Program-made: the position numbers and the translations under genes
From: Candidatus Dormiibacterota bacterium
Lineage (GTDB): Bacteria; Chloroflexota; Dormibacteria; Dormibacterales; Dormibacteraceae
Length of the DNA stretch: 64,000 nt
NCBI GenBank assembly: GCA_963808785.1
Contig: CAWEGH010000008.1
Span: forward strand, 2,668 to 66,667
Reading direction: 5' to 3'
Notes under the pieces: generated by a model
The model's input: the letters and a program-made list of their open reading frames with translations, nothing else
Databases searched by the model: none
Told to the model about the DNA's origin: nothing
Shown here: positions 1 to 64,000 of the stretch, in pieces
Position numbering within the stretch: the stretch's first letter is position 1
Layout: the number at the start of each line of letters is the position of its first letter

Positions 1-606
1 CCACCGGAACGGAGCGGATATCAAGCACTTCTCCGGCGTCTCCTGCTTTGCCGAACGAGGCGTCGTGCCCGAGCCGGGCGTGGTGCGCATCGATCCCGAG
101 GTCCCGTTGAGGTGGCCGCCCTCGTCGGCTGCGCCGTCATGACCGGAGTCGGCGCGGTGATGAACACCGCACGCGTCACCCCGGGCGCATCGGTCTTGGT
201 CGGGGGGTCGGAGGCGTGGGCCTCAACTGCGTCATGGGTGCGGCGCTCGTCGGCGCGCACCCCGATCATCGTCGCGGACTTCGTCGATTCCAAGTTGGAG
301 ACGGCGATGGACTTCGGTGCCACGCACGCCGTGAACGCGGCGACCGGCGATCTGGTGACCGAGGTGCGGGCGCTGACCAGGGGTGGCGTCGACTTCGCGT
401 TCGAGGCGATCGGCAACCCGAAGGCGCCGCGGCAGGCATTCGACGCGGTTCGCCGGGGCGGCTCGACGATCGCGATCGGGATCGCGCCCCAGGGCAGCGA
501 GGCTTCGTTCGACGCGGGAGAGCTCGTCACCATGGAGAAGACGGTGCGAGGCATACCGCGCCTTGCTCGCCGCCGAGGTGGCGCGCTCGGTACTGATTCC
601 ATCTGA
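1..606 (+). pseudogene. Zn-dependent alcohol dehydrogenase (MDR family), 3' portion, multiply frameshifted and C-terminally truncated
   Basis: ADH-like motifs jump between frames. Frame 3, nt 3-100: DIKHFSGVSCFAERGVVPEPGVVRIDPEVPL. Frame 1: AALVGCAVMTGVGAVMNTARVTPGASVLV. Frame 3, nt ~208-255: GVGGVGLNCVMGAALVGA (Rossmann GxGxxG). Frame 1 again: PIIVADFVDSKLETAMDFGATHAVN...FEAIGNPKA. The reading ends about 60 aa early after EKTVRG. The 5' end is cut by the window edge. Confidence 0.7.
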
Positions 607-653
607 CTGACCGTTTGGGTGCCGGCCACGGGACTGCAAGAAGGAGAGTAGGC

Positions 654-1556
654 ATGCTGGACCTGCACGGAGTCATCCCTCCGCTCGTCACCCCATTCGA
701 CGAGCGCGAGGACCTCGACCAGCCGGCCTTCCGTGCCGAGGTCAGGCGCTGCCTGAAGGCCGAAGTGCACGGGCTCACGGTGACGGGGAGCACCGGCGAA
801 GGACACACGCTCTCGATCGATGAATCGGTTCGCGTCGCCGAGATCGCGCTCGACGAGGCAAAGAACCACGTCCCCGTGATCAGCGGGATCATCCAGGATT
901 CGACGCGGAGCGTCATCCGCTACGGCAGGGCCCTCAAGGAGACCGGGGTCGACGCCCTTCAGATCACACCCGTCCACTACCTCTTCAATCCTGGCCCGGA
1001 GGGAACGCTCTCTTACTACCGGGAGATCGGGGAGGCGGTCGAGCTCCCGATCGTGATCTACAACGTGGTGCCATGGAACACGATCCTCCCCGAAACTCTG
1101 CTGCGCCTCGCGGAGCAGACCTGGGTGGTTGCGGTGAAGCAGAGCGGCGGTGACATCCACAAGCTGGCGGATCTGCTGCGTGGTGTCCACGAGACCGGGA
1201 GCAAGCTGCGTGTGCTGAGCGCCGTCGACGCGCTCCTCATGCCCAGCTATCTGATGGGCGCGCACGGCTCCGTCGCCGCCATCCTGTCGGTAGTCCCAGA
1301 GTTGTCGGTGGAGCTTTGGCACGCCTGCCGTGACGGTGACCTCGAGCGTGCTCGTGCGCTCCATGAGCGGATCCTGCCCATCTGGCGGATCATGGAGCAC
1401 CCGGACATGACCTCCCGTGTCAAATGTGCCATCGAGCTGCAGGGGCGGCATGTCGGTGAGCCCCGGCGGCCTCTGCTCCCCGTGAGCATTCAGGTGAAGG
1501 AGCAGATTCGGGCGGGCCTCGAGCGGTCGGGGGTGCTGCAACCGGTGCGGGCCTAG
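654..1556 (+). CDS. DapA/NanA-family class I aldolase (dihydrodipicolinate synthase-like)
   Basis: AAGGAGAG RBS lies just upstream of ATG 654, in frame inside ORF 615..1556. LHGVIPPLVTPF...HGLTVTGSTGEGHTLS...IVIYNVVPWN is the typical DapA-family pattern. Confidence 0.85.
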   Translation: MLDLHGVIPPLVTPFDEREDLDQPAFRAEVRRCLKAEVHGLTVTGSTGEGHTLSIDESVRVAEIALDEAKNHVPVISGIIQDSTRSVIRYGRALKETGVDALQITPVHYLFNPGPEGTLSYYREIGEAVELPIVIYNVVPWNTILPETLLRLAEQTWVVAVKQSGGDIHKLADLLRGVHETGSKLRVLSAVDALLMPSYLMGAHGSVAAILSVVPELSVELWHACRDGDLERARALHERILPIWRIMEHPDMTSRVKCAIELQGRHVGEPRRPLLPVSIQVKEQIRAGLERSGVLQPVRA

Positions 1557-1628
1557 CCCTGGCCTGGCCCGCCTTGACACCGGGGTCGCGCGCGGTCGGG
1601 GTCCCGCGCTGTCCGCGCTCCGGGGTGC

Positions 1629-2411
1629 ATGGACCTCCGCCCGCCTACGTATTCTGGCCGCGTGGGGGCAGGTGAGAGCCGCCACGAGCGGCTGGTTCGG
1701 GACGAATTCTCCCGCACGGCGGCGGCCTTCGCCGATCGACAGCGGCATCGCTACCAGGAGCTGGGCGCGGTCGCGTTCTCCGGCCTCGCGTCCGGCGGGT
1801 CCGTGCTGGAAGTCGGTGCGGGCGCGGGCACGTTTCTCGGCGGGTTCCGTTCGCGGGCGTCGTTTGGCGTCGCCCTGGATTTCACGAGGCCGATGCTCGA
1901 GGTGGCACGGCGCGACCACCCCTGGATCAAATGCGTGCTGGGGCGTGGAACCGAGCTTCCCCTTCGTTCCCGCTCGTTCGAGCTGGTGGCATGTGCCAAC
2001 GCCCTGCATCACATGCCCGACCCGGGTCCGGTCCTGAGGGAGATGGCCCGGGTCACGGATCATCGCGTCTTGATCGTCGACCAGGCCGCCTCGGAGGACC
2101 CGGTCGAGGCGGATGCCCAGAACCAGCTGGAGCGGCTGCGGGATCCGAGCCATGCGAGATCACTTCCTCCCTCGGATCAGCGCCGCCTGCTCCAGCAAGC
2201 GGGGCTTGAGGTCGTGGCGGAGCGGGTGGTCGAGCGCGACGAGACAGTATCCGTGTGGACCAATCCGCGTGAGTTCGCCCCCGATCGGATCCATGCCGTG
2301 AGGCAATTTTTGGCCGGCTCCGCCTCTACCACCGGGATGAGTTTCCGGAAGCAAGGAGCCGACTGGGTGTTCCGCCGGCGAACGCTGCTGCTGCTCGGTG
2401 AACTTGCTTGA
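1629..2411 (+). CDS. class I SAM-dependent methyltransferase (Methyltransf_11/UbiE-like)
   Basis: Motif I VLEVGAGAGTF and a later ANALHHMPDPGPVLREMARV segment. 260-aa ORF. Confidence 0.8.
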   Translation: MDLRPPTYSGRVGAGESRHERLVRDEFSRTAAAFADRQRHRYQELGAVAFSGLASGGSVLEVGAGAGTFLGGFRSRASFGVALDFTRPMLEVARRDHPWIKCVLGRGTELPLRSRSFELVACANALHHMPDPGPVLREMARVTDHRVLIVDQAASEDPVEADAQNQLERLRDPSHARSLPPSDQRRLLQQAGLEVVAERVVERDETVSVWTNPREFAPDRIHAVRQFLAGSASTTGMSFRKQGADWVFRRRTLLLLGELA

Positions 2412-2713
2412 AACCGCAACCACCGCGCCTTTCCCACCTGCCTCCCCCCCGCAGACCTTCCATCGGCGTTGTCTTCGCTCTGACGGCACCGTCTCCCGAC
2501 CGCCGCGGGGCTGCCGGCGCGGCGACCGGAGCGTTAGCCGGCGGCAACCGTGGGACAAATCCTCTTGCCCCAAACCTTATCGAGTCGCTATCATGCTTTC
2601 ACTGGTCGTGGTTCCCACGAAATTAGGAAACCGCTGATCCCAACCTGGTTTCTCGACCGTGACCAGCAGGGAGCTGCGCCCCGTTCTAAAGCCATGTTCA
2701 GGAGGAAATCGAA

Positions 2714-3289
2714 ATGACCGACACGAGCGCTACCGGCGGCGACTTCAAAGAATCCGTCAGAGCCAAGGCGGATGAGGTCGCCGGCCAGGCGCAGCAGCTG
2801 GGGGATTCGCTGCACGGCCGCGCCACCGACGAGGCCGGAACCCGATCGACGCAGGCGGGCGAGCAGCTCGGTGCGGTGAGCGACGTGATGCGCGAGGCGT
2901 CACAGGAGTTCCGGGACCAGGGTAACCAGATCCCCGCCGCGATCGCCGAACAGGTCGCCGACCGTGCCGAACGCTTCGGTCGTTATCTTCGGGAATCGAG
3001 CGGCGAGAAGCTGTTCAACGATGCCCAGGACTTGGCGCGGCAACAGCCTTGGGTGGTGGCGGCCCTCGGACTCGCGGCCGGCCTGGCGGTAGCCCGGCTC
3101 CTGAAGGCGTCGGGACGGCGTGGTTATGGCGGCTCCGGCAATAGCTACTACACCGCGACCACCTCCGCCACCACCGCGCCCAGGCTGCCGGCACCGCCGC
3201 CCGAGCCCGTCGAGCCACCGCCCGCGTTCAGCCGCGCCGGTGTTCCGGAGGGGACGACCCGGCCCTGGACAGGCGAACGCGATGTCTGA
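2714..3289 (+). CDS. hypothetical tail-anchored protein (DUF883/YqjD-like architecture)
   Basis: AGGAGGAAATCGAA precedes the ATG. Helical low-complexity N-region, then a single C-terminal TM (QQPWVVAALGLAAGLAVARLL). The stop overlaps the next start (ATGTCTGA). Confidence 0.55.
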   Translation: MTDTSATGGDFKESVRAKADEVAGQAQQLGDSLHGRATDEAGTRSTQAGEQLGAVSDVMREASQEFRDQGNQIPAAIAEQVADRAERFGRYLRESSGEKLFNDAQDLARQQPWVVAALGLAAGLAVARLLKASGRRGYGGSGNSYYTATTSATTAPRLPAPPPEPVEPPPAFSRAGVPEGTTRPWTGERDV

Positions 3290-3710
3290 GCCCTACGATC
3301 CGACCGCCGAAGAGCTTCACAGGCTCCCGACCGGCGAACTCGTCAAGCGCCTGGCGGAAGAGACGAGCACGCTCGTCCGTCAGGAGCTCGAACTGGCGCG
3401 GGCGGAGGTCACGCAGAAGGCCAAGAAGATCGGCTTCGGTCTCGGTGAGCTGGGTGCGGCCGGCATCGCGGCCCTGTACGCGCTGGGTGCGCTGACTGCC
3501 TGCGCGATCGCGGCCCTGGCTCTCGTCATGCCGCTGTGGCTGGCGGCGCTGATCGTAGCGGTGATCTACGCGGTCGTCGCCTTGGTCCTCGCGCTGGTCG
3601 GTCGCAACCAGCTGCGACAGGGTATGCCGCCGGTTCCCGAACAAACTCAGGAAACCTTGAAGGAGGATGTGGAATGGCTCAAGAACCGGACGAGATCCGA
3701 CGTCAAATAG
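3282..3710 (+). CDS. phage-holin-family (actinobacterial Holin-X-like) two-TM protein
   Basis: Uses internal ATG 3282 of ORF 3120..3710. LVRQELELARAEV...KKIGFGLGELGAAGIAALYALGALT...LWLAALIVAVIYAVVALVLALVG. Confidence 0.65.
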   Translation: MSEPYDPTAEELHRLPTGELVKRLAEETSTLVRQELELARAEVTQKAKKIGFGLGELGAAGIAALYALGALTACAIAALALVMPLWLAALIVAVIYAVVALVLALVGRNQLRQGMPPVPEQTQETLKEDVEWLKNRTRSDVK

Positions 3711-4207
3711 AAGAGACGCGCGATCGTATGAGTGACACGACCGATGCGCTCACCTACAAGGCGGATGTGCCCAGCCGCGTCGGTGATGCCGTGCGAGAGA
3801 AGCGCGACCAGGTTCGTAATTTCCTGGGTGGCGCCGCCGACCAGGCGCCCGGCACTGATGACGTGAAGGCACGAGGTCGTCAGGCCGTCGGTCTGGCGCG
3901 GGAGAATCCCCTCGCCCTGGCGGCCGGGGCGGCCGCTCTGGGATTGCTCGTCGGCCTGGCATTGCCCTCCACCCAGATGGAGGACGAGCGCTTCGGAGCC
4001 GCCGCGGACACGATCAAGGATCACGCCTTGGAGGCCGGGCAGGAGGCGTTGGAGCGCGGAAAGAGCGTCGCTCAGGATGCCGCGCAGGCGGCCGCGGACA
4101 CCGCTCGCGAGCGTGGGTCTACCGAGGCTTCAGGGCTTCAAGAGAGCGCTCAGCAAAGGGCGCAACAAGCGAGCCAGGAAGCGAGGCAAAACCTCCAGTC
4201 GAACTGA
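3674..4207 (+). CDS. DUF3618-like protein
   Basis: ATG 3674 is preceded by AGGAGGA. N-terminus EIRRQIEETRDRMSDTTDALTYK; central TM LALAAGAAALGLLVGLAL. Overlaps the previous gene by 37 nt. Confidence 0.6.
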   Translation: MAQEPDEIRRQIEETRDRMSDTTDALTYKADVPSRVGDAVREKRDQVRNFLGGAADQAPGTDDVKARGRQAVGLARENPLALAAGAAALGLLVGLALPSTQMEDERFGAAADTIKDHALEAGQEALERGKSVAQDAAQAAADTARERGSTEASGLQESAQQRAQQASQEARQNLQSN

Positions 4208-4212
4208 GTCGC

Positions 4213-5085
4213 ATGTCACAAATGCTCCACCGCCTGCAGGATTCACTTCCAGGCAGGTTCGCAAAGGCTTATGGGGACAGCAAGGCCGGCAACTACGCTG
4301 CCGGCCTTGCGTTCAACTCCTTCACTTCGATGTTCCCGCTCCTGCTCGGGCTCCTCACCATCGCCGGCCTGATATTCGGCGGACAGCAACGAGCTCACGT
4401 CCAAAGCGTGCTGGTCAGCGCCTTTCCGGCCGAGGCACAAGCGTCGATGCGGACGGCGCTGACCAGTGCCCAGCAACACGCCGGACTATTCGGTCTGGCC
4501 GCCATCCTGGGCCTGATCTGGACCGGCACCAACTTCTTCGGCAGCCTGGAGTTCGCGCTCTGCGAAATGTTCGGGGTGGAGCAACGAACTTTCCTCCGGC
4601 AGCGGCTGATGGGCCTGCTGATGCTCGTCATCTTCCTGGTCGGTATGGGGGTGGCCGTCATCGCCAACACGGCGCTGGGTTTTCTGGGCATCTCCGTCCT
4701 GGGACCGGTGCTCGGCGCGCTGGTGTTGGTGGGCTTGATGACCCTCGTCTACCGAGTGGTGCCCAACCGCAGCTTCAGCTTCGTCGAGGTGCTCCGTGGC
4801 TCGGTGCTGGCCGGCATCGGGATCGAGATCGTCACACTTCTCTTCCCCTTCTACGCACACCTGATGCACGGTTTCAGCAGCTACGGTCAGACGTTTGCGC
4901 TGTTCCTCCTGCTGGCGGCTTGGCTCTATCTGGTGAGCCAGCTGATCCTGATGGGCGCGGTTCTTACGCGAATGCTCCTCGGCGCCCCGAGAGAGGAGGG
5001 AGTCGTCGCCGATCCCAATGCAAAGCGGGAGACGACAAGGGGGAGCGCGGCGGCTGAGCGGCAAGGTCAGGCGGGCGGTTCGTAA
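4213..5085 (+). CDS. YihY/BrkB family membrane protein
   Basis: NYAAGLAFNSFTSMFPLLLGLLTI signature and a multi-TM profile across 290 aa. Confidence 0.85.
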   Translation: MSQMLHRLQDSLPGRFAKAYGDSKAGNYAAGLAFNSFTSMFPLLLGLLTIAGLIFGGQQRAHVQSVLVSAFPAEAQASMRTALTSAQQHAGLFGLAAILGLIWTGTNFFGSLEFALCEMFGVEQRTFLRQRLMGLLMLVIFLVGMGVAVIANTALGFLGISVLGPVLGALVLVGLMTLVYRVVPNRSFSFVEVLRGSVLAGIGIEIVTLLFPFYAHLMHGFSSYGQTFALFLLLAAWLYLVSQLILMGAVLTRMLLGAPREEGVVADPNAKRETTRGSAAAERQGQAGGS

Positions 5086-5160
5086 CAAAGCCTCGACCCC
5101 AACGCGAAGACTCTCCGTGGTTGATACCGCACTCTTGATCGGGCACGGCGGGAGTCCACT

Positions 5161-6279
5161 GTGGGACGATGCCCAGGGGGTCGAGGGTTCCTGAGACCCG
5201 GCCGGGGGGTGAATGATGTCATCGAAGCAACTGCCGAATACGACGTCGTCGGCGAAGGGGGCGTAGACCTGGTGCCTCCACTGCCGACCGAGCTGCAGAT
5301 CGAAGTTACGGGCTCCTGCAATCTTCGGTGTCGGATGTGTCTGGTCAGCTACCGACCGGAGCTGGGACGGCGCGAGGGAGCCCTGGATGTCGGGCTCTTC
5401 CGGCGCCTGCTGGAAGAGAACCCGCAGCTTCGCCGCGTCACCCTCCAGGGACTGGGGGAGCCACTGCTTGCGCCCGGGATCTTCGAAATGGTGGCGCTGG
5501 CGGCACATCGCGGCATCGAGATGGGCTTCAACACCAACGGGATGCTGCTCACCCCGCGACGAGCCGAGGAACTCATCCGGGCCGGCCTGGGCTGGCTGCA
5601 CGTCTCAGTGGACGGAGCGCGCCCGGAGACGTATGCCGCCATTCGGGGTCGAGGAGACTGGCACCGGGTAGCACGCAACGTCCGCGCCCTGGTTGAGGTT
5701 CAGGACCGTTTGGGGGCACGGCTTCCCCGCCTGTCACTGGTCATGGTTGCCATGCGCCGAAACCTGGACGAGATCCCGGCCGTCGTCGGCCTGGCAGCCG
5801 AGTGGGGAGTGAAGCGCCTCTGGGTCCAGAATCTGTCGCACTCCTTCTCCGATGCCGACCCGGCGGGACAGTACCAGGAGATCCGGGCCTTCGCGCAGGA
5901 AGAGGCGCTCTGGGGCGGCCGCGACCTCGACCGCGCGCGGCAGGTGTTCGCCCTCGCCGCGGCGGAAGCGCGGCGTCGGGGCGTTGAGCTGCGTCTCCCC
6001 CACCTTCGACCGCAGCGGCGTCCCCGCCGTTCGGCGGACTCCGGTCGACCGGCCTGCGACTGGCCCTGGCGCTCCGCCTACGTCACCCATGACGGTGCGG
6101 TGCAGCCGTGCTGCATGGTGATGGGCTCCGATCGCGTGCAGCTCGGCGACCTGGGATCGCGGAGCTTCACCGAGATCTGGTCAGGCGATGCCTACCGCAA
6201 GTTCCGAGAGGGACTGGAGGGGAAGCGTGCACCGCACCCCGTGTGTGCCGGCTGTTCGGTGTACCGGGGCGTCTTTTAG
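5161..6279 (+). CDS. radical SAM / SPASM-domain protein
   Basis: CxxxCxxC motif GSCNLRCRMC. Cys-rich C-terminus CDWPW...QPCCMVMG...HPVCAGCSVY. The start is uncertain: GTG 5161 or an in-frame GTG at 5206. Confidence 0.85.
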   Translation: MGRCPGGRGFLRPGRGVNDVIEATAEYDVVGEGGVDLVPPLPTELQIEVTGSCNLRCRMCLVSYRPELGRREGALDVGLFRRLLEENPQLRRVTLQGLGEPLLAPGIFEMVALAAHRGIEMGFNTNGMLLTPRRAEELIRAGLGWLHVSVDGARPETYAAIRGRGDWHRVARNVRALVEVQDRLGARLPRLSLVMVAMRRNLDEIPAVVGLAAEWGVKRLWVQNLSHSFSDADPAGQYQEIRAFAQEEALWGGRDLDRARQVFALAAAEARRRGVELRLPHLRPQRRPRRSADSGRPACDWPWRSAYVTHDGAVQPCCMVMGSDRVQLGDLGSRSFTEIWSGDAYRKFREGLEGKRAPHPVCAGCSVYRGVF

Positions 6280-6282
6280 CTT

Positions 6283-6600
6283 GCAGAAAGTTGATGACTC
6301 CGCCGAGGATCGTGGCCGCCACGATCAGGAGATAAAAGGTCGGCCGGTACCAGGCTGGTTGCCAAGGTTTCCCTTAAAGCCGAAGAATGCTTTGACCGCA
6401 TAGGCACCCGACGCGGACAGGATCGGAGTCGCCAGCAGGCCGGTTCCGATCATGCCGAGAGCGCCAGGATTAAGATCGCGACCGGAACGATCAGCCAGAG
6501 CTTGGGCACGCGCCCTTTGGTGAGCAGTGAAACCCCAGGCGGCGACGGCACCCAGGTCCGGCCCCCAGCCCCGGTAGGCCACCTCTGCCGCACAGAAGGG
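6283..6600 (-). pseudogene. Nramp-type divalent metal transporter remnant (C-terminal TM segments only)
   Basis: The minus strand reads GMIGTGLLATPILSASGAYAVKAFFGFKGNLGNQPGTGRP. After a 1-nt shift in a T-run it continues FYLLIVAATILGGVINFLQA. No N-terminal part of the transporter is present, and the remnant abuts the 3' end of the radical SAM gene. Confidence 0.45.
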
Positions 6601-6640
6601 GCCTCTGCTGGACGTCGGACCTCTCCGGCTGGGATGCCGC

Positions 6641-7798
6641 TCAGCGCTCTCCTCTGGCCTTCTCCCTCTCCACTGCTCGGCGGCGCGCGCGCCGAGCAGC
6701 GATCTCGGGCTGCGGACGGTTCGCACCCGTGGTCGCCGGCGAGAGCGCCTGCGCGCGCTCCGGCTGGGGGATCGGCACCGGATAGAGCACCGCGTTGATC
6801 TCGGCTCCGAAGACGGTGATGCTGGCCATCAGGAAGAAGAAGAACATCAGGATGAAGAACAGCCCGAAGGTCTTGCCGTACTGGTCCATGCCCTGACCGG
6901 CGACGTGCAGGTAGATGGGGAACATGTACGTGAGGACCTGAAAGCTGACGCCGGCGAACAGCGCCCCCGGCCAGACCTGCCTCAGCTGCTGCCGCCGGTT
7001 GGGAACCACGTAGTAGACGATGAAGAAGAGGACAAACCCGCAGACCGCTCCGATCACGAACTGGGCCACCAGCCGGACCACCCCGTTGGCTCCCAGCGAG
7101 AGCGGTAGGCCCGGCAGGCGCTCCAATACCGGCAGCATGGCCGAGGTGATGATCGCCAGCCCGGTCAGGCCCGCGAACACGACCATGAGGGCGACCGCCA
7201 TCAGCTTCTGGCGGAAGAAGTCTCGCAACGGCACGTGATAGATGACGTCAAACGCCTGCTCCATAGCTCCGAAGAGGAGGGACGCCATCCACATGAAGCC
7301 GATGATGCCGAGCACCGCGAAGAGACCGGTCTTGGTCTGCATCCGCTCCAGCGTCTCGAGGATCTGAGCCTGGCCCGCCGGTTCCGGGACCAACCTCACC
7401 ACCATCTCGTAGATAGCGACCGAGCCGACGCCGACTCGGGAGAGGACCAGACCCAGGATCGCGGCCAGGATGAGCGCGACCGGAAACAGGGACTGCAGCA
7501 GGTTCCAGGCGATGGATACGGCCTGGGTCGGGCCGTTGTCTTCCAGATACTTCCGGAACACGCGACCAGGAAAGGTCCCAAGCACGGTGCCGGCCAGTTG
7601 GCGAAGGCGCTCCACCAGCCGGCCCCTTACCGGGCTGCCTCCAGAGGCTTCTTCGACTGGGGCACGGGCCTTCGCATCCTCCCGATCGGGCGGCGACCGG
7701 CCTCGCAATCCCCCTGCGCCAATGTCTCCATTTGCTCTAGCCCAAGTACCATTGACAGTATAGGAGTGCTGTTTAGACCCGGGGTGGATACGAGTCAT
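6641..7798 (-). CDS. YihY/BrkB family membrane protein (second paralogue)
   Basis: Uses internal ATG 7798 of ORF 6641..8359. FPGRVFRKYLEDNGPTQAVSIAWNLLQSLFPVALILAAILG plus a multi-TM body. I take the upstream 187 codons of the ORF as non-coding. Confidence 0.8.
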   Translation of the reverse strand: MTRIHPGSKQHSYTVNGTWARANGDIGAGGLRGRSPPDREDAKARAPVEEASGGSPVRGRLVERLRQLAGTVLGTFPGRVFRKYLEDNGPTQAVSIAWNLLQSLFPVALILAAILGLVLSRVGVGSVAIYEMVVRLVPEPAGQAQILETLERMQTKTGLFAVLGIIGFMWMASLLFGAMEQAFDVIYHVPLRDFFRQKLMAVALMVVFAGLTGLAIITSAMLPVLERLPGLPLSLGANGVVRLVAQFVIGAVCGFVLFFIVYYVVPNRRQQLRQVWPGALFAGVSFQVLTYMFPIYLHVAGQGMDQYGKTFGLFFILMFFFFLMASITVFGAEINAVLYPVPIPQPERAQALSPATTGANRPQPEIAARRARRRAVEREKARGER

Positions 7799-7969
7799 CA
7801 GGAAGTGTCCACATTCCGACGCTAAAGCGCCCGGGGTAGGGTCGCAGTGTGGACACTCCGCCCTCAACGCCGATCTCGGCTGACGCCGCCAGCGGTGCGG
7901 GGCATGTCGCTCCCCAGGCGGGTTTGGTTTCCGACTCCGGCCGGTCGGTCGACAAGGGATATTTACGCC

Positions 7970-8398
7970 ATGGATCTGCGCGTCGACATCATCACCCTCG
8001 CCGTGTCCAACCTGGACGAGGCTCACGCGTTTTACGTGGACCGACTCGGATGGAAGCCGGTGCTCGTGGTTCCCGGAGAGGTCACCTTTCTGCGGGCCGG
8101 CCCCGGACGGATGGTCGGATTGTTCGGTCGCCACGATCTGGAGAGGGACATCGGAGACCGAGAGCGTGTCCCTCCCTTCGACCTCGGCCAGCTGTTCGGG
8201 ACCCCGGGGGAGGTCGACGTGGCATTCAAGGCCATGGTCGCCGCCGGCGCCAGAGTACGCAAACCCCCTCAGCGGCCCGAGCTCTTCGAGGGTTACCACG
8301 CCTACGTCGAAGCGCCCGAGGGCACGGTCTGGGAGCTGATTCACAACCCTGGATTCCACTTCGACCCCGAGGGAGCGCCCCGCTTCGCGCCGGGATAG
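7970..8398 (+). CDS. VOC (glyoxalase/bleomycin-resistance) family protein
   Basis: Uses internal ATG 7970. MDLRVDIITLAVSNLDEAHAFYVDRLGW...GYHAYVEAPEGTVWELIHNP. Confidence 0.8.
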   Translation: MDLRVDIITLAVSNLDEAHAFYVDRLGWKPVLVVPGEVTFLRAGPGRMVGLFGRHDLERDIGDRERVPPFDLGQLFGTPGEVDVAFKAMVAAGARVRKPPQRPELFEGYHAYVEAPEGTVWELIHNPGFHFDPEGAPRFAPG

Positions 8399-8520
8399 TC
8401 CCCCGCAGCCGCCGGGTCGTCATTCAGGGGACCATGGCACGTGCTGTGGAGTCAGGTCGACCTCCGCCGGAACCTGACGCCCAGCGGAGGCGGTCAAGCC
8501 GGGCGACCCCAATAGTCGAG

Positions 8521-8720
8521 ATGAAGTTCCTGGACCCGAGCCTGGTGCATCAGTCAAGGCCCCTTTCCGACCATGTGCTGCTCCTCAGGAACCTTCGCCA
8601 GGAGGGCCGGCTACAGCGCGTGCTCACCGTCTTGAAGACGCGGGCCCATCGTCACGACCCGACCATCAGGCGCTTCGAGATCACCACCGAGGGGATCACC
8701 CTGACCAAGGGGCACGCATC
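8521..8720 (+). pseudogene. KaiC/RadA-like RecA-superfamily ATPase, extreme C-terminal fragment
   Basis: SDHVLLLRNLRQEGRLQRVLTVLKTRAHRHDPTIRRFEITTEGITL resembles the KaiC-type C-terminus. There are no Walker motifs upstream. Confidence 0.45.
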
Positions 8721-8765
8721 GCTGGGGTCTAGAGCGTCTCGTACCCGGGCCGGTTTGACGGCATC

Positions 8766-10988
8766 TCAGTCGACTTCGGCCACCTCGGGTTCGAAGTGCG
8801 GGAGCGCCGCGTCGAGCCAGCGCGGGACCCACCAGCAGATACGGCCGAGCAGTGACATGGTCGCGGGAACCAGCGCCAGCCGGATCACGGTGGCATCGAT
8901 CAGAACCGAGACGCCGAGGCCCAGCGCCAGCATCTTGATGATGGGATTCTCGTCGAGCAGGAAGGCGAAGAAGACGCAGGCCATGGCCAGCGCAGCGCAG
9001 CTGATCACCCGGCCCGTCTGGCTGAGCCCGAAAGCCACGCTGCCCTGCGGGTCGCCGGTCCGCAGCCAATCCTCACGGATCCGGGCGAGCAGGAAGACTT
9101 CGTAGTCCATGGAGAGACCGAACACGATCGCGAACATGATCATCGGCACGTAGGACTGGATCGGCAGCGTCTCCGGCACGCCCAGCAGAGAGGACCCCCA
9201 ACCCCACTGGAAGACCGCGACCACAACGCCATAGGCGGCGCCGATGGAGAGCAGATTCATGACCGCGGCCTTGACGGCCAGCACCGGCGCTCGGAACATC
9301 ACGAGCAGAATCACGAACGAGGCGGCGACCACGACCGCGATGATCACGGGCAGCCGCTGCGTGACGAGATCTTGAAACTCCAGGTTGCCGGCCAGCGCCC
9401 CCGTCACGTAACCGGTCGCATGGTACGGACCCAGAGTGCTCGGCAGCGTCTCATTACTGATCGTGTTGAAGACGGCGTCGGTGGCCGCATCCTGCGGCCC
9501 GGTCGTGGGCTGCACCGTGCACACCACCAGGGCGCCGTCGCTGGTGGGCGTCGGCGTGGTCACCGACTTGACTCCGTCGACCTTCGCCAGGTTCGTTTGC
9601 AGGCTGCTGCTCAGGGACTGAATCGCTTGTTGGTTGCCCACATCCCCGGCGGCCGGCTGAACCACGATGGTGAACGTCCCGTTCGCGCCCGGGCCGAAGG
9701 CGGAGCTGATCTGGTCGTAGGCCTGCCGGTCGGAAAACGAGGATGGATTCGCGCCCGCCTGGATGGTGCCCAGCTGCATGGTGCGCAACGGAAGCGCCAG
9801 TAGGAGCAGGATGACCACGCCGCCGGCCAGGAAGTACCACGCGCGATGCTCGATGAGCATCGCCCAGCGACCCCAGAAGCCTCCACCCTCGGGGCCCTTT
9901 TCGGCCGTGGGGCGTCCCACCGAGGGGCGGTCGATGGCACGACCGGCGAGACCCAAGAGCGCCGGCACCAGCGTCAAGGCGGCCAGCGCGGCGACGACGA
10001 CCGTGATCCCCGCCGCCACGCCCAGCTTGCCGATGAAGCCGATGCCGGACGCGTAGAGGCCGAGCAGCGCGATGATCACGGTGCCGGCTGCGATCAGGAC
10101 CGCGCGGCCGCTGGATTCGGTGGTCTGCCCGGCCGCGAGGACGGGGGCGACGCCATCCATCAGCCGCTGCCGGAAGTGGGTGGTCAGGAAGAGCCCGTAG
10201 TCGATGCCGACCCCCAAACCCATCATCAACGCGAGCGTGGGTGAGACGGTGGCGAACGTCGTCAAAGACGCGACCAATCCAAGGAGGGCGACTCCGGTGA
10301 AGACGGCCGCGATCGCGGAGACGATGGGAAGGAAGGCTCCTTTGACGCTCCCGAAGACGAAGAGCAGCGCCAGAATCGCGACCACGATTCCCAGGACCTC
10401 CGAGAGCCGCTCGTTCGGCTTGGGTTCCGCCGCCTTGCCGAGCAGTCCCCCATAGGTCACGGTCACTCCCGCCTGCCGAGCCGGCTTGACGGCGTTGTTG
10501 ACGTCCGAGATCAGCGAGGCGCCGGCCGTGGCCGGGTTCTCGTTGAAGTAGACCGTCGCGTACGCCGTCCCGCCGTCGGCGGAAAGGTTGGAGGCGCTGA
10601 AGGGGTTGGTGACGAGCGTCACGTGCTGAACCTTCTGCAGGTTCGCGATCGATTGCTGTATCGCCTGCTGCTCGGACGTCAAGGAACCGCTCGCGACGTG
10701 GAAGACCACCTGTCCGGCCGATCCGCTGACGGCCGGATCGTGCTGCGACAGCAGGTCTGCTCCTTTCTGCGCCGACGTGTTGGGTAACGAGAAGTTGTCG
10801 CTATAGGTGCCGCCGTAGAGGCTGTTCAGTACCGTGGCGCCAACCAGCAGAACCAGCCAGACGCCCATGACCCACAAGAAATGACGAGCGAAGAAGGCAC
10901 CCCAGCGGCCGAGCGGTCCGAGGTGAGCAGGGTCGTCACGGGCGGCGGGCATGCGCGCCAGTGTTGCACGCCGGGTCCGAAACGACAA
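8766..10988 (-). CDS. MMPL family (RND-superfamily) transporter
   Basis: 740-aa two-lobed, 12-TM profile with duplicated motifs GVGIDYGLFL and GLSMDYEVFLLARIRE. The start may instead be the internal Met 13 (10952). Confidence 0.9.
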   Translation of the reverse strand: MSFRTRRATLARMPAARDDPAHLGPLGRWGAFFARHFLWVMGVWLVLLVGATVLNSLYGGTYSDNFSLPNTSAQKGADLLSQHDPAVSGSAGQVVFHVASGSLTSEQQAIQQSIANLQKVQHVTLVTNPFSASNLSADGGTAYATVYFNENPATAGASLISDVNNAVKPARQAGVTVTYGGLLGKAAEPKPNERLSEVLGIVVAILALLFVFGSVKGAFLPIVSAIAAVFTGVALLGLVASLTTFATVSPTLALMMGLGVGIDYGLFLTTHFRQRLMDGVAPVLAAGQTTESSGRAVLIAAGTVIIALLGLYASGIGFIGKLGVAAGITVVVAALAALTLVPALLGLAGRAIDRPSVGRPTAEKGPEGGGFWGRWAMLIEHRAWYFLAGGVVILLLLALPLRTMQLGTIQAGANPSSFSDRQAYDQISSAFGPGANGTFTIVVQPAAGDVGNQQAIQSLSSSLQTNLAKVDGVKSVTTPTPTSDGALVVCTVQPTTGPQDAATDAVFNTISNETLPSTLGPYHATGYVTGALAGNLEFQDLVTQRLPVIIAVVVAASFVILLVMFRAPVLAVKAAVMNLLSIGAAYGVVVAVFQWGWGSSLLGVPETLPIQSYVPMIMFAIVFGLSMDYEVFLLARIREDWLRTGDPQGSVAFGLSQTGRVISCAALAMACVFFAFLLDENPIIKMLALGLGVSVLIDATVIRLALVPATMSLLGRICWWVPRWLDAALPHFEPEVAEVD

Positions 10989-11077
10989 CCAATCCTGTGA
11001 GGGACATTCCGGCTTGTGTGGAGGACATCCCGGCTACCAATGGGTCGGCCTTAGGCCATCGCTATCGGTGCTCGCGA

Positions 11078-11420
11078 CTAGCCGGCCAGGACCCGATACT
11101 TCTGAGCCTCGAATTCGGCATCCGTCAAAACGCCGCTTGCCCGGAGCTGGCCGAGCCGTTCCAGCTGGTCGATCATGCCGCTTGGCGCGGGCGCGGGCGC
11201 GGGTCCGGGTCCGGGTCCGGGCGCGGGATACGCTGAGCCGCCGGCCGGTTGGTGAGTCGCGGCGGGCGAGTGCGGCCCCGCGACCGGAGCGCCGCCGGGC
11301 CCGGTCCGGCGGCCCATACGGCCCCCACTGGGCCGCCTGCCGGTCAAGGATCCGCTGATGAATGACATCTGCGGTCTTCACCGCGACGACGGCCTTCAAA
11401 CCTGTCTTCAAGAGGCCCAT
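11078..11420 (-). pseudogene. SHOCT-domain protein whose N-terminal helix and SHOCT domain lie in different frames
   Basis: GGGAGGA RBS then ATG 11420 gives MGLLKTGLKAVVAVKTADVIHQRILDRQAAQWG in one frame. The Gly/Pro linker plus MIDQLERLGQLRASGVLTDAEFEAQKYRVLAG (SHOCT) is in the ORF 11078..11368 frame. The shift falls at about 11290-11330. Confidence 0.55.
11185..11226. repeat. hexanucleotide tandem repeat: (GCGCGG)3 (GTCCGG)3 (GCGCGG)1
   Basis: Read directly. Encodes the GPGPGPAPAPAP linker of the SHOCT protein on the minus strand. Confidence 0.9.
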
Positions 11421-11467
11421 TTCTGCTCTCATTCCTCCCGATTCATGTTGGAGCCGGTATGCGCTGG

Positions 11468-11866
11468 CTATTCGAGCGCTGCCAGAACGTCGTTGGCGGC
11501 AAGGCGTTCCCAGCCGATGAGCCGGGCCGTGCTTTCGTCCAGGGCGGTGAGCAGCGGCACTGCCCATGCGTTCTCGTACACCAGGATCCCGGCCAGACTT
11601 CCGGGTGCGATGGCGGCGCCGACCTGCGCAAAGTCGTCATCGTCGAGCAATCCCGATGCGGCACCGTCGTGTTCCACGTCCTTCAACGCGACCTTCGATA
11701 CGGATCCGTCTGCGGCTTTGGCGATGAACTGCAGATCCAGAACTCGGATCGCTCCTGCTCGCACCATCTTCATCACCAGCCGGAAGCCGACTCCGGTGAT
11801 GACGCCGCCTGGAAACTCGACCGCGATGCAGTCGACGGGCCCCAGTATGTCGGACGCCATGGCCAT
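11468..11866 (-). CDS. small soluble protein (DUF6325/DUF1269-like) usually paired with SHOCT proteins
   Basis: ILGPVDCIAVEFPGG...AIRVLDLQFIAKAADGSVSKVALKDVEHD...LVYENAWAVPL. Lies immediately upstream of the SHOCT gene on the same strand. The family assignment is from memory of this gene pairing. Confidence 0.5.
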   Translation of the reverse strand: MAMASDILGPVDCIAVEFPGGVITGVGFRLVMKMVRAGAIRVLDLQFIAKAADGSVSKVALKDVEHDGAASGLLDDDDFAQVGAAIAPGSLAGILVYENAWAVPLLTALDESTARLIGWERLAANDVLAALE

Positions 11867-11904
11867 CCTCCGCTTTTCAAGGATTTGGTCGACTTAGGGC
11901 CCGC

Positions 11905-13185
11905 CGCGTAATAAGGCGGACAAAGAGGATGGTCAGGGATCCGGGTTGAGGGTGTAGTTCCACTCGCCGTGGAAGTCGTGCGGATAGAGGCCGATCGCAG
12001 CCATCTCGGAGTCCGGGACGGCGACCTTCGTCGGGTAGCCGCCGGAGTCGCGTTGGGCGTGGACGCGCAGCCCGGGCTGTGAGGTGGTTGCCGCGATCAG
12101 TTGCACGACCACCTCGTGGCTGGTGAGCGGCCTCCCCCTCCAATTCATGCTGATGTGCGAGAAGAGCCGGTGTTCGATCTTGTTCCACTTGCTCGTCCCA
12201 GGAGGTAGGTGGCACACCGTAATCGCCAGACCAGCCTCCTGGGCAAAGCGCCAGAGCTCATGCTTCCAGGCCCGGACTCGGTAGCCGTTGGCGCCACCCC
12301 CATCCGCGCAGATCAAGAGCCGGCCGGCGTCGGGATACGCTTGCACGCCGTCTCCGCGCCACCAGCGGCGGATGCTCTCGACCGCAAAGGCGGCGGTTTC
12401 GTGATCCTGCCCGACGTTGACCCAACCCACGTTGCGCCCGATGTCATAGATGCCGTAGGGGATCGCCTTGCCCTGCTCGCTCACGAAGTCGTGGATGTTC
12501 ACCGGCACCGGCTCGCCCTTCGGCCGCCACTCCCGACCCTGGTTCTTGAACTCGCCGATGAGCTCCTTCTTCTTGCAGTCCACCGAGACCACGGGGAGGC
12601 CCGCATCGCGAAACTGGCGGGCCCGCTCGTTGAGATACCGGAACTGGGCATCGCGATCGGGATGCTGGTTCCCCTCCTTGGTCTTGAGGTTGGCCTGGAG
12701 GCTGTAGCCCTGCTCCTTGAGCATGGCCCCGACCGTGGTCGGGCTTACCGGGTGCCCGCCGCGCGTCAGCGCCAAGGCCAGCTGACCGGTGCTCTTGCAG
12801 GTCCAACGCAGGGGCGATTCGGGATCGCCTCGAACGTCCGGGTCGAGGAGTGCATCCAGCGCCGCCGCCAGCTCGGGGTCGGTCTTGGTCAGCGGCTTTC
12901 GTCCGGCCCCCGGCCGGCGGATGCGGGCGTCGCTCGCCGGGGGAGCGTCGAGGTCTTTCATGCCGTCGTAGAGGGTCTGGCGCGACATCTTGGTAGCGCG
13001 CGAAACAGTCGAGATTCCCCCTCTGCCGAGAGCACGGGCCTCTGCACACGCCCAGAGACGGCGCTGGCGCTCATTGAAGTGCGGAGCGACAGCCTCCCAG
13101 CGGGTGCGGACAGCGGTCTCCGTCTCTATGGGCCGAGCCTATCACACCCTGTACCATTTGTCCAGTTAATTTTAGAGTGGACCCA
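11905..13185 (-). mobile_element. ISAzo13-family insertion sequence (boundaries approximate)
   Basis: Carries a single DDE transposase. Imperfect inverted termini: left GGACAAAGAGGATGGTCAGGG, right (reverse complement) GGACAAATGGTACAGGG. AT-rich ends (TTAATTTTAGAG). Confidence 0.7.
11933..13129 (-). CDS. ISAzo13-family DDE transposase
   Basis: ORF 11933..12988 shows ESPLRWTCKS...VSVDCKKKELIG...LLICADGGGANGYR...CHLPPGTSKWNKIEHRLF. The in-frame upstream 47 codons encode the usual N-terminal HTH (PHFNERQRRLWACAEARALGRGGISTVSRA) but contain no ATG, GTG or TTG. An ATA at 13129 sits where a start is expected. Confidence 0.8.
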   Translation of the reverse strand: METETAVRTRWEAVAPHFNERQRRLWACAEARALGRGGISTVSRATKMSRQTLYDGMKDLDAPPASDARIRRPGAGRKPLTKTDPELAAALDALLDPDVRGDPESPLRWTCKSTGQLALALTRGGHPVSPTTVGAMLKEQGYSLQANLKTKEGNQHPDRDAQFRYLNERARQFRDAGLPVVSVDCKKKELIGEFKNQGREWRPKGEPVPVNIHDFVSEQGKAIPYGIYDIGRNVGWVNVGQDHETAAFAVESIRRWWRGDGVQAYPDAGRLLICADGGGANGYRVRAWKHELWRFAQEAGLAITVCHLPPGTSKWNKIEHRLFSHISMNWRGRPLTSHEVVVQLIAATTSQPGLRVHAQRDSGGYPTKVAVPDSEMAAIGLYPHDFHGEWNYTLNPDP

Positions 13186-13554
13186 TTAGCAGCCAGGAGG
13201 GAGGCACCGCCCCTGCCACGGGTCTTCTCCTGATGGGCACAAGGGCCGCGTGCTCGACCAATGTCCCATTGAGCTACTGACCCCACACGGATGGGGCGTC
13301 CCCGCATTCGACAAAACCTGGCCAGCCGGCGAAGGCCCCGCCCGGCCACCCTGCAACGCCTCCTCTGTGTGCTCGTCCGTCTTGCTTTCACGCTCATCCG
13401 CCATCCGCTCCCGCTCGTCGGCGATCCGCTCGCGCTCATCGGCGGTCAAGTCCGTCCTGTCGAAGGCGTCCTGGAGGGCGGCGAACCGCTCTCTGGCGCG
13501 AGTGACGGCGGCTTGCAGTTTCTCCACCCGACCCTTCTCGTCGTCTTTCCGCAT
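13186..13554 (-). CDS. hypothetical coiled-coil protein with ADERER repeats; the 3' end abuts the IS
   Basis: The N-terminal 60 aa are plausible (VEKLQAAVTRARERFAALQDAFDRTDLTADERERIADERERMADERE). The tail looks non-protein-like and stops exactly at the IS boundary. Confidence 0.3.
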   Translation of the reverse strand: MRKDDEKGRVEKLQAAVTRARERFAALQDAFDRTDLTADERERIADERERMADERESKTDEHTEEALQGGRAGPSPAGQVLSNAGTPHPCGVSSSMGHWSSTRPLCPSGEDPWQGRCLPPGC

Positions 13555-13661
13555 CGACGTGCTTCTCCGTTCGACTGGGCAAGGTACATGCTTCGGCGTG
13601 CGACCGGGCCAGGGTGATTGTCCGGCATCGCCCCTGACCGGGCCGCACAGTTACGGGGGGT

Positions 13662-13949
13662 TCAGCGAACGCCCTGAAGCCGCCGGATCCCAAGATTCAG
13701 CTGCAGCAAGCACCTCTCCAGCTCCTCCAGCCAGCGCCGCTGACCGAGGCGGATTTGGTTCACGCTCGCGGCGCCGCCGACGGAGTCGGCCACCCGCTCC
13801 GCCTCGGCGACCAGGCGCCACTGCAGCTGAGCCTGGTTTGCCCACGCCCGAATCAGGCGCATCAGATCCCCACGGTCCGCCGTGGTCGCCGCGAGCAGGG
13901 CATCCACGGGCGGCGTACTCCGCTTCGCTGCCGGGCGAGGACCCACCAT
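13662..13949 (-). CDS. hypothetical helical protein
   Basis: 95-aa ORF with a helical heptad-like sequence (LMRLIRAWANQAQLQWRLVAEAERVADS...). No family recognised. Confidence 0.3.
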   Translation of the reverse strand: MVGPRPAAKRSTPPVDALLAATTADRGDLMRLIRAWANQAQLQWRLVAEAERVADSVGGAASVNQIRLGQRRWLEELERCLLQLNLGIRRLQGVR

Positions 13950-14421
13950 CGCGCCGGCACTCTACCGGCCGGCCGCGGGTGCGGGCGTCGATTTGTCCCA
14001 AGTCGCGGGAGCCGCGCGCGGCGCCGGCCCGAGATAGAGGACACAAACCCGACGCTTGTAACGATAGCGCCGGCGTGGGACCCACCGGTCAGCGGTCGCT
14101 GCCTTGCTACGTGACCATCACCTGGGTACTGCTGCTCGTCCTCGCCATGTTTCCGTTGTTGTCGGTCTCCCTTGACCTGCTCGCCGATGTGTCGGTCGGG
14201 ATCCCGGGCGACCACCGGGACGCGCTGCGGGTCCTGGCCGGCTCCACGCCGTCATCGTAGCGGTGCCCTTCCGGTCGGGCAGTGGTGGGTGGTGCTGGCC
14301 GCATCGCCCTGCCCGTGCTGCTTCTCCTCCAGCTGCCCCCGATTGCTCCGGCCTCGAACGGGTCAGCCCGCAGCCGCGAGTTGGTGCCCGGTGATCGGAG
14401 CGGTTCGGCCCGAGCGAGCCC

Positions 14422-14954
14422 TCAAACCAGGCGCTCAACGATCAGAAACGCCCCCAGCGCTACGAAGGCCAGCCCCGCCAGACGCTCCGCACCCTCCCGC
14501 ACCCGTTCGCCGATCAACCTGCCGAGTGCAAGCCCGAGCTGACTGGCGACGACGGTCTGGACCCCGATCGCGATCAGCACCGGCACCAATGGCAACCGGC
14601 TCAGCCCGAGGCTGAAGCCGATCGCGAGCTCGTCGAGGCTGATGCTGGCTCCCAGTAGGGCGGCCATGGCGGGATTGGCCGACAGCAGCCGTGAAGCCTT
14701 ACCGCCGTCGCCCTCGTCCCGTCGGACGAGGAACCAAACCCCGACTCCGACCAGCAAGGCGGCCGCCAACCACTCGCTCCACCGACCGGCGAAGCCCGCG
14801 ACCGTGTGCCCACACAGCACGCCGATCAACGGCATTCCAACCTCGAAGATCACGAACAGTGCCGAGACGCGAATGCGCGTTCGGAGTGGCGGCCGCAAGG
14901 TCCCAACGCCGCCGCGAGGGCAAAGGTATCGATGCCCAGCGGCACCACGAACAA
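14422..14954 (-). pseudogene. mntP: MntP-family manganese efflux pump with a single frameshift
   Basis: The N-terminus (L)FVVPLGIDTFALAAALG is in the ORF 14850..15167 frame. The rest, LRTRIRVSALFVIFEVGMPLIGVL...ISLDELAIGFSLG...AFLIVERLV, is in the ORF 14422..15513 frame. The junction is at about 14895 (GGGACC). Confidence 0.65.
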
Positions 14955-15090
14955 GATGACTCGGACTGCCTCCGCGGCCGGCGACGGCACCCTCAGAAGT
15001 TTGCTCGCGAGCGCGCCGCCCCGGCGCGGATTCACGCCGGGGGTGAGCCTCAGGTCCCACGAAGACGGTCCTCGGGATCGCCCTAGAGTT

Positions 15091-15648
15091 GTGCGAGTGC
15101 CTCCGACCGGGACCAGGAGCACGCGACTCGTCGTCTTGCGGGGCCCATCGGGAGCGGGCAAGTCCACGACCGCTCGCCGGCTTCGCGAGCATCTCGGCCG
15201 CCAGGTCGCCCTCGTCGAACAGGACTACCTGCGGCGGACCGTGCTCAAGGAGCTCGATCGGCCGGGTGGCGGCGCACCCGACCTGATCTCGCTCGTGGCC
15301 CGGTTCGCTCTCGATCTCGGGCTCGACGTGATCGTCGAGGGCATCCTGGGGAGCACCCATCATGCCCCGATGCTGGAGCGGCTGGCAACCGACCATGCCG
15401 GGCGCACGACGTTTTACCGGTTCGAGGTCTCGTGGCCGGAAACGGTGAGGCGACACCGGGCCCGCCCCCAGGCGCGAGAGTTCGGCGTCGACGAGATGCG
15501 GCGGTGGTGGCATGGGCTCGATCCACTGCCCTTCGTCGAGGAACGCGTGATACCGGAGACGGCGACCGTTGACGCGACGGTGTCGCGGATCCTGTCGGAA
15601 GCCTTTGGGAACGGTGCGAGTGAGGGCCTCGGTACCGGCTCAGGTTGA
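15091..15648 (+). CDS. P-loop NTPase/kinase (AAA_33 / zeta-toxin-like fold)
   Basis: Walker A LRGPSGAGKST close to the N-terminus. GTG start at 15091 or 15097, inside ORF 14806..15648. Confidence 0.65.
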   Translation: MRVPPTGTRSTRLVVLRGPSGAGKSTTARRLREHLGRQVALVEQDYLRRTVLKELDRPGGGAPDLISLVARFALDLGLDVIVEGILGSTHHAPMLERLATDHAGRTTFYRFEVSWPETVRRHRARPQAREFGVDEMRRWWHGLDPLPFVEERVIPETATVDATVSRILSEAFGNGASEGLGTGSG

Positions 15649-15810
15649 CCCCCGTCGCTCGAACACGACGCCGTCCGGCAAAGGCCTGCCCCACAACACG
15701 TCCGGGTCCTTTCCGGGGCGGGGTGTCGAGCCTGAAGTCGAAGGCGATGTCGATCGCCTCCGACCGCCCGGTGGCGCGCCGGCCGTACATCGACTGCTAG
15801 CTTCGTCCGC

Positions 15811-16815
15811 ATGACCGGTTCGGGGGCGGTGACCGACTGGCTGTTGGCGTCCGATCCGTCGATCCGCTGGCAGGCGATGCGGGACCTGCTGGGCGCGCCG
15901 GCGTCGGAGTGGGCGGCGGAGCGGGCCAGGGTGGAGACCGATGGGTGGGGAGCGCGCCTGCTCTCCCACCAAGATCGGGACGGGCAGTGGGCCGGTGGCG
16001 CGTTCCTGCCGCGTGACTTCGATTCGCGGGAGTGGCGGGAAATCGGCCAGCCGTGGACGGCCACCACGTTCGCCTTGACGCAGCTCCGGGAGTTCGGTCT
16101 CGATCCGTCTTCGGAACGGGCGCGGCGAGCCGTCGAATTGATCGGCCTCAACTCGCGATGGGACCACGCCGGGGAGCCCTACTGGGCGGGCGAAGTCGAG
16201 GAGTGCATCAACGGTCGGGTGACCGCCGACGGCGCCTACTTCGGGGTCGACGTGTCACCCATCGTCGAGCGGCTGGTCGGTGAGCGTCTCGAGGACGGTG
16301 GCTGGAACTGTGAGCGAGCCAACGGCTCGGTCCGGTCGTCCTTCGCGACCACCATCAACGTGCTGGAGGGGCTGCTGGAGTACGAGCGTGCCACCGGAGG
16401 TACGCCTGAATCGCGCACGGCGCGCGCGTCAGGCGAGGAATATCTCCTGCAGCGGCGGCTCTTCCGGCGTCTTTCAACGGGCGAACCCGCCGACGCGCGG
16501 TTTCTATCCTTCCTCCACCCCAACCGATGGCGCTACGACATCCTCCGGGGGCTGGACTATTTCCGCTCCGCCGCCGAGGTGATCCCAGACGCGCCCGATC
16601 CCCGGCTCGGCGAGGCGATCGACCACGTGCGTTCCCGGCGCGGGGCCGACGGCAGGTGGGCGCTCGACTGGAGTCTCCCCGGGCGGGTCTGGTTCGAGGT
16701 GGACGAAGGAGTCGGAAGGCCGTCGCGCTGGGTGACCCTGCGCGCGATGCGGGTGCTCAGATGGTGGGATGAGCAGGGCCGGCCGCCGCCGCGACCGGGT
16801 CACGCTCCTGGGTGA
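15811..16815 (+). CDS. prenyltransferase/squalene-cyclase-like alpha-alpha toroid repeat protein
   Basis: Repeated DGxW motifs (DRDGQWAGG, EDGGWNCE, ADGRWALD), typical of terpenoid-cyclase/prenyltransferase beta-subunit repeats. Confidence 0.55.
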   Translation: MTGSGAVTDWLLASDPSIRWQAMRDLLGAPASEWAAERARVETDGWGARLLSHQDRDGQWAGGAFLPRDFDSREWREIGQPWTATTFALTQLREFGLDPSSERARRAVELIGLNSRWDHAGEPYWAGEVEECINGRVTADGAYFGVDVSPIVERLVGERLEDGGWNCERANGSVRSSFATTINVLEGLLEYERATGGTPESRTARASGEEYLLQRRLFRRLSTGEPADARFLSFLHPNRWRYDILRGLDYFRSAAEVIPDAPDPRLGEAIDHVRSRRGADGRWALDWSLPGRVWFEVDEGVGRPSRWVTLRAMRVLRWWDEQGRPPPRPGHAPG

Positions 16816-17947
16816 CGCTGACCCGGAGGTCGAGATCCTGGCCGAGCAGCGCCGAGATCCGCTTCACCTCCGCGCGCAGCGGCCTTCGGGGCGGCGGGCC
16901 GGCCTCAGCGAACCAGCTCACCTGGACGATTGGGTTCCTCAGCTCCCAGGTCCCACCGACGACACCGCCGGAAATGACCACGGGCGCGATCCAGCCGCTC
17001 TGCCTGCTCACGGCCCGGCGCCGGTCCGGGGGTATCACGCGCGCGTCCTCGGTACCGGGGCCGAGCAACCACTGATCGAACCCCGGCAGCAGCCGGACCG
17101 CCGCCGGTCGCGGCGGCTCGCTTCCGGCCAGGGCCGCCTCGTGCTCGGCCAGGACGTACGCGCGTTCACCCTCCACATCGACCTCCACCAGGCGGTCGCC
17201 GAGCCGGTCAAACCACGCCCGCAGCAGTCGCTTCGGTATCCGCCCCCGGGAGAGCCAGTTGCCAAAGCCTGCGACGGTGGCCGGACCGTATGCCCCCAGG
17301 TAGTCCACGATCGCCCGGGGCGCCGCCTCGTCGGGAGTCGGGACGCCGCCCCAGGCGGGGCTCGCCGCTTCGGGCCGCATGAAGGTCACCCGGTTCCCCT
17401 GGCTGGGCCCGAAGCACAGGTCACCCTGATAGGCGAGTGGTTTCAGCACCGTCCCCCAACCGGAGCGCAGCGCCTGGCCGGCGTGGGCGAGCCCGGGCCG
17501 GCGCACGACTTCGGCGCCGAGTGCCTCGCGGGTGAGAACGGCTCCGTCGAGCGCGTCACGAACCGCGAACCGGAGCCGCTCCATCTCTTCCGGCCCGAGG
17601 CCGAAGGCTCGCACCCAGCTCGGCCGCTCCCAACCGCGCCCCGCCGCGAGCAGCGACAGGAAGGCGCCCGCGCTTTCCGGTGCCAGGAGGTGCAGCGTGC
17701 CCCGCATGGCCCAGGTCTTGATCAGCTCTCCGCGCGCGAGCGCCCCGGTCACCTCCTCTGGGCTCGAGGTCTGCTGCCTGCAACGAACCGCGAGGACGGC
17801 CGACGACGCAACCTGCGCCTGCACGCCGCCCAGCCGGCGCACGACGGCCACGGCGGGGAGCTCACCGACCGGATGGAGGAGCTGCCGCTCCATCCGCCAG
17901 GCGAGTGCCTGCGACCAGGTGACCCTGCGCGGCACCCGCGTCCTCAC
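16757..17947 (-). CDS. winged-helix DNA glycosylase, AlkZ-like (HTH_42/DUF1006)
   Basis: N-terminus TWSQALAWRMERQLL...AVVRRLGGVQAQVASSAVLAVRCR and about 400 aa length match this family pattern. Confidence 0.75.
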   Translation of the reverse strand: MRTRVPRRVTWSQALAWRMERQLLHPVGELPAVAVVRRLGGVQAQVASSAVLAVRCRQQTSSPEEVTGALARGELIKTWAMRGTLHLLAPESAGAFLSLLAAGRGWERPSWVRAFGLGPEEMERLRFAVRDALDGAVLTREALGAEVVRRPGLAHAGQALRSGWGTVLKPLAYQGDLCFGPSQGNRVTFMRPEAASPAWGGVPTPDEAAPRAIVDYLGAYGPATVAGFGNWLSRGRIPKRLLRAWFDRLGDRLVEVDVEGERAYVLAEHEAALAGSEPPRPAAVRLLPGFDQWLLGPGTEDARVIPPDRRRAVSRQSGWIAPVVISGGVVGGTWELRNPIVQVSWFAEAGPPPRRPLRAEVKRISALLGQDLDLRVSVTQERDPVAAAAGPAHPTI

Positions 17948-18040
17948 AGAGGGACGTTCGTATACAGACGCACGTCAAATCCCGCCGCGATTGGTCCTCT
18001 TGTATACAAACGACCGATTTCCGGGGGCACCTGGAACGGG

Positions 18041-18760
18041 TCAGGGAGTGAGCTTCGCGGGCGAGGTCCGAAAGCGGGCCTCCACCACCGCCCAGAGCTC
18101 CTGGGGGACCGGATTCAGCGACGGCGCGGCGGCCTCGTCCTCCCGGCCCGGGAGTGCCATCGACGCGAACGCCATCGGCTCGGCCGCCCGGCCCCGGCCG
18201 GGGCCGTTTTCCTCGAGGAGGCCGATGTCCGCCACCTGCTCCACCGTCACCAGCGCGGCGCCGAGTGCGCCGGCGTAGTCGTGGGCCCTCCGCACCGCCG
18301 CCTGGATCGCGTCCCGACGCACCGCCGACCAGCCGGGGTTCTCCTCATCGACCTGCCAGTTGACCCGGTGGACCTCGAACGCCTCCTGGCGCGCCAGCAC
18401 CGACGAGAGGTCCTTGAGCCGGCTCATGTCCCGTGCGGTGACCCTGATCCGGACCGTGGCGATGATCCTCCCGGTCTCCTCCTGACGGTTGGTCCGAGCG
18501 TCGTACTTGGACTCGGCCTGGGTCGACATCGAGAAGGCGGACCAGGTCAACGGGGACTGTTCGGTCTCGAGCGTGAGCGGGACGGCTCCCAGCCCTGCCA
18601 GATCGTCGGTCAGGCCGCCCTGCGCCGCCGCCGCCGCCGCCATCGCCGCCGCCACCGAACTTTCGATGCACACGATGGCGCCCGTCAAGACCCCGGCGTC
18701 GGGAGTCACCCGCCGCGTCGCCTCGCCCCGAACCGTGAGCACCGCTCCTTCCCCGGTCAT
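18041..18760 (-). CDS. SIMPL (DUF541) domain protein
   Basis: Uses internal ATG 18760. LTVRGEATRRVTPD...IIATVRIRVTARDMSRLKDL...AIQAAVRRAHDYAGALGAALVTVEQVAD. Confidence 0.7.
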   Translation of the reverse strand: MTGEGAVLTVRGEATRRVTPDAGVLTGAIVCIESSVAAAMAAAAAAQGGLTDDLAGLGAVPLTLETEQSPLTWSAFSMSTQAESKYDARTNRQEETGRIIATVRIRVTARDMSRLKDLSSVLARQEAFEVHRVNWQVDEENPGWSAVRRDAIQAAVRRAHDYAGALGAALVTVEQVADIGLLEENGPGRGRAAEPMAFASMALPGREDEAAAPSLNPVPQELWAVVEARFRTSPAKLTP

Positions 18761-18809
18761 CTCCGCCACGCCCCGCCAGGGTACGCCCTCCCCATAAGGG
18801 CGGTTTCGC

Positions 18810-19919
18810 GTGAAAGCGGCCCTTAGACTCCGCACACAACTCGTGCCCTCCGTCCCCACGCACCTGCCGGTCCCGCGGAGCCGCGACGCTCGCCGCAAGC
18901 GCAACCGCGCGCTCGTGCTGGGTGCCCTCCCATTCGTCGTCATCGCGTTGCTCGCGACCTGGGAAGTCACACGTCTGGCACCGCAGGGAGCCCCCGCCTA
19001 CGAAAAGACCTCGACCGGCCCCGCTACGCTCTGGGCCTGGGACGGCACCACGGCCGGCTTTCGGCGTGCGTGGCAGGGGACGCAAGGTCCGAACAGCACC
19101 CAGATCGATCTTGCCTACGACGCGCGGGCGAGCCGGCTGGTGGCCTGGGATCACGGCTGTACCAGGGTCCGCCCCGGCTTCGACGGCGGCTGCCAGAACA
19201 CCGCCGACCAAACTTGGGTCTACCAGGGCCGCGCCTGGCAGGCCCAGAGTCCCGCTACCAGTCCCACCGCCAGCGGGCAGGGCGTGATGGTCGACGACAC
19301 GCGTGTGGGCCGGGTGCTGTACGTAAACGGCCAGGCGCAGGTGTGGGCCTGGACCGGTCAGACCTGGCAGCCGGCCGCACGTCGGGGCGCGCCGCAGATT
19401 CCACCACCGGGCGCCCCCACGCGTCAGCCGCAGCAGGCGTTCGCCGCCGGCTACGACGAGGCCGCCGGGGAACTGGTGGTGGCGCGGTCCGAGCGCACCT
19501 GGCTCTGGGACGGGTCCCGCTGGACCTCCGTCCCGGGCGGCATCGATGCCGGCGACGAGGGGCCCGGCGTGCAGTTGATCGACGACCTGACGCGGGGCGA
19601 GATGATCTACGCCGGCCGCCACCAGACCTGGACCTGGGACGGGAACACCTGGCAGCGCCGGCCGCAGGTCGCCCTGCCGGCGGGTTCCCTGGCGTTCGAC
19701 CCCGGCACGCAGCGAACGGTGCTGGTCGCGCCCGAGGACACCCGGTGCTCCAGGGCAGGTTGCGCCACCACCGCCTGGACCTGGAACGGAACCACCTGGG
19801 CTCGGCCCGCGCTCTCCACGTCGCCGCGGCTCCCGTCCACCCGGTACAGCTCCACACCCCCGCCGCTGACCTACGACCCGGCTCTCGGCGGCCTGATTCT
19901 GCTCGTCAGCGCCAACTGA
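18810..19919 (+). CDS. membrane-anchored repeat protein (Kelch/beta-propeller-like W-x-W-D-G-x-x-W repeats)
   Basis: N-terminal TM LVLGALPFVVIALLATW. Recurring motifs follow: TLWAWDGTT, QVWAWTGQTW, TWLWDGSRW, TWTWDGNTW, AWTWNGTTW. Confidence 0.55.
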   Translation: MKAALRLRTQLVPSVPTHLPVPRSRDARRKRNRALVLGALPFVVIALLATWEVTRLAPQGAPAYEKTSTGPATLWAWDGTTAGFRRAWQGTQGPNSTQIDLAYDARASRLVAWDHGCTRVRPGFDGGCQNTADQTWVYQGRAWQAQSPATSPTASGQGVMVDDTRVGRVLYVNGQAQVWAWTGQTWQPAARRGAPQIPPPGAPTRQPQQAFAAGYDEAAGELVVARSERTWLWDGSRWTSVPGGIDAGDEGPGVQLIDDLTRGEMIYAGRHQTWTWDGNTWQRRPQVALPAGSLAFDPGTQRTVLVAPEDTRCSRAGCATTAWTWNGTTWARPALSTSPRLPSTRYSSTPPPLTYDPALGGLILLVSAN

Positions 19920-19987
19920 AGGCCATCCCCAGCCGGCCGGGGTGGGGCGTGCGAGGCGGCCCATCCGCGCTCTGTAGAGTGACCCCG

Positions 19988-20800
19988 ATGGGGACGCCGC
20001 GCGACCTCTACACCCACGGTCACCACGAGAGCGTGCTCACGGCCCACCGCTGGCGAACCGTGGACAACTCGGCCTCCTACCTCCTCCCCCATCTCCGCGC
20101 GGGCGCGCGCGTCCTCGACGTGGGCAGCGGCCCTGGCACCCTCACGGTCGGGATCGCCGGGGTGGTGGGCCCCGAGGGCTGGGTGATCGGGCTGGAGCCG
20201 GTGCCGGAGCCTCACCACGCCGCCCGCCACGCGGCTGAGGAGGCGGGCGTCACCAACGTGAGCTGGGAACTGGGCTCGGTCTACAGCCTCTCCTACGGCG
20301 ACGGCACCTTCGACGTCGTCCACGCGCACCAGGTGCTCCAACACCTGTCCGACCCGGTCGCCGCGCTGCGTGAGATGGGCCGCGTCTGCCGGGCGGATGG
20401 TTTGGTAGCGGCGCGCGACGCCGACTATTCGGCCATGACGTGGTATCCGGAACACCGCGGTCTCGACGAGTGGCTGGATCTCTACCACCAGATCGCACGC
20501 GGAAACCGTGCCGAGCCCGACGCCGGACGCCGGCTGCTGGCCTGGGCCCACGCGGCCGGGCTGCGCGACATCGAGACCTCCGCGGGGGCCTGGTGCTATG
20601 CCTCGCCCGAGGACCGTTCCTGGTGGGGGGAGCTGTGGGCGGAGCGGGTCACCAAGTCGAGCTTCGCCGAGCAGGCCCTTGCCCGCGGCCTCGCGGGACC
20701 CGCGGACCTGGAGCGGCTGGCCGCCGCCTGGCGCAACTGGGCGGCGCAGGAGGATGGCTGGTTCGGAGTGCTTCACGGCGAGATCCTGGCCCGACCCTGA
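19988..20800 (+). CDS. class I SAM-dependent methyltransferase
   Basis: Uses internal ATG 19988. Motif I VLDVGSGPGTLT, then FDVVHAHQVLQHLSDPVAALREMGRV. Confidence 0.85.
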   Translation: MGTPRDLYTHGHHESVLTAHRWRTVDNSASYLLPHLRAGARVLDVGSGPGTLTVGIAGVVGPEGWVIGLEPVPEPHHAARHAAEEAGVTNVSWELGSVYSLSYGDGTFDVVHAHQVLQHLSDPVAALREMGRVCRADGLVAARDADYSAMTWYPEHRGLDEWLDLYHQIARGNRAEPDAGRRLLAWAHAAGLRDIETSAGAWCYASPEDRSWWGELWAERVTKSSFAEQALARGLAGPADLERLAAAWRNWAAQEDGWFGVLHGEILARP

Positions 20801-20900
20801 TCCGCTCGCTCCGATCTCGCCGTCTGCGCGCAGATGGGGCCTCCAAGGGCGCGCATAAGCCCCTTCCGCTAGCGAACGGTAAAGCCTCCGGAAGGCCGCC

Positions 20901-22211
20901 TCAGGAGTCGGGCCGGGGCGACCTGACCGCCCCCGACGGTGGCGGCGCGGAGGGTGTGGGAACCGGCGCCGTCTGACGCTCGGCGGGCGGACCCGGCTGC
21001 GGCGCCGGCGTGCCGTCGGGCAGCGCGCCCGTCGACCCGTTGGGGGGTGGCGCGGCCCGCAGCGCCATCAGGCGCGAGATCGCGTCGCGGAGCTCGGGGG
21101 CCGCGATCTCGTAGCGCGCGTTCGGGTCCTCACCGTCCACCTCCGGCGTGACGAGCCCGATCCGGTGCAGGGTCCGGAGGTGCCCCAGCGCCTCCTCGCG
21201 CGGCACCTTGGTGCCGGCCACCAGCTCGTCCAGCGTGCGCGGCCCGTCGAGCATCCGGTTCAGAACCTCCAGCCGGGTGCTGTCGCCCAGGTCGTGGAAC
21301 CGTCGCCGCGCTTCTTCCAGCCGGGGTTCGGTGACCGCGCCCACACGATGCGACCGCCGCCGGTCGGTGCGGTAGCTGGTCCCCAGCATCGCCTCGCCCG
21401 GGGTCGCCCCAAACCCGAACCGCGTGATCAGGAAGTAGATCACGACCAGGATCACGATCACCACTGCCGCCTCGGCCCACTGGGCGATGGGGTTGAAGCC
21501 GAGCAACTTTCGCGTGATCCCCTCGATCCCGGTGATCAGCGCCGCCACGATGACGAGGTCGACGATCAGGGCCAGGGCCAGCTGCAAGAGGTCGGGAACC
21601 CGGCCCAGCGCGGCGAGCCGGTCGCCGGGGATCCGCCGCACGGCGAAGTAGGTGACCAGTCCGAGCAGCAGCAGCAGGCCGCCGTCGATGGCGAGGTCCT
21701 CGAGCCGGTTCAGGTAGTGAGCCGCCGGGATTCCGAACAGGTAGCCGAGCGCCGTGTAGACCAGGACCCAGAGCAAGGTCGCCGGCAGGACACCGAGCAG
21801 GAACCGCCGCCGGGAGACGCCGACCGCCCCGGCGACCATGCTGGTGTAGATGCGGAGTCCGGGGATCAAGCGGGTGATCGCGATCTCTTTGGGACCCGCC
21901 TGCTTGATCCGTGCGACGACCCTCTCCAACCGCTTTTCCTGCCCCAGCCTGGCGGCCACGACACCCAGCCCCCGCTCCCCGATGAAGTTGGCCCAGCTGT
22001 AGGCGGTGAAGGACCCGGCGCCGCAGCAGAGCACCGCCAGCGGAACGAAGACCTTACCGTCCAGCGCGCCGGTCGAGATCAGGATCCCGGCGATGATGAG
22101 GACCAGCTCGCCGGGCGCGAACGGGATGGGTACGCCCGCCTCCTCCGCGTAAAGGAGGGCGAGCATGAGCACCAGGGCGACGACCCCGTGCAGACCGATG
22201 AGATAGGTCAT
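20901..22211 (-). CDS. DedA (SNARE-associated) - RDD-like - ArsR-like wHTH fusion membrane protein
   Basis: Uses ATG 22211. DedA part: LLYAEEAGVPIPFAPGELVLIIAG...ITRLIPGLRIY. Middle TM pair ends in GATPGEAMLG (RDD-like). Then DLGDSTRLEVLNRMLDGPRTLDELVAGTKVPREEALGHLRTLHRIGLV (wHTH) and a Pro-rich tail. Confidence 0.65.
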   Translation of the reverse strand: MTYLIGLHGVVALVLMLALLYAEEAGVPIPFAPGELVLIIAGILISTGALDGKVFVPLAVLCCGAGSFTAYSWANFIGERGLGVVAARLGQEKRLERVVARIKQAGPKEIAITRLIPGLRIYTSMVAGAVGVSRRRFLLGVLPATLLWVLVYTALGYLFGIPAAHYLNRLEDLAIDGGLLLLLGLVTYFAVRRIPGDRLAALGRVPDLLQLALALIVDLVIVAALITGIEGITRKLLGFNPIAQWAEAAVVIVILVVIYFLITRFGFGATPGEAMLGTSYRTDRRRSHRVGAVTEPRLEEARRRFHDLGDSTRLEVLNRMLDGPRTLDELVAGTKVPREEALGHLRTLHRIGLVTPEVDGEDPNARYEIAAPELRDAISRLMALRAAPPPNGSTGALPDGTPAPQPGPPAERQTAPVPTPSAPPPSGAVRSPRPDS

Positions 22212-22369
22212 TCGCCCGACCTGCTGGCCACTGTCATGACTTGGCTTCGCTCCAAGGCTCCCGATCGAAGGGTTTGTCCACACCCCCCGATACCGGCGGC
22301 CCGATCGAATGGTACGGTCGAACCGAGCGTCGGCGCTACTGGGAGCCGCCGGTAGACTCGCGTCGCACC

Positions 22370-23299
22370 ATGACGCTGCAGGTCGAGGCGGCCGCGGACG
22401 AATATCTGGGCTGGCTCGAACTGGAGGCCAATCGGAGCCCCAACACCGTGCGCGCCTACCAGGGCGAGCTGCGCCGGTTGGCCGCCTTCCTGGCGGAGCG
22501 AGGTCACTCGCTGCGGATGGAGCAGCTGGGCGCGGACGATCTCCGGGCCTACCAGCGTCATCTGGCGCGGACCCAGAAGAGCGCCGCCTCGCGACAGCGG
22601 GCGCTGGTCGCCATCCGTTCCTGGCTTCGGTGGCTGGCGCACGAGCAGCTGGTGCCGCAGGATCTTTCGAATCGGATCACCCTGCCCAAGGTGGAGCAGC
22701 GGCTGCCCAAGCCGCTGCCGCCGGACGAGCTCGCCCACCTGTTGGCCTCTCTGCCTCAGACCTCGTCCCGGGAGCTCCGCGATCGGGCGCTGATCCATTT
22801 CCTGATCAGCACCGGCTGCCGCATCTCGGAGGCGCTGGCGCTCGACCGCAGCGACATCCCGGGGAAGGGGAACCGTCTCATCGTCACCGGCAAGGGAGCC
22901 AAGCAACGAGCGGTGTATCTCACCGACGACGCGCGGGCGGCGATCGACGACTACCTTGCGGTTCGCGACGACACCTGCCTGGCCCTGTTCGTCAACTACG
23001 ACCGCTCCGTGGGCGACGATCGCGACCGGCGCCTGACCTCGGCCGGCGCGCGGCACATCGTGAACCAGATCCGGCGGGAGCTCGGCATCTGGTCTCTGCG
23101 TTCCCCCCACGTGGCCCGGCACACGGCGGCGACCAGCTTGCTCGAGGTGACCGGAGGGGACGTCCGGCTGGTCCAGGAGGTGCTGGGCCACGCCAACCTG
23201 GCCACCCTCCAGGGCTACACCAAGATCGTCGACGCCCGCAAGGAAGAGGCCTACGCGCGGTACCAGCGGTACCTGCGCGACCGCGAGACCGGGGGCTGA
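22370..23299 (+). CDS. tyrosine recombinase, XerC/XerD family
   Basis: Uses internal ATG 22370. SPNTVRAYQGELRRLAAFL...; catalytic region ARHTAATSLL...LLGHANLATLQGYT. Confidence 0.85.
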   Translation: MTLQVEAAADEYLGWLELEANRSPNTVRAYQGELRRLAAFLAERGHSLRMEQLGADDLRAYQRHLARTQKSAASRQRALVAIRSWLRWLAHEQLVPQDLSNRITLPKVEQRLPKPLPPDELAHLLASLPQTSSRELRDRALIHFLISTGCRISEALALDRSDIPGKGNRLIVTGKGAKQRAVYLTDDARAAIDDYLAVRDDTCLALFVNYDRSVGDDRDRRLTSAGARHIVNQIRRELGIWSLRSPHVARHTAATSLLEVTGGDVRLVQEVLGHANLATLQGYTKIVDARKEEAYARYQRYLRDRETGG

Positions 23300-23331
23300 G
23301 TCGCGGGCGCCTGCCGCCGGATACTGAGGGC

Positions 23332-23820
23332 ATGGCCGCCGAAGACGTCGAGTCGCCGGAGTTCCAGACCATCGTCGTCGCCATCGACGGATCCGAGCTG
23401 TCGACCTATGCGCTCCGGGTCGCCGCGCGCATCGCCGTTCGGGAGCGGGCCCGGGTGATCGCGGTCCACGCGCGGCACGTCGGTGGGGCGGGTGTGGGCG
23501 CCGCGGACGCGGTCGGCACGCTCGACACCAGCCGGTTCTACGATGCCGCACGCGAGGTGGCGGCGGGGGCGAAGGAAAGCGCCTCCAAGGTGCTGGGCGG
23601 GGCCGGCCTTTCCAGCTGGACCTACGAGGAGCGGATGGGGCCGCAGATCGAGTCGCTGGTGGAGGCGATCAACGAGCACCACGGTGACCTGGTCGTGGTG
23701 GGGAGCCACGGCCACAACCCCTTCTACGACCTGGTGGTGGGCTCGGTCGCGCAGGGCCTCCTCCGGCACGCGCCCGTCTCGGTGCTGGTGGCGCGCCCGT
23801 TCCGAGGCGGATCCCGCTAA
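23332..23820 (+). CDS. universal stress protein (UspA family)
   Basis: Uses ATG 23332. IVVAIDGSELSTYALRVAA...DLVVVGSHGHNPFYDLVVGSVAQGLLRHAPVSVLVAR. Confidence 0.85.
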   Translation: MAAEDVESPEFQTIVVAIDGSELSTYALRVAARIAVRERARVIAVHARHVGGAGVGAADAVGTLDTSRFYDAAREVAAGAKESASKVLGGAGLSSWTYEERMGPQIESLVEAINEHHGDLVVVGSHGHNPFYDLVVGSVAQGLLRHAPVSVLVARPFRGGSR

Positions 23821-23860
23821 AGCGCCTTCTGTGGGGCGGACGGGCCCGGCGGCTGTGGTC

Positions 23861-25141
23861 TCAGGCCGCCTGTCGGTCGACCACCAACGCCGGCCGCCGG
23901 AACGCCGAAAGCGCCCGCCGCGAACGCCCCGTGAGCGCGGTCGCGAAGGGCAGGTGGCGGAGGATCGAGACCAGAAGGATGGTCGCGGCCACGGTCAGGG
24001 TCCAGATCACGATGCCCTGCAGCGGCGTGGGAAGGGCCGTCAGGTGGAGCAGCGATTCGACCTGGGGCATGACGAAGACCTGGAGGGCGATCATGTGGGA
24101 GAGGTAGATCCCGAACGAGATCTCCCCGCCCCACCGGAGCAGGCGCCAGACCAGGCGGCGCGGTGAGTAGGTGTCGGCCAGGTGCTGCGCGAGCAGGCCG
24201 AGGCCGAGCAGGGCGCCGAAGAACGCGAACAACGTCGCCGGCTGGAAGACCGCTGCCGCCTGGGCGGCCGGTTGCCCGAACCAGAGATTCAGCGCGTAGA
24301 GGAGGAAGGCGGCCCCCAGAAGACCGGCCATCAGCCCCAGCAGCCGGCCCCGGTACCGGCGCAGCGTCGCGATCAGCAGGTCCTGGTGCGCCGCCGCCGC
24401 CGCCCCCACCAAGAAGAAGAACTGGTAGCTCCAGAGCTCCTCCTGCGCGTGCCCGATGATGCCCTGCAGGAAGCCCGGGAGCAGCCACCAGAGGTACTGC
24501 ATGAAGAGCAGCTCCACCACCTGCACGGCCCCGGCCACGAGCAGCAAGACCAGGTGGTGGTCACGCGTCCGGCGCACGATCCACGCGATCACCGGGAAGG
24601 CAAAGTACAGCTGCATGGTCACGATCAGGAAGTAGAGCTGGAACCAGCCCCCGAGCAGGTTCTCGCCCAGCTGGTAGAGAGCCCCTCCCAACGTCGACGG
24701 GTACCCGCCCCAGGAGAAGAGCCGGCTGTACTGCCAGTAGATCAGCGTCCACGCCAGGTACGGGACCAGGACCGGCGGGAACCGCTTGCGCCAGAAGCCC
24801 AGCACCGGCGCCGGCCGGCGACCGGACGTCAGGTAGAGCACGAAGGCGGTGATGAAGAAGAACGCGAAGCGGCTCAAGTGGAGCAGCACGGTCAGCGCCT
24901 GCGCACCGACCGCCGTCGGGGGTTGGGTGAACAGGACGACGTGGGTGCCGACCACGGCGACGATGGCGACGATGCGCAGGAGGTCGATCTGGAGCAGGTG
25001 TTGTTGGCGCGGCCCAGCTTGCGGTCCAGCCGTTACTTCCTCCGCCGTCCCCCGGGGAAGGGCGACGGGGGCTTGCGACAGATCCGCCAGCGCTACCATC
25101 CACCCCAGGCTGGTCGCGTCGCGCCAATGAAATCCCTCCAC
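23861..25141 (-). CDS. acyltransferase-3 family membrane O-acyltransferase
   Basis: IDLLRIVAIVAVVGTHVV...; about 10 TM across 426 aa. Confidence 0.8.
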   Translation of the reverse strand: MEGFHWRDATSLGWMVALADLSQAPVALPRGTAEEVTAGPQAGPRQQHLLQIDLLRIVAIVAVVGTHVVLFTQPPTAVGAQALTVLLHLSRFAFFFITAFVLYLTSGRRPAPVLGFWRKRFPPVLVPYLAWTLIYWQYSRLFSWGGYPSTLGGALYQLGENLLGGWFQLYFLIVTMQLYFAFPVIAWIVRRTRDHHLVLLLVAGAVQVVELLFMQYLWWLLPGFLQGIIGHAQEELWSYQFFFLVGAAAAAHQDLLIATLRRYRGRLLGLMAGLLGAAFLLYALNLWFGQPAAQAAAVFQPATLFAFFGALLGLGLLAQHLADTYSPRRLVWRLLRWGGEISFGIYLSHMIALQVFVMPQVESLLHLTALPTPLQGIVIWTLTVAATILLVSILRHLPFATALTGRSRRALSAFRRPALVVDRQAA

Positions 25142-25245
25142 CCCGTGAAGAAGTTGGTAAGCCGTGACAAATGGTGACGAATCGTCGAAAGGTGATTCCG
25201 GTCCGAATGGTTTGAAATCGTCGAACAGTATGGTATAACCGAACC

Positions 25246-25755
25246 ATGACTGATGAGACGACCGAGGCGACGGAGCTGCTGCTCCGCGTCCAGCGGGCGA
25301 TTCACCGCTCGAAGGTCCTCACCGGGTCGCAACCGCCGTGGACCGCGACGCCCAGCCTCACCATGGCCCAGCTGCGAGCGCTGATGGTGCTCGACGACAG
25401 CCGGCATCTGGCGGTGGGACAGCTGGCGGAGCGGCTCGGCATCGGGATGCCGGCAGCCAGCTCGATCGTCGACCGGCTGGTGGAGGAGGGTCTCGCCGAC
25501 CGCCATCAGGATCCCGATGACCGGCGCCGTATCGTCGTACACCCGACCAAGCAAGGCTCGGGGCGTATCGACACCATGCGGCAAGGCCCGAGAGAGGTGC
25601 TGGAGGCCCTGGTTCGACGCCTCGACCCCAGCGAGCGGGGACACCTGCTGGTGGCATTGCACGCCCTGGCGCGGGCCGCGGAAGAGATGCAGGCGGAGAC
25701 CGAAGATCGGGCTGCGGCTCCGCCGACCGCAAGCGCGGGGGTGCCCGCCTCATGA
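25246..25755 (+). CDS. MarR family transcriptional regulator
   Basis: LTMAQLRALMVLDD...LAVGQLAERLGIGMPAASSIVDRLVEEGLADRHQDPDDRRRIVV. A TATAAC -10-like hexamer lies 7 nt before the ATG, suggesting a possibly leaderless transcript. Confidence 0.9.
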   Translation: MTDETTEATELLLRVQRAIHRSKVLTGSQPPWTATPSLTMAQLRALMVLDDSRHLAVGQLAERLGIGMPAASSIVDRLVEEGLADRHQDPDDRRRIVVHPTKQGSGRIDTMRQGPREVLEALVRRLDPSERGHLLVALHALARAAEEMQAETEDRAAAPPTASAGVPAS

Positions 25756-25804
25756 CGGGCTTCTCGACTGTCCGAGAGACGAACATCCGAGAGGAGGAAG
25801 AAGC

Positions 25805-26314
25805 GTGACGCTACGAACGATGCTCGGCATCGGCTGGTCCATCCTGCTGGGGTTCGCCGGCGGCTGGCTGGTGCTCATGCCGTGGGCGCTCAACGTGCAG
25901 GGTGGCGGCGACTGGACGACGGTGACCAAGGTCTCCTTCGGGACCGGCCTCGGCCTGCTCGTGTTCTGCCTCGTCGGCCTGGTCGTGACCACGATGCAGA
26001 TCGTGCGGCTGCTGGCGCCTCCGCGGGCTGCCCGCGCGGCTGAGCCCGCGGAGCAGCAGCAGCAGGCCGATCAGGAGAGCCTGGACCGGGCGCTGCTGCA
26101 GCTCGCCACCAAGCTGGTGGCGGACCTCGAAGCGCCGGCGCCCAGCCCGGCGCAGCCCGCCGTGCCCGCCACCGCGCCGGCGGCGGAAGCATCCGCTCCA
26201 AACGGTATTTCCACCCGGCCGCAGGTGCCCTCGACGGTTCCCGGCGGTGCCACGGAGGGCGGCTCCCCACAGACCGGTGGCGGCGCCCCGACCTGGAGGA
26301 GGGTCGACCAGTGA
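25805..26314 (+). CDS. membrane protein (2-3 TM) with Ala/Pro-rich tail
   Basis: GAGGAGGA RBS then GTG 25805. GWSILLGFAGGWLVLMPWAL...LGLLVFCLVGLVVTT. The stop overlaps the next start. Confidence 0.5.
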   Translation: MTLRTMLGIGWSILLGFAGGWLVLMPWALNVQGGGDWTTVTKVSFGTGLGLLVFCLVGLVVTTMQIVRLLAPPRAARAAEPAEQQQQADQESLDRALLQLATKLVADLEAPAPSPAQPAVPATAPAAEASAPNGISTRPQVPSTVPGGATEGGSPQTGGGAPTWRRVDQ

Positions 26315-26592
26315 ACCCGTTCATCAACGCACTCGGCGAAGTGCGCGGCTACCTGATGTTGACCGGAGTCTTCGTTCTCGGTCTGATCGGAGGCGTCTGG
26401 GCGGCGATCGCGCCCTTCGCCACCGGCTGGCCGCTGGCGCCGCATGGCTCCTGGTCCCACGCGATGTGGGCCATCGTCATCCCCGGCATCGTCCTGATCG
26501 TGGCGAGCGGCGCCACCATCGTGCTGACCACCGGCCTCGCCGCCCGCGCGGCGGTGCGGGTCCGGGCGCTGGCGGCTGAGGAGCCGGCGTGA
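26311..26592 (+). CDS. small membrane protein (3 TM)
   Basis: 93-aa ORF with 4-nt overlaps to both neighbours (GTGA), so probably translationally coupled within the MarR-MFS operon. Confidence 0.5.
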   Translation: MNPFINALGEVRGYLMLTGVFVLGLIGGVWAAIAPFATGWPLAPHGSWSHAMWAIVIPGIVLIVASGATIVLTTGLAARAAVRVRALAAEEPA

Positions 26593-28526
26593 CCGAGACT
26601 CTGACACCAAGCGCTCAGCCGGCGCCTCCGGGGCCGCCGGCGGGAGGACCGCGGCGAGCGGTCGCGCGCTCTGAAGGTGCCCCGGCCCGCGCCGTGGGCA
26701 ACTACATGTGGATCGCCGCCGGGATCTGCATGTTCGGCATGATCATGGCGATCCTCGATCAGACCGTGGTCAACGTCGCGCTGCCCCGCCTGGAGACCGA
26801 CTTCAACACCTCGCTGACCACCATCCAGTGGATCATCACCGGCTACTCGCTCTCGCTGGCGGCCGTGATCCCGCTCTCCCCCTGGCTCATCGATCGCCTC
26901 GGCGCCAAGTGGGTCTTCATCACCTCCGAGCTGCTCTTCATCGCGGGCTCGGCCCTCTGCGGCCTCGCCCAGAGCGACTACCAGCTGATCGCCTTCCGTG
27001 TCATCCAGGGGATCGGCGGCGGCCTCCTGATGCCGGTCGGCATGACCATCCTGATGCGCGTGTCGCCGCCGGACATGCGGGGCCGCATGATGGCCGTCCT
27101 CGGGATCCCGATGATGCTCGGCCCGATCGCCGGTCCTCTGCTCGGCGGCTGGTTCGTCCAGGACTACACCTGGCGCCTGATCTTCTACATCAACGTCCCG
27201 ATCGGCCTCGCGGGGGCTATCCTGGGCGTCCTTTTCCTTCGTCCTGACCGGCCCGCGCTGAGTGCGCGGCACCCGCTGGACGTGCTGGGTCTGATCCTGA
27301 TCTGCCCTGCGATGGTCGGCATCGTGTACGGACTCAGCCAGCCCGCTCAGTACGGCTGGGGTTCCTTCCAGGTGCTGGGCCCGCTGATGGGCGGTGCCGC
27401 GCTTCTCGTCGCCTTCGTGCTGGTCGAACTTCGTCAGCGGTTCCCGCTGCTCGACATCCGGGTCTTCAAGGACCCCGCCTTCGCCGGTGCTCAGCTCCTG
27501 GTCTTCCTGATCGCGGCCACCCTCTTCGGCGCCGTCTTTCTGATGCCGCTCTTCCTGCAACAGATTCAGGGCATGGGCACGCTCAAGTCCGGATTCATCC
27601 TGGCCTTCCAGGGCGTGGCGGCGGCGTTGATGATGCCGATCTCGGGCATCCTCACCGACAAGGTCGGAGCCCGCAAGATCGTCCCCTTCGGGGTGCTGGT
27701 CCTCACAGCGGCCTCCCTCTGGACGGCGACCATCTCGTACAACACCAGCGAGTTCGTGGTCATCCTGATGATGTTCTCGCGTGGCCTCGGGATGGGCCTG
27801 ACCATGATGCCGGCCATGTCCGCCGCCTACGTGACGCTGCGCCCGGAGCAGGTGGCGCCTGCGACCGCCATCACCAACGTCGTGCAGCGGGTGGCGGCGG
27901 CGATCGGCGTCGCCATCCTGTCCACCATCCTGACCAACCGGATCGTGGCCAACCTGCCGCACATCCCGGGGCACGCGATCGGTGGCAGCACCGCCAGCCT
28001 GGCGGCGCTGAACCTGCCACCACAAATCAAGGACGTCCTGCTGCAGCAGGCCGCGAAGGGCTTCGACGCGACGTTTTTGATCGCGGCCGGGCTCGGTGTC
28101 CTCTGCCTCCCGGGCGCCTTCCTGCTCCAGCGAGCCCGCTCCGCCAAGGAGGTGCGCGACTACGCGGTCGGCCAATTGCGCCAGGGCGTGGTCCTGGGCA
28201 CCGCCGCGCTGCGGGTACGGAACACCGACGGCGGCGGACGGCTCTCTCCCGAGGCGTCGGAGAGCGCGTTCAGCGCCCTCGCCCGCTCCGGCAAGGCGCG
28301 CATCGACAAGGCGGCGCTGCTGATGCGTCTGGGCACCAACGCCGGCGGACTGGTTCCACGGCGCCCCCTGTCGCGACAGCTCAAGGCCACTGTCGGCGCC
28401 GCCGCCATGGTCGGTCTCGCCTGTGCCGTCGCCGGTTTCGTCTACGCGTTCCGGACGCCGGACGTGCCCAACATCCTGCCGCTCCTGGCTCAGCTGCCAC
28501 ACCCGGGAGCACCCCCCGGGCACTGA
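26589..28526 (+). CDS. MFS transporter, DHA2 (EmrB/QacA, 14-TMS) family
   Basis: LDQTVVNVALPRL...IQWIITGYSL...DRLGAKWVF motifs. 645 aa with an extended C-terminal tail. Confidence 0.9.
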   Translation: MTETLTPSAQPAPPGPPAGGPRRAVARSEGAPARAVGNYMWIAAGICMFGMIMAILDQTVVNVALPRLETDFNTSLTTIQWIITGYSLSLAAVIPLSPWLIDRLGAKWVFITSELLFIAGSALCGLAQSDYQLIAFRVIQGIGGGLLMPVGMTILMRVSPPDMRGRMMAVLGIPMMLGPIAGPLLGGWFVQDYTWRLIFYINVPIGLAGAILGVLFLRPDRPALSARHPLDVLGLILICPAMVGIVYGLSQPAQYGWGSFQVLGPLMGGAALLVAFVLVELRQRFPLLDIRVFKDPAFAGAQLLVFLIAATLFGAVFLMPLFLQQIQGMGTLKSGFILAFQGVAAALMMPISGILTDKVGARKIVPFGVLVLTAASLWTATISYNTSEFVVILMMFSRGLGMGLTMMPAMSAAYVTLRPEQVAPATAITNVVQRVAAAIGVAILSTILTNRIVANLPHIPGHAIGGSTASLAALNLPPQIKDVLLQQAAKGFDATFLIAAGLGVLCLPGAFLLQRARSAKEVRDYAVGQLRQGVVLGTAALRVRNTDGGGRLSPEASESAFSALARSGKARIDKAALLMRLGTNAGGLVPRRPLSRQLKATVGAAAMVGLACAVAGFVYAFRTPDVPNILPLLAQLPHPGAPPGH

Positions 28527-28548
28527 CCAGTCGCCACATCCGCTGCTC

Positions 28549-28577
28549 GCCCGCCCCGCCGTGGGGCGGGCTTTTCC
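28549..28577 (+). terminator. intrinsic terminator downstream of the MFS gene
   Basis: GCCCGCCCC-GCCGT-GGGGCGGGC hairpin followed by TTTTCC. Confidence 0.7.
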
Positions 28578-28781
28578 TTGGTCCTCGGCCGAATGCCGGC
28601 GTCGGCAATCGGCTGGCAATCGGGAGTGGACGGCTGCTTCATGGGGCCGTCCGGCGGTGCTTCAGGGGAGGTGAGTGACGGTCATGAGGTTCGGACCGGC
28701 GTCCGAGCGCTGCGCGCACGAAGCACAGTGCATGCCGGTTGTGGGCGCGCATTTGACTTACTTGGGTGGCTGCGCCCCCAA

Positions 28782-29252
28782 CAATGCCGTTGCAATAAGG
28801 GGCGCGCCACGCGGTTGCAACGTGAACGCACCTTTCTCGGCAATACGGCCTTTCGGGGCAGCCGGTAGGCCCTGGTTTGCAGTGCCTCCAGGATGGTGAG
28901 ACACCGAGCGAGTCATGAGGACACGCTTTCTCGACAGTCCGGGCCTACAGCGCGCCCGGTAGGGCCGGAATGTAGAGAAACGGCCCCCGGACCGGCGCGT
29001 CGGACGGCGATTCCCGCTTCTGCGCCCTCTGCCGAGCGTTCGTCACTCCACAATCTCCTGGACTCGGGCCGGCGACGCGGGCCAGCGCCGGCGAACAACC
29101 CGTCTGCTGGACAGAAGGGGCGTACCGATGCCACTGAAGGACCCTCTTGTGGGGCAGATGGGGCTTACCGGTGTGAGCAAGGACGCTTCTGCGGAGCAGG
29201 GGGAGCTTCAGTCGGAGAAATTGGCTGCGACGGCACTAAGGCAACGGCATTG
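28782..29252. mobile_element. MITE-like non-autonomous element (471 bp) with 12-bp terminal inverted repeats and a 10-bp target-site duplication
   Basis: Left: GCGCCCCCAA (28772-28781) then CAATGCCGTTGC (28782-28793). Right: GCAACGGCATTG (29241-29252) then GCGCCCCCAA (29253-29262). The interior has no credible ORF. Confidence 0.6.
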
Positions 29253-29525
29253 GCGCCCCCAAACCCCCCGACGGCGCTGGCCGTCGTTCCCTGCCGGGCC
29301 CGCAGTGTGGCGCGCTCTTGTGAGGTGTGGCCGAGGCTTGCTTCGGGCTGGCGCCCGAGTGCTGGCGCACCCGCTCGTGCGAGACCACCGGGGCCCCTGC
29401 GGGACCTCAACCGTGGGCTGCCGGTGGCGACGGGTGCTGCGGGCGACGAGACTGGGCTGGTGAGCTCCGGAGTGGGTTGAAGTGCTGAGCGTGCGTGGGT
29501 GGGCGGGCGGGCTATAAAGACCGGG

Positions 29526-32258
29526 ATGCCGTCGCTGCGCCGCCCCTCCTGGATGGCGCCGTCTCTGGCGCGCCTGCTCGCCGGCGGGGTGATCCTGGCG
29601 CTGGTCGCGGCGACCCTGGTCTGGACATCGGATTGGGTCCCCCATTCGTCCGGCTACACCGCCACCGCGCGGTTCCTGACCGTGCTCTCCGGGCCGCAGC
29701 GGAACGTGCCGGTCCGCCTCGACACCACCCTCTTCCTCCCCACCGGCGCGTCGGCCGCCGATCCGGTTCCGGCGGTGCTGGTGGCCCACGGCATGGGGGG
29801 CACCAAGCAGAGCGTCGCCGGCACCGCGGAGCAGCTCGCGCAGCAAGGTTTCGCGGTCCTCACCTGGTCGGCACAGGGAATGGGCCGGAGCGGCGGCCAG
29901 ATCCACCTCGACAGCCCCGACTGGGAGGTTCGCGACGCCTCCCAGCTGGTGAGCTGGCTGGGGCGGCAGCCGGAGATCCAGCGCCAGGGTGCCGACGATC
30001 CGGTGGTGGGTGCGGTCGGCGGCTCCTACGGCGGCGCGCTCTCTCTGCTGCTCGCCGCCTACGACCACCGCATCGACGCGATCGTGCCTGAGATCACGTG
30101 GAACAACCTGGCCACCGCGCTCCTCCCCAACGCGGTGAGCTCGAACCCCGAGACCGGGGTCCTCAAGAAGGCCTGGGTGGGGGTCCTTTTCGGGGAGGGC
30201 GGCCAGAACGCGGCCAGTCCCGCCTGCGGACGGTTCGCGGCTGACGTCTGCCGGCTCTACCAGGAGGCCACGCTGACGGGCAGCGTGACCCCGGCGCAGG
30301 TGGCCTTGCTCGACCGTTCCAGTCCCTTCACGGTCCTGGGCCGGATCCATGCGCCCACGCTGCTGATCCAGGGCGAGACCGACACGCTCTTCACGCTGGC
30401 CCAGGCGGACGCCAATGCGCGCGGCATCGCCCGCAACGGCACGCCTGTCCGCGTGGCCTGGTACACCGGCGGCCACTCCGGTGGCCCGGGTGCGCAGCCG
30501 GACCAGGCTCTCCAGAACGGGCTCGTCGCCCAGTGGCTCGACTACTACCTCAAGCACGAGGGGCCGAACCCAGGCCAGAGCTTCATCTTCGCCAGGATCT
30601 CGGGCTTTTCGGAGAACGGGACGCCCTCCGACGTCGAGGAGACGGCCGCCCGCTATCCCGGGATCGAAGGCGACCAGACGTGGAAGCTCCAGCTCCAGGG
30701 CCCACCGCAGCCGATCGCCAGCCCGCCCAACGGGATCCCGTCCGCGGTCTCCACCGTGCCCGGTGTCGAGTCCGGCACCGCCGCGTTGACCGGCGAGGGG
30801 GCGCTGGACATCCCGGGACAGCACGCCGTCTTCGCGTCTGCCCCCCTCGCCCAAGCGCAGCTGGTCGCGGGCTCCCCCACCATCCACCTGCGGGTCGCCA
30901 GCCCGACCGGCCAGGCGGTGCTCTTCGTGAAGCTGTATGACGCGCCGCCGGACACGGCACCCACGCTGCCGGGTGGGATCGTGACGCCGGTGCGACTCGC
31001 CGGGCTGCCTGCCACGCTGGCGGCGGCGAAGCCGATCACCATACCGCTCGCTCCCATCGTCCATCAGTTCGGCGCCGGGGACCGCCTGGCGGTCGTCGTC
31101 GCGACCTCTGACGAGGCCTACCTGGGCCCCACGCAGGCGACCACCTACGCCGTCGCGCTGCAGGGTGGGCTGACGGTGCCCACCATGCTGGGGCAGCCGC
31201 TCGCCACCCAGAGCCCGGTGTGGCCGCTGATCCTCCTGGCACTGGTGGTGGTGTTGATCGCTCTGACGGTGGTCGCACTGGTGCTGGGCAGGCGGCGCAT
31301 GCGCCGGAGCACCCATCGCGTCGACGAGACGACCGCCACCACCCCGCTCGTCGTCGACCACCTGCGCAAGGTTTATGCCAACGGGTTCGTGGCCGCCGAC
31401 GACATCTCATTTCGTGTCGAGCCCGAGCAGGTGGTGGGCCTGCTGGGGCCCAACGGCGCCGGCAAAACGACCATCCTGCGCGCGCTCATGGGCCTGACCA
31501 CTCTGACGTCCGGCTCGGTACTCGTCTTCGGCCACCCACTGACCCCCGGCGCACCGGTGCTGTCACGCCTCGGGTCGCTGGTCGAGGGGCCAGGGTTTCT
31601 CCCCCACCTCAGCGGGGCCGAGAATCTCCGCCTCTACTGGCAGGCGACGGGGCGCCCGCCGCAGGACGCCCACATCGACGAGGCGCTCGAGATCGCGCGC
31701 CTGGGCGGTGCGGTTCGGCGGCGCGTGGGGACCTACAGCCACGGCATGCGCCAGCGTCTAGCCATCGCTCAGGCCATGCTCGGGCGGCCGCAGATGCTGG
31801 TGCTCGACGAACCGACCGACGGCCTCGATCCGCCGCAGATCGCCGAGATGCGCGAGGTTCTGCAGCGCTACGCCCGGGACGGGCGCGCGGTGCTGGTTTC
31901 GAGCCACCTGCTGGCGGAGGTCGAGCAGACCTGCACCCACGCGGTCATCGTTAACCACGGTCGTGTGGTGGCCGGCGGCGCCGTGGCCGACCTGGTCGGC
32001 GAGGGCTCCACGGTCCTGCTCGACGTCTCCAATCCCGGCGCTGCCGAGCAGGTGCTGCTGGAGGCCGGTGCCCGCTCGGTGCGGCAGCAGGGTCCGCGGA
32101 CGCTGGTCTGCGACCTGGACGGCGTCGACCGAGCTGAGATGGTTACGGCGCTCGTCGGCGCCGGCATCGGCGTCGAGCGGCTGGCCCCCAGCCGTCGCCT
32201 GGAAGACGCGTTCCTCGATCTGGTCGGCGGCGCTCCGGTGGAGGCGAAGGAACCGTGA
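29526..32258 (+). CDS. fusion protein: TM anchor - CocE/NonD (S15 X-Pro dipeptidyl-peptidase-like) alpha/beta hydrolase - TM - ABC transporter ATPase
   Basis: ATG 29526 (alternative GTG 29499). TM1 LLAGGVILALVAATLVW. Hydrolase elbow GGSYGG. TM2 VWPLILLALVVVLIALTVVALVLG. Walker A GPNGAGKTT, signature YSHGMRQRL, Walker B LVLDEPTDGLD. Confidence 0.8.
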   Translation: MPSLRRPSWMAPSLARLLAGGVILALVAATLVWTSDWVPHSSGYTATARFLTVLSGPQRNVPVRLDTTLFLPTGASAADPVPAVLVAHGMGGTKQSVAGTAEQLAQQGFAVLTWSAQGMGRSGGQIHLDSPDWEVRDASQLVSWLGRQPEIQRQGADDPVVGAVGGSYGGALSLLLAAYDHRIDAIVPEITWNNLATALLPNAVSSNPETGVLKKAWVGVLFGEGGQNAASPACGRFAADVCRLYQEATLTGSVTPAQVALLDRSSPFTVLGRIHAPTLLIQGETDTLFTLAQADANARGIARNGTPVRVAWYTGGHSGGPGAQPDQALQNGLVAQWLDYYLKHEGPNPGQSFIFARISGFSENGTPSDVEETAARYPGIEGDQTWKLQLQGPPQPIASPPNGIPSAVSTVPGVESGTAALTGEGALDIPGQHAVFASAPLAQAQLVAGSPTIHLRVASPTGQAVLFVKLYDAPPDTAPTLPGGIVTPVRLAGLPATLAAAKPITIPLAPIVHQFGAGDRLAVVVATSDEAYLGPTQATTYAVALQGGLTVPTMLGQPLATQSPVWPLILLALVVVLIALTVVALVLGRRRMRRSTHRVDETTATTPLVVDHLRKVYANGFVAADDISFRVEPEQVVGLLGPNGAGKTTILRALMGLTTLTSGSVLVFGHPLTPGAPVLSRLGSLVEGPGFLPHLSGAENLRLYWQATGRPPQDAHIDEALEIARLGGAVRRRVGTYSHGMRQRLAIAQAMLGRPQMLVLDEPTDGLDPPQIAEMREVLQRYARDGRAVLVSSHLLAEVEQTCTHAVIVNHGRVVAGGAVADLVGEGSTVLLDVSNPGAAEQVLLEAGARSVRQQGPRTLVCDLDGVDRAEMVTALVGAGIGVERLAPSRRLEDAFLDLVGGAPVEAKEP

Positions 32259-33169
32259 CGGCACTAGCCGACCCACCCCGCGAAACTCCGCAAGCTCCGT
32301 TTCGCGGGGACCGCGGCGACGGCGCCGCTCGCGGGTACCGGGCCGCGGCCACGCTGCGGGTCTGGGCCGAGATACGGCGGCAGGCGGGCCGGCTGCGCAC
32401 GCGGCTGGCGCTGGGCTGCATGGTCCTGCTGCCGCTGATCATCCTGTTTGCGTTCGTCGTCGGCCGGCCTGGCGGCAGTGGCCAGCAGCCGGGCGAATTC
32501 GCCTCCTTCGCCGCCCTCGGCACGCACGGCGGCCTCAACTTCGCCCTCTTCACCCTTCTCGTCTCCTCCTCGTTCCTGCTCGTCATCGTGGTGGCGCTGT
32601 TCTGTGGGGACTGCGTCGCGTCGGAGGCCGGCTGGGGCTCGCTGCGCTACCTGCTCGCGATCCCCGTCCCGCGCGGCCGGCTGCTGCTCAACAAGCTGCT
32701 GGTGGCGCTGCTCACCTGCGCCGTCGCCCTGCTCCTGCTCACCGGTACGGCGCTCCTGGTGGGCACGCTCCACTACGGATGGCATCCGATGATGACCACC
32801 TACGGGGAACAGATCCCGACCGGGTTGGCACTCCTGCGCCTGCTCGGGATCCTCGCCTACGTCGCCATCAGCCTGCTCGTCACCGCGGGTCTGGCGTTCC
32901 TGCTCTCGGTCTCCACCGACGCGCCGCTGGGAGCCGTCGGCGGCGCGGTCATGCTGCTCATCGTGTCGGAGATCCTGGATCAGATCACGGCCCTGGGCGC
33001 ACTCCGGGTGGTGCTGCCCACGCACTACGCGGACGCCTGGCTCACGTTTCTGAGCGATCCCATCCAGTGGGACGACGTGGTCAAGGGGACGATCTCGGCG
33101 CTGATCTACGCGTCCGCGTTCATCGCCTTCGCGTGGTATCGCTTCCAGCGCAAGGACATCGTCAGTTGA
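32255..33169 (+). CDS. ABC-2 type transporter permease
   Basis: 304 aa, 6 TM. The start overlaps the stop of the ATPase fusion (GTGA). Confidence 0.75.
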   Translation: MTALADPPRETPQAPFRGDRGDGAARGYRAAATLRVWAEIRRQAGRLRTRLALGCMVLLPLIILFAFVVGRPGGSGQQPGEFASFAALGTHGGLNFALFTLLVSSSFLLVIVVALFCGDCVASEAGWGSLRYLLAIPVPRGRLLLNKLLVALLTCAVALLLLTGTALLVGTLHYGWHPMMTTYGEQIPTGLALLRLLGILAYVAISLLVTAGLAFLLSVSTDAPLGAVGGAVMLLIVSEILDQITALGALRVVLPTHYADAWLTFLSDPIQWDDVVKGTISALIYASAFIAFAWYRFQRKDIVS

Positions 33170-33207
33170 GCGAGGGGGCGCCGCCTTCAGCGGGGCTTCG
33201 GCTCCCG

Positions 33208-33795
33208 GTGCGCATCCTGGCCCGGCGACGCTTGATCGCGCAGCTCGGCCTCGTCCTGCTGGCGCTGGTGGCGGCCGAGGTGGCGACGATCCCGTTCCTC
33301 TCCGACGGCCTGGTGCCGCTTCACGTGGGACTGGGCCTGGGCGCCATCCCCGCGGTGGGAGTAAAGCTGGTCGCGACCGCGGACCGGACCTTCCGTTACT
33401 ACCGGGGCGATCCGGCGGAACGCGCCGAAGGGGCTCCCGACGACCTGCTCCGGATCACGGCGGTGGTGCTCGTGCTCTCGACCGTGACGCTGTTCGGGAG
33501 TGGCGTCGCTCTCTGGCTGCTCGGGATCGGAGTGGGATCGCGGCTGCTGGCCGGCCCGGCCTGGATCCTGATCCACGAGCTGAGCTTCATTGGTTTCGCG
33601 TTCGCGGCCATGATCCACGCGCTCAGCTACGCGAGCCGGGCGGTGCGCTGGACACGGGACGACTGGGGGGCGGGCGCCGTGCTGGCCGGCGCAGCCCGCC
33701 GCCACGCCTGGGCGTTGGGCCTCCTTGGTTTGGGCATCCTGGCCACCGCCCTGTTCACGGTCTTCGGACCGGTCGCGGGAGCCGTCTTCGGGTGA
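33208..33795 (+). CDS. four-TM membrane protein with conserved TM histidines (paralogue A)
   Basis: GTG 33208 inside ORF 31963..33795. LVPLHVGLGLGAIPAVGVKLVAT...WILIHELSFIGFAFAAMIHALSY. Confidence 0.5.
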   Translation: MRILARRRLIAQLGLVLLALVAAEVATIPFLSDGLVPLHVGLGLGAIPAVGVKLVATADRTFRYYRGDPAERAEGAPDDLLRITAVVLVLSTVTLFGSGVALWLLGIGVGSRLLAGPAWILIHELSFIGFAFAAMIHALSYASRAVRWTRDDWGAGAVLAGAARRHAWALGLLGLGILATALFTVFGPVAGAVFG

Positions 33796-34343
33796 GAGGG
33801 GCGCCGCCGCGCGTCGAGCGCAACCGGCGCATGACGACGGAGACCGGCCTGCTGCTGGTGCCGCTCCTCCTGCTGGCGGGGGCGACCGGGCTGACGACGC
33901 GCGACAGCCAGCCCCTTCTCCACCTGGCTGTGGGCCTGGTTCTGGTGCCACCGCTCGTGCTCAAGCTCGCCACCGCCGGGTACCGCTTCGCCCGGTACCA
34001 CCTGGGAGACGCCGGCTACGTCGCCGCCGGCCCGCCGGCGCCGGGGCTGCGCCCGATCGCGCCCCCACTGGTCCTGACCTTGCTCGCTCTCATGGTCTCC
34101 GGGCTCGCGCTCTGGCTGGAACCGTCGACCGGCCCGGTGGCGGTGTGGCAGGCCATGCACAAGCTGAGCTTTCTTGTCTTCGGCGCCTGCGTCGGGGTTC
34201 ACGTCCTGGTGCACCTGCTGCGCGCCCCGACCCTGGAACTGGAACGGCGCCTGCCGGGGGCCGGACTGCGCGTCCTCTACCTGGCCGGGTCCCTGGTGTT
34301 GGGGGTGGCCCTTGCCGCGGCCGGGTTGGCCTGGCGCCCGTGA
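33792..34343 (+). CDS. four-TM membrane protein with conserved TM histidines (paralogue B)
   Basis: LLHLAVGLVLVPPLVLKLATAGYRF...AMHKLSFLVFGACVGVHVLVHLL aligns motif-for-motif with the preceding gene. Possible alternative start at ATG 33831. Confidence 0.5.
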   Translation: MRGAPPRVERNRRMTTETGLLLVPLLLLAGATGLTTRDSQPLLHLAVGLVLVPPLVLKLATAGYRFARYHLGDAGYVAAGPPAPGLRPIAPPLVLTLLALMVSGLALWLEPSTGPVAVWQAMHKLSFLVFGACVGVHVLVHLLRAPTLELERRLPGAGLRVLYLAGSLVLGVALAAAGLAWRP

Positions 34344-34869
34344 GCCCCGGGAGCGTGACGTGAGCCCTATATGTCCACAATGCGGGCCTACCTCCCGCGT
34401 TGTAACCCCGCCGAAACTGAACCGGCCCGCGACCGCCGTGGCCGGACCGGGCGGCGATCAGTTGCTGATCTCGGGCCGACTGAAGGTGAGCGCCCACCGC
34501 GCTGCCCGCCAGGCCGCAGGCGACAGCCACCACCAACGCTCCGCGGCCAGCGACAGGAATGCCCGGCGAGGGTTGCGATGGAGCGGGCACCAGAACCGGC
34601 CGGGCCTGGTGGACGGCCCCAGGGCACGCATCGGGCGCTCCTGTCTGCCATCGACACCCCTACGCTAACGCGGTGGGGCGTCAGATAGAGGGCACGATCC
34701 CGGTCCCGGACCGGTCACTGCGACAACAGCGGCGGACGTCCTGTGGGTGGCGGCGGGGTGGCCCGGCGACCCGGGCATCGCACCGTCCCTCCCTCCGAGG
34801 CGGTGGTTGCCCGGGTTCGGCCGTCCACTAGCATACGCAAAGAGGTGACAGGCAGGAGCCTGCCACACG

Positions 34870-35436
34870 ATGACAAGGGAGCGCGGGTACTTGGCACATG
34901 AAAAACCGGCGTCCGACACCTGGCGTCCTCGCCCGCCCGTGCTGGACCTGGTCGACCTGGCGGTCCTAAAGGAGTTGCTGCGGGATGCCCGATCCTCGCA
35001 ACGCAGCATCGCACGAGCGATCGGGATGTCGGCCCCCGCGGTGGGCGAGCGGATCGCGCGTCTCGAGCGGGCGGGCGTCATCACCGGCTACCGCGCCGTC
35101 ATCGATCGCAACCGCCTCGGGTTCCCGGTCACCGCCTATCTCAGCGTCCAGACCCTGGAGACCGGGTCCAAGCCACTGCGCGTGGCCGCCGCGCTGGCCG
35201 GCGTTCCGGAGGTGGACCAGGTGTCGGTCATCACGGGACCGATGGACCTGATGGTGCACCTGCGGGTGCGCGACCATGAGCACTTGCAGCGAACCCTGTA
35301 CACGATCTGGGAGATCGACGGTGTGCAGCGCACCGAGACGCTGCTTTCGCTGCAGGACTCCGGCGGCGAGGACACCGACCAGGAGCTGGTTCGGCAGCTT
35401 CGGCAGGAGTTGGAAGCGGAGGGGGACGCGACCTGA
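34870..35436 (+). CDS. Lrp/AsnC family transcriptional regulator
   Basis: LDLVDLAVLKELLRDARSSQRSIARAIGMSAPAVGERIARLERAGVITGY... plus a C-terminal RAM-type domain. Confidence 0.9.
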   Translation: MTRERGYLAHEKPASDTWRPRPPVLDLVDLAVLKELLRDARSSQRSIARAIGMSAPAVGERIARLERAGVITGYRAVIDRNRLGFPVTAYLSVQTLETGSKPLRVAAALAGVPEVDQVSVITGPMDLMVHLRVRDHEHLQRTLYTIWEIDGVQRTETLLSLQDSGGEDTDQELVRQLRQELEAEGDAT

Positions 35437-35520
35437 CCGCAACGCACCGGCCCCCGAGCCACCGACAAGCGCTGCGAAAACCGGACCGCATCTGACCGCG
35501 TTCGAGGCCAGAGTGGACGC

Positions 35521-36111
35521 ATGGTCGACACCACATCGCGGGAACTGGACTGGTCGCATGAACTCGCTGAGCAGATGGATGGGCACTGGAGGCGCCAGTT
35601 GCGAAAGCGCCTGCAGGGCTTGAGCAACCAGGAGTACTTCTGGGAGCCGGTCCCCGGCTGCTGGAGCCTGCGCCCGCGCGGGGAGAGCCGGGCCCCGATG
35701 GCGGCAGGGGCCGGTGCAATGCTTCTCGACTACGCCTATCCGGAGCCGGATCCGCCGCCGATCACGACGATCGCCTGGCGGCTCAACCACCTCCTGGTCG
35801 GAGTTCTGGGACAGCGCAACGCGACGTACTTCGGAGGTCCGGCGGTGGACTACCAGAGCTTCCAGTACCCGGAGACCGCCGGCGACGCCCTGGCCGCGCT
35901 CGACCGCCAGTACGCCCGCTGGATCGGGGGTGTGCGCGCTCTCACCCCGGACGAGCTCGCGACGCCGGTCGGCGATCGCGAGCCGGCCTACCCGCGGACG
36001 CCGGTGGCGGGTCTGGTCTTGCACATCCATCGCGAGATGATCCACCACGGGGCGGAGATCGCGCTGCTTCGGGATCTCTACCTGCGCCGGGCGCCTGACC
36101 AAGCGGCCTGA
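35521..36111 (+). CDS. DinB-family (DinB_2) metal-dependent protein
   Basis: EYFWEPVPGCWSL...ITTIAWRLNHL...LHIHREMIHHGAEIALLRDLY. Confidence 0.8.
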   Translation: MVDTTSRELDWSHELAEQMDGHWRRQLRKRLQGLSNQEYFWEPVPGCWSLRPRGESRAPMAAGAGAMLLDYAYPEPDPPPITTIAWRLNHLLVGVLGQRNATYFGGPAVDYQSFQYPETAGDALAALDRQYARWIGGVRALTPDELATPVGDREPAYPRTPVAGLVLHIHREMIHHGAEIALLRDLYLRRAPDQAA

Positions 36112-36147
36112 TGGGGTCTGCTCGACAAGTGGTCCGGTTGCGGCACG

Positions 36148-36978
36148 ATGTGTGCAGTGCCGACGCTGCCCCCGGAACTGCGCCAGGTCCCCCCTGAGTC
36201 GTTCATCGCCACGCGGGACGCCCTCAGGCGTCGGCTGCGCCAGTCGGGTGAGCGCGAGGCGGCGGCCGAGGTCGGCCGCCTGCGCCGTCCCTCGCCACCT
36301 CTGTGGGCGCTCAACCAGCTCGCCGTCGTCGCCCCCGACCGCGTGGCCGCGGTGGTCCGGGCCGGCGAGGCGCTGCGTGCCACCACCGAGGCGGCGCTGC
36401 AGGGTGAGCAGGCGGCCCTCGGACGCCTGAGCGGCGAGCACGCGCGCCTGGTCGAAGAGTTGACGGGACGGGCGCTGGAGGTGCTCGCCAACCTGCCCTC
36501 GTCTCCTACCAGCGAGACACGCTCCCGCATCTGGACCATGCTCCGGGTCGCGTCATTGGATCCCGACCTGACGTCCGCGCTCGCCTCCGGGGCGCTGGCC
36601 GAGGAGCCGGTAAGCAGCGGTTTCGACGGGCTGCTCGGGTTCGAACTCGCCGCCCAACCGCGCGGCGCCAGGACGAGCCCGGCCTCAACCGCCGGCCCGA
36701 AGCCGGCCGCCGAGGCAGCGGGGGTTGAAGCACCCAGCCGCCGGGACCGAGACGCGGAGCTGCGTCTCGCAGAGGCCGAGGTCACCCACGCGCAGGCCGA
36801 CGCCGCCCGGCGCCGGGAGCGGCGGGAGCACGCTCGCGAACGCGTGAGCCGGCTCCGTACGCAGCTCGAAGACGCCGAACGCGCGGCCGACGAGGCGGAT
36901 CATGAGCTCACGGCCGCCGAGGAGGCGGCCGACACGGCCAAGGCGGCGGTTGACCGGCTGCGGAGGGCAGGGGCCTAA
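36148..36978 (+). CDS. hypothetical protein (Ala/Arg/Glu-rich helical C-terminus)
   Basis: 276-aa ORF with coherent composition. No family recognised. Confidence 0.45.
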   Translation: MCAVPTLPPELRQVPPESFIATRDALRRRLRQSGEREAAAEVGRLRRPSPPLWALNQLAVVAPDRVAAVVRAGEALRATTEAALQGEQAALGRLSGEHARLVEELTGRALEVLANLPSSPTSETRSRIWTMLRVASLDPDLTSALASGALAEEPVSSGFDGLLGFELAAQPRGARTSPASTAGPKPAAEAAGVEAPSRRDRDAELRLAEAEVTHAQADAARRRERREHARERVSRLRTQLEDAERAADEADHELTAAEEAADTAKAAVDRLRRAGA

Positions 36979-38861
36979 TCGGCGGCGACCGCGATCCCCG
37001 GCTGCTTCATCTCCTCAATCAGGAGGATGACGCCGCGATCCTGGCGATCGATCGGGAGTCCGGTGGTGAGGATCCGGACCTGGATCTGACGGCCCCGACG
37101 GTTGGTGGCCGTGACCATCACCCGCTCCACCCGATCCGGCTCGCTCAACGAACGCGCGATGGCGGGCTCGACCTGGTCGAGCGGCACTCCGAACTCCAGG
37201 CTTCGAAGCGGGCGGTCGTACACCTCGGTGGCGTCCAGACCCCAGAGCTCGTGCGAGCGGCCGTGCCACATCTTCACCCGCAGCCGGCTGTCAACAACCA
37301 CAACGCCGAGCTGGACGCTGCGCAAGATCGATTCAGTGAACTCGTTGACCCGCTCCACCTCGTCGGTGCGTTCCTGGAGCTCCGAGTTGACCGCCTGCAG
37401 CTCGGTGTTGGTCGACTCCAGCTCCTCGTTCATCGTCTCCAGCTCTTCGTTGCTGGACTGCAGCTCCTCGTTGGTGGTCTCCAACTCTTCGACCGTGGAC
37501 TGCAGCTCCTCGTTGGTGGTCTCCAGCTCCTCGTTCGTCGACTGCAGTTCCTCGTAAGCCGTTTCCAGTTCTTGCCGGGAGTGCCGGAGGTCCTCCTGCA
37601 GCCGGTTGGCGCTCGTCGTGTCCGTGAAGGTGATGCAGCACCCGAGGATCTGATCGCCGGTGTCGATGAGAGGTCGGATTTCGACGTCGAAGCTTTGCAT
37701 CTCCCCCGATTCGGTCTGGCGGACCAGACCCGTCCGTTCGACCGAACGCCGCTCGGCGTAGCACTCCTCGATCAGTGAGCGCAGCTCGACCGGGCGGTAG
37801 GAAACCTCCAGATCTCGGAGTGGCTGGCCCAGGTCCCCGCTGCCGACGCCCAGCCAGCGGCGGGCGCGGTCGTTCGCGATCACGAGCGATCCATGGGGGT
37901 CAGCCACCAACTGCGCGACCGGAAGACTGTCGTGAGCGAGTTCCAGCATCCGGATCTGGCGCTCGGCGTGGCGGCTCGCGTCCCCGTTTCCCGCCTCGGT
38001 GACGAGCATCACCCGGTCGGGGACGCTCACTCGGGGCACCTTCGCAAAGACTCGGTGGCGCAGGTCCAGGGGGCGGAAGAGGTTGGCGTGGGTCAGCAGC
38101 ATCTCGGCCTTGCCCAAGAACAGGCTCCCGGTCTCGTTGAGGGCATAGTGGAGCCGGGCCAGGATCCGCGCCTGCGCTTCGGCCGTGAAGTACATGAGCG
38201 TGTTGCGGCAGACGAGCAGGTCGAGACGTGAGATAGGCGCGTCCTGGATCAGGTCGTGGCGCCCGAAAATGAGGCAGCGTCGAAACTCGGCCCGGAAGAC
38301 GCGTCGATGACCCGCCTGGTCGAAATACTTCTTCAGGAATTCGGGCTCGACGCCGGCCAGGTCACGGTCCGCATACCCGCCGGTCCTGGCTTCGGTGAGC
38401 GCGTCTTCGTCCACATCGGTGGCGTAGATCTTGACCCGCCGGCGGAATTCCTCCACCCCCAGCGCCTCGGCCAGCAGCATGGCCAGTGAGTACGCCTCCT
38501 CTCCGGACGCGGTGCCGGCGCACCAGCACCGGATGACGCCGTCCGTGCCCTCCGCGCCGTTCTTCTGCTCCAGCAGGCGCGGGACCACGTTCCGGCCCAG
38601 AAAGTCCCACGCTTCGGGGTCGCGGAAGAACCCGGTGACGTTGATGAGGATCGTGTTGAAGAGGTGGGCGAACTCGTCGGGATGCACCTGGAGGTGGTCG
38701 AGGTACTGCCCGTACGAGTCGATCCCGAGCTCATGCATCCGCTTTTGGGTGCGACGCATCAGCGTCGACCGTTTGTAGGCCGTGAAGTCGAAACCTCGCG
38801 TCTGCTGGAGGAAGGCCAGGAGGGCCTCGAAGTCGCTGTCCTCCCCAGCGCCGGCGGTCAT
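36975..38861 (-). CDS. CheR-type protein-glutamate methyltransferase fused to PAS - long coiled coil - PAS
   Basis: Uses ATG 38861. FDFTAYKRSTLMRRTQKRM, VTGFFRDPEAW, CAGTASGEEAYSLAMLL. Coiled coil ELQSTNEELETTNEELQSTVEELETTNEELQSSNEELETMNEELESTNTELQ. Confidence 0.9.
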   Translation of the reverse strand: MTAGAGEDSDFEALLAFLQQTRGFDFTAYKRSTLMRRTQKRMHELGIDSYGQYLDHLQVHPDEFAHLFNTILINVTGFFRDPEAWDFLGRNVVPRLLEQKNGAEGTDGVIRCWCAGTASGEEAYSLAMLLAEALGVEEFRRRVKIYATDVDEDALTEARTGGYADRDLAGVEPEFLKKYFDQAGHRRVFRAEFRRCLIFGRHDLIQDAPISRLDLLVCRNTLMYFTAEAQARILARLHYALNETGSLFLGKAEMLLTHANLFRPLDLRHRVFAKVPRVSVPDRVMLVTEAGNGDASRHAERQIRMLELAHDSLPVAQLVADPHGSLVIANDRARRWLGVGSGDLGQPLRDLEVSYRPVELRSLIEECYAERRSVERTGLVRQTESGEMQSFDVEIRPLIDTGDQILGCCITFTDTTSANRLQEDLRHSRQELETAYEELQSTNEELETTNEELQSTVEELETTNEELQSSNEELETMNEELESTNTELQAVNSELQERTDEVERVNEFTESILRSVQLGVVVVDSRLRVKMWHGRSHELWGLDATEVYDRPLRSLEFGVPLDQVEPAIARSLSEPDRVERVMVTATNRRGRQIQVRILTTGLPIDRQDRGVILLIEEMKQPGIAVAAD

Positions 38862-39166
38862 GTGTTCACCATCCTGAGAAGAAGCAGGGCGATTTGCGCG
38901 GGTCCCAGCACCAGGTCGACCGCACCGGATTTGATCGCGGCCCTTGGCATGCCCACGATCCGCGCCGAAATGTCGGTCTGCGCCACCACCAGCCCACCTG
39001 CCGCCTTCACCTGCCGCGCCCCGACGGCGCCATCCTCCCCGGCGCCGCTGAGCAAGATAGCCACCGCGCGCCGGCCCACCACCGACGCCGGGCTCGAGAA
39101 TAGGCGGTCGGCCGAGGGCTGCACAAAATGCTCCGGAGGTCCCACCGGTACCGCGACCCGGTCCAC
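38858..39166 (-). CDS. CheB methylesterase domain, C-terminal half only, translationally coupled to the CheR gene
   Basis: PSADRLFSSPASVVGRRAVAILLSGAGEDGAVGARQVKAAGGLVVAQ...GMPRAAIKSGAVD. The stop TGA overlaps ATG 38861 (ATGA). The N-terminal GxSxGG and QH segments are absent upstream. Confidence 0.6.
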   Translation of the reverse strand: MDRVAVPVGPPEHFVQPSADRLFSSPASVVGRRAVAILLSGAGEDGAVGARQVKAAGGLVVAQTDISARIVGMPRAAIKSGAVDLVLGPAQIALLLLRMVNT

Positions 39167-39211
39167 GCGCGTTCTTCTGCTGGCACGATACGACTCGGCC
39201 GCGTCCCTGGC

Positions 39212-39523
39212 TTAGTCCCCGCCCGATCCCGTGATCACGCGTGCCCTGTAGATGTCCTTTCGCACCCGCCGGCTGTGGCTGCGCGCGTCCGCCGCCGCAG
39301 CCGAGACCGCTCGTGCCCAAGCTCTCACCGCCGCCACCCGCTCGACGCTGGGGCTGGAGTGGGCTGCCAGCCGCGCCTCGGTCACCCTCAGCTGGTGCTC
39401 GAGCAGCGTCACTTCTGTGCGGCTTACCGGGTCGAGCAGCCGGCCCGCCCCCTGAAGCTCCTTCGCCTCCCGGACGATCCGCTTCAAAACCACCAGGAAG
39501 TCGTCGTTGGTGACCTGGCTCAT
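39212..39523 (-). CDS. hypothetical protein
   Basis: Uses ATG 39523 (MSQVTNDDFLVVLKRIVREAKELQGAG...). No family recognised. Confidence 0.3.
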   Translation of the reverse strand: MSQVTNDDFLVVLKRIVREAKELQGAGRLLDPVSRTEVTLLEHQLRVTEARLAAHSSPSVERVAAVRAWARAVSAAAADARSHSRRVRKDIYRARVITGSGGD

Positions 39524-39789
39524 TCGTGCAGCTCCCGTCGAGCGCCGTCCGCACGGGGAGGCCGCAACGTGGCGGCCTGCGCTACGCGAGCAAGCCCCGG
39601 CTCCCAGGGCTCCTTTTGATGCTTCGTCAACTTCCGTCAATGCCTCCGCCAGCCACTCGGATCATTCACCTGGCTCCGATCTTGGCCGGTGATGGGTCCG
39701 CCATCCGCCTACTACTGATTATTACCGATTTCGTTAGCCTTCTCATGGGAATCTCATTCGATCGCAACCGACCCTCGGAACTCCGTGAC

Positions 39790-40149
39790 ATGGTGGTGAT
39801 CGGGGGTTCGGCAGGCCATCGAGGCGCTCGGGAAGATATTTGCCCGGTTGCGCATGCCCGACACGGGGACCCGATCCGGCCCGGGCGCGTGCTCGGTCGC
39901 TGCCTCCGGACTGGCATCTGTTGCTGCGGGGGGATCACGTCGAACTCAGTCACGGTCCGACCCAGAACCAGACGCTGCCACGGCTCCGGGCAGTACATCT
40001 GTCGCGACGCGCCGCACGCGGGCCGGCAGTCGGTGGCGCTCCGGTTCCTGGCCCGTGAACGGACGGCCCTGGGGCATGCGAAAGTCCTCGAGGACCTGCT
40101 CGCCCAGCCCTGGAACGAAGAGGACAACGAGGAGGCCGAGGAGGCCTGA
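39790..40149 (+). pseudogene. cheB-like methylesterase remnant, readable only across three frames
   Basis: MVVIGGSAG..., GDPIRPGRV, then in another frame PPDWHLLLRGDHVELSHGPTQNQTLP, then further degenerate sequence. An internal deletion removes the QH region. Confidence 0.5.
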
Positions 40150-40243
40150 GGTCCCCGAGTGCGGATGCTCGGGGTTGTTCAGCGCCCTGAAAGGCGCCCG
40201 ATTGCCGGCCCGGCACTGGGGCTCTTCTAGGCTTGGCGGACGT

Positions 40244-41104
40244 ATGCACGTCGAGACGCCGAGCCGGTTGCGATCGGCCAGCCGGAGCGGCCAACGGCCT
40301 CATCCCAGGTCGGGCCTCGTGGGCCAGTCGGCCCGGTTCGTGGGAGCGCTGATCGTGACCGGCCTCGCGGTGGCCCCGATTGCAATCGTCGTCTACGCTT
40401 CCTTCGTACCCCTCTTCGGAACCACCTCCCGCGGGCCGACGCTCGAGAGCTTCGCGCTGCTCCTGTTCCGGACGCCGGTTCTCCTCTGGCTGCGGAACAG
40501 CGTGCTGGTGTCGCTGGTGGCGGTGACCGGGACGATGGCGGTCGCCGCCCCGGGCGGGTACGTCCTCTCCCGTGGACGGGGGGCACTCGTATCCGGGTTC
40601 TCGCTGGCGCTCTTCATCCTGCAGTCGTTCCCGGTGGTGGTGGCGGTGGTCCCCCTCTTTTTCCTCTTCGCCAGGTTCGGGCTGGTCGACAACCTGGCCG
40701 GTGTGACGGCCATCTACGCCGGCCTCACCACGGCGGCGGCGACCTGGATGATGAGCGCCTCCTACGACTCGATCCCGATCGAGCTCGAGGAGGCGGCGTG
40801 GGTGGACGGCGTGAGCATCTTCGGCGGCTTTCTGCGGGTCGTCCTCCGCAACTCGCTCCCAGGCCTCCTTTCCGCCGCGGTGTTCGCCTTCCTGACCGCG
40901 TGGAACGACTATCTGGTCGTCCTCGTCTTCATCCGCTCGGCAACCAACTACACCCTCCCCCTGGGCCTGCAGCTGTTCCATCCTCCGGGGGGCCCGGGGT
41001 CGGCCTATGCCGTGATCATGATGCTGCCGCCGGTGATGATCTTTGTCGTCTTCAACCGCTACTTCTCGTTCGGCGGCATCGGAGGCTCACTCGCCGGCCG
41101 GTAA
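40244..41104 (+). CDS. carbohydrate-type ABC transporter permease (MalG-like, BPD_transp_1)
   Basis: Uses ATG 40244. SIPIELEEAAWVDGVSIFGGFLRVVLRNSLPGL (EAA loop). Confidence 0.85.
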   Translation: MHVETPSRLRSASRSGQRPHPRSGLVGQSARFVGALIVTGLAVAPIAIVVYASFVPLFGTTSRGPTLESFALLLFRTPVLLWLRNSVLVSLVAVTGTMAVAAPGGYVLSRGRGALVSGFSLALFILQSFPVVVAVVPLFFLFARFGLVDNLAGVTAIYAGLTTAAATWMMSASYDSIPIELEEAAWVDGVSIFGGFLRVVLRNSLPGLLSAAVFAFLTAWNDYLVVLVFIRSATNYTLPLGLQLFHPPGGPGSAYAVIMMLPPVMIFVVFNRYFSFGGIGGSLAGR

Positions 41105-41185
41105 GCAGACTCAGTCCTCCCACATTGCTGGCGAAATGACCTTATTCCGTCCGTGATGAGGGTGTCTTGCGAGCAATGTGCGCTC

Positions 41186-41455
41186 TCAACCGTCCGCGAG
41201 GAGGTCGGCGATCGTCGCCACGCCCCGTCTGATGGCGCTGATGCTCAGGTTGCCGAATCCCAGGACCAGCCGCGGGGGGTGAACCGAACCGTCCGCCCGG
41301 TACCGGCTCATCCCGTGGAGACGGACCAGCCCTCCCGGGCGCCCGACACGATCGCCTGCTCCTCGCGACCCTCGGGAAGGTGGATGACCCCGTGGAACCC
41401 GGCAGCCAGTCCGGTCAGCTCGAGACCGGGCGCCGCGGTGGTCAGTACCAGCGCG
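41186..41455 (-). pseudogene. PLP-dependent aminotransferase / MocR-type C-terminal fragment
   Basis: The minus strand reads LTGLAAGFHGVIHLPEGREEQAIVSGAREGWSVSTGMSRYRADGSVHPPRLVLGFGNLSISAIRRGVATIADLLADG*. There is no upstream body, and the fragment starts directly after the stop of the neighbouring permease gene. Confidence 0.5.
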
Positions 41456-42454
41456 TCAGCGCTGGTACCTGATCCTCGGATCCAGGAGGGGGAGGGCCAT
41501 GTCGACCAGGAAGACCGCGGACAGCACGATGAAGATGAGCACGTCGGTGATGGCCATCAGCGTGTTGAAATCGCGCTGGGCCAGCGCCGCCCCCAGCAGG
41601 TGCCCGACGCCTGGATAGATGAAGAACTGCTCCAGGATGATGTTGCCGCTGAAGATGAGGCCCAGATTCACCATCAGCGCGGTGATCAGCGGCAGATAAC
41701 AGTTGGGCATTCCGTACCGCCGAAGGACGCGCCACGGGCGCAGGCCCTTAGCGGTGGCGAACGTCAGATAGTCCTCGCCCAGCACGGTGATCATCTGCTG
41801 GCGCATGCCCAGGAAGTTGGCGAAGGTGGCCACGATCACCAGCGAGAAGGCCGGAATCAGCGCGTGATACAGCACGCTGAGAACGAATGGCACCGTCAGG
41901 CTCACCTCCATCCACGGCGCGTAGGCGTAGGTCGCCGGCAGCAGGGGGATGTCGAACGCGAACACCAGCACCAGAATGATCGCCACGAAGAAGAACGGGA
42001 TATTGGAGAGGGCGAGGGCGCAGTACGTCATCCCCTTCGAGATCGAAGAGTCCCTCCTCCAGCCCGCGAGCGCTCCCAGCAGGACGCCCAGAAACCACGC
42101 GATGACGGCCGACACCCCGAGTAGCCCCACCGTCCAGGGAACCGCGCGCGCCACCAGCACCAGGGCCGGCGTGGGATAAGCCAGAAGCGAGGGACCGAGG
42201 TTGTGCTTGACAACGAGTTGGTACATGTACACCGCGTATTGCTGGAGCAGGTTGCCGTTCAAGTCGAACGCTGCCTCGTAATGCCTGACAACGGCCTTCC
42301 CCGCAGGGGTGTATTGGGGGAGACTCTCCAGGTAGCTGCTGAGCGGGTTGCCCGGTATCAGCCGGAAAAAGAAGAACGTAGCGGTGAAGGCCGCCCACAG
42401 GGTGACGAGGTACTGGATGAAGCGCCGTACCAGGTAGCTGAAGGTGGAGTGCAC
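41456..42454 (-). CDS. peptide/nickel-type ABC transporter permease (DppB/OppB-like)
   Basis: Uses GTG 42454. YLVRRFIQYLVTLWAAFTATFFFFRLIPGNP plus a BPD_transp_1 body. Confidence 0.85.
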   Translation of the reverse strand: MHSTFSYLVRRFIQYLVTLWAAFTATFFFFRLIPGNPLSSYLESLPQYTPAGKAVVRHYEAAFDLNGNLLQQYAVYMYQLVVKHNLGPSLLAYPTPALVLVARAVPWTVGLLGVSAVIAWFLGVLLGALAGWRRDSSISKGMTYCALALSNIPFFFVAIILVLVFAFDIPLLPATYAYAPWMEVSLTVPFVLSVLYHALIPAFSLVIVATFANFLGMRQQMITVLGEDYLTFATAKGLRPWRVLRRYGMPNCYLPLITALMVNLGLIFSGNIILEQFFIYPGVGHLLGAALAQRDFNTLMAITDVLIFIVLSAVFLVDMALPLLDPRIRYQR

Positions 42455-42495
42455 GACGAACCAGCGGTGGAGCCGGCCACCATCAGTCACCTCAG

Positions 42496-43383
42496 TCACC
42501 GGCCCACCATTCTCTGCAACCTGGGATTGAACCGCTCCTCGAGGCCGAGGGCGATGAGGCCGAGAGAGAAGAAGAGCAGGACGATGGTCGCCATCGGCAC
42601 GAAGACCACCTGCCAATCGCCCAGCGTCAACGCACCGCCCTGGATCCCGCGGTACAGGAGCGACCCCAGGTCGGTCGTGCCAACCGGGCCGAGACCGAAG
42701 ACGTCAAGCCCGATGACCGCCAGCAGCGCGATCATGATCGCCTGGGCGCAACCCATGGCGATGAACGGCAGCATATTGGGGAGCAGCTCGGTGAAGATGA
42801 TCTCGGTCGTGCCCTCCTTGGAGACGCGGGCCAGGTCGACGAAGGTCCGGGTGCGAAGGCTCAGGACGTGCGAGCGGATGGGGCGGGCGACGATGGCCCA
42901 GCCGAAGACGGCCAGGACCACCGCGATCGTGTTGACCGTGTTACCGCTCCCGTAGGCGGCGAAGACAGCCAGGAGCGGAAAGGCCGGGATGACCAGAAAC
43001 AGGTCGGTAGTCGTGGACAGGACCGAGTCCAACACCCCGCCGCGGTAGCTGGCGTAGAAGGCGGCGGCGACGCCGATCACCGTCGCCAGCAGCCCCGCCT
43101 CGAGACCGATGCGGAGGGAGTTCCAGAGTCCCAAGACCAGCTCCGCCAGCTCCACCCGGCCGGGACCCAGGAAGGCGATCCAGGCTGGGGGCCGCGACGG
43201 GGTCCGCGAGGAGGTCCGGAGCGCGAATGCGCTGTGGCCCAGGTTGCCGAGCCCGATCAAGGTGAGGATCGGGCCGTGCAGCGCGGCGATCAGCAGCAAA
43301 AGCGTCAGAATCCCGAAGCCGACACAGGCCTTCGGCGCCCCGCGGAAAACGGCCAGCAGCGCGTGAACCTGCCGCACCTCCAC
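42496..43383 (-). CDS. peptide/nickel-type ABC transporter permease (DppC/OppC-like)
   Basis: LWNSLRIGLEAGLLATVIGVAAAFYASYRGG.LDSVLSTTTDLFLVIP pattern. Confidence 0.85.
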   Translation of the reverse strand: MEVRQVHALLAVFRGAPKACVGFGILTLLLLIAALHGPILTLIGLGNLGHSAFALRTSSRTPSRPPAWIAFLGPGRVELAELVLGLWNSLRIGLEAGLLATVIGVAAAFYASYRGGVLDSVLSTTTDLFLVIPAFPLLAVFAAYGSGNTVNTIAVVLAVFGWAIVARPIRSHVLSLRTRTFVDLARVSKEGTTEIIFTELLPNMLPFIAMGCAQAIMIALLAVIGLDVFGLGPVGTTDLGSLLYRGIQGGALTLGDWQVVFVPMATIVLLFFSLGLIALGLEERFNPRLQRMVGR

Positions 43384-43551
43384 TCAGCCGCCTGGTCTTT
43401 GCTGCGCCATCTCCATCACCCGGTCTTGAAGATGGTACTCAGGCACTGCAGCACGCCTCGCAAGCTCTGACCGGTCGGGCTCGCGGTCGCGCCCGGCTGC
43501 CGGCAAGACCGCCGATGACCTCCCGCTCAACGCACGAATCCATACTGGTGG

Positions 43552-46425
43552 ATGGTGTTGAGGTCGCCCCGACTGGTCGGCCGAGACCAGGAACGTGAGC
43601 TACTCGCCAGGTCGGCGGACGCCGCGCGGTCGGGCGCGGGCACGGCGATCGCCGTCATCGGAGAGGCGGGAGTCGGGAAATCGCGGTTGGTGACCGAGAT
43701 GCTGGTCGGCTCCCGGGCCGAGGGCATGCTGGCGCTTCGGGGGCGAACCGGTGCGGCCCCGGGACGGATCCCTTTCCGGCCGGTGGCGGAGGCGCTTGCC
43801 GGCGGCCTGCGCGAGAGGCCAAACCTGCAGCTCGACCTGCGCGGCTTCCGTCCCGCGCTGGCCAGCGTGCTGCCCGGGTGGTTCGATGGCCCGGGTGCAT
43901 CGTCGCCAGACGTGGTGTTCGTCGCCGAAGCGGTCCTTCGACTGCTGCGCCTGCTGGCGAGTGATCGGGGTGCAGTGATGGTGCTCGAGGATCTCCAGGA
44001 GGCAGACTCCGAGTCCCTGGACCTGGTCTCGTACCTGGTCGACAACATCGCCGGCGAACGGCTGCTTCTGGTCCTGACGGTGCGTGAGCCGCCGGAGAGC
44101 CGTGCTCTGCACGCTTTGCGAGAGAGAGCCGGCGCCGGGGCCTTGCGATGGCTGCAACTGGCCCGAATGGCGGAACGCGATCTGGAGGCGATTGCCGAGA
44201 GCTGTCTCGGTGAGCCCTTGCCGTTCGGGCTCTGGGAAGTCCTTCGCACGCGATCGGAAGGCCTGCCTTTGTTCGTTGAGGAGTTGCTCTCCGCGATTCC
44301 TGATGACTTGTTGGCCCAGGTTCGAGATCAGGATGTGCTCGCCTGGCGGATTGCCGTGCACGTGCCGACCAGTTTTCAGACTGCCGTCGACGAGCAGCTG
44401 GCGGCTCTGGGCGAGGTGGGACGTCGGGTGATCGGGACTGCCGGGTTGCTGGGGCGGAGCTTTGACACCACCCTCCTCCAGCCGGCCACCGGCTGCTCGA
44501 TCGCGGAGGTGGGAGAAGCACTCCGAACCGCCACCTCCGCCGGCCTCGTCCTTCGCGGCCGGGAGGCGGAGCGGGACTGGCTCACGTTCCGGCACGAGCT
44601 GACGCGCGACTCGGTGCTGGCAGGGACGCCCCCACCCGTCAGGCGATCGCTTGCTGCGGGCGCGCTCACCGCGCTGATGGCCGCCCAGCCCGACCTCGGC
44701 GGTGGGTGGTGCGAGATCGGTGCAAACCTGGCACTCGCCGCCGGGAAGCCGGGGCTGGCTGTCAGCCTGATGCGGCGTCTGGCCACTCGGGCGGCAGCCG
44801 AGGGAGCGGTCGGCGTCGCGCTTCAGGCGCTCGAGCGCGCAGCGGTGGTGTCGCCTCCCGCGGCCGAGCCGCTGCGAACCGTACAGCTGGAATTGCTCGA
44901 AGCCAGGGTTGCCGCCGGCCACCTCGAGCTGGCGGAAGCTCTTGGGACACGACTTCTCCCCGAGCTGGAGCCTGGATCCGAGGCCGCGGACCGGGCGCAC
45001 CTGGCGCTGGCCGATGTCGGGTTGACTCGATTGGACTTCGAATCGGTGGCGCGGCACCTGGGAGCCATCACCGGCGCCACCGGCGAATTGAAGGCCCGGC
45101 GTGACTTGTCGCGGGCGCGGCTGGAGCTCGCCCGGTATCGGTACAGCACCGCCGAGCGGCTGGCCCGAGCGGTTGCGACCAGTCTCGACGCCAACTCGGC
45201 CGAGATCAAGTGCGAGGCACTGTTGATGGCGGGTCACACGCTCGCTGCCCGGGATCCAGGCGCCGCGGAAGTCCTCTTCTTGGAGGCATTGGAGGCGGCT
45301 GGTCAGGAGGGGCTGGCCGTCGCCCGCGCATTCTCGCTGGCGGCGCTGGCCGGGCTCGACGTGCTGCGAGTTGTCTCCCCGGAACGGGTGTTGGCGGCGC
45401 GCCGAGCGGCACTCGACTGCGGCCTGGCAGGCTTGGCGGCTGCCCTGACACACGATCTCGCCATGCTGAGCCTGCTGCGTTTCGACCTGGAGGAAGCTCG
45501 CCGCTGGGCCGCTGCCTGTATCGCGGATGGGCGCCGTTTCGGCCTCGGCTGGGTGCTGGCCGCTGGTCTCATCAAAGAAGCTTTTGCAGCCGCCCTCGAG
45601 GGCCGTGGCGCGGAGGCGGGCAGGCTGCTTGACGAAGCGGAACCTCTGGTCGCCGGTGACCCGCGCGGCACCGCGCTGATGTCCGGCCATGTCCGGGCGG
45701 TGTTGGCGATCAACGCAGAGGATCTGGAGGCTGCCACGAGCGTCACCAGCGAGGCGGCTGCACTGTGGTGGCGGCACCGCCTGGAACCGAGGCCTTTTCT
45801 GGGCCTCTGGGTGCTGTTGCAAGCGCTTCGAGGCGCCGACGCCTACCGATCGGCCGTTGGCCGGCTCGAGCACCGTCGCGCCCTGTGGCAACCCACCACG
45901 CGTGGCCTGGCGCTTGCCGGGCGCGGGATCCTGCTGACTGAGGCCGGACGCCAGACCGAGGCCGAGCAGTTGGTCGCGCAGGCGCTTCCCCTGCTGGAGG
46001 GCACGCCGTGGTTTCACGGTGTTGCTTGCCGAGTGGTCGGCGAGCGGTTGCTGCCGTCAGGTGGCACCAGTGGCGAGGCACTCCTCCACACCGCCCTCGC
46101 CTTCTTCTCAGCATCCGGTCTCGAGGTGCCGGCGTCGCGCTGCCGGCTGCTGCTCAGGGCCGCCGGGCGCCGAGTTCCGCGCCGTGGCCGGGGGCACGCG
46201 AGCGTGCCCGCGGCGTTCGCTGCGCTCGGGATCTCTTCCCGGGAGATGGACGTCCTCGAGCTGCTGGCGACCGGTTTGACCAATCGCCAGATCGGCGAGC
46301 GGCTGTTCCTCTCCTCCCGGACGGTTGACAAGCACGTCCAGAGGCTGCTTGGAAAGACCGGCAGCGCCAACCGGACCGCGCTTGCAGACCGCCTGCATCA
46401 ACTTCCCGAAGGAGCCCACGCCTAG
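43552..46425 (+). CDS. LAL-type LuxR-family regulator (N-terminal AAA ATPase, TPR-like middle, C-terminal LuxR HTH)
   Basis: Walker A IGEAGVGKSRLV. C-terminus SSREMDVLELLATGLTNRQIGERLFLSSRTVDKHVQRLLGK. Confidence 0.85.
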   Translation: MVLRSPRLVGRDQERELLARSADAARSGAGTAIAVIGEAGVGKSRLVTEMLVGSRAEGMLALRGRTGAAPGRIPFRPVAEALAGGLRERPNLQLDLRGFRPALASVLPGWFDGPGASSPDVVFVAEAVLRLLRLLASDRGAVMVLEDLQEADSESLDLVSYLVDNIAGERLLLVLTVREPPESRALHALRERAGAGALRWLQLARMAERDLEAIAESCLGEPLPFGLWEVLRTRSEGLPLFVEELLSAIPDDLLAQVRDQDVLAWRIAVHVPTSFQTAVDEQLAALGEVGRRVIGTAGLLGRSFDTTLLQPATGCSIAEVGEALRTATSAGLVLRGREAERDWLTFRHELTRDSVLAGTPPPVRRSLAAGALTALMAAQPDLGGGWCEIGANLALAAGKPGLAVSLMRRLATRAAAEGAVGVALQALERAAVVSPPAAEPLRTVQLELLEARVAAGHLELAEALGTRLLPELEPGSEAADRAHLALADVGLTRLDFESVARHLGAITGATGELKARRDLSRARLELARYRYSTAERLARAVATSLDANSAEIKCEALLMAGHTLAARDPGAAEVLFLEALEAAGQEGLAVARAFSLAALAGLDVLRVVSPERVLAARRAALDCGLAGLAAALTHDLAMLSLLRFDLEEARRWAAACIADGRRFGLGWVLAAGLIKEAFAAALEGRGAEAGRLLDEAEPLVAGDPRGTALMSGHVRAVLAINAEDLEAATSVTSEAAALWWRHRLEPRPFLGLWVLLQALRGADAYRSAVGRLEHRRALWQPTTRGLALAGRGILLTEAGRQTEAEQLVAQALPLLEGTPWFHGVACRVVGERLLPSGGTSGEALLHTALAFFSASGLEVPASRCRLLLRAAGRRVPRRGRGHASVPAAFAALGISSREMDVLELLATGLTNRQIGERLFLSSRTVDKHVQRLLGKTGSANRTALADRLHQLPEGAHA

Positions 46426-46598
46426 CGCGTGTGCGGCCGGAGGTGGCCGCTCCATTAAGTACGTAGCTCGTCGCTGAAGCAGGCCGCGATTCTGGGGTTT
46501 GCGAGGGAGCTTCACTGGACCGATGCTGGCCGGGTCAACCCGCACCACGGTGCACGCCGGAGCTGTCAGCGACGACGGCTCGTGAGAGGAGAAGTCCA

Positions 46599-47660
46599 AT
46601 GTTTGATCCAGAGATCGGCCATGAGGTCGCCCACCTCGCGCGTGCCGAAATCCTCACCCCCAAGCCGGACGGCACCCTGTGGTTTTTCACCAAGCTGCTC
46701 GGCATGTACGAGACGCACCGCGAGGGCCAATCCGTCTACCTGCGTGGCTATGAGGATCCCTACCAGTGGAGCATCAAGGTAACGGAAGCTCCTCAGCCCG
46801 GGCTCGGCCACGTCGCGCTGCGGACAATCTCGCCCCAGGCGCTGGAGCGTCGGGCCGATTCCCTGCGGCAGGCCAATGTCGCCCTCTCCTGGACCGAGGA
46901 TGAGTTCGGCTACGGCAAGACGCTGCGGTTCGATTCCGGCGACGGGCACCGGTTGAGCCTGCTCTGGGAGGTGGAGAGATACCAGGCGCCACCGGAGCTG
47001 CGCAGCAAGATCCTCTGCCGCCCGTCCAGGAAGCCACTGCAGGGCCTCCCCATCAAGCGCCTCGATCATGTCAACCTGCTGGCCGGCGATGTCACGCCGG
47101 TGAAGAAGTTGTTCGAGCGGCACCTCGGCTTCCAGACCCGCGAGCGAGTCGTCGATGGCGACGTCGAAATCGGCGTCTGGATGAGCACGAACCTCCTCGG
47201 CCACGAAGTCGCATGCATGCGTGACTCTCTCGGCGAGCACGGTCGGTTTCACCACCTGGCGATGTTCTACGGCGTTCCGCAGCACAACGTGGACGCGGCA
47301 GAGATGTTTCGGGACTACGACATCCAGATCGAGTGCGGCCCCGACAAACACGGGATCACTCAGGGCTCATTCCTGTATGTGTTCGAGCCTGGCGGCAACA
47401 GAATCGAGCTGTTCGGTGACACTGGCTTTCTCTACTTCGAGCCGGATTACCAGACCCGCACGTGGCAGATGTCGGAGATCGAGACGGGGCTCGCCATCGG
47501 TGGGGCGAGGCTGCCCTTCGAGACCTACTTCACCTATGGCACGCCCAACAAGCTCACCCTCGCAGACCACATCGTTCAGTACTCGAAGCCGTCAGGCCCA
47601 CCCGCCGCGGCGGGTCCAGAGCCAGTGTTGGAGGTGGCTACCCGCGGCCGACCGCGGTGA
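46599..47660 (+). CDS. extradiol ring-cleavage dioxygenase (catechol 2,3-dioxygenase-like, two VOC modules)
   Basis: LGHVALRT..., RLDHVNLLAGDV..., HHLAMFYGVP..., GPDKHGITQGSFLYVFEPGGNRIELF. Confidence 0.85.
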   Translation: MFDPEIGHEVAHLARAEILTPKPDGTLWFFTKLLGMYETHREGQSVYLRGYEDPYQWSIKVTEAPQPGLGHVALRTISPQALERRADSLRQANVALSWTEDEFGYGKTLRFDSGDGHRLSLLWEVERYQAPPELRSKILCRPSRKPLQGLPIKRLDHVNLLAGDVTPVKKLFERHLGFQTRERVVDGDVEIGVWMSTNLLGHEVACMRDSLGEHGRFHHLAMFYGVPQHNVDAAEMFRDYDIQIECGPDKHGITQGSFLYVFEPGGNRIELFGDTGFLYFEPDYQTRTWQMSEIETGLAIGGARLPFETYFTYGTPNKLTLADHIVQYSKPSGPPAAAGPEPVLEVATRGRPR

Positions 47661-47931
47661 CCGACGGCCAGGCGATGTCGTCGATCGCGAGCCACGGCGC
47701 CCGGGCGAACGCGCTGGCGGTCGATCCCATGATGGCCTTGACCTCCCGGTGGAGGCGGGCCGATCGCCGTAGCCACTCTCGGCGAGGAGATGGGCGGCGT
47801 GGTCGAAACGTATCAGCCGGGCCGCGGGCAAACAGGCGACGGCAGGTCGGAAGGCCCGGGCTCAGATAGCCCAGGAGGTAGGTCAACGCGCGTCTGGGCC
47901 ACACGATGCGATACGCGCGTTGTCGACTCAG
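47638..47931 (-). pseudogene. decayed RelE/ParE-like toxin (copy B)
   Basis: The first ~20 codons (LSRQRAYRIVWPRRALTYL) parallel copy A (LSPQRAFRILWRRRSLTHL). The remainder is scrambled across frames. Overlaps the 3' end of the dioxygenase gene. Confidence 0.4.
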
Positions 47932-48109
47932 CGAGAGGCGACCCCGCGACGGCCGATGATCCGGAGGGCCTCCTCGTGGTCGACCAGGTCCGGGTGACCA
48001 CGCTCTATCTCCTGCTCCGCCTGGTCCAATTCCTCGCGCAAACCAGGGTTGGCATCAAAGAGTCTTCGATCACCTCATCGAGCGGATGCCGGCTCACATC
48101 GGTCGCCAT
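47928..48109 (-). pseudogene. antitoxin copy B (paralogue of 48868..49050) with a 1-nt deletion
   Basis: MATDVSRHPLDEVIED, then a frameshift. The corrected frame gives ANPGLREELDQAEQEIERG.PDLVDHEEALRIIGRR, closely matching copy A. Confidence 0.6.
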
Positions 48110-48153
48110 ACCAAGGGGCTCATAAATCGCGCGACCAACAAGGCGCCCACGGC

Positions 48154-48330
48154 TCTATTTGATCCCCGCAGGCCGGGGGACACACGGTACTCGTAGCGCT
48201 CCCGCCAAAGAGGTCCACGGCGGAACCGGCTCACCATGCTCACGAAGATTCTCGATGTAACCAACGATGGCCTCTCGGATCATCTGCTTCACTTCGGCGC
48301 GGGTGTAAGGTCGAACGCGCTGCCTTGAAT
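48154..48330 (-). pseudogene. HicB-like antitoxin fragment
   Basis: TRAEVKQMIREAIVGYIENLREHGEPVPP resembles the conserved HicB/UPF0150 core. The N-terminal part is missing. Confidence 0.4.
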
Positions 48331-48332
48331 GT

Positions 48333-48359
48333 AAAAAGCCCGGGCCTGAGGTCCGGGCT
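48333..48359 (-). terminator. intrinsic terminator following the left copy of the 33-nt repeat
   Basis: Minus strand: GCCCGG-ACCTCAGGC-CCGGGC followed by TTTTTAC. Confidence 0.6.
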
Positions 48360-48370
48360 TGGCGGGATAT

Positions 48371-48403
48371 CGGCTACTCGTCCTCGATCTGGTTGTACAT
48401 CAG
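48371..48403. repeat. 33-nt perfect direct repeat, left copy (putative attL core)
   Basis: CGGCTACTCGTCCTCGATCTGGTTGTACATCAG is identical to 61832-61864. Confidence 0.85.
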
Positions 48404-48598
48404 AAGATGCAATTTCGACCATATGTTCGAGTGATTTTGAACTCAAATCACCGAACTGGCTGCACAAACCTAATGTACTGAGGCTTCTAAGCGCGGTCGT
48501 CGGCGAGCACTCGAAATCGGTCGAATTTGCTAGCGATAAGGCCATCCAGCGGCCCGAGAGCGAGGTGGAGAAAGTCCTGGAAGGGGCCCGGGCCCCGG

Positions 48599-48871
48599 TC
48601 ACCAAGGCCGTGTGCGGCGCCGAGCGTCGCGGACGGCGAGCACGATCATCTCGTTGCCCTCGACCCGATAGAACACTCCCTGGGGAGGCACCGGCGAGTA
48701 CCGGGATCCTCGGCCGACCGCGCGTCCGAGGTTAGTCATCCCGGTCCAGGCGAGCCACTCGACTGCGTCAACGACGGCCTCCGCCTGTCCAGGAGCGCGC
48801 TCAGAGAGCTCGGCCAAGTGGGTCAGCGAGCGTCTGCGCCAGAGGATCCGAAACGCGCGCTGAGGGCTCAG
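48599..48871 (-). CDS. RelE/ParE-family toxin (copy A), no canonical start codon
   Basis: ...PPQGVFYRVEGNEMIVLAVRDARRR C-terminal ParE signature. The frame opens at a CTG that overlaps the antitoxin stop (CTGA). The ORF track starts it at TTG 48817. Confidence 0.55.
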   Translation of the reverse strand: MSPQRAFRILWRRRSLTHLAELSERAPGQAEAVVDAVEWLAWTGMTNLGRAVGRGSRYSPVPPQGVFYRVEGNEMIVLAVRDARRRTRPW

Positions 48872-49050
48872 CGGGACGCGTTCCGGCGGCGGCCGATGAC
48901 CTTGAGCGCCTCTTCGTGGTCGACCAGGTCCGCCTCGCCACGCTCAATCTCGCCCACGGCCTCGTCCAACTCGTCGCGCAAGCCAGGGTTGGCCTCGAAG
49001 ATCTTCTCGATCTCCTCGTCGAGCGGATGCCGGCTGGGGTCGGTCGCCAT
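48868..49050 (-). CDS. small antitoxin (copy A)
   Basis: Uses ATG 49050. MATDPSRHPLDEEIEKIFEANPGLRDELDEAVGEIERGEADLVDHEEALKVIGRRR. Lies directly upstream of, and overlapping, the ParE-like ORF. Confidence 0.55.
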   Translation of the reverse strand: MATDPSRHPLDEEIEKIFEANPGLRDELDEAVGEIERGEADLVDHEEALKVIGRRRNASR

Positions 49051-49396
49051 CGCGTTTGATGCTACCGCCGGTGACCAAGCGCTGCGCCGCATGACGAGGC
49101 ACCTGTCATCAACTCGTTGCGCCGGACGCCCGGCAATCCATGTGGCACCGCGCGGAGGCAGTCAAGGCCGCGAAGCGCCGAAGGGCAGCCTTGACGGCCG
49201 GTGCGGCCGCGACCAGGCTCGGCTCAACGGGTCACGGGCTCGTGACCCATCGGCCGGACCGCTGCCCGCGATACAACACCGCACTCACACTACAAATGCT
49301 CATCCGCTCGCCCCACCAAGCCACCCAACACCGACAGCCACATAACAACAGACACTCAGAACACCCACGAACCATCCAAACCAACGCCCAAATACT

Positions 49397-49467
49397 CGGA
49401 CATTCACGCACCTCAGCCTTTCGAAGAAACCGAGGAACGAGGGGAGGGTGAGGTGCGTGAATGTCCG
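49397..49467 (+). promoter_or_regulatory. perfect 19-bp inverted repeat (33-nt spacer) that encloses an RBS-like GAGGGGAGGG and pairs over ATG 49461
   Basis: CGGACATTCACGCACCTCA (49397-49415) / TGAGGTGCGTGAATGTCCG (49449-49467), read directly. Confidence 0.6.
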
Positions 49468-49685
49468 AGTCCCGTTTCGATCTCGAAACGGGAGCTTTGC
49501 CTGTCCAGTCGGTAGGACACCTGACCAAACAGGCAACCGTCTCGATTTCAGACCATGTACGGACAGCCTCTTGCCACTCAGGCGAGTTTGGATTGGTCCG
49601 CCGGCTCGCCCACGGAGGCCACGCGCAGGAGACGTGCCCACGTACTCTGACGGTGCAGCGCGCGGTTACGGCGGCAGCGAGTGCG

Positions 49686-50277
49686 ATGGTTCTCATCTTC
49701 GAAGGAGCTGACCTGGCAGGCAAGAGCACTCTTGCTCGGCACTACCTTGGCGCGCTCGGCTTGCCAGTCGTCAAGATCCGCTGGGACCTCGGGGATGAGC
49801 GGACAGAGACGATCGCTTTCGCCAGGGTGACCTTGGGGCTCCTGGCCGCAACGCGAGCCGGGGTCATCCTCGACCGTAGCTTCGTCAGCATGTGGGCGTA
49901 CACGCGCGATCCGAAGTGACTACCTGCGTCCCATCATCGAGAGCCTGCGGTACGTACCCGATCTCCACCTGATCGTCTTGACCATGGGCGCGTTGGAACT
50001 GCACCGTCGCTACGTCGAGCGCCCGGACCTGTACTTCAGCGAGAGTCGACTGGAGGAGGTCGACCGACGCTTCGCATTGCTCCCAGCGCTGATGGGCACC
50101 ACGCTTGACGTGCTCCACCTCGACACCGGCGGGATGTCTCCCGATGGCTGTCGCGAGCGCATCGACGACCATCTCGGACTGCACACGGGTCCCTGGCGGC
50201 CAAACGATCGCCGCGGTGGGCAGGAGGTCACGATCCCCATCGGAGAGATCCCGGTCACCATCACGTTCCCGGCCTAA
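49686..50277 (+). pseudogene. thymidylate-kinase-like P-loop kinase with one frameshift
   Basis: MVLIFEGADLAGKST (P-loop) and ILDRSFVSMWAY (DR.xxSxxAY). Stop at 49917. The +1 frame continues DYLRPIIESLRYVPDLHLIVLTMGALELHRRYVERPDLYF... to 50277. Confidence 0.55.
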
Positions 50278-50459
50278 CGCCTATCCAGGCCACCGCCGGG
50301 TACATACTGGGAAGAGCAAGGCGTCACCCACATGGTCCACCAGGCTCACCTCCTTCGCCTCCGGGAGGGGCGAGTCGCTTCCGACACCGCGTTCTGCGGA
50401 GGACGCTGGCCCGCACCGCTGATCGCCGAGATGGCGCAAGCGGCAGCCAGCTTAAGCGG

Positions 50460-50678
50460 CTGAAGGCCTTGCTCACGATCTCCCGCATGGCAGGGCTGCT
50501 CGGTGTCTCGCGCTAAGGGTTCTACGCATGGACTGGGCGCAAAGGGGCGCCGCCGCGCGACGAGGCGTCGGTCGCTGGATGGAGGAGCGCTACAACCGAC
50601 GTCGCGGACACTCCTCGATCGGCATGGTGAGCCCTGCAGCGTTCGAGAAGGCCACACTTCAGACGGCACTCGCCGCCG
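50460..50678 (+). mobile_element. IS3-family transposase remnant (OrfB start fused to OrfB end, internal deletion, in-frame stop)
   Basis: ISRMAGLLGVSR*GFYAWTGRKG (HTH_21-like start) followed after a frameshift by WMEERYNRRRGHSSIGMVSPAAFEKA (typical IS3 OrfB C-terminus). Confidence 0.6.
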
Positions 50679-50806
50679 GATCGATCAGCGGGACGGCGCA
50701 AACTCTCCCGCGGTGCCGACGAGGTCGAGCAGGGCGTCGACGTGTCGCTCGGGGACGATTGGGCAACATCAGCGGGAGGGCGCCGACGTTCGGGGGCGCT
50801 GCAAGC

Positions 50807-52087
50807 CTAGCGGGGTGGAGGCCGCCTCTCCCAGATGTTGTCCTGGAACGCGTCGTAGACGATCGAGAACAGGGACTCAGCCGAGGGGCCGATCGGAGAG
50901 TTGACGAGCACCACCAGCTCCATGTCGTCCGGGAGGTAGAACAGCACCGACTGCTCAACATGTCCGGCGTTGTCTTGCAGGCCCCCGTTCTTCGCGTAGA
51001 GGGTGCCCAGCAGCGTGAAGGTGGCAAAGTCGATCCCGAAGTTGCTGTCGAGCATCGTCTGCGCTTGTTGCTGGCTCACGATCGTGCCGGCGCGACGGAA
51101 CGTGCCCATCACGTTGAGGACATCGTCGATCGTCATGTGCCACCCGGCGCCTCCTGCCATCGTCGTCAGATCGCCAGAGTTCCACCCGGCGCCCGACACC
51201 GGGAAGTTGTAGGCGAGCGCGTCGTCGGGCTCGTGCGCCAGCGTCGCATCGGTTACACCGGAGGGCGCGAACACGTTGGCTTGGACATAGTTCTGGTAGT
51301 CCTGCAGCGTGGCCACGTCCCAGGCCCTGTCGTTGGAGTCGGGCACTTCGAGATGGGGCGGCACCCTCAGCCACGGCGGGACGTTGCCGTTGACCGTCGA
51401 GATCAGGATGCGGCACAGGCCGAAGTTCATGTTCTGGTAGTACCACTTCCCCAGATTGGTCGCGCCGGCCGCGATCTGCGCTTTCATGAACTCGAAGTCC
51501 GACTCCGAGGTGTCAACGTCATAGGCAAGCCCGGACGTGTGCGTCAGCAGATTCGCGAACGTAATCTGGTCTATTTTGGGGCCCTTCTCCCAGTAGTCGG
51601 GCAGGTAGTCGATGATCGGGGTCTTGGACGTGAGGCCCGCCTCGTCGAGCGCCCTGATCATCGCCATCGCGGTCGGCTGCTTGCTCAGGCTGGCCACGTG
51701 ATACCGGACGTCTGGCGTCCAGCTCTCGGCGGTGTCCTGGGGCTCGTGCGCCCAGCCCCAATCGAACCTCCTGAGCGTCTGGCCGCTCTTGTTCAGGGCC
51801 ATCGCGTAGCCCGCGACGGAGTTGTCGAACGCGGCCTGGAGCGTCTCGACAAATCCGTCCGCGTTGAAGATGAAGCCGAGGAACTCTTCCGGACGTCCTC
51901 CGTCCACCGGCCTCGCAGGGGTCGGCGCGCGCTCCACATCGAGACTCCGGTTGGAGGTGAGGCCGAAGACGTTCGCGGGCCGCATCACGTGGGCACGGAT
52001 GGTCGCCGCATCGACCGTGACGCCGCGGATCTGCCTGAGCGCCTCGTCGAGGCGCGCGCTGTCGGTCACGTTCTCAGCGTCGGTCAT
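50807..52087 (-). CDS. beta-lactamase-fold serine hydrolase (paralogue 1)
   Basis: SxxK motif HVASLSKQPTAMAM. YxN motif WYYQNMNFGLCRIL. 426 aa with no obvious signal peptide. Confidence 0.75.
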   Translation of the reverse strand: MTDAENVTDSARLDEALRQIRGVTVDAATIRAHVMRPANVFGLTSNRSLDVERAPTPARPVDGGRPEEFLGFIFNADGFVETLQAAFDNSVAGYAMALNKSGQTLRRFDWGWAHEPQDTAESWTPDVRYHVASLSKQPTAMAMIRALDEAGLTSKTPIIDYLPDYWEKGPKIDQITFANLLTHTSGLAYDVDTSESDFEFMKAQIAAGATNLGKWYYQNMNFGLCRILISTVNGNVPPWLRVPPHLEVPDSNDRAWDVATLQDYQNYVQANVFAPSGVTDATLAHEPDDALAYNFPVSGAGWNSGDLTTMAGGAGWHMTIDDVLNVMGTFRRAGTIVSQQQAQTMLDSNFGIDFATFTLLGTLYAKNGGLQDNAGHVEQSVLFYLPDDMELVVLVNSPIGPSAESLFSIVYDAFQDNIWERRPPPR

Positions 52088-53525
52088 GTCACTCTCCTTG
52101 CGGAGAGGCGAGCCGAGCTCGGCGGCTGTCCGCGGAGGTCGCCGAGGCTCGTCCGTCGGCCCGATCGAACGAGGATCCGGCTCATGGCGAGTCGCGAAGG
52201 CACTCGCAGAACCCTCTCAACGCATCGCGGTCCACTCAATGATCGGCCTCCGGGGTGAATCGTCATGGTCGAGCCTCGTAGACGATGTTGAAAGGGGTCT
52301 CTGCGACCCGTCGGAACCGGGTGAATCCGGCGCCCACCACGATGTTGCGGATCTGTGCCTCACCCGCTTGTGCGCCGAGCGCCAAGCGCCCCTCCTGCGA
52401 CAGTGAGCATGGCGTGCACAGCAGCGTGGAGAAGGCGTAATAGGCGCGGCCCACCGGATTGAGGTTGTCCTCCACGCGATCGCCCGCTGCGGGCTCGACA
52501 ATCATCCACGTTCCATCCGGGGCCAATGCGTCTCGTACATGCCGGGCCGCTCCGGCTGGGTCGCCCATGTCATGGAGGCAGTCGAACATGGTCACCAGGT
52601 CGTAGCCCTGACCGGGGAACGCCGCCGCCGGTGCCACCTCGAAGAGGGTTCTTTCGTGGAGACCAGCTGCCGAGGCCCGCCGGCAAGCAGTCGCGACCGA
52701 AGCGCCGTGGTAGTCGTAGCCGACGAACTTCGAGGCGGGGAAAGCTGAGGACATCAGGATGGTCGAGGCCCCGTGTCCGCATCCCACGTCGGCCACCGAG
52801 GCGCCCTCCTCGAGCTTGGCCACAACGCCGTCCAATGCGGGCAACCATTCCGTGACGAGGTGAGCATTGTATCCGGGGCGGAAGAAGCGCTCGCACCCTT
52901 CGTGCACATCGGCCACGTGATCATCCCAGCCGATCCCGGCGCCGGTCTTAGCGACCTGCATGACCCTGGGCGAATCGATCACCGAGCCAAGTGCGATCTG
53001 GAATATCCCGGGCAGATAGGCGGGACTCGACTCGTCAGTGAGGGCGATTGCCTGCTCGGGCGGTAGGCGGTATCTGTTGCTCTCGGGATCGTACTCGACG
53101 AACCGCCCCGCGGCTTGGGCGCACAACCACTCGCGCGTGTAGCGCTCGGCGGTGCCAGTCCGCTCCGCCAGCTCGATGGAGGTGAGTGGCCCGGCGCCCG
53201 CCAGCGCCTTGTACAGGCCCAGCTTGTCACCCATCACCACCAGGGCGGTGTTGAGTGTGGCGCCGACCTCGTCGACGCCTCGGTGGACGAAGCTCATCAG
53301 TTTGTCCATATCCACGCTGACCACGGATGGCTGTACTGTCATGGTTGACTCCTCTCGAATAAATCATCCCGGCGGGTGCATCCTGGGGGCACGAGGGCAA
53401 GGTACGGCAGCCCACGATGCGAAGTCGTCAGGTATTCGCCCTACAAATCGAGCGGCTCAAGAGAGTCGAGAAGACCGTGCTGCATCGCGAAAAGGGTCGC
53501 TGTGGAGCGGGAGGAGGCTCCGATC
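51990..53525. repeat. 1,536-bp perfect direct repeat, copy 1
   Basis: All ORF translations in this span are duplicated identically at +2,886 nt. I checked the boundaries by eye at both ends. Confidence 0.85.
52263..53342 (-). CDS. winged-helix + class I SAM-dependent methyltransferase (Rv2258c-like architecture), copy 1
   Basis: Motif I ASVADVGCGHGAST. N-terminal LGLYKALAGAGPLTSIELAERTGTAERYTREWL. The 359-aa translation is identical to 55149..56228. Confidence 0.8.
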   Translation of the reverse strand: MTVQPSVVSVDMDKLMSFVHRGVDEVGATLNTALVVMGDKLGLYKALAGAGPLTSIELAERTGTAERYTREWLCAQAAGRFVEYDPESNRYRLPPEQAIALTDESSPAYLPGIFQIALGSVIDSPRVMQVAKTGAGIGWDDHVADVHEGCERFFRPGYNAHLVTEWLPALDGVVAKLEEGASVADVGCGHGASTILMSSAFPASKFVGYDYHGASVATACRRASAAGLHERTLFEVAPAAAFPGQGYDLVTMFDCLHDMGDPAGAARHVRDALAPDGTWMIVEPAAGDRVEDNLNPVGRAYYAFSTLLCTPCSLSQEGRLALGAQAGEAQIRNIVVGAGFTRFRRVAETPFNIVYEARP

Positions 53526-53683
53526 CAGCGCCCTCACCGGCTACCTGACCGCCACCGTCCACCTGCCCGGCACCGGCTTCGTGAACCAGCCTGGACCTCG
53601 GCCTCGGGGATCAAAGTGCGCAGCCGCGCCGCCCCGGTGACCGTGCGCTGAGCGTGCCGTCGGCCGCCGCCCGCCCGGCCGGC

Positions 53684-54973
53684 TCAGAGGTTCGGAACGA
53701 TGTTGCTGAGGTAGAAGTTCTGGACGAGGTCGAGGAGGGGCAGCCCGGGAAACTCGTCGCCGGGTGTCACCGGTGCGACGGGCGAATTGACGAGTACGAC
53801 CACCTCAAAGCCCTGGGGCAGGAAGAAGGCGACCGACTGCTCCACGTGACCAGCGGAGTCCACGAAGCCCCCGGGCTTTGCATAGAGCGTGCCCAGCTCG
53901 GTGGAGGCGATTAGATCAACGCCAATGCCGTTGTCGAGTATCGCCTGGGCCTCCTGAGCCCCCAGAATCGGCAGTCTGCCGGTAAGGAAGGTCCCCATGA
54001 CCGAGGCCAGCTCCCCGGCGGTCATGTGCCACCCCGCCCCGCCGGCCATTGTGGTCAGGTCACCCGAGTCCCAGCCTGGCCGCACGGGTGGAATCGCGTA
54101 GGCGATCGCGTCGTCTGTGGGGTGGTCGAGCGTCGGTCCGGATACGCCCGCCGGCGCGAACACGTGGGATGTGACCCAATTCACGTAGTCGGTGATCGTG
54201 ATCGAATCCCAGACCTGGTCCGTCAGGTTCGCGAGCGAGCCCGTCAGCTGGAAATCTACCGGTATCGACCCATGAACGGTGGCAATCAGAATCCGGCAGA
54301 GGCCGTAGTCCATGTTCTCGTACCAGTACTCGCCGTTGTGAACCGCGCCGTCGGCGACCTGCGCCTTCATGTATTCGTAGTCAGACCTGGACGAGACAAC
54401 GCCGTAGCCGATCCCCGACGTGTGGGTCAACAGCTGCAGGAACGTGACCTCGCTGATGCCCGGCCCCTTCGTCCAATACGCCGGAAGGTAGTCGATGATC
54501 GGGGTCTCGGGTGAGATCAACTGGTCGGTAAGGCACTGCATCATCGCGATCGCGGTGATGATCTTGCTGCAACTGGCGATATGCATCCGCACGCCCGTGC
54601 TCCAGGGCTCGTTGGGGCCTGCGAGCCCCCTAACGTGTGCGAAAGGCTCCTGCGCCCACTGATAGGTGAGCGAGCGAACCGGGTCCCCATCCTGGCGCAG
54701 CTCCATCTGGTAACCGGCGACCTGATCCGCAAGTGTGGACTGCAGGTCAGTAATGAACCCGTCGATGTCGAACACGTGCTGGGCGAGTGACGACGGCGAA
54801 ACGGAGTGACTGTCCGGCGGCTGGCCAAGACCCTGATCCGACCTCACTCCCACAACATTCGGTGGGTACATCACATGGGCACGGATGGTCGCCGCATCGA
54901 CCGTGACGCCGCGGATCTGCCTGAGCGCCTCGTCGAGGCGCGCGCTGTCGGTCACGTTCTCAGCGTCGGTCAT
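53684..54973 (-). CDS. beta-lactamase-fold serine hydrolase (paralogue 2)
   Basis: SxxK motif HIASCSKIITAIAM. YxN motif YWYENMDYGLCRIL. The first 35 aa are identical to paralogue 1 and the rest is strongly diverged. Confidence 0.75.
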   Translation of the reverse strand: MTDAENVTDSARLDEALRQIRGVTVDAATIRAHVMYPPNVVGVRSDQGLGQPPDSHSVSPSSLAQHVFDIDGFITDLQSTLADQVAGYQMELRQDGDPVRSLTYQWAQEPFAHVRGLAGPNEPWSTGVRMHIASCSKIITAIAMMQCLTDQLISPETPIIDYLPAYWTKGPGISEVTFLQLLTHTSGIGYGVVSSRSDYEYMKAQVADGAVHNGEYWYENMDYGLCRILIATVHGSIPVDFQLTGSLANLTDQVWDSITITDYVNWVTSHVFAPAGVSGPTLDHPTDDAIAYAIPPVRPGWDSGDLTTMAGGAGWHMTAGELASVMGTFLTGRLPILGAQEAQAILDNGIGVDLIASTELGTLYAKPGGFVDSAGHVEQSVAFFLPQGFEVVVLVNSPVAPVTPGDEFPGLPLLDLVQNFYLSNIVPNL

Positions 54974-56411
54974 GTCACTCTCCTTGCGGAGAGGCGAGCC
55001 GAGCTCGGCGGCTGTCCGCGGAGGTCGCCGAGGCTCGTCCGTCGGCCCGATCGAACGAGGATCCGGCTCATGGCGAGTCGCGAAGGCACTCGCAGAACCC
55101 TCTCAACGCATCGCGGTCCACTCAATGATCGGCCTCCGGGGTGAATCGTCATGGTCGAGCCTCGTAGACGATGTTGAAAGGGGTCTCTGCGACCCGTCGG
55201 AACCGGGTGAATCCGGCGCCCACCACGATGTTGCGGATCTGTGCCTCACCCGCTTGTGCGCCGAGCGCCAAGCGCCCCTCCTGCGACAGTGAGCATGGCG
55301 TGCACAGCAGCGTGGAGAAGGCGTAATAGGCGCGGCCCACCGGATTGAGGTTGTCCTCCACGCGATCGCCCGCTGCGGGCTCGACAATCATCCACGTTCC
55401 ATCCGGGGCCAATGCGTCTCGTACATGCCGGGCCGCTCCGGCTGGGTCGCCCATGTCATGGAGGCAGTCGAACATGGTCACCAGGTCGTAGCCCTGACCG
55501 GGGAACGCCGCCGCCGGTGCCACCTCGAAGAGGGTTCTTTCGTGGAGACCAGCTGCCGAGGCCCGCCGGCAAGCAGTCGCGACCGAAGCGCCGTGGTAGT
55601 CGTAGCCGACGAACTTCGAGGCGGGGAAAGCTGAGGACATCAGGATGGTCGAGGCCCCGTGTCCGCATCCCACGTCGGCCACCGAGGCGCCCTCCTCGAG
55701 CTTGGCCACAACGCCGTCCAATGCGGGCAACCATTCCGTGACGAGGTGAGCATTGTATCCGGGGCGGAAGAAGCGCTCGCACCCTTCGTGCACATCGGCC
55801 ACGTGATCATCCCAGCCGATCCCGGCGCCGGTCTTAGCGACCTGCATGACCCTGGGCGAATCGATCACCGAGCCAAGTGCGATCTGGAATATCCCGGGCA
55901 GATAGGCGGGACTCGACTCGTCAGTGAGGGCGATTGCCTGCTCGGGCGGTAGGCGGTATCTGTTGCTCTCGGGATCGTACTCGACGAACCGCCCCGCGGC
56001 TTGGGCGCACAACCACTCGCGCGTGTAGCGCTCGGCGGTGCCAGTCCGCTCCGCCAGCTCGATGGAGGTGAGTGGCCCGGCGCCCGCCAGCGCCTTGTAC
56101 AGGCCCAGCTTGTCACCCATCACCACCAGGGCGGTGTTGAGTGTGGCGCCGACCTCGTCGACGCCTCGGTGGACGAAGCTCATCAGTTTGTCCATATCCA
56201 CGCTGACCACGGATGGCTGTACTGTCATGGTTGACTCCTCTCGAATAAATCATCCCGGCGGGTGCATCCTGGGGGCACGAGGGCAAGGTACGGCAGCCCA
56301 CGATGCGAAGTCGTCAGGTATTCGCCCTACAAATCGAGCGGCTCAAGAGAGTCGAGAAGACCGTGCTGCATCGCGAAAAGGGTCGCTGTGGAGCGGGAGG
56401 AGGCTCCGATC
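54876..56411. repeat. 1,536-bp perfect direct repeat, copy 2
   Basis: See copy 1. Offset 2,886 nt. Confidence 0.85.
55149..56228 (-). CDS. winged-helix + class I SAM-dependent methyltransferase, copy 2
   Basis: The 359-aa translation is identical to 52263..53342. Confidence 0.8.
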   Translation of the reverse strand: MTVQPSVVSVDMDKLMSFVHRGVDEVGATLNTALVVMGDKLGLYKALAGAGPLTSIELAERTGTAERYTREWLCAQAAGRFVEYDPESNRYRLPPEQAIALTDESSPAYLPGIFQIALGSVIDSPRVMQVAKTGAGIGWDDHVADVHEGCERFFRPGYNAHLVTEWLPALDGVVAKLEEGASVADVGCGHGASTILMSSAFPASKFVGYDYHGASVATACRRASAAGLHERTLFEVAPAAAFPGQGYDLVTMFDCLHDMGDPAGAARHVRDALAPDGTWMIVEPAAGDRVEDNLNPVGRAYYAFSTLLCTPCSLSQEGRLALGAQAGEAQIRNIVVGAGFTRFRRVAETPFNIVYEARP

Positions 56412-57928
56412 TTGGAGTAAATCCGCTCTATATGCGTGCCGGCCGTCTTCGGGGTGATTCCGAGAAAGCGTGCTACCTGCTTGTTCGCCGCACCGCGGGC
56501 GATGAGGAGCAGCACCTCGATCTCGCGCTCGGTCAGACCGGCCGCGACACTGTGCCGCCTACTTCGCCGCCGCCCCGTAGCGGTGAGGACCGCGTCGACT
56601 GCATCCGGGGCCAAGCGACCGGACCGGACTTGGAGTCGGAGCTGCTCGATGGCCACCTTCGCCGTGAGTGCCGGGCGGTAGGAGCGAGGCTCGGTCATTG
56701 CCTGGTAAGCGCAGGCGGCAGCGAGGATCCGTCCGCCTAGGGGGATCGCCGGCCCTACCAGGCCCCGGTGATAGCCCGAGCCATCGAGTCGCTCGTTTAC
56801 CGTCGCCGCGACCGCACCGATTCGGGCCAAGGCCGCTGGGCGGCTCAGCATTCGTTCGGTGTAGTAGGCGTGCATCCGCACCCGCTCCCGTTCGCGGACG
56901 GTAAGCGGCCCGGGCTTGTCGAGGATGGTGGCCGGTATGCCGTGGAACCCTAGATCGTGCACCAGGCCGGCTCGGCGTATCAGTCGGACCTGAGGCGGCG
57001 GCAGGCCGCAAAGCTCACCGGCAGCGCTAGCCAAGTTGGCCACCGCTCGGGAGTGCCCCGCACGAAACGTCGACCGCAGGTCGGTGAAGTCCGCGATCGC
57101 CTCCAGCGCGCCGTCCAGGTCGTCCCCTGTCAGTCGGCGCTGCAGGCCCGATTCGCGCTCGATCAGCCCGTCCCAGTCAGGCACCTCGTTCATGTCTGCG
57201 AGCACCTCCGCCGGGGCCGCGCAGAACGCATCCACTACCGCGGGGTCGAACTGGCCGCCGCGCCACGATTCGGCCAGCTCAACAGCTTCATCGAGGCCCT
57301 CCGTGCGGTGGATCACCTCCAGCACGTCGGCAAGATGGAACAGCCGCATGGTCAGGGCGATCTGCTCGCCGGCGATCCCGACAGGGACGCCCTTGCCGTC
57401 CCAGCGAGTGAACACTTGCTGCAGCGGATTACAGATCTCGCTGAGACCCAACCTTTCCGCCATAACCGCCGTCGTCGCGCAGTGAGCCATCAGCCCCCGC
57501 TCCACGGCCGCACCCCCGGTGGCGACCAGCGCGGCTGCGAGGCGGAGGCGATGCAATGGCGAGCCCCCCGCGCCGACGTGGCGGAGCACGAACGCCGTCA
57601 TCGGCAGTCCAGCCCGATCCACGCCGAAGCTGTCGCCTCGGTACGCGATGTCGTTGCCGAACCACGCCGCCACCTCCGGCGTGTCTGCAACACAACCGAC
57701 CCAGCTCAACGTGGCCACGTAGAAGAGTAACTCGCGCTCGTTCGCCTGCAAGCCGATGCGCTCGCTCATGCGTGCAGCAATCAGCCATGCCCGCAGGACA
57801 TGCTCCATGGGCTGGCCGAGGCCGAGATCGGTCGCAAGCGAGAATGCAGCGATCAGTTCAGACAGACGAACACCTGAGTCATCACTCATGTCTCTTCTTG
57901 TCGGGGGAGTCGCCACTGTGGATTTCAC
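56327..57928 (-). CDS. HD-GYP-like phosphohydrolase domain fused to a LuxR-type HTH
   Basis: LVHDLGFHGIPATILDKPGPLTVRERERVRMH...NERLDGSGYHRGL (HD-GYP pattern with HHE replaced by VNE). C-terminus LTEREIEVLLLIARGAANKQVARFLGITPKTAGTHIERIYSKIG. Confidence 0.75.
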   Translation of the reverse strand: MKSTVATPPTRRDMSDDSGVRLSELIAAFSLATDLGLGQPMEHVLRAWLIAARMSERIGLQANERELLFYVATLSWVGCVADTPEVAAWFGNDIAYRGDSFGVDRAGLPMTAFVLRHVGAGGSPLHRLRLAAALVATGGAAVERGLMAHCATTAVMAERLGLSEICNPLQQVFTRWDGKGVPVGIAGEQIALTMRLFHLADVLEVIHRTEGLDEAVELAESWRGGQFDPAVVDAFCAAPAEVLADMNEVPDWDGLIERESGLQRRLTGDDLDGALEAIADFTDLRSTFRAGHSRAVANLASAAGELCGLPPPQVRLIRRAGLVHDLGFHGIPATILDKPGPLTVRERERVRMHAYYTERMLSRPAALARIGAVAATVNERLDGSGYHRGLVGPAIPLGGRILAAACAYQAMTEPRSYRPALTAKVAIEQLRLQVRSGRLAPDAVDAVLTATGRRRSRRHSVAAGLTEREIEVLLLIARGAANKQVARFLGITPKTAGTHIERIYSKIGASSRSTATLFAMQHGLLDSLEPLDL

Positions 57929-58338
57929 CAGTGCGGGTCGGGGGTCTCGCCGAGGCGGTGCAGCACGTGCAAAACCTACTCGTACCCAGCGGCCGGCGCC
58001 TTGTCGATCGAACGGGAATCACCGGGACCCCTCCCGTCAGAGCGGACATACTCGGCGGCACCCAGAAGAAACATCGCATGCGTCGTACGAAGGTCCTCGG
58101 GTCGTCGGTTGGCGCGTCAGGTCCGTTGACAAGCACCGCGGCCGCTCCGGTGGCAGTCAGGTCTCAGATCGACCAAGATGCGTTGCACCAAGGAACGCGA
58201 CCTCCTGGGTCGCACCGTGCCGCATGGTTGCCGGTGCGTCCTAAATGGGGCGAAGGGGTGCAGGGGGAACCGCCCCGGCGTCGGTTCCCCCGCCCGGTCC
58301 GCCAGGACCGACGTGATGGCCGCCTCCGATCAAACCAA

Positions 58339-59412
58339 ACACATGTATGGGGTATCCATTTGAGTGGCAGCGCCCCCAAGATCTAGTAATCGCTCCGGGG
58401 CGCGATGAGCTCGTAGTACGGATGAGGATCGGTGGCAACGGCCTGCTCCACGAGCCGGTACCAGAGCAGCCCGCGAGCCTTGGAGGCTCGACGGTTGAAG
58501 CGGAACGTGTACTCGTCGAGGTAGTACCCGAGCTGACGGGCATCCAGGCCGTTCTGGATGGTTCCGGCGAGCCAGCGTTTGAGCAGCGACGCGACTCGGT
58601 GGACACCCGGCAGCAGTTCGTGCGCCAACGAGCCGGAGTGCTCGATGGTCCGCTGATCGACGGTCACTCCGACCTTCTCGCCGAAGTCCTGGTAAAGGGG
58701 GTCGCCATCCGTCTGCAGGATCGATCCCGGGGCCACGTTCGTTTTCGCGAAGCTCACCAGGTCGAGCTTTCGACGCGTCCGGTCGATGACCGACATCCGA
58801 ATGCGACCCAGCCCTCGCATCTGAGCCGCTGCATGCTCGACCGCGATCACGACCTCGGCCTTGTTGTAGTACCGCGGCGTATTCATTCCGGGCGTCCGGC
58901 CACCGATGAAGGTGCAGTCCATCTCGACCACTCGGCCTGGACCTCCGAGCTTCTCGCGGTCCGGACGCACCATGGCGCGGCGCAGTTTGTGCATCCAGGC
59001 CCAGGCGGTCTGGTACGAGCCGAACCCGAGGACGCGCTGCAGACCCAGGGCCGAGACGCCGTTCTTCTGGGCGCAGATGAACCACATAGCCGCGAACCAG
59101 GTCGGGAGCGGCAGGTGCGAACGGTGGAAGATCGTGCCCGCGGTTGCCGACGTTTTGCGCCCACAGCGCCGGCACATCCATCGGGGCCCGGCCACTTTCC
59201 AGGCGTCCCCGTGCCCACATGCCGGACACACGAAGCCAGCCTTCCACCGCACACGGGCCAGGAACTCGACGCAACTGCCCTCGTCCGGAAACCATCGCTC
59301 GAATGCCTGCCAGCCTCCGGGGTAGTCGCGACCGGCTTGAGGGTGATCTTCATCTGCCACGAGCACAAGATACTGGGGCTACTGCATTCAAGCAGATACC
59401 CCATACACATGT
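58339..59412 (-). mobile_element. IS1595-family insertion sequence
   Basis: Terminal inverted repeats ACACATGTATGGGGTATC (58339-58356) and GATACCCCATACACATGT (59395-59412) match at 16 of 18 positions. No clear target duplication seen. Confidence 0.8.
58383..59366 (-). CDS. IS1595-family (ISXO2-like) transposase
   Basis: N-terminal zinc ribbon FVCPACGH...WMCRRCGRKTS. DDE region VEMDCTFIGG...ILQTDGDPLY...DEYTFRFNRR. Confidence 0.9.
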   Translation of the reverse strand: MLVADEDHPQAGRDYPGGWQAFERWFPDEGSCVEFLARVRWKAGFVCPACGHGDAWKVAGPRWMCRRCGRKTSATAGTIFHRSHLPLPTWFAAMWFICAQKNGVSALGLQRVLGFGSYQTAWAWMHKLRRAMVRPDREKLGGPGRVVEMDCTFIGGRTPGMNTPRYYNKAEVVIAVEHAAAQMRGLGRIRMSVIDRTRRKLDLVSFAKTNVAPGSILQTDGDPLYQDFGEKVGVTVDQRTIEHSGSLAHELLPGVHRVASLLKRWLAGTIQNGLDARQLGYYLDEYTFRFNRRASKARGLLWYRLVEQAVATDPHPYYELIAPRSDY

Positions 59413-59552
59413 ACGAGGCTGGGCCGCCCCGGGAGCCGCGAAACGCCGTGGATGCCACCCCGTCCGGGTGCCGGACTATCCCGGGAGCCCGGGCATGTCG
59501 CGCCCCCCGTCCGGACTGGACCCCGGTCGCTGCTCCGGAGCGACCATGGATG

Positions 59553-59966
59553 TCACGTCGGCCCGCGCGGGGCCTTCCGCCGGCGAGGTTTCCAGAGCCG
59601 CCCGCCCCGCGGCCCGTACACGAACGCGGTCGCTGGGGCTTGGTCAACCATTCGGTGTACCCACCGGTGGACAATCTCCGAGCGCCACTGATCCTCGGAG
59701 AGCGCCGAGCCGCGAGGCAGGGCGTCGGTGATGCACACCGATACCGTCGATCGCGCGATGGCGTCCGCGTGGTCACGAGGCATGTTGACATCCCCGGTCA
59801 CGAGGACAGGGTCCGGCTCGCGCTGTGTGAGCTCATCCAGCAGCGCCGAGTCATCAGCGCCACGCAGCCCGAGGGCACCGATCGTGATGGCCCGCCGCCC
59901 GCGTCGATCCAGTTCGGTCGCGAGCCGCTTGTGGAGGCTTTCGTCGACCACGATGAGCCGGGCCAA
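59553..59966 (-). CDS. PIN-like toxin-type protein (DUF5615/Mut7-C-like)
   Basis: MARLIVVDESLHKRLATELDRRGRRAITIGALGLRGADDSALLDEL...PVLVTGDVNM. Lies immediately downstream of a DUF433-type gene. Confidence 0.6.
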   Translation of the reverse strand: MARLIVVDESLHKRLATELDRRGRRAITIGALGLRGADDSALLDELTQREPDPVLVTGDVNMPRDHADAIARSTVSVCITDALPRGSALSEDQWRSEIVHRWVHRMVDQAPATAFVYGPRGGRLWKPRRRKAPRGPT

Positions 59967-59974
59967 GCTCGGGC

Positions 59975-60655
59975 TCAGGCGGCTGGCGCGAGTTCTGAAA
60001 CGGCCGCGTACCAGCGGACAGCGTCGTCGATCTCCGCGTCAGAGAGGTCGTAGCCCTCACGAAGCGTCGCCCACCCATCGTGTTCGGCTGCCATCCGGGC
60101 GACCTGCTCCGCAGGGATGCGGCGACCACGGACACTTGGCGTCCCGCCGATCTTCGCGGGATCCACCTCGATCGTCTTGACATCCAGGTCGCGAACCACC
60201 CAACCACCTCGCCGAAGCAGGGCTGCGATCTCCTGCAGGTGCGCGTACGGCAGTAAGGGCTGATCACCACGTGCGTGATTCGCGTGGAGTACCTCGCGCC
60301 CTTCTCGGACGCCGAGGAAGGGCGCCGCACCCTCGTCAACATCGGCCGTGACCAGGTCGGCCGTAGTCAACGGCCAGTCCCCGTACTTCTCCCGCAGGTT
60401 TTGGATCGCCGAGCGGATCTCCCGCTGGGGAACACCGCGGTCCAGCAGCTCGTGCACCACGATCGCTTCGGCGACGTCCTGGAAGCTGTACACGCGGGGC
60501 CGACCCTCCGACCGTGACGACCGGATGTATCCGTGCCGGGCCCATTGGCCAATTCGGTCGCCGGACACTCCGGCGAGCCAGCCGACCTCATGTGCCAGGT
60601 ACCACCCCACCGGCGGTGACTCCGCTTGGTGGGTGACGGTTTGCATGCCGGTCAT
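59975..60655 (-). CDS. MerR-like HTH + DUF433 domain protein (putative antitoxin partner)
   Basis: WYLAHEVGWLAGVSGDRIGQWARHGYI...YSFQDVAEAIVVHELL (MerR-like). C-terminus DPAKIGGTPSVRGRRIPAEQVARMAAEHDG...YDLSDAEIDDAVRWY (DUF433). The start is uncertain, between 60646 and 60775. Confidence 0.6.
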   Translation of the reverse strand: MTGMQTVTHQAESPPVGWYLAHEVGWLAGVSGDRIGQWARHGYIRSSRSEGRPRVYSFQDVAEAIVVHELLDRGVPQREIRSAIQNLREKYGDWPLTTADLVTADVDEGAAPFLGVREGREVLHANHARGDQPLLPYAHLQEIAALLRRGGWVVRDLDVKTIEVDPAKIGGTPSVRGRRIPAEQVARMAAEHDGWATLREGYDLSDAEIDDAVRWYAAVSELAPAA

Positions 60656-60764
60656 CCTATCCATCTCGGGCATCCAAGGCTCCCCGAACGAATGTACGAG
60701 CCCTGAGACGGCCGCAACGCCCGGAAAGGCACTCGCGCAACTCCTGACACGTGGTCCCGGACGG

Positions 60765-61706
60765 TCAGTCGCCATCGGGCCGCAGCGCCTTGATGAGCGC
60801 GTTGTAGACGTCGCCGGAGGTCAGGTGGCCGTAGTGCTGGTGGATCATCCGCAGCGACGTGTGGCCCAGCATCTCGGCCACCAGCATCGGGTTCATCCCC
60901 TGCTGCAGAAGAAACGTGGCGGCCGCGTGCCGGAAGGCATGGGGCCGTACGGGCTTCCCCAGGTCCGCGGCGTCGCCCAGGTTGTAGAGCATCTGCTCCA
61001 GGCCGGCGTAGGAGAGCGGACGGTCGAGCCCGGTGCGGTCGCGCTTGAGCGTTCGAAAGAGGTGCTGCTCCGGGTCCAGGTGGCGGCCAAGACGGCGCAT
61101 CCGGCGGAAGGTCGACGGCGTGACCGGCACCAGCCGCTCGCGCGATCCCTTGCCGAAGACCTTGACCATGGTCCGCGGGCCGCTCTGCGTCAGGTCTCGC
61201 ATCCGGATCCCCAGGAGCTCTGAGGCGCGCAGGCCAGTCTCGGACAGGACACGCACGATGACCGCATCACGGTCGGAGCGGGCGAGATCCTCGAGCTTGG
61301 CGATCTCTTCCCGTGTCAGGACGTCCATCACGCGCTTAGGCAGACGCGGGGTCCGAGCTCGTGCTCGGCCTCCGCCGCCCTCCCGCTCTGCCCAACCGAG
61401 GAAGACGTTGATCGCGTTGAGGTAGGAGTTGACGCTGTACTTGCTGAGGGGCTTGCCTCTCGCTGCGCCCACGCCCTCCTGCAGCTGGATCGAGAGCCGG
61501 TTTAGGGTCCGCTGATCGAGCTGGGCCACGTCGTCGATGCCTTCGCGGTCGCAGAACGGGAGCAACACCTTCTCCAGCGGATAGCGGTATGTCACCCGCA
61601 GGGTCTTCGGCGAGAGGCCTCGCGCGGCGCAGTCCAGGAGGTAGTCCGACACCAGCCGCGAGATTGCGGAGGGGGGCTCCGTTTTCGATACGAGTTTTAC
61701 GTTCAA
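60765..61706 (-). CDS. tyrosine-type site-specific integrase
   Basis: TTG start at 61706. RDAVIVRVLSETGLRASELLGI...; HAFRHAAATFLLQQGMNPMLVAEMLGHTSLRMIHQHYGH. Confidence 0.9.
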   Translation of the reverse strand: MNVKLVSKTEPPSAISRLVSDYLLDCAARGLSPKTLRVTYRYPLEKVLLPFCDREGIDDVAQLDQRTLNRLSIQLQEGVGAARGKPLSKYSVNSYLNAINVFLGWAEREGGGGRARARTPRLPKRVMDVLTREEIAKLEDLARSDRDAVIVRVLSETGLRASELLGIRMRDLTQSGPRTMVKVFGKGSRERLVPVTPSTFRRMRRLGRHLDPEQHLFRTLKRDRTGLDRPLSYAGLEQMLYNLGDAADLGKPVRPHAFRHAAATFLLQQGMNPMLVAEMLGHTSLRMIHQHYGHLTSGDVYNALIKALRPDGD

Positions 61707-61793
61707 ACCTGGGTTACTGTACTATCTAAGTGCGATCGTCGTCAAGGGGTCGCAAGCGATCGTGAGAAGCTCGAAGAGGCTACTTTTGAATAC

Positions 61794-61819
61794 AAAAAAG
61801 CCCGAGCCGAAGCCCGGGC
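61794..61819 (-). terminator. intrinsic terminator following the right copy of the 33-nt repeat
   Basis: Minus strand: GCCCGGGC-TTCG-GCTCGGGC followed by TTTTTTG. Confidence 0.65.
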
Positions 61820-61831
61820 GTGGACAATGTC

Positions 61832-61864
61832 CGGCTACTCGTCCTCGATCTGGTTGTACATCAG
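61832..61864. repeat. 33-nt perfect direct repeat, right copy (putative attR core)
   Basis: Identical to 48371-48403. The integrase start lies about 125 nt to its left. Confidence 0.85.
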
Positions 61865-62141
61865 GACGTCCTGGATCTCGAACAGCACTTCCATCGTCTC
61901 CGCGACATTTGTGCGCGGCTGCGGCCGCGAGGGAGCTGACGTCGACCTCGCCGATCAGCTTGTCGACCGCGGTCGAGATCGGCGTCGGGACGTCCGAGCG
62001 ATCGGCGAGGTTGAGCATCTCGAGCTCGTTGAGCAGCTGGTCGATGTAGCGCATCGTGTTGCGCCGCCAGTACTTAGCCTGGCTGACCCGCCGATCGCGC
62101 TCTCGAACGCGGTCGATGGCCAGGCTCGCTTCTTCGATCAT
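61834..62141 (-). pseudogene. small conserved-looking ORF (integration target) whose 3' end is out of frame with its body
   Basis: Body frame: MIEEASLAIDRVRERDRRVSQAKYWRRNTMRYIDQLLNELEMLNLADRSDVPTPISTAVDKLIGEVDV... The terminator-proximal frame reads TNVAETMEVLFEIQDVLMYNQIEDE* (stop at 61834-61836). The body frame itself runs on through the terminator to 61722. Confidence 0.4.
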
Positions 62142-62298
62142 TTCGTTTCCCCCGAGTCCAAAGTGATCGGATCACGCCCTTCTGGTCCTGCACCTCCAGA
62201 TTCTACCCACCGGAGCGATTTTGTCAAGTAATCACTTGAGAAATCCATTCCGGCCCGTCACCCCTCTTGCAGCGGGTGCTACCCTCCTGAAATCGGCC

Positions 62299-62949
62299 AT
62301 GACGTCAGTTGCTTCCGGCCGCACGACCCGGATGGATCTGATCGAATTCCTGCGGCGCAAAGGGCCGGCCAGCGCCGAGATCATCGCAGCCGAGCTGGGC
62401 GTTACTGCCAACGCCGTGCGCCAACACCTCACCCACCTGGAACGCGACGGACTGGTCACCAGCGCGGCGGTCCACAACAAGCGAGGACGCCCGTCGCTCG
62501 AGTTTTCGCTCACCGATCGCGCCGACGTGGTCTTTCCCAAACGCTACGGGCAGCTGGCCAGCATGGTTCTCACCGAGCTGCAGTCGATGGCCGGACCCGA
62601 CATCCTGGACGAGCTCTTCCGCCGCATCGCCCTCCGCTACAGCGCGACCATCGGCAATGGCATGGAGGGCCTCGAATTCAGCGAGAAGCTGGAACGTCTG
62701 CTGAGGTGGATCAACCGAGCGGGGACGCTTGCCGAGGCGGAGGAGACCGAGGACGGGATCCGCGTCTCGATCCACAACTGTCCGTTCCGAAACACGGCGC
62801 TGAAATATCCACAGGTGTGCACGATCACGCCGCATCTGATGGTGGAACTCCTCGACGTCGAAGTAAGTCAGACCAGTTCCATCCACCGCCAGGACCCCTA
62901 CTGCTCCTTTGTCATCAAGCGCACAGCTCCCCACGCTGACCAGCGCTGA
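62299..62949 (+). CDS. ArsR/SufR-like winged-helix regulator with C-terminal Cys motif
   Basis: MDLIEFLRRKGPASAEIIAAELGVTANAVRQHLTHLERDGLV. C-terminal cysteines in IHNCPFRNTALKYPQVCTI...DPYCSF. Start at 62299 or 62332. Confidence 0.6.
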   Translation: MTSVASGRTTRMDLIEFLRRKGPASAEIIAAELGVTANAVRQHLTHLERDGLVTSAAVHNKRGRPSLEFSLTDRADVVFPKRYGQLASMVLTELQSMAGPDILDELFRRIALRYSATIGNGMEGLEFSEKLERLLRWINRAGTLAEAEETEDGIRVSIHNCPFRNTALKYPQVCTITPHLMVELLDVEVSQTSSIHRQDPYCSFVIKRTAPHADQR

Positions 62950-63607
62950 GGCGCGCCAGGTCGACCGCCTCGCCGCCGAGCGCTTCCACCTCCCTCTGGC
63001 CTGGCTGATGGAGGCCGCCGGATGGCAGGTCGCTCGCTTTTGTCGCGGCCGCACGTACGTGGTCTGCGGCAAGGGGAACAACGGCGGCGATGGGCTGGCG
63101 GCGGCGCGCCATCTCCACCGCTGGGGGCGCCTGGCCGGAGTCGCCTGTGTCGATGGGTCCGCCTATCGCGGGGACGCTGCGCTGGAGTTGGAGGCACTGC
63201 GGTCGAGCGGCGTCCCCATCGACGCGGACATCCGCCCGGGAGACTCCACCATCCTCCTCGACGCGCTCCTCGGAACCGGCATCACTCGCCCCGCGGAGGG
63301 GGTGGTCGCCACCTGGATCGAGCAAGTCAACGACGCGGGCCGGCGTGTCATCTCGATCGACGTTCCCTCCGGCCTCGACGCGGACACCGGCGCCGCCGCG
63401 GGCCCTACCGTGCGCGCCGCGCTCACCGCCACCCTCGGCCTTCCGAAGCGGGGGCTGGTCATCGGCGAGGGTCCCGCCTACGCCGGCGACGTGTGGATCT
63501 GCGACGTCGGGATTCCTTCGGGTGCGCTCGCCGAGGTCGGGATCGACGTCCCTCCTCACCTCTTCGCCATGCACGACCGCGTAGAACTGGGAGCGATCCG
63601 GTTGTGA
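62909..63607 (+). CDS. nnrE: NAD(P)H-hydrate epimerase (YjeF N-terminal domain)
   Basis: VVCGKGNNGGDGLAAARHL...LLDALLGTGITRP...ISIDVPSGLDADTG. Confidence 0.8.
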   Translation: MSSSAQLPTLTSAEARQVDRLAAERFHLPLAWLMEAAGWQVARFCRGRTYVVCGKGNNGGDGLAAARHLHRWGRLAGVACVDGSAYRGDAALELEALRSSGVPIDADIRPGDSTILLDALLGTGITRPAEGVVATWIEQVNDAGRRVISIDVPSGLDADTGAAAGPTVRAALTATLGLPKRGLVIGEGPAYAGDVWICDVGIPSGALAEVGIDVPPHLFAMHDRVELGAIRL

Positions 63608-64000
63608 GGCGCACCCGGCGTCCCCTCGTCGCGTGGACCGCTCCCTCCGCCGCCTGGTCGGGGGCGGCGCCTGTCACCTGGGAGCGCGGGGTCTCGCTGG
63701 TCGGGCACGACCTCTGGCTCGACCCGCAGGTGGTGCGCGGCCGCGCGTTCGTCTCCCACGCCCACACTGACCACGCGCGGCGGCACGAGCACGCGATTTT
63801 GACCCAGGCCACCCTCGACCTGCTGACCCCACCTCGACGGCCCCGCCGCACGACGGTCCTGGCTTTGGAGCAGCCCTTCCCCCTCCCCACCGCCACCGTC
63901 TGCTTGCACGACGCGGGCCACATGCTGGGATCGGCGCAGCTTTTGTTCGAGCACGACGGTTGGCGGCTGCTTTACTCGGGCGACCTCAAGGTGAGGCGAT
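63604..64000 (+). CDS. MBL-fold metallo-hydrolase, 5' part (runs off the window)
   Basis: GTG 63604 overlaps the nnrE stop (GTGA). My own translation shows FVSHAHTDHARRH (HxHxDH) and LHDAGHMLGSAQ. The frame is open to the window end. Confidence 0.65.
   Translation, partial: MRRTRRPLVAWTAPSAAWSGAAPVTWERGVSLVGHDLWLDPQVVRGRAFVSHAHTDHARRHEHAILTQATLDLLTPPRRPRRTTVLALEQPFPLPTATVCLHDAGHMLGSAQLLFEHDGWRLLYSGDLKVRR

Follow-up and report, generated by a model that had tools for sequence, protein, structure and literature searches.

The window analysed here, a stretch of 64,000 nucleotides, is part of a metagenome-assembled Candidatus Dormibacterota genome that represents an uncultured soil bacterium. 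It contains a 13.5-kb island inserted within the final 30 bases of a small conserved gene and bounded by the 33-nt direct repeat CGGCTACTCGTCCTCGATCTGGTTGTACATCAG (Table 1). As the initial annotation had stated, this repeat is present in exactly two copies on the same strand with 0 mismatches; no further copy was found in the window when up to three mismatches were allowed (0 expected by chance), which argues against a dispersed repeat. On the minus strand both copies indeed read ...LMYNQIEDE followed by a stop, that is, the last nine codons and stop codon of a conserved gene of ~101 codons. Across 80 Dormibacterota genome loci this core occurs once, where the gene ends; the three exceptions (L011, L072 and L055) each have an additional copy that marks the far end of an insertion, with an integrase in L011 and L072 and none in L055.

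Table 1. Features of the island and of the adjoining DNA, by position in the window.
Feature	Position	Strand	Remarks
Second non-syntenic segment	43391..48370	.	4.9 kb; older decayed element possible
Terminator-like hairpin and U-run after distal copy	48333..48360	-	folding, UUUUU
Distal repeat copy, attL-type junction	48371..48403	.	direct repeat
AT-rich element end adjoining distal core	48404..48598	.	imperfect ~25-nt inverted repeat 48409-48433 / 48508-48530
Conserved far arm of element	48599..49565	-	84-90% identical in L010, L011, L106
IS3-type rve fragment	50528..50830	+	weak match, E = 0.0016
Two serine-hydrolase (beta-lactamase family) and two methyltransferase genes	50807..56228	-	cargo, firm match
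HD-GYP (HD_5) and LuxR-HTH regulator	56327..57928	-	cargo, firm match
IS1595-family insertion sequence	58339..59412	-	transposase 58383-59366; 28-nt inverted ends 58339-58366 / 59385-59412
PIN-like/DUF5615 protein	59553..59966	-	weak match, E = 0.004-0.008
MerR-HTH/DUF433 protein, putative antitoxin of the PIN-like gene	59975..60775	-	cargo, firm match
Xer-like tyrosine integrase, 313 aa	60765..61706	-	PF00589 E = 2e-25; also phrog_1
Promoter-like TTGACG-18-TACAGT directly upstream of integrase	61716..61745	-	9/12 consensus positions; kept in L011
Intrinsic terminator after proximal copy	61790..61819	-	stem 61819-61800 and T-run
Gene-proximal repeat copy, att core, attR-type junction	61832..61864	.	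overlaps last 9 codons and stop of target gene
Target gene, conserved all-helical ~101-aa protein, function unknown, Dormibacterota	61835..62141	-	extra G at 61922

Beyond the repeat the two junctions remain similar on the terminator side only, as first described (34 of 46 nt, 74%; 50 of 71 nt, 70%), the other side matching at about chance level (21 of 47 nt). Each copy had been said to be followed by its own intrinsic terminator, a claim which stands for the right copy and has to be qualified for the left, where the hairpin (about 48333-48360) does not pass a strict terminator scan yet folds with -21.2 kcal/mol (z = -3.1) ahead of its U-run; both structures may act as terminators. In the classical model the terminator after the proximal copy comes from the element. 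Just inside the left copy we recovered the AT-rich DNA and the 7-bp hairpin of the earlier description, 48404-48480 having 40% G+C against about 66-69% around it and GTGATTT/AAATCAC lying at 48431-48451.

The gene at the right junction is, as had been proposed, a protein gene; no tRNA was found in 43-64 kb of the window. The gene itself and its synteny with YjeF_N and ArsR-like genes are conserved in 80 Dormibacterota loci. In the present genome one extra nucleotide at 61922 interrupts its frame 58 nt upstream of the repeat, a frameshift that the initial annotation had missed.

The integrase gene begins 125 nt inside the right copy, in agreement with the earlier estimate, and is a full-length open reading frame whose catalytic residues (R160 K186 H256 R259 H282 Y292) are conserved across the clade; the promoter-like element reported between the two is in place and may drive its transcription. 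Its best NCBIfam matches are to XerA, XerC and XerD, with scores of 100-128 bits against cut-offs of 220-335. Housekeeping Xer recombinases were rejected as an identification both on these scores (127.8 against 220, 109 against 335 and 100 against 330 bits) and because an integrase that does not follow the target gene in 68 of 73 genomes is not universal. Likewise, an integron integrase was rejected (57.5 bits against a cut-off of 265), the repeats being copies of the target gene end and not attC sites. A separate Xer-like gene, 31% identical to the island integrase, lies at 22685-23200.

The enclosed genes had all been described as accessory, and of the individual calls those for IS1595, HD-GYP/LuxR, DUF433/MerR and the hydrolase and methyltransferase genes are firm, while the ParE-like, PIN-like and IS3 rve calls are weak matches only. 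The serine-hydrolase genes (50807-52087 and 53684-54973) are 52% identical and the methyltransferase genes (52263-53342 and 55149-56228) are identical, the latter lying in a duplication of ~1.5 kb in which 51983-53525 recurs at 54869-56411 with 99.9% identity. The far arm at the opposite end of the island holds a ParE-like toxin (48599-48817, E = 0.006) and its antitoxin (48868-49092), a pair which probably stabilises the island; the arm also includes an inverted repeat of 26 nt (49394-49470), and a P-loop-kinase-like reading frame starts within it. The composition of the island is mildly atypical, and the contrast is small, with 65.5% G+C against 68.7% and a tetranucleotide correlation with the host of 0.93-0.955 against 0.965-0.986.

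That the element might be a prophage or an integrative conjugative element is suggested by the match of its integrase to phage integrase families (phrog_1), yet there is very little to commend this reading. No capsid, tail, terminase, relaxase, coupling-protein or type IV secretion match was obtained among the reading frames scanned, nor any phage structural gene among those tested; the larger reading frames of the island gave no Pfam or NCBIfam match to relaxase, coupling protein or type IV secretion, and its PHROGs matches comprise only the integrase, a MerR-like regulator and a weak kinase-like match. Moreover, relatives of the integrase were absent from 2.9 million viral contigs, and members of the family span just 3.7-13.5 kb. 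Since phage and conjugation genes are absent and an integrase is present, the island fits the category of 'mobile genomic island', which is used for integrase-only elements (PMC7563491).

Unoccupied sites, for which a search in relatives had been suggested, turn out to predominate, no related integrase following the target gene in the 68 of 73 informative species representatives already mentioned. In L012, the closest syntenic relative, the target gene is separated from an ABC-permease operon by 2.2 kb, against 18.4 kb in the window; in L012 the target gene and its terminator are followed by the ABC permeases found in the window from 43393 downward, so that synteny holds on both sides, and homology to the window ends at ~61779 and restarts only at 43393. 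Because L012 differs in the 2.2 kb past the terminator, it represents an empty site by synteny and not to the base; a base-precise empty site from the same species was not found.

Occupied sites are equally informative about the family. Integrases 51-98% identical to that of the island immediately follow the target gene in a dozen or more further genomes or contigs, where the cargo differs (L010, L011, L106, L072, L080, L090-L096, L101, L102, L107 and L108), and six of those other elements are bounded by the same 26-41-nt direct repeat. Same-core repeats enclose 8.7 kb in L011, 4.4 kb in L072, 2.6 kb in L055, 6.1 kb in L095, 4.5 kb in L096 and L101, and 7.1 kb in L108, a contig with the core at both ends, an arrangement that an excised circle could give but that is equally expected from de Bruijn graph branching at an integrated repeat. 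The closest members have integrases 97% (L010 and L011, with far arms 89% identical) or 98% (L106) identical to that of the island. Contrary to what would be seen if relatives carried the enclosed genes and lacked the repeats, the cargo differs between elements, which share only the integrase end and the toxin-antitoxin end. In the reverse direction, nine metagenome loci match the integrase over its full length at 51% identity or more and extend far enough upstream to be judged, and in all nine the integrase comes directly after the target gene.

These comparisons also bear on whether the repeat could be a by-product of segmental duplication or of metagenome mis-assembly, with the integrase an unrelated resident recombinase. 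The window does come from a metagenome-assembled genome, and either the near-perfect 1.5-kb duplication or the 1-nt frameshift may be an assembly error. We nevertheless regard this explanation of the island as highly improbable: the same architecture recurs in independent assemblies (Microflora Danica (MFD), ENA, JGI and Logan), 33 nt is too short for a chimeric join in assemblies with k = 127-141, and the integrase clade is strictly tied to the target gene. The initial proposal of an attL/attR-type footprint with a protein gene as target is thus supported by comparison with other genomes, and we interpret 48404-61831 as a site-specific integrative genomic island with its integrase, in the category of mobile genomic islands, and as a member of a family that, within Candidatus Dormibacterota, is specific for a single conserved gene of ~101 codons and inserts at its 3' end (probability roughly 0.88).

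The DNA to the left of the island, 43391-48370, is not plain host flank. It contains a LuxR/AAA regulator (43552-46425), an extradiol-dioxygenase-like gene (46599-47660), an antitoxin pseudogene (47878-48109) and a HicB-like fragment (48155-48292). One extension of the interpretation, which does not exclude it and to which we would give slightly less than even odds, is that the island was the last to arrive in a tandem array and lies nearest the gene, with the left segment as the decayed remains of an older element now missing its integrase and outer att copy; the inserted or variable region would then measure 18.4 kb and not 13.5 kb. It would account for the homology gap against L012 from ~61779 to 43393, and the pseudogene is a copy of the antitoxin of the island itself, frameshifted and 79-86% identical, and is accompanied by the HicB-like fragment. 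Arrays are seen elsewhere in the family, L106 having a triple array and L011 a truncated second integrase beyond its distal core; in both, decay is greatest in the member most distant from the gene, and the same pattern of decay is reported for streptococcal elements (PMC7563491). Two genes in the corresponding gap of L012 are, in addition, missing from the window. Set against this, neither a third core copy nor an integrase remnant was found in 43-48.4 kb, no other element was found to carry the dioxygenase or LuxR/AAA genes, and close relatives all differ in the DNA that follows the target gene; the segment could be lineage-specific host DNA. A weak LuxR-domain match in L106 is the only hint of left-segment genes as cargo.

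A further question is whether the island is a fixed remnant, no longer mobile and vertically inherited, in which repeats and integrase have simply not yet decayed. Among close relatives the integrase (81-90% identical) diverges in step with flanking genes (71-90% for the ArsR-like gene), which is as compatible with long residence or vertical inheritance as with recent transfer. Many relatives have lost parts of the machinery, the integrase being internally deleted in L001, L002 and L008 and degraded in L009, and a 620-bp deletion having removed the distal core in L010. In the island itself the cargo includes IS1595, the IS3 fragment and the 1.5-kb duplication, which suggests ageing, and no conserved excisionase candidate was recognised. 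Yet the two 33-nt copies are identical even though the distal one is without coding constraint, the integrase retains its full length and all catalytic residues, the far arm is kept at 84-90%, and integrases 97-98% identical accompany quite different cargo, which points to recent turnover. On balance we consider a fixed remnant unlikely, and we infer that the island may still be mobile and may have some means of passing from cell to cell.

The integration steps proposed for the island follow the known working of tyrosine integrases. The Xer-like integrase would recombine the attP of the element with the chromosomal attB, strand exchange probably taking place within a core of ~29 nt, CTGATGTACAACCAGATCGAGGACGAGTA, which corresponds to codons 93-101 and the stop. 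The attP would carry about 80-100 nt resembling the 3' end of the gene and its terminator, and the element would therefore furnish the gene with a C-terminus identical to the old one and with a terminator, while the original 3' end and terminator would stay as an orphan copy at the far junction. The backbone would consist of the integrase at one end, with its putative promoter just past the borrowed terminator, and of the ParE-like toxin-antitoxin pair and AT-rich arm at the other, cargo being exchanged between the two; successive insertions into one site, with later deletions, could then generate tandem arrays and remnants.

Comparable arrangements are known from other bacteria. The element e14 (and phage 21) in icd of Escherichia coli K-12 is likewise a tyrosine-integrase element in the 3' part of a protein gene, and it too supplies a replacement 3' end and leaves the original C-terminal fragment (icdC) orphaned at the far junction; a passage in PMC13626634, citing Hill et al. 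1989, has its excision recombining the two icd copies. Unlike the island, which is without phage genes, e14 is a cryptic prophage excised on SOS induction, and its duplicated coding stretch is longer than the 33-nt perfect core and ~70% identical terminator seen here; host phylum, target gene and integrase lineage also differ. Similarly, the streptococcal ICE, IME, MGI and CIME at rpsI, rpmG, rplL and fda have integrases specific for the 3' ends of conserved protein genes, flanking direct repeats and tandem accretion in which the members that lack an integrase and are most decayed lie at the greatest distance from the target, whereas phylum and target differ, and most of them carry conjugation or mobilisation modules, some with demonstrated transfer, in contrast to the island with no recognisable transfer function. 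Islands targeting tRNA genes are a further parallel; more distant relatives of the integrase (42-50% identical) adjoin tRNA-Phe, tRNA-His or a tRNA-Val-like 3' fragment, the last read by eye, whereas the target here is protein-coding. The housekeeping XerC, XerD and XerA resemble the integrase in having two domains, ~300 amino acids and no arm-binding domain, the gene of the island differing in that most genomes lack it and that it invariably occupies this site, with variable cargo beside it.

The island is a clear but ordinary case of a well-known kind of element, at a target site that is previously undescribed. For the bacterium itself, a genuine frameshift in the target gene would mean that the function of that gene is not restored in this genome by the replacement 3' end.

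The 33-mer CGGCTACTCGTCCTCGATCTGGTTGTACATCAG is duplicated in direct orientation with 0 mismatches, exactly as the initial annotation had it, and no third copy was found in the window even at 3 mismatches, none being expected by chance. The window belongs to a metagenome-assembled genome of Candidatus Dormibacterota. On the minus strand an open frame ends in each copy with LMYNQIEDE plus stop, and the right, gene-proximal copy is then followed by an intrinsic terminator of textbook form, with a stem and a T-run. The terminator likewise claimed for the left copy stands as a hairpin, which folds at -21.2 kcal/mol (z = -3.1) and carries a U5 tail, although a strict scan missed it. On the terminator side, likeness between the two junctions extends past the repeat (34/46 nt and 50/71 nt), and on the opposite side the match drops to 21/47 nt. 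The remaining details of the junctions were also borne out, namely the AT-rich DNA just inside the left copy (40% G+C over the first ~80 nt, with a 7-bp hairpin), the promoter-like TTGACG-18-TACAGT between the right copy and the integrase, and the start of the integrase ORF 125 nt inside that copy. The composition contrast of the island is modest and not decisive alone.

These data support an element with a dedicated tyrosine integrase whose attachment site extends over the final nine target-gene codons. They likewise support that the element bears a look-alike of the target 3' end and terminator, so that the target gene retains an identical C-terminus and terminator after insertion, while the displaced original end stays at the far junction. 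In all the repeat-bounded distant members from other genomes, the identity between copies begins at CTG|ATG (codon 93) and ends about the stop codon, which places the exchange within roughly 29 nt; from what is known of other tyrosine integrases, strand exchange would occur within this ~29-nt core. Transcription of the integrase would proceed from the promoter-like site, which lies directly behind the borrowed terminator, and might give a leaderless message, because only about 10 nt separate the end of the -10 element from the first start codon.

The integrase is a two-domain Xer-like tyrosine recombinase matching PF00589 (E = 2e-25) and phrog_1 (E = 2e-42), and R160, K186, H256, R259, H282 and Y292 are kept across its clade. 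A housekeeping Xer protein or an integron was rejected as an explanation, since the integrase scores far under the thresholds set for the XerA, XerC, XerD and integron-integrase models. A second Xer-like gene in the window is 31% identical to it. The integrases lack an arm-binding domain, no excisionase was recognisable, and among 2.9 million viral contigs none held a relative of the integrase. When the window's own target ORF, integrase and antitoxin were looked up by exact sequence, none was on record, and no attP-bearing contig was recovered by this route.

Features of the island, its flanks and comparison loci (L numbers, from other genomes and metagenomes; coordinates refer to the window unless a locus is named)
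Feature	Location	Size	Particulars
Left (distal) core copy	48371-48403	33 nt	
Right (gene-proximal) core copy	61832-61864	33 nt	
Target gene	61835-62141 (-)		
Extra G in target gene	61922	1 nt	GGCC[G]CAGCC
Terminator stem after right copy	61819-61800		
Integrase	60765-61706 (-)	313 aa	
Second Xer-like gene	22685-23200		
Imperfect inverted repeat in AT-rich arm	48409-48433 / 48508-48530	~25 nt	GCAATTTCGACCATATGTTCGAGTG / CACTCGAAATCGGTCGAATTTGC; 5 nt from distal core
Inverted repeat between antitoxin gene and P-loop-kinase-like ORF	49394-49419 / 49445-49470	26 nt	96% complementary; 25-nt loop
Direct repeat in cargo	51983-53525 / 54869-56411	1,543 nt	99.9% identity
Left flank not syntenic with L012	43391-48370		
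Frameshifted element-type antitoxin copy	47878-48109		79-86% identical to 48818-49050
L106 deaminase toxin modules	L106 4882-6008; 7590-8720		
L072 element		4.4 kb	core-repeat-bounded
L095 element		6.1 kb	core-repeat-bounded; 41-nt repeat at 93%
L096 and L101 elements		4.5 kb	core-repeat-bounded
L108 element		7.1 kb	core-repeat-bounded
L055 segment	L055 10280-12956	2.6 kb	core-repeat-bounded; without integrase
L100 integrase	after tRNA-Phe (L100 100-176)		
L103 integrase	after tRNA-His (L103 1689-1764)		
L098 integrase	~100 nt after 3' fragment (L098 5840-5895)		by-eye tRNA-Val; no ARAGORN call

A tRNA was ruled out as the target, there being none between 43 and 64 kb. The target family comprises proteins of 99-104 aa (312 homologues detected) with an almost invariant C-terminus, ...EIQDxLM(Y/F)NQIEDE; the protein has no match in Pfam, NCBIfam or PHROGs and no significant sequence match in the PDB, and its AlphaFold model is all-helical (pLDDT 81), with no Foldseek match at E < 1. 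Its neighbours, in divergent orientation, are genes for an ArsR-like regulator and a YjeF_N protein, and almost all of the 80 Dormibacterota loci retrieved keep this arrangement. In the window a single extra G, missing in the four closest relatives, throws the gene out of frame at codon 74, which lies 58 nt upstream of the repeat, and breaks the conserved 101-codon gene into two reading frames; as a result, the product called in the public annotation has 139 aa (P0005) and reads through the terminator. Either the assembly is wrong at this G or the gene has truly been inactivated and is a pseudogene. Across all loci the last ~27 nt of the gene, ATGTACAACCAGATCGAGGACGAGTA, barely vary in nucleotide sequence, even between genomes whose proteins share no more than 50-60% identity. 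Selection at the DNA or RNA level is a possible cause; conserved amino acids combined with GC3-preferred codons probably account for the pattern, and we do not count it toward an extra function.

The unoccupied site that the initial annotation proposed to look for is seen in relatives at the level of synteny. Of the 73 informative genomes (species representatives that either had a hit or reached far enough downstream), 68 lack a related integrase behind the target gene. The 736-kb contig L012 has a target protein 90% identical to P0001, which is the intact homologue closest to the window's target gene. The contig aligns to the window from 63998 down to 61779, spanning target gene and terminator, and resumes from 43393 downward in ABC permease genes after 2.2 kb with two unrelated genes, so that 18.4 kb in the window stand against 2.2 kb in L012. 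The left flank that is not syntenic there holds a frameshifted antitoxin copy of the element's type and a HicB-like fragment, which would fit a decayed older element, a reading to which we give slightly less than even odds. Against it, neither a third, degenerate core copy nor an integrase remnant was found in 43-48.4 kb, which leaves the reading unproven, and the dioxygenase and LuxR/AAA genes of the flank are not seen as cargo in other elements.

Occupied sites recur in other genomes. L010 and L011, both taken from a single Microflora Danica assembly, share with the window the integrase (97% identical) and the far arm (49565-48435, 89%), with a different and shorter middle; in L011 a terminator and then a truncated second integrase come after the distal core copy, and in L010 a 620-bp deletion takes out the distal junction. 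L106, with an integrase 98% identical, is a triple array: the target gene, core, integrase 1, a toxin-antitoxin pair and a WXG100-deaminase toxin module are succeeded by a core with a 1-nt deletion, an N-terminally truncated integrase 2 and a second deaminase module; beyond these come an orphan remnant of terminator and promoter, then a methyltransferase, a regulator of LuxR type and a further toxin-antitoxin pair. Further loci (L037, L072, L080, L090-L096, L101, L102, L107) have an integrase 54-62% identical immediately behind the target gene, and internally deleted or degraded integrase remnants lie right after the terminator in L001, L002, L008 and L009. Newcomers may insert at the gene-proximal site and shift older, decaying elements outward, as proximal entry with outward displacement has been reported for streptococcal elements (PMC7563491). 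The L055 segment, with an AbiEi/AbiEii-like pair read by eye from ORF translations, resembles the integrase-less 'CIME' remnants of streptococci.

In the reverse test, metagenome contigs were scanned with the integrase alignment and 16 loci returned. Nine of these combine a full-length match at 51% identity or more with sufficient DNA upstream, and every one of the nine lies directly behind the target gene. Relatives 42-50% identical are not after this gene, and since they adjoin tRNA-Phe, tRNA-His and a by-eye tRNA-Val fragment, the protein-gene-specific clade appears to have arisen among tRNA-targeting integrases.

The cargo is of accessory type, as first described: matches confirm the IS1595, the HD-GYP/LuxR regulator, the MerR/DUF433 protein, and the hydrolases and methyltransferases (two paralogous serine hydrolases, two identical methyltransferase genes). 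The PIN-like partner, the ParE-like toxin beside the antitoxin at the far end and the IS3 fragment gave only weak matches, as did a further, P-loop-kinase-like ORF; a defence-system scan returned weak partial domain matches only. The toxin-antitoxin pair probably stabilises the island. The long direct repeat contains the first ~35 serine-hydrolase codons, the whole methyltransferase gene and the last 27 HD-GYP regulator codons, and outside it the two hydrolase genes are only about 66% identical; recent duplication or gene conversion would explain it, as would an assembly artefact. The inverted repeat within the 40%-G+C arm, delimited by a repeat search and partly kept in L011 and L106, may be an attP protein-binding site or an RNA structure ending the toxin-antitoxin transcript. 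The region around the 26-nt inverted repeat is conserved in L010, L011 and, twice, L106. Each of the two successive L106 modules consists of a WXG100/MafB19-type deaminase polymorphic-toxin gene and a small probable immunity gene, and the islands therefore bear modules of inter-bacterial competition.

A prophage or an ICE was rejected, as no phage structural or conjugation match was found among the island ORFs scanned. The island has an integrase of its own and lacks signature genes of conjugation or phages, and so falls under 'mobile genomic island' as defined in PMC7563491. The architecture is like that of e14/phage 21 in icd, where the element supplies a replacement 3' end and an orphan icdC remains (PMC13626634), and of the streptococcal ICE, IME, MGI and CIME at the 3' ends of rpsI, rpmG, rplL and fda, which also show tandem accretion (PMC7563491). 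The integrative-island interpretation is supported; the kind of element is already known, and it is the target gene, in Candidatus Dormibacterota, that is newly recognised. A full-text literature search found Candidatus Dormibacterota and integrase co-mentioned in just three papers, a single time in each, and no such element described.

Candidatus Dormibacterota is an abundant soil phylum for which we know of no genetic system. In a joint reading, phylum-restricted minimal Xer-like integrases would have exchanged tRNA genes for the 3' end of a small protein-coding gene as their target, repeated tandem accretion and decay would have made this site a principal gene-acquisition hotspot of Dormibacterota, and the AT-rich arm, the inverted repeats and the copied terminator hairpin would form the attP architecture; we consider this unlikely to hold in full (roughly one chance in five). 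If it were true, the phylum would have in the integrase/att pair an integration tool ready for use. An integrative-island family and its att site are documented here from an unoccupied site and many independent occupied ones, and a defined integrase/attP/attB set is offered for work in heterologous hosts. Nothing conceptual is added to the classical model already established for e14/icd and the streptococcal ICEs and IMEs. The target site is one locus of fast gene-content turnover in Dormibacterota genomes, its cargo across loci including toxin-antitoxin pairs, polymorphic deaminase toxins, regulators and hydrolases. The value lies in a clean, well-supported example, in the family-wide comparison and in the apparent switch from tRNA to protein gene, the integrase lineage now residing on a protein gene and its more distant relatives on tRNA genes.

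What the first reader, a model, noticed from the sequence alone, without database searches (positions are those of the whole stretch)
51990..56411. Perfect 1,536-bp direct repeat places two diverged serine-hydrolase genes behind identical 5' ends, promoters and methyltransferase genes
nt 51990-53525 and 54876-56411 (offset 2,886) appear identical. The 359-aa methyltransferase ORF and every shadow ORF in the track recur with identical translations.

The repeat begins 98 nt inside the hydrolase genes. As a result the two hydrolases share the first 35 residues (MTDAENVTDSARLDEALRQIRGVTVDAATIRAHVM) and the whole upstream region, while the rest of the proteins (426 vs 429 aa) is strongly diverged.

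The repeat ends 85 nt inside the HD-GYP/LuxR gene. That leaves an orphan 3' fragment of that gene at 53441-53525.

Zero divergence over 1.5 kb next to old paralogues implies one of two things: a very recent duplication or gene conversion, or recombination that swaps alternative hydrolase bodies behind one expression module.
Basis: seen in the sequence. Interest (0 to 1): 0.62.

Follow-up and report, generated by a model that had tools for sequence, protein, structure and literature searches.

The report
Recent duplication made a chimeric hydrolase
A 1.5-kb stretch (end of a regulator gene, a methyltransferase gene, start of a hydrolase gene) is present twice without a single difference, because a foreign hydrolase gene body was recently spliced in behind a second copy of it; this is an ordinary kind of gene rearrangement, caught very early.

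Summary

The two hydrolases were not old neighbours. They belong to two old lineages (dS about 1.1). HydA has the native A-type N-terminus. All five B-type relatives begin MDSD...ALRS..GITVDP, but HydB begins with HydA's first 33 codons, so HydB is a chimera. The joint lies in 5 nt (GCCCA) inside the conserved IRAHVM-coding patch.

No B-type relative has the methyltransferase or regulator upstream. Four independent long contigs carry a single unit: regulator, methyltransferase, A-type hydrolase. The repeated segment is therefore one natively contiguous piece.

The locus is best read as that single unit plus a recent 2,886-nt addition: B-type body, 158 nt of unknown 3' flank, and a second copy of the segment. 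It has two novel joints with little or no homology. That argues against simple gene conversion between old duplicates.

Nothing indicates a programmed switch. Across genomes, though, what follows the methyltransferase has been replaced repeatedly.

Interest is modest.

The parts
51990..53525 (.). Repeat copy 1 (R1), 1,536 nt: 85-nt orphan 3' fragment of the HD-GYP/LuxR gene, 98-nt spacer, methyltransferase gene MT1, 175-nt spacer, first 98 nt of HydA
   Evidence: Exact identity to 54876-56411
54876..56411 (.). Repeat copy 2 (R2), 1,536 nt: last 85 nt of the intact HD-GYP/LuxR gene, spacer, MT2, spacer, first 98 nt of HydB
50807..52087 (-). HydA, 426 aa, A-type beta-lactamase-fold (PF00144) serine hydrolase with its native N-terminus MTDAENV...
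   Evidence: Pfam. Relatives at 89-91% aa share the same N-terminus. SxxK (SLSK) and YxN (YQN) are present.
53684..54973 (-). HydB, 429 aa, chimera: A-type codons 1-33 joined in frame to a B-type hydrolase body
   Evidence: Protein and nucleotide alignments with five B-type relatives, which all start MDSD..ALRS..GITVDP. Intact ORF with SCSK and YEN motifs. AF2 model: mean pLDDT 86, class C / DD-peptidase fold.
54876..54880 (-). Left joint (crossover interval): 5 nt, GCCCA on the coding strand, between the last A-type-specific base (54881) and the first B-type-specific base (54875). It lies inside the conserved ATCCGYGCNCAYGTGATG (IRAHVM) patch.
   Evidence: Nucleotide alignment of A-type, B-type and chimeric 5' ends
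53526..53683 (-). 158-nt 3' flank carried in with the B-type body. Homology to B-type relatives ends 9-23 nt after the stop (53661-53675); the remaining ~135 nt are of unknown origin.
   Evidence: no real match in the genome, in 40 relatives or in any fetched locus
53525..53526 (.). Right joint: unknown 3' flank of HydB joined to codon 507 of the HD-GYP/LuxR reading frame, with no homology across it
   Evidence: Sequence comparison of 53480-53700 with 56366-56586
53441..53525 (-). Orphan 3' fragment of the HD-GYP/LuxR gene (last 27 codons plus stop)
   Evidence: tblastn 100% to residues 507-533; translation IGASSRSTATLFAMQHGLLDSLEPLDL*
52263..53342 (-). MT1, 359 aa, Rv2258c-like winged-helix domain plus class I SAM methyltransferase
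   Evidence: PF21320 and several Methyltransf families
55149..56228 (-). MT2, identical to MT1
56327..57928 (-). HD-GYP(HD_5)/LuxR(GerE) regulator gene, 533 aa. Its C-terminal 27 residues (inside R2) are conserved with orthologues, so this end of the repeat is native here.
   Evidence: Pfam; C-terminal comparison with G002, L019 and L020; reads VNE..DGSGYH at the HHE..GYP position
48371..61864 (.). 13.5-kb integrative island that carries the whole locus. Exact 33-nt direct repeats at 48371-48403 and 61832-61864, tyrosine integrase at 60765-61706 (-), IS1595-type transposase at 58383-59366 (-).
   Evidence: Outside the module genes themselves, none of the related loci compared matches this part of the window.

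Best explanation
The starting state was a single mobile module: HD-GYP/LuxR regulator, Rv2258c-like methyltransferase, A-type hydrolase (HydA). It sat on a 13.5-kb integrative island.

Very recently a 2,886-nt piece was added. It consists of the body of a B-type hydrolase from codon 34 onwards, 158 nt of that gene's 3' flank, and a second copy of the 1,536-nt segment R. R runs from codon 507 of the regulator, through the methyltransferase, to codon 33 of the hydrolase.

The result is R - B body - R - A body, with two new joints:
- Joint 1 is in frame, inside the short conserved IRAHVM-coding patch (about 5 nt of identity). It makes HydB a chimera of an A-type N-terminal helix and a B-type catalytic core.
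- Joint 2 has no homology. It joins the 3' flank of HydB to codon 507 of the regulator.

Inferred mechanism: either a replication template switch out to a B-type gene and back, or an illegitimate exchange between two variants of the module that already differed in their hydrolase body.

Inferred consequence: two methyltransferase copies and two different hydrolases, each hydrolase behind the same upstream sequence. The arrangement is unstable, because recombination between the two direct 1.5-kb copies would delete or amplify the unit. It is a snapshot of gene capture and chimera formation, not a programmed switch.

Shown: the identity, the chimerism, the joints, single-unit relatives, and the lack of linkage of B-type genes to the module. 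Inferred: the order of events, the mechanism, and the effect on expression.
For: 1. Exact 1,536-nt identity. Other repeats in the same assembly keep 0.1-1.4% differences, so the pipeline does not homogenise repeats.

2. HydB residues 1-33 are A-type. All five B-type relatives (79-89% aa) have a different N-terminus, MDSD....

3. In seven loci of four different contexts, B-type relatives have no methyltransferase or regulator upstream.

4. Both ends of R are native to one continuous piece. Its hydrolase 5' end matches HydA relatives as well as the gene body does (88.8-94.8% against 91-93%). Its regulator end encodes the conserved C-terminus.

5. Four independent ENA contigs (L054-L057) carry the single unit regulator-MT-A-type hydrolase. 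L043 carries MT 3' end, spacer and HydA contiguously at 91%.

6. The left joint has only about 5 nt of identity, between bodies that are about 65% identical with dS 1.09. The right joint has none.

7. HydA and HydB both have much closer relatives elsewhere (dS 0.19 and about 0.30) than each other, so the paralogues are old while R shows 0 differences.

8. In the AF2 model the swapped residues 1-33 are an N-terminal helical appendage, followed by a low-confidence linker before the catalytic core. This fits a tolerated chimera.
Against: No reads could be laid on the locus, so the arrangement rests on one assembly.

No native B-type gene and no reciprocal product exist in this 91%-complete genome. 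The donor of the B body and of its 135-nt unknown flank is unidentified.

The same-genus genome G002 (and L045) also has a short 3' fragment of the regulator gene upstream of an A-type hydrolase, with a different breakpoint 20-29 nt further in. That could mean the fragment-bearing duplicate is older than I infer and was later homogenised.

L044 carries a clearly different methyltransferase lineage (72% aa) upstream of a 91%-identical HydA. This shows the history of the module is more tangled than a single event.
Confidence: 0.6

Rival explanations
1. Old tandem duplication of the unit [regulator 3' fragment - methyltransferase - hydrolase]. The hydrolase bodies diverged, while the 1.5-kb part was recently, or is repeatedly, homogenised by RecA-dependent gene conversion.
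For: Zero divergence next to strongly diverged bodies is the classic picture. G002 and L045 also have a regulator 3' fragment plus spacer plus the first 11 methyltransferase codons fused to an A-type hydrolase. That fragment is about 85% identical to G002's own regulator end, so fragment-bearing duplicates can be old. The L044 methyltransferase branches outside the G000+G002 pair (99/93 support), which is compatible with two methyltransferase lineages and one overwritten in G000.
Against: A conversion tract would have had to run through the hydrolase 5' end, where native A- and B-type sequences differ strongly, and stop within 5 nt of identity with only about 65% identity beyond it. B-type relatives are never linked to the module. 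The Hyd-end of R is A-type while the regulator end is the functional regulator C-terminus, so no single donor copy explains both ends unless R was one contiguous native piece. The 167/158 nt downstream of the two hydrolases do not align. The fragment breakpoint differs from G002's.
Confidence: 0.17
2. Assembly or polishing artefact. Two variants of the island in the sampled population (one with the A body, one with the chimeric B body) were joined in tandem, or two similar copies were polished to identity.
For: The genome is a 17-contig, 91%-complete assembly and looks like a metagenome bin. The contig is only 67 kb. No reads could be examined. The locus is not found in any other assembly.
Against: The 53525/53526 joint (unknown flank joined to regulator codon 507) is not something an assembler creates from two variants that share R. 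The assembly resolves many other internal repeats (1.5-9.6 kb) and keeps their 0.1-1.4% differences, as expected of long reads. A comparable fragment-hydrolase joint exists independently in G002 and L045.
Confidence: 0.08
3. A dedicated cassette-exchange system. The conserved N-terminal coding segment and the sharply bounded hydrolase ORFs act as recombination handles, so that alternative hydrolase bodies are captured or exchanged behind the methyltransferase module. The duplicated state would be an intermediate.
For: There are at least six different architectures at or just before the hydrolase 5' end across genomes. dS of the hydrolase (0.19) is four times lower than that of the adjacent methyltransferase and regulator (0.70-0.75) between G000 and L055. 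A-type genes in five contexts lose homology at the same places, -12 and +15.
Against: I found no recombinase, inverted repeat or conserved site associated with the joints. The repeats are direct. The joints differ in position from genome to genome (codon 4, about codon 10, codon 33, -12). The only integrase has its own 33-nt att sites at the island ends. Recombination between paralogues bounded by the extent of paralogue homology explains the sharp edges.
Confidence: 0.07

Closest known systems
Segmental duplication with chimeric (fusion) paralogue formation, as in duplication-amplification and innovation-amplification-divergence models of bacterial gene evolution (own knowledge: Bergthorsson/Andersson/Roth; Reams and Roth)
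   Same: Direct repeat created by joints with little or no homology. The arrangement is young and unstable, the dosage of the duplicated gene (the methyltransferase) is doubled, and a new hybrid ORF sits at one joint.
   Different: This is not a plain head-to-tail duplication of one segment. The material between the copies (B-type body plus flank) is foreign to the module, so a second template or a second module variant was involved.
Gene conversion between paralogues (for example the tufA/tufB pair of Salmonella; own knowledge)
   Same: Identical sequence shared by two loci whose surroundings differ.
   Different: The tract end lies where homology is minimal. One 'paralogue' (B-type behind a methyltransferase) is not seen anywhere else. 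Tested here and not favoured.
Orphan C-terminal cassettes of CDI/Rhs polymorphic toxins, which swap behind a constant N-terminal part (own knowledge; a CDI paper surfaced but was not read)
   Same: A constant 5' part with alternative 3' bodies arranged in tandem. A short conserved coding stretch serves as the recombination point.
   Different: Here both genes are complete, each with its own upstream region and methyltransferase. There are no silent promoterless cassettes and no immunity genes. The proteins are cytoplasmic-looking serine hydrolases.
Class C beta-lactamase / DD-peptidase / D-stereospecific amidohydrolase fold (PF00144; R61 DD-peptidase, alkaline D-peptidase 4y7p, D-amino-acid amidase 2drw)
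   Same: Pfam match, SxxK and YxN motifs, and an AF2 model that matches these structures (target-normalised TM 0.64-0.71).
   Different: Only 14-19% identity to solved structures. There is an extra ~65-85-residue N-terminal helix-plus-linker. I saw no signal-peptide-like N-terminus on reading the sequence. The substrate is unknown.

Membership tests
Recent segmental duplication (direct repeat) | Two copies in the same orientation with no or minimal divergence | tested here: met
   1,536/1,536 identical at offset 2,886
Recent segmental duplication (direct repeat) | A novel joint that does not exist in single-copy relatives | tested here: met
   The 53525/53526 joint is absent from the single-unit loci L054-L057 and from G002
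Recent segmental duplication (direct repeat) | Physical existence confirmed by reads spanning both copies | not testable with these tools
The only indirect support is that other repeats are resolved in the assembly.
Gene conversion between pre-existing paralogous loci | Adequate homology flanking both ends of the identical tract | tested here: not met
   Left end: 5 nt of identity, then about 65% identity. Right end: homology stops exactly at the tract end.
Gene conversion between pre-existing paralogous loci | Both loci exist as diverged duplicates in relatives | tested here: inconclusive
   No relative has a B-type gene behind a methyltransferase. However, G002 and L045 have an old regulator fragment upstream of an A-type gene.
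Programmed DNA switch (invertible element, shufflon, silent-cassette exchange) | Inverted repeats or promoterless cassettes, plus a dedicated site-specific recombinase acting at the joints | tested here: not met
   No inverted repeats. The repeats are direct, and both genes have full upstream regions. The only integrase belongs to the island's 33-nt att sites.
PF00144 serine hydrolase (class C beta-lactamase / DD-peptidase fold) | Pfam match above gathering score; SxxK, YxN and K/H-x-G motifs; the fold | tested here: met
   Bits 91 and 85 against a cut-off of 27. S133/K136, Y217/N219 and K366/G368 are invariant in the alignment. Foldseek probability 1.00 to DD-peptidases.
Rv2258c-like SAM methyltransferase | N-terminal Rv2258c-type winged helix (PF21320) plus a class I SAM-methyltransferase domain | tested here: met
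   PF21320 at 70.7 bits, and Methyltransf_12/23/25/31 above their cut-offs
Catalytically active HD-GYP c-di-GMP phosphodiesterase | HD ... HHE ... DGxGYP signature (consensus from own knowledge) | tested here: not met
   The HD_5 domain matches (124.8 bits) and HD is present at residue 324. But the sequence reads VNERLDGSGYH in place of HHE..GYP. It is probably a degenerate sensor or regulator domain.
Integrative genomic island | Tyrosine integrase next to one of two direct att-like repeats | tested here: met
   Exact 33-nt repeats at 48371 and 61832. The integrase gene (60765-61706) lies about 125 nt inside the right-hand repeat.

The most novel reading that the evidence does not exclude
The hydrolase ORFs are mobile 'ORF cassettes' with defined ends: about 12 nt before the ATG and about 15 nt after the stop, plus the conserved IRAHVM-coding handle. 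They are repeatedly captured behind Rv2258c-like methyltransferase modules by a semi-specific recombination process. On this reading the R-X-R state seen here is a living intermediate of cassette exchange that lets a population vary which hydrolase is co-expressed with the methyltransferase.
Probability: 0.07. Interest if true: 0.65.

Novelty: new member of a known kind. Interest (0 to 1): 0.3.

Why it matters
This is a clean natural snapshot of how a new chimeric enzyme gene is made and placed under an existing expression context. There is zero divergence, both joints are readable, and both parental lineages can be identified in other genomes.

It also shows that the methyltransferase-hydrolase pairing has been rebuilt several times in different ways. 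That hints at a functional coupling between an uncharacterised Rv2258c-like methyltransferase and a D-peptidase/esterase-like hydrolase, which could be tested by co-expression and assay.

It does not reveal a new kind of genetic system.

Tried and rejected
- Exact-protein look-ups of HydB and the methyltransferase in public assemblies found nothing outside this genome.
- A plain tandem duplication of a 2,886-nt unit is rejected. The 167/158 nt downstream of the two hydrolases do not align, and the bodies are about 65% identical.
- Origin of the 135-nt flank after HydB: no real match in this genome, in 40 relatives or in any fetched locus. Only short GC-rich chance hits appeared.
- The search for a native B-type gene or a reciprocal chimera in this genome found only HydA, HydB and HydC.
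- The promoter/terminator consensus scan and the Rfam scan of the locus gave nothing useful. The one Rfam hit was a spurious miRNA match on a hairpin at 49394-49470.
- Distant metagenome relatives of HydA (L032-L036, 53-63% aa) have no methyltransferase or regulator nearby, so they did not help.
- The literature on Rv2258c gave no function beyond 'small-molecule methyltransferase-like'.


Full report
OBSERVATION

Comparing the window with itself at offset 2,886 gives a single uninterrupted identical run, 51990-53525 = 54876-56411 (1,536 nt). BLAST of that segment against the whole 4.48-Mb, 17-contig genome finds exactly these two copies at 100%. The other hits are two methyltransferase paralogues at 67-69% and the 5' end of a third hydrolase gene on contig C2.

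All genes are on the minus strand. In transcription order they are:
- HD-GYP(HD_5)/LuxR(GerE) regulator, 56327-57928
- MT2, 55149-56228
- HydB, 53684-54973
- an 85-nt orphan copy of the regulator's last 27 codons, 53441-53525
- MT1, 52263-53342
- HydA, 50807-52087

The repeat (R) runs from regulator codon 507 to nucleotide 98 of the hydrolase ORF.

ASSEMBLY QUALITY

A self-comparison of the genome shows many other long repeats resolved inside contigs. These include a 9.6-kb tandem pair at 98.6% and IS-like copies of 1.5-2.7 kb at 99.2-100%. This is what a long-read assembly looks like, and it shows that the pipeline does not polish repeats to identity. The joint between the 3' flank of HydB and regulator codon 507 is also not something an assembler would invent from two variants. 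I put an artefact at about 8%.

CONTEXT

The locus lies on a 13.5-kb island bounded by exact 33-nt direct repeats (48371-48403 and 61832-61864). The island has a tyrosine integrase at 60765-61706 and an IS1595-type transposase next to the regulator gene. Hydrolases of this type occur in only 2 of 121 sampled genomes of the family, namely this genome and one same-genus genome, G002. Where a source names the homologues, it assigns them to Solirubrobacterales/Solirubrobacteraceae metagenome bins.

THE TWO HYDROLASES ARE OLD LINEAGES AND HydB IS A CHIMERA

HydA and HydB are 48% identical after residue 35, with dS 1.09 and dN 0.47. Each has much closer relatives elsewhere:
- A-type proteins at 72-91% aa: P0002-P0008, P0159, and HydC on contig C2.
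- B-type proteins at 79-89% aa: P0122-P0125.

In the alignment every A-type protein starts MTDAENV..RLDEALRQIRGVTVDAATIRAHVM. The one exception is G002/L045 (MTTDPSAM..), whose first codons come from a methyltransferase gene. Every B-type relative starts MDSD..ALRS..GITVDP..IRAHVMYPPN. HydB alone has the A-type residues 1-33 followed by the B-type YPPN... body.

At nucleotide level, HydB follows HydA up to ...ATCCGT and follows the B-type genes from CAT GTG ATG TAC onward. The joint therefore lies in the 5 nt GCCCA (window 54876-54880). These 5 nt sit inside an 18-nt patch conserved because it encodes the invariant IRAH(V/L)M.

THE REPEATED SEGMENT IS ONE NATIVE PIECE

The hydrolase end of R is A-type. 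It is 88.8-94.8% identical to the HydA relatives, the same as the gene body at 91-93%. The regulator end of R encodes the conserved C-terminus IGASSRSTATLFAMQHGLLDSLEPLDL, as in orthologues from three other genomes. One end is thus 'at home' in copy 1 and the other in copy 2, which is what is expected if R was originally single and continuous.

Four independent ENA contigs from three samples (L054-L057) carry exactly such a single unit: regulator, methyltransferase, A-type hydrolase. The Logan contig L043 has methyltransferase 3' end, spacer and HydA contiguous at 91%. By contrast, the B-type relatives sit in four unrelated contexts: behind an S9 peptidase, a He_PIG protein, a MarR gene, and a fourth context. 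None has a methyltransferase or regulator upstream.

RECONSTRUCTION

The locus equals the single unit plus 2,886 nt: B body from codon 34, 158 nt of 3' flank, and a second R. There are two novel joints:
- Joint 1 is in frame, with about 5 nt of identity.
- Joint 2 (53525/53526) has no homology.

Homology of the flank to B-type relatives ends 9-23 nt after the stop. The remaining ~135 nt match nothing I could search.

RecA-type gene conversion between old duplicates fits poorly. The tract would have to cross the dissimilar hydrolase 5' ends and stop where flanking identity is about 65%. A plain tandem duplication followed by replacement would need the replacement to end exactly at the earlier duplication joint.

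The most economical readings need only the two joints that are seen:
- a template switch during replication, out to a B-type gene at the conserved patch and back to regulator codon 507; or
- an illegitimate exchange between two variants of the module that already differed in hydrolase body.

These mechanisms are inferences. With no differences in about 600 effectively neutral sites, the divergence of the copies is below roughly 0.5%. The dS to the nearest relatives is 0.19.

COMPLICATIONS

G002 (and L045, the same species at 98.5%) has a 105-135-nt 3' fragment of the regulator gene, the regulator-methyltransferase spacer, and the first 11 methyltransferase codons fused to an A-type hydrolase. 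This block sits in a variable chromosomal region. Its breakpoint lies 20-29 nt further into the regulator gene than in this window. It is about 85% identical to G002's own regulator end, so it is an older and probably independent partial duplication. It keeps the conversion rival alive at about 17%.

The module is also mosaic in other ways:
- Between this genome and L055, dS is 0.75 for the methyltransferase and 0.70 for the regulator, but 0.19 for the hydrolase.
- In L054-L057 the methyltransferase stop overlaps a new start, and 17 new codons are fused to hydrolase codon 4.
- In the G002 representative the same methyltransferase (96% to L055) is followed by an FAD oxidoreductase, with homology ending 33 nt after the stop.
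- In L044 a 72%-identical methyltransferase and an unrelated spacer precede a 91%-identical HydA.

What follows the methyltransferase has therefore been replaced repeatedly. A-type genes in five contexts lose homology at the same places, about -12 and +15. I read this as recombination bounded by the extent of paralogue homology, but I did not exclude a cassette-like behaviour.

FUNCTION

Both hydrolases are intact PF00144 proteins with SxxK, YxN and KxG motifs. The AF2 model of HydB has mean pLDDT 86 and pTM 0.89. It shows an N-terminal helix (residues 2-17), a short helix (27-32) and a low-confidence linker before the core. The core matches DD-peptidases, D-stereospecific amidases and class C beta-lactamases. 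The chimeric joint falls right after the N-terminal appendage, which fits a tolerated swap.

The methyltransferase is Rv2258c-like. The literature searched gives no substrate for it. The regulator's HD-GYP signature reads VNE..GYH, so it is probably degenerate. What the module does chemically remains unknown. The repeated re-pairing of methyltransferase and hydrolase suggests, but does not show, a shared substrate.

VERDICT

This is a real, very recent duplicative rearrangement that captured a foreign hydrolase body and made a chimeric gene. It is an ordinary kind of event seen unusually early. It is not a programmed switch, and not simply conversion between old neighbours.

Noticed in passing
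window 48371-48403 and 61832-61864: Exact 33-nt direct repeats bound a 13.5-kb island with a tyrosine integrase (60765-61706), a PIN-like gene (59553-59966) and an IS1595-type transposase (58383-59366). The whole hydrolase locus is island cargo.
   Followed up: partly
window 50790-50806 and 52088-52100; L030, L043, L044, L046, L055: A-type hydrolase genes in at least five unrelated contexts lose homology at the same two places: about 12 nt before the ATG (AAGGAGAGTGAC) and 15-17 nt after the stop (GCTTGCAGYGCCCCC). At dS 0.19 neutral flanks should still align, so the flanks are different DNA.
   Followed up: partly
L055 6842-7189 and 11421-11766 (also L056, L057): The single-unit regulator-MT-hydrolase module is bracketed by a 348-nt direct repeat (95%) that is the end of an IS30-like (HTH_38 + rve) element. 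In L054 and L057 the regulator gene is called at only 292 aa (622 aa in L055 and L056), and in L054 an IS110-type transposase gene lies just upstream.
   Followed up: no
window 56327-57928 (protein residues about 320-420): The HD-GYP domain has HD but reads VNERLDGSGYH where the consensus has HHE..DGxGYP. It is probably a degenerate, non-catalytic domain fused to a LuxR helix-turn-helix.
   Followed up: no
L028 about 8190-8200 (G002:C8) versus L045 8001-9284: The A-type hydrolase of the G002 representative genome is split by a frameshift near codon 313, whereas the 98.5%-identical ENA contig L045 has it intact (427 aa). This is either a sequencing error or a real pseudogene.
   Followed up: no
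G000:C9:300591-319787 (outside the window): A 9.6-kb head-to-tail tandem duplication at 98.6% identity, and several IS-like repeat families of 1.5-2.7 kb at 99.2-100%.
   Followed up: no
L045 7697-14265 versus G000:C11:293363-297398: A chromosomal variable region. The flanks are syntenic at 80-84% between the two species. The 6.5 kb in G002/L045 is a mosaic of pieces whose counterparts lie on four different G000 contigs (C8/C2, C4, C16, C7).
   Followed up: partly
window 49394-49470: A strong hairpin gives a spurious Rfam hit (mir-3149, 35 bits, E 0.0014, far below the gathering score).
   Followed up: no
window 47700-50800: Few frames here show the codon-position GC pattern of real genes, so the region between the island's left end and HydA looks gene-poor or decayed.
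   Followed up: no
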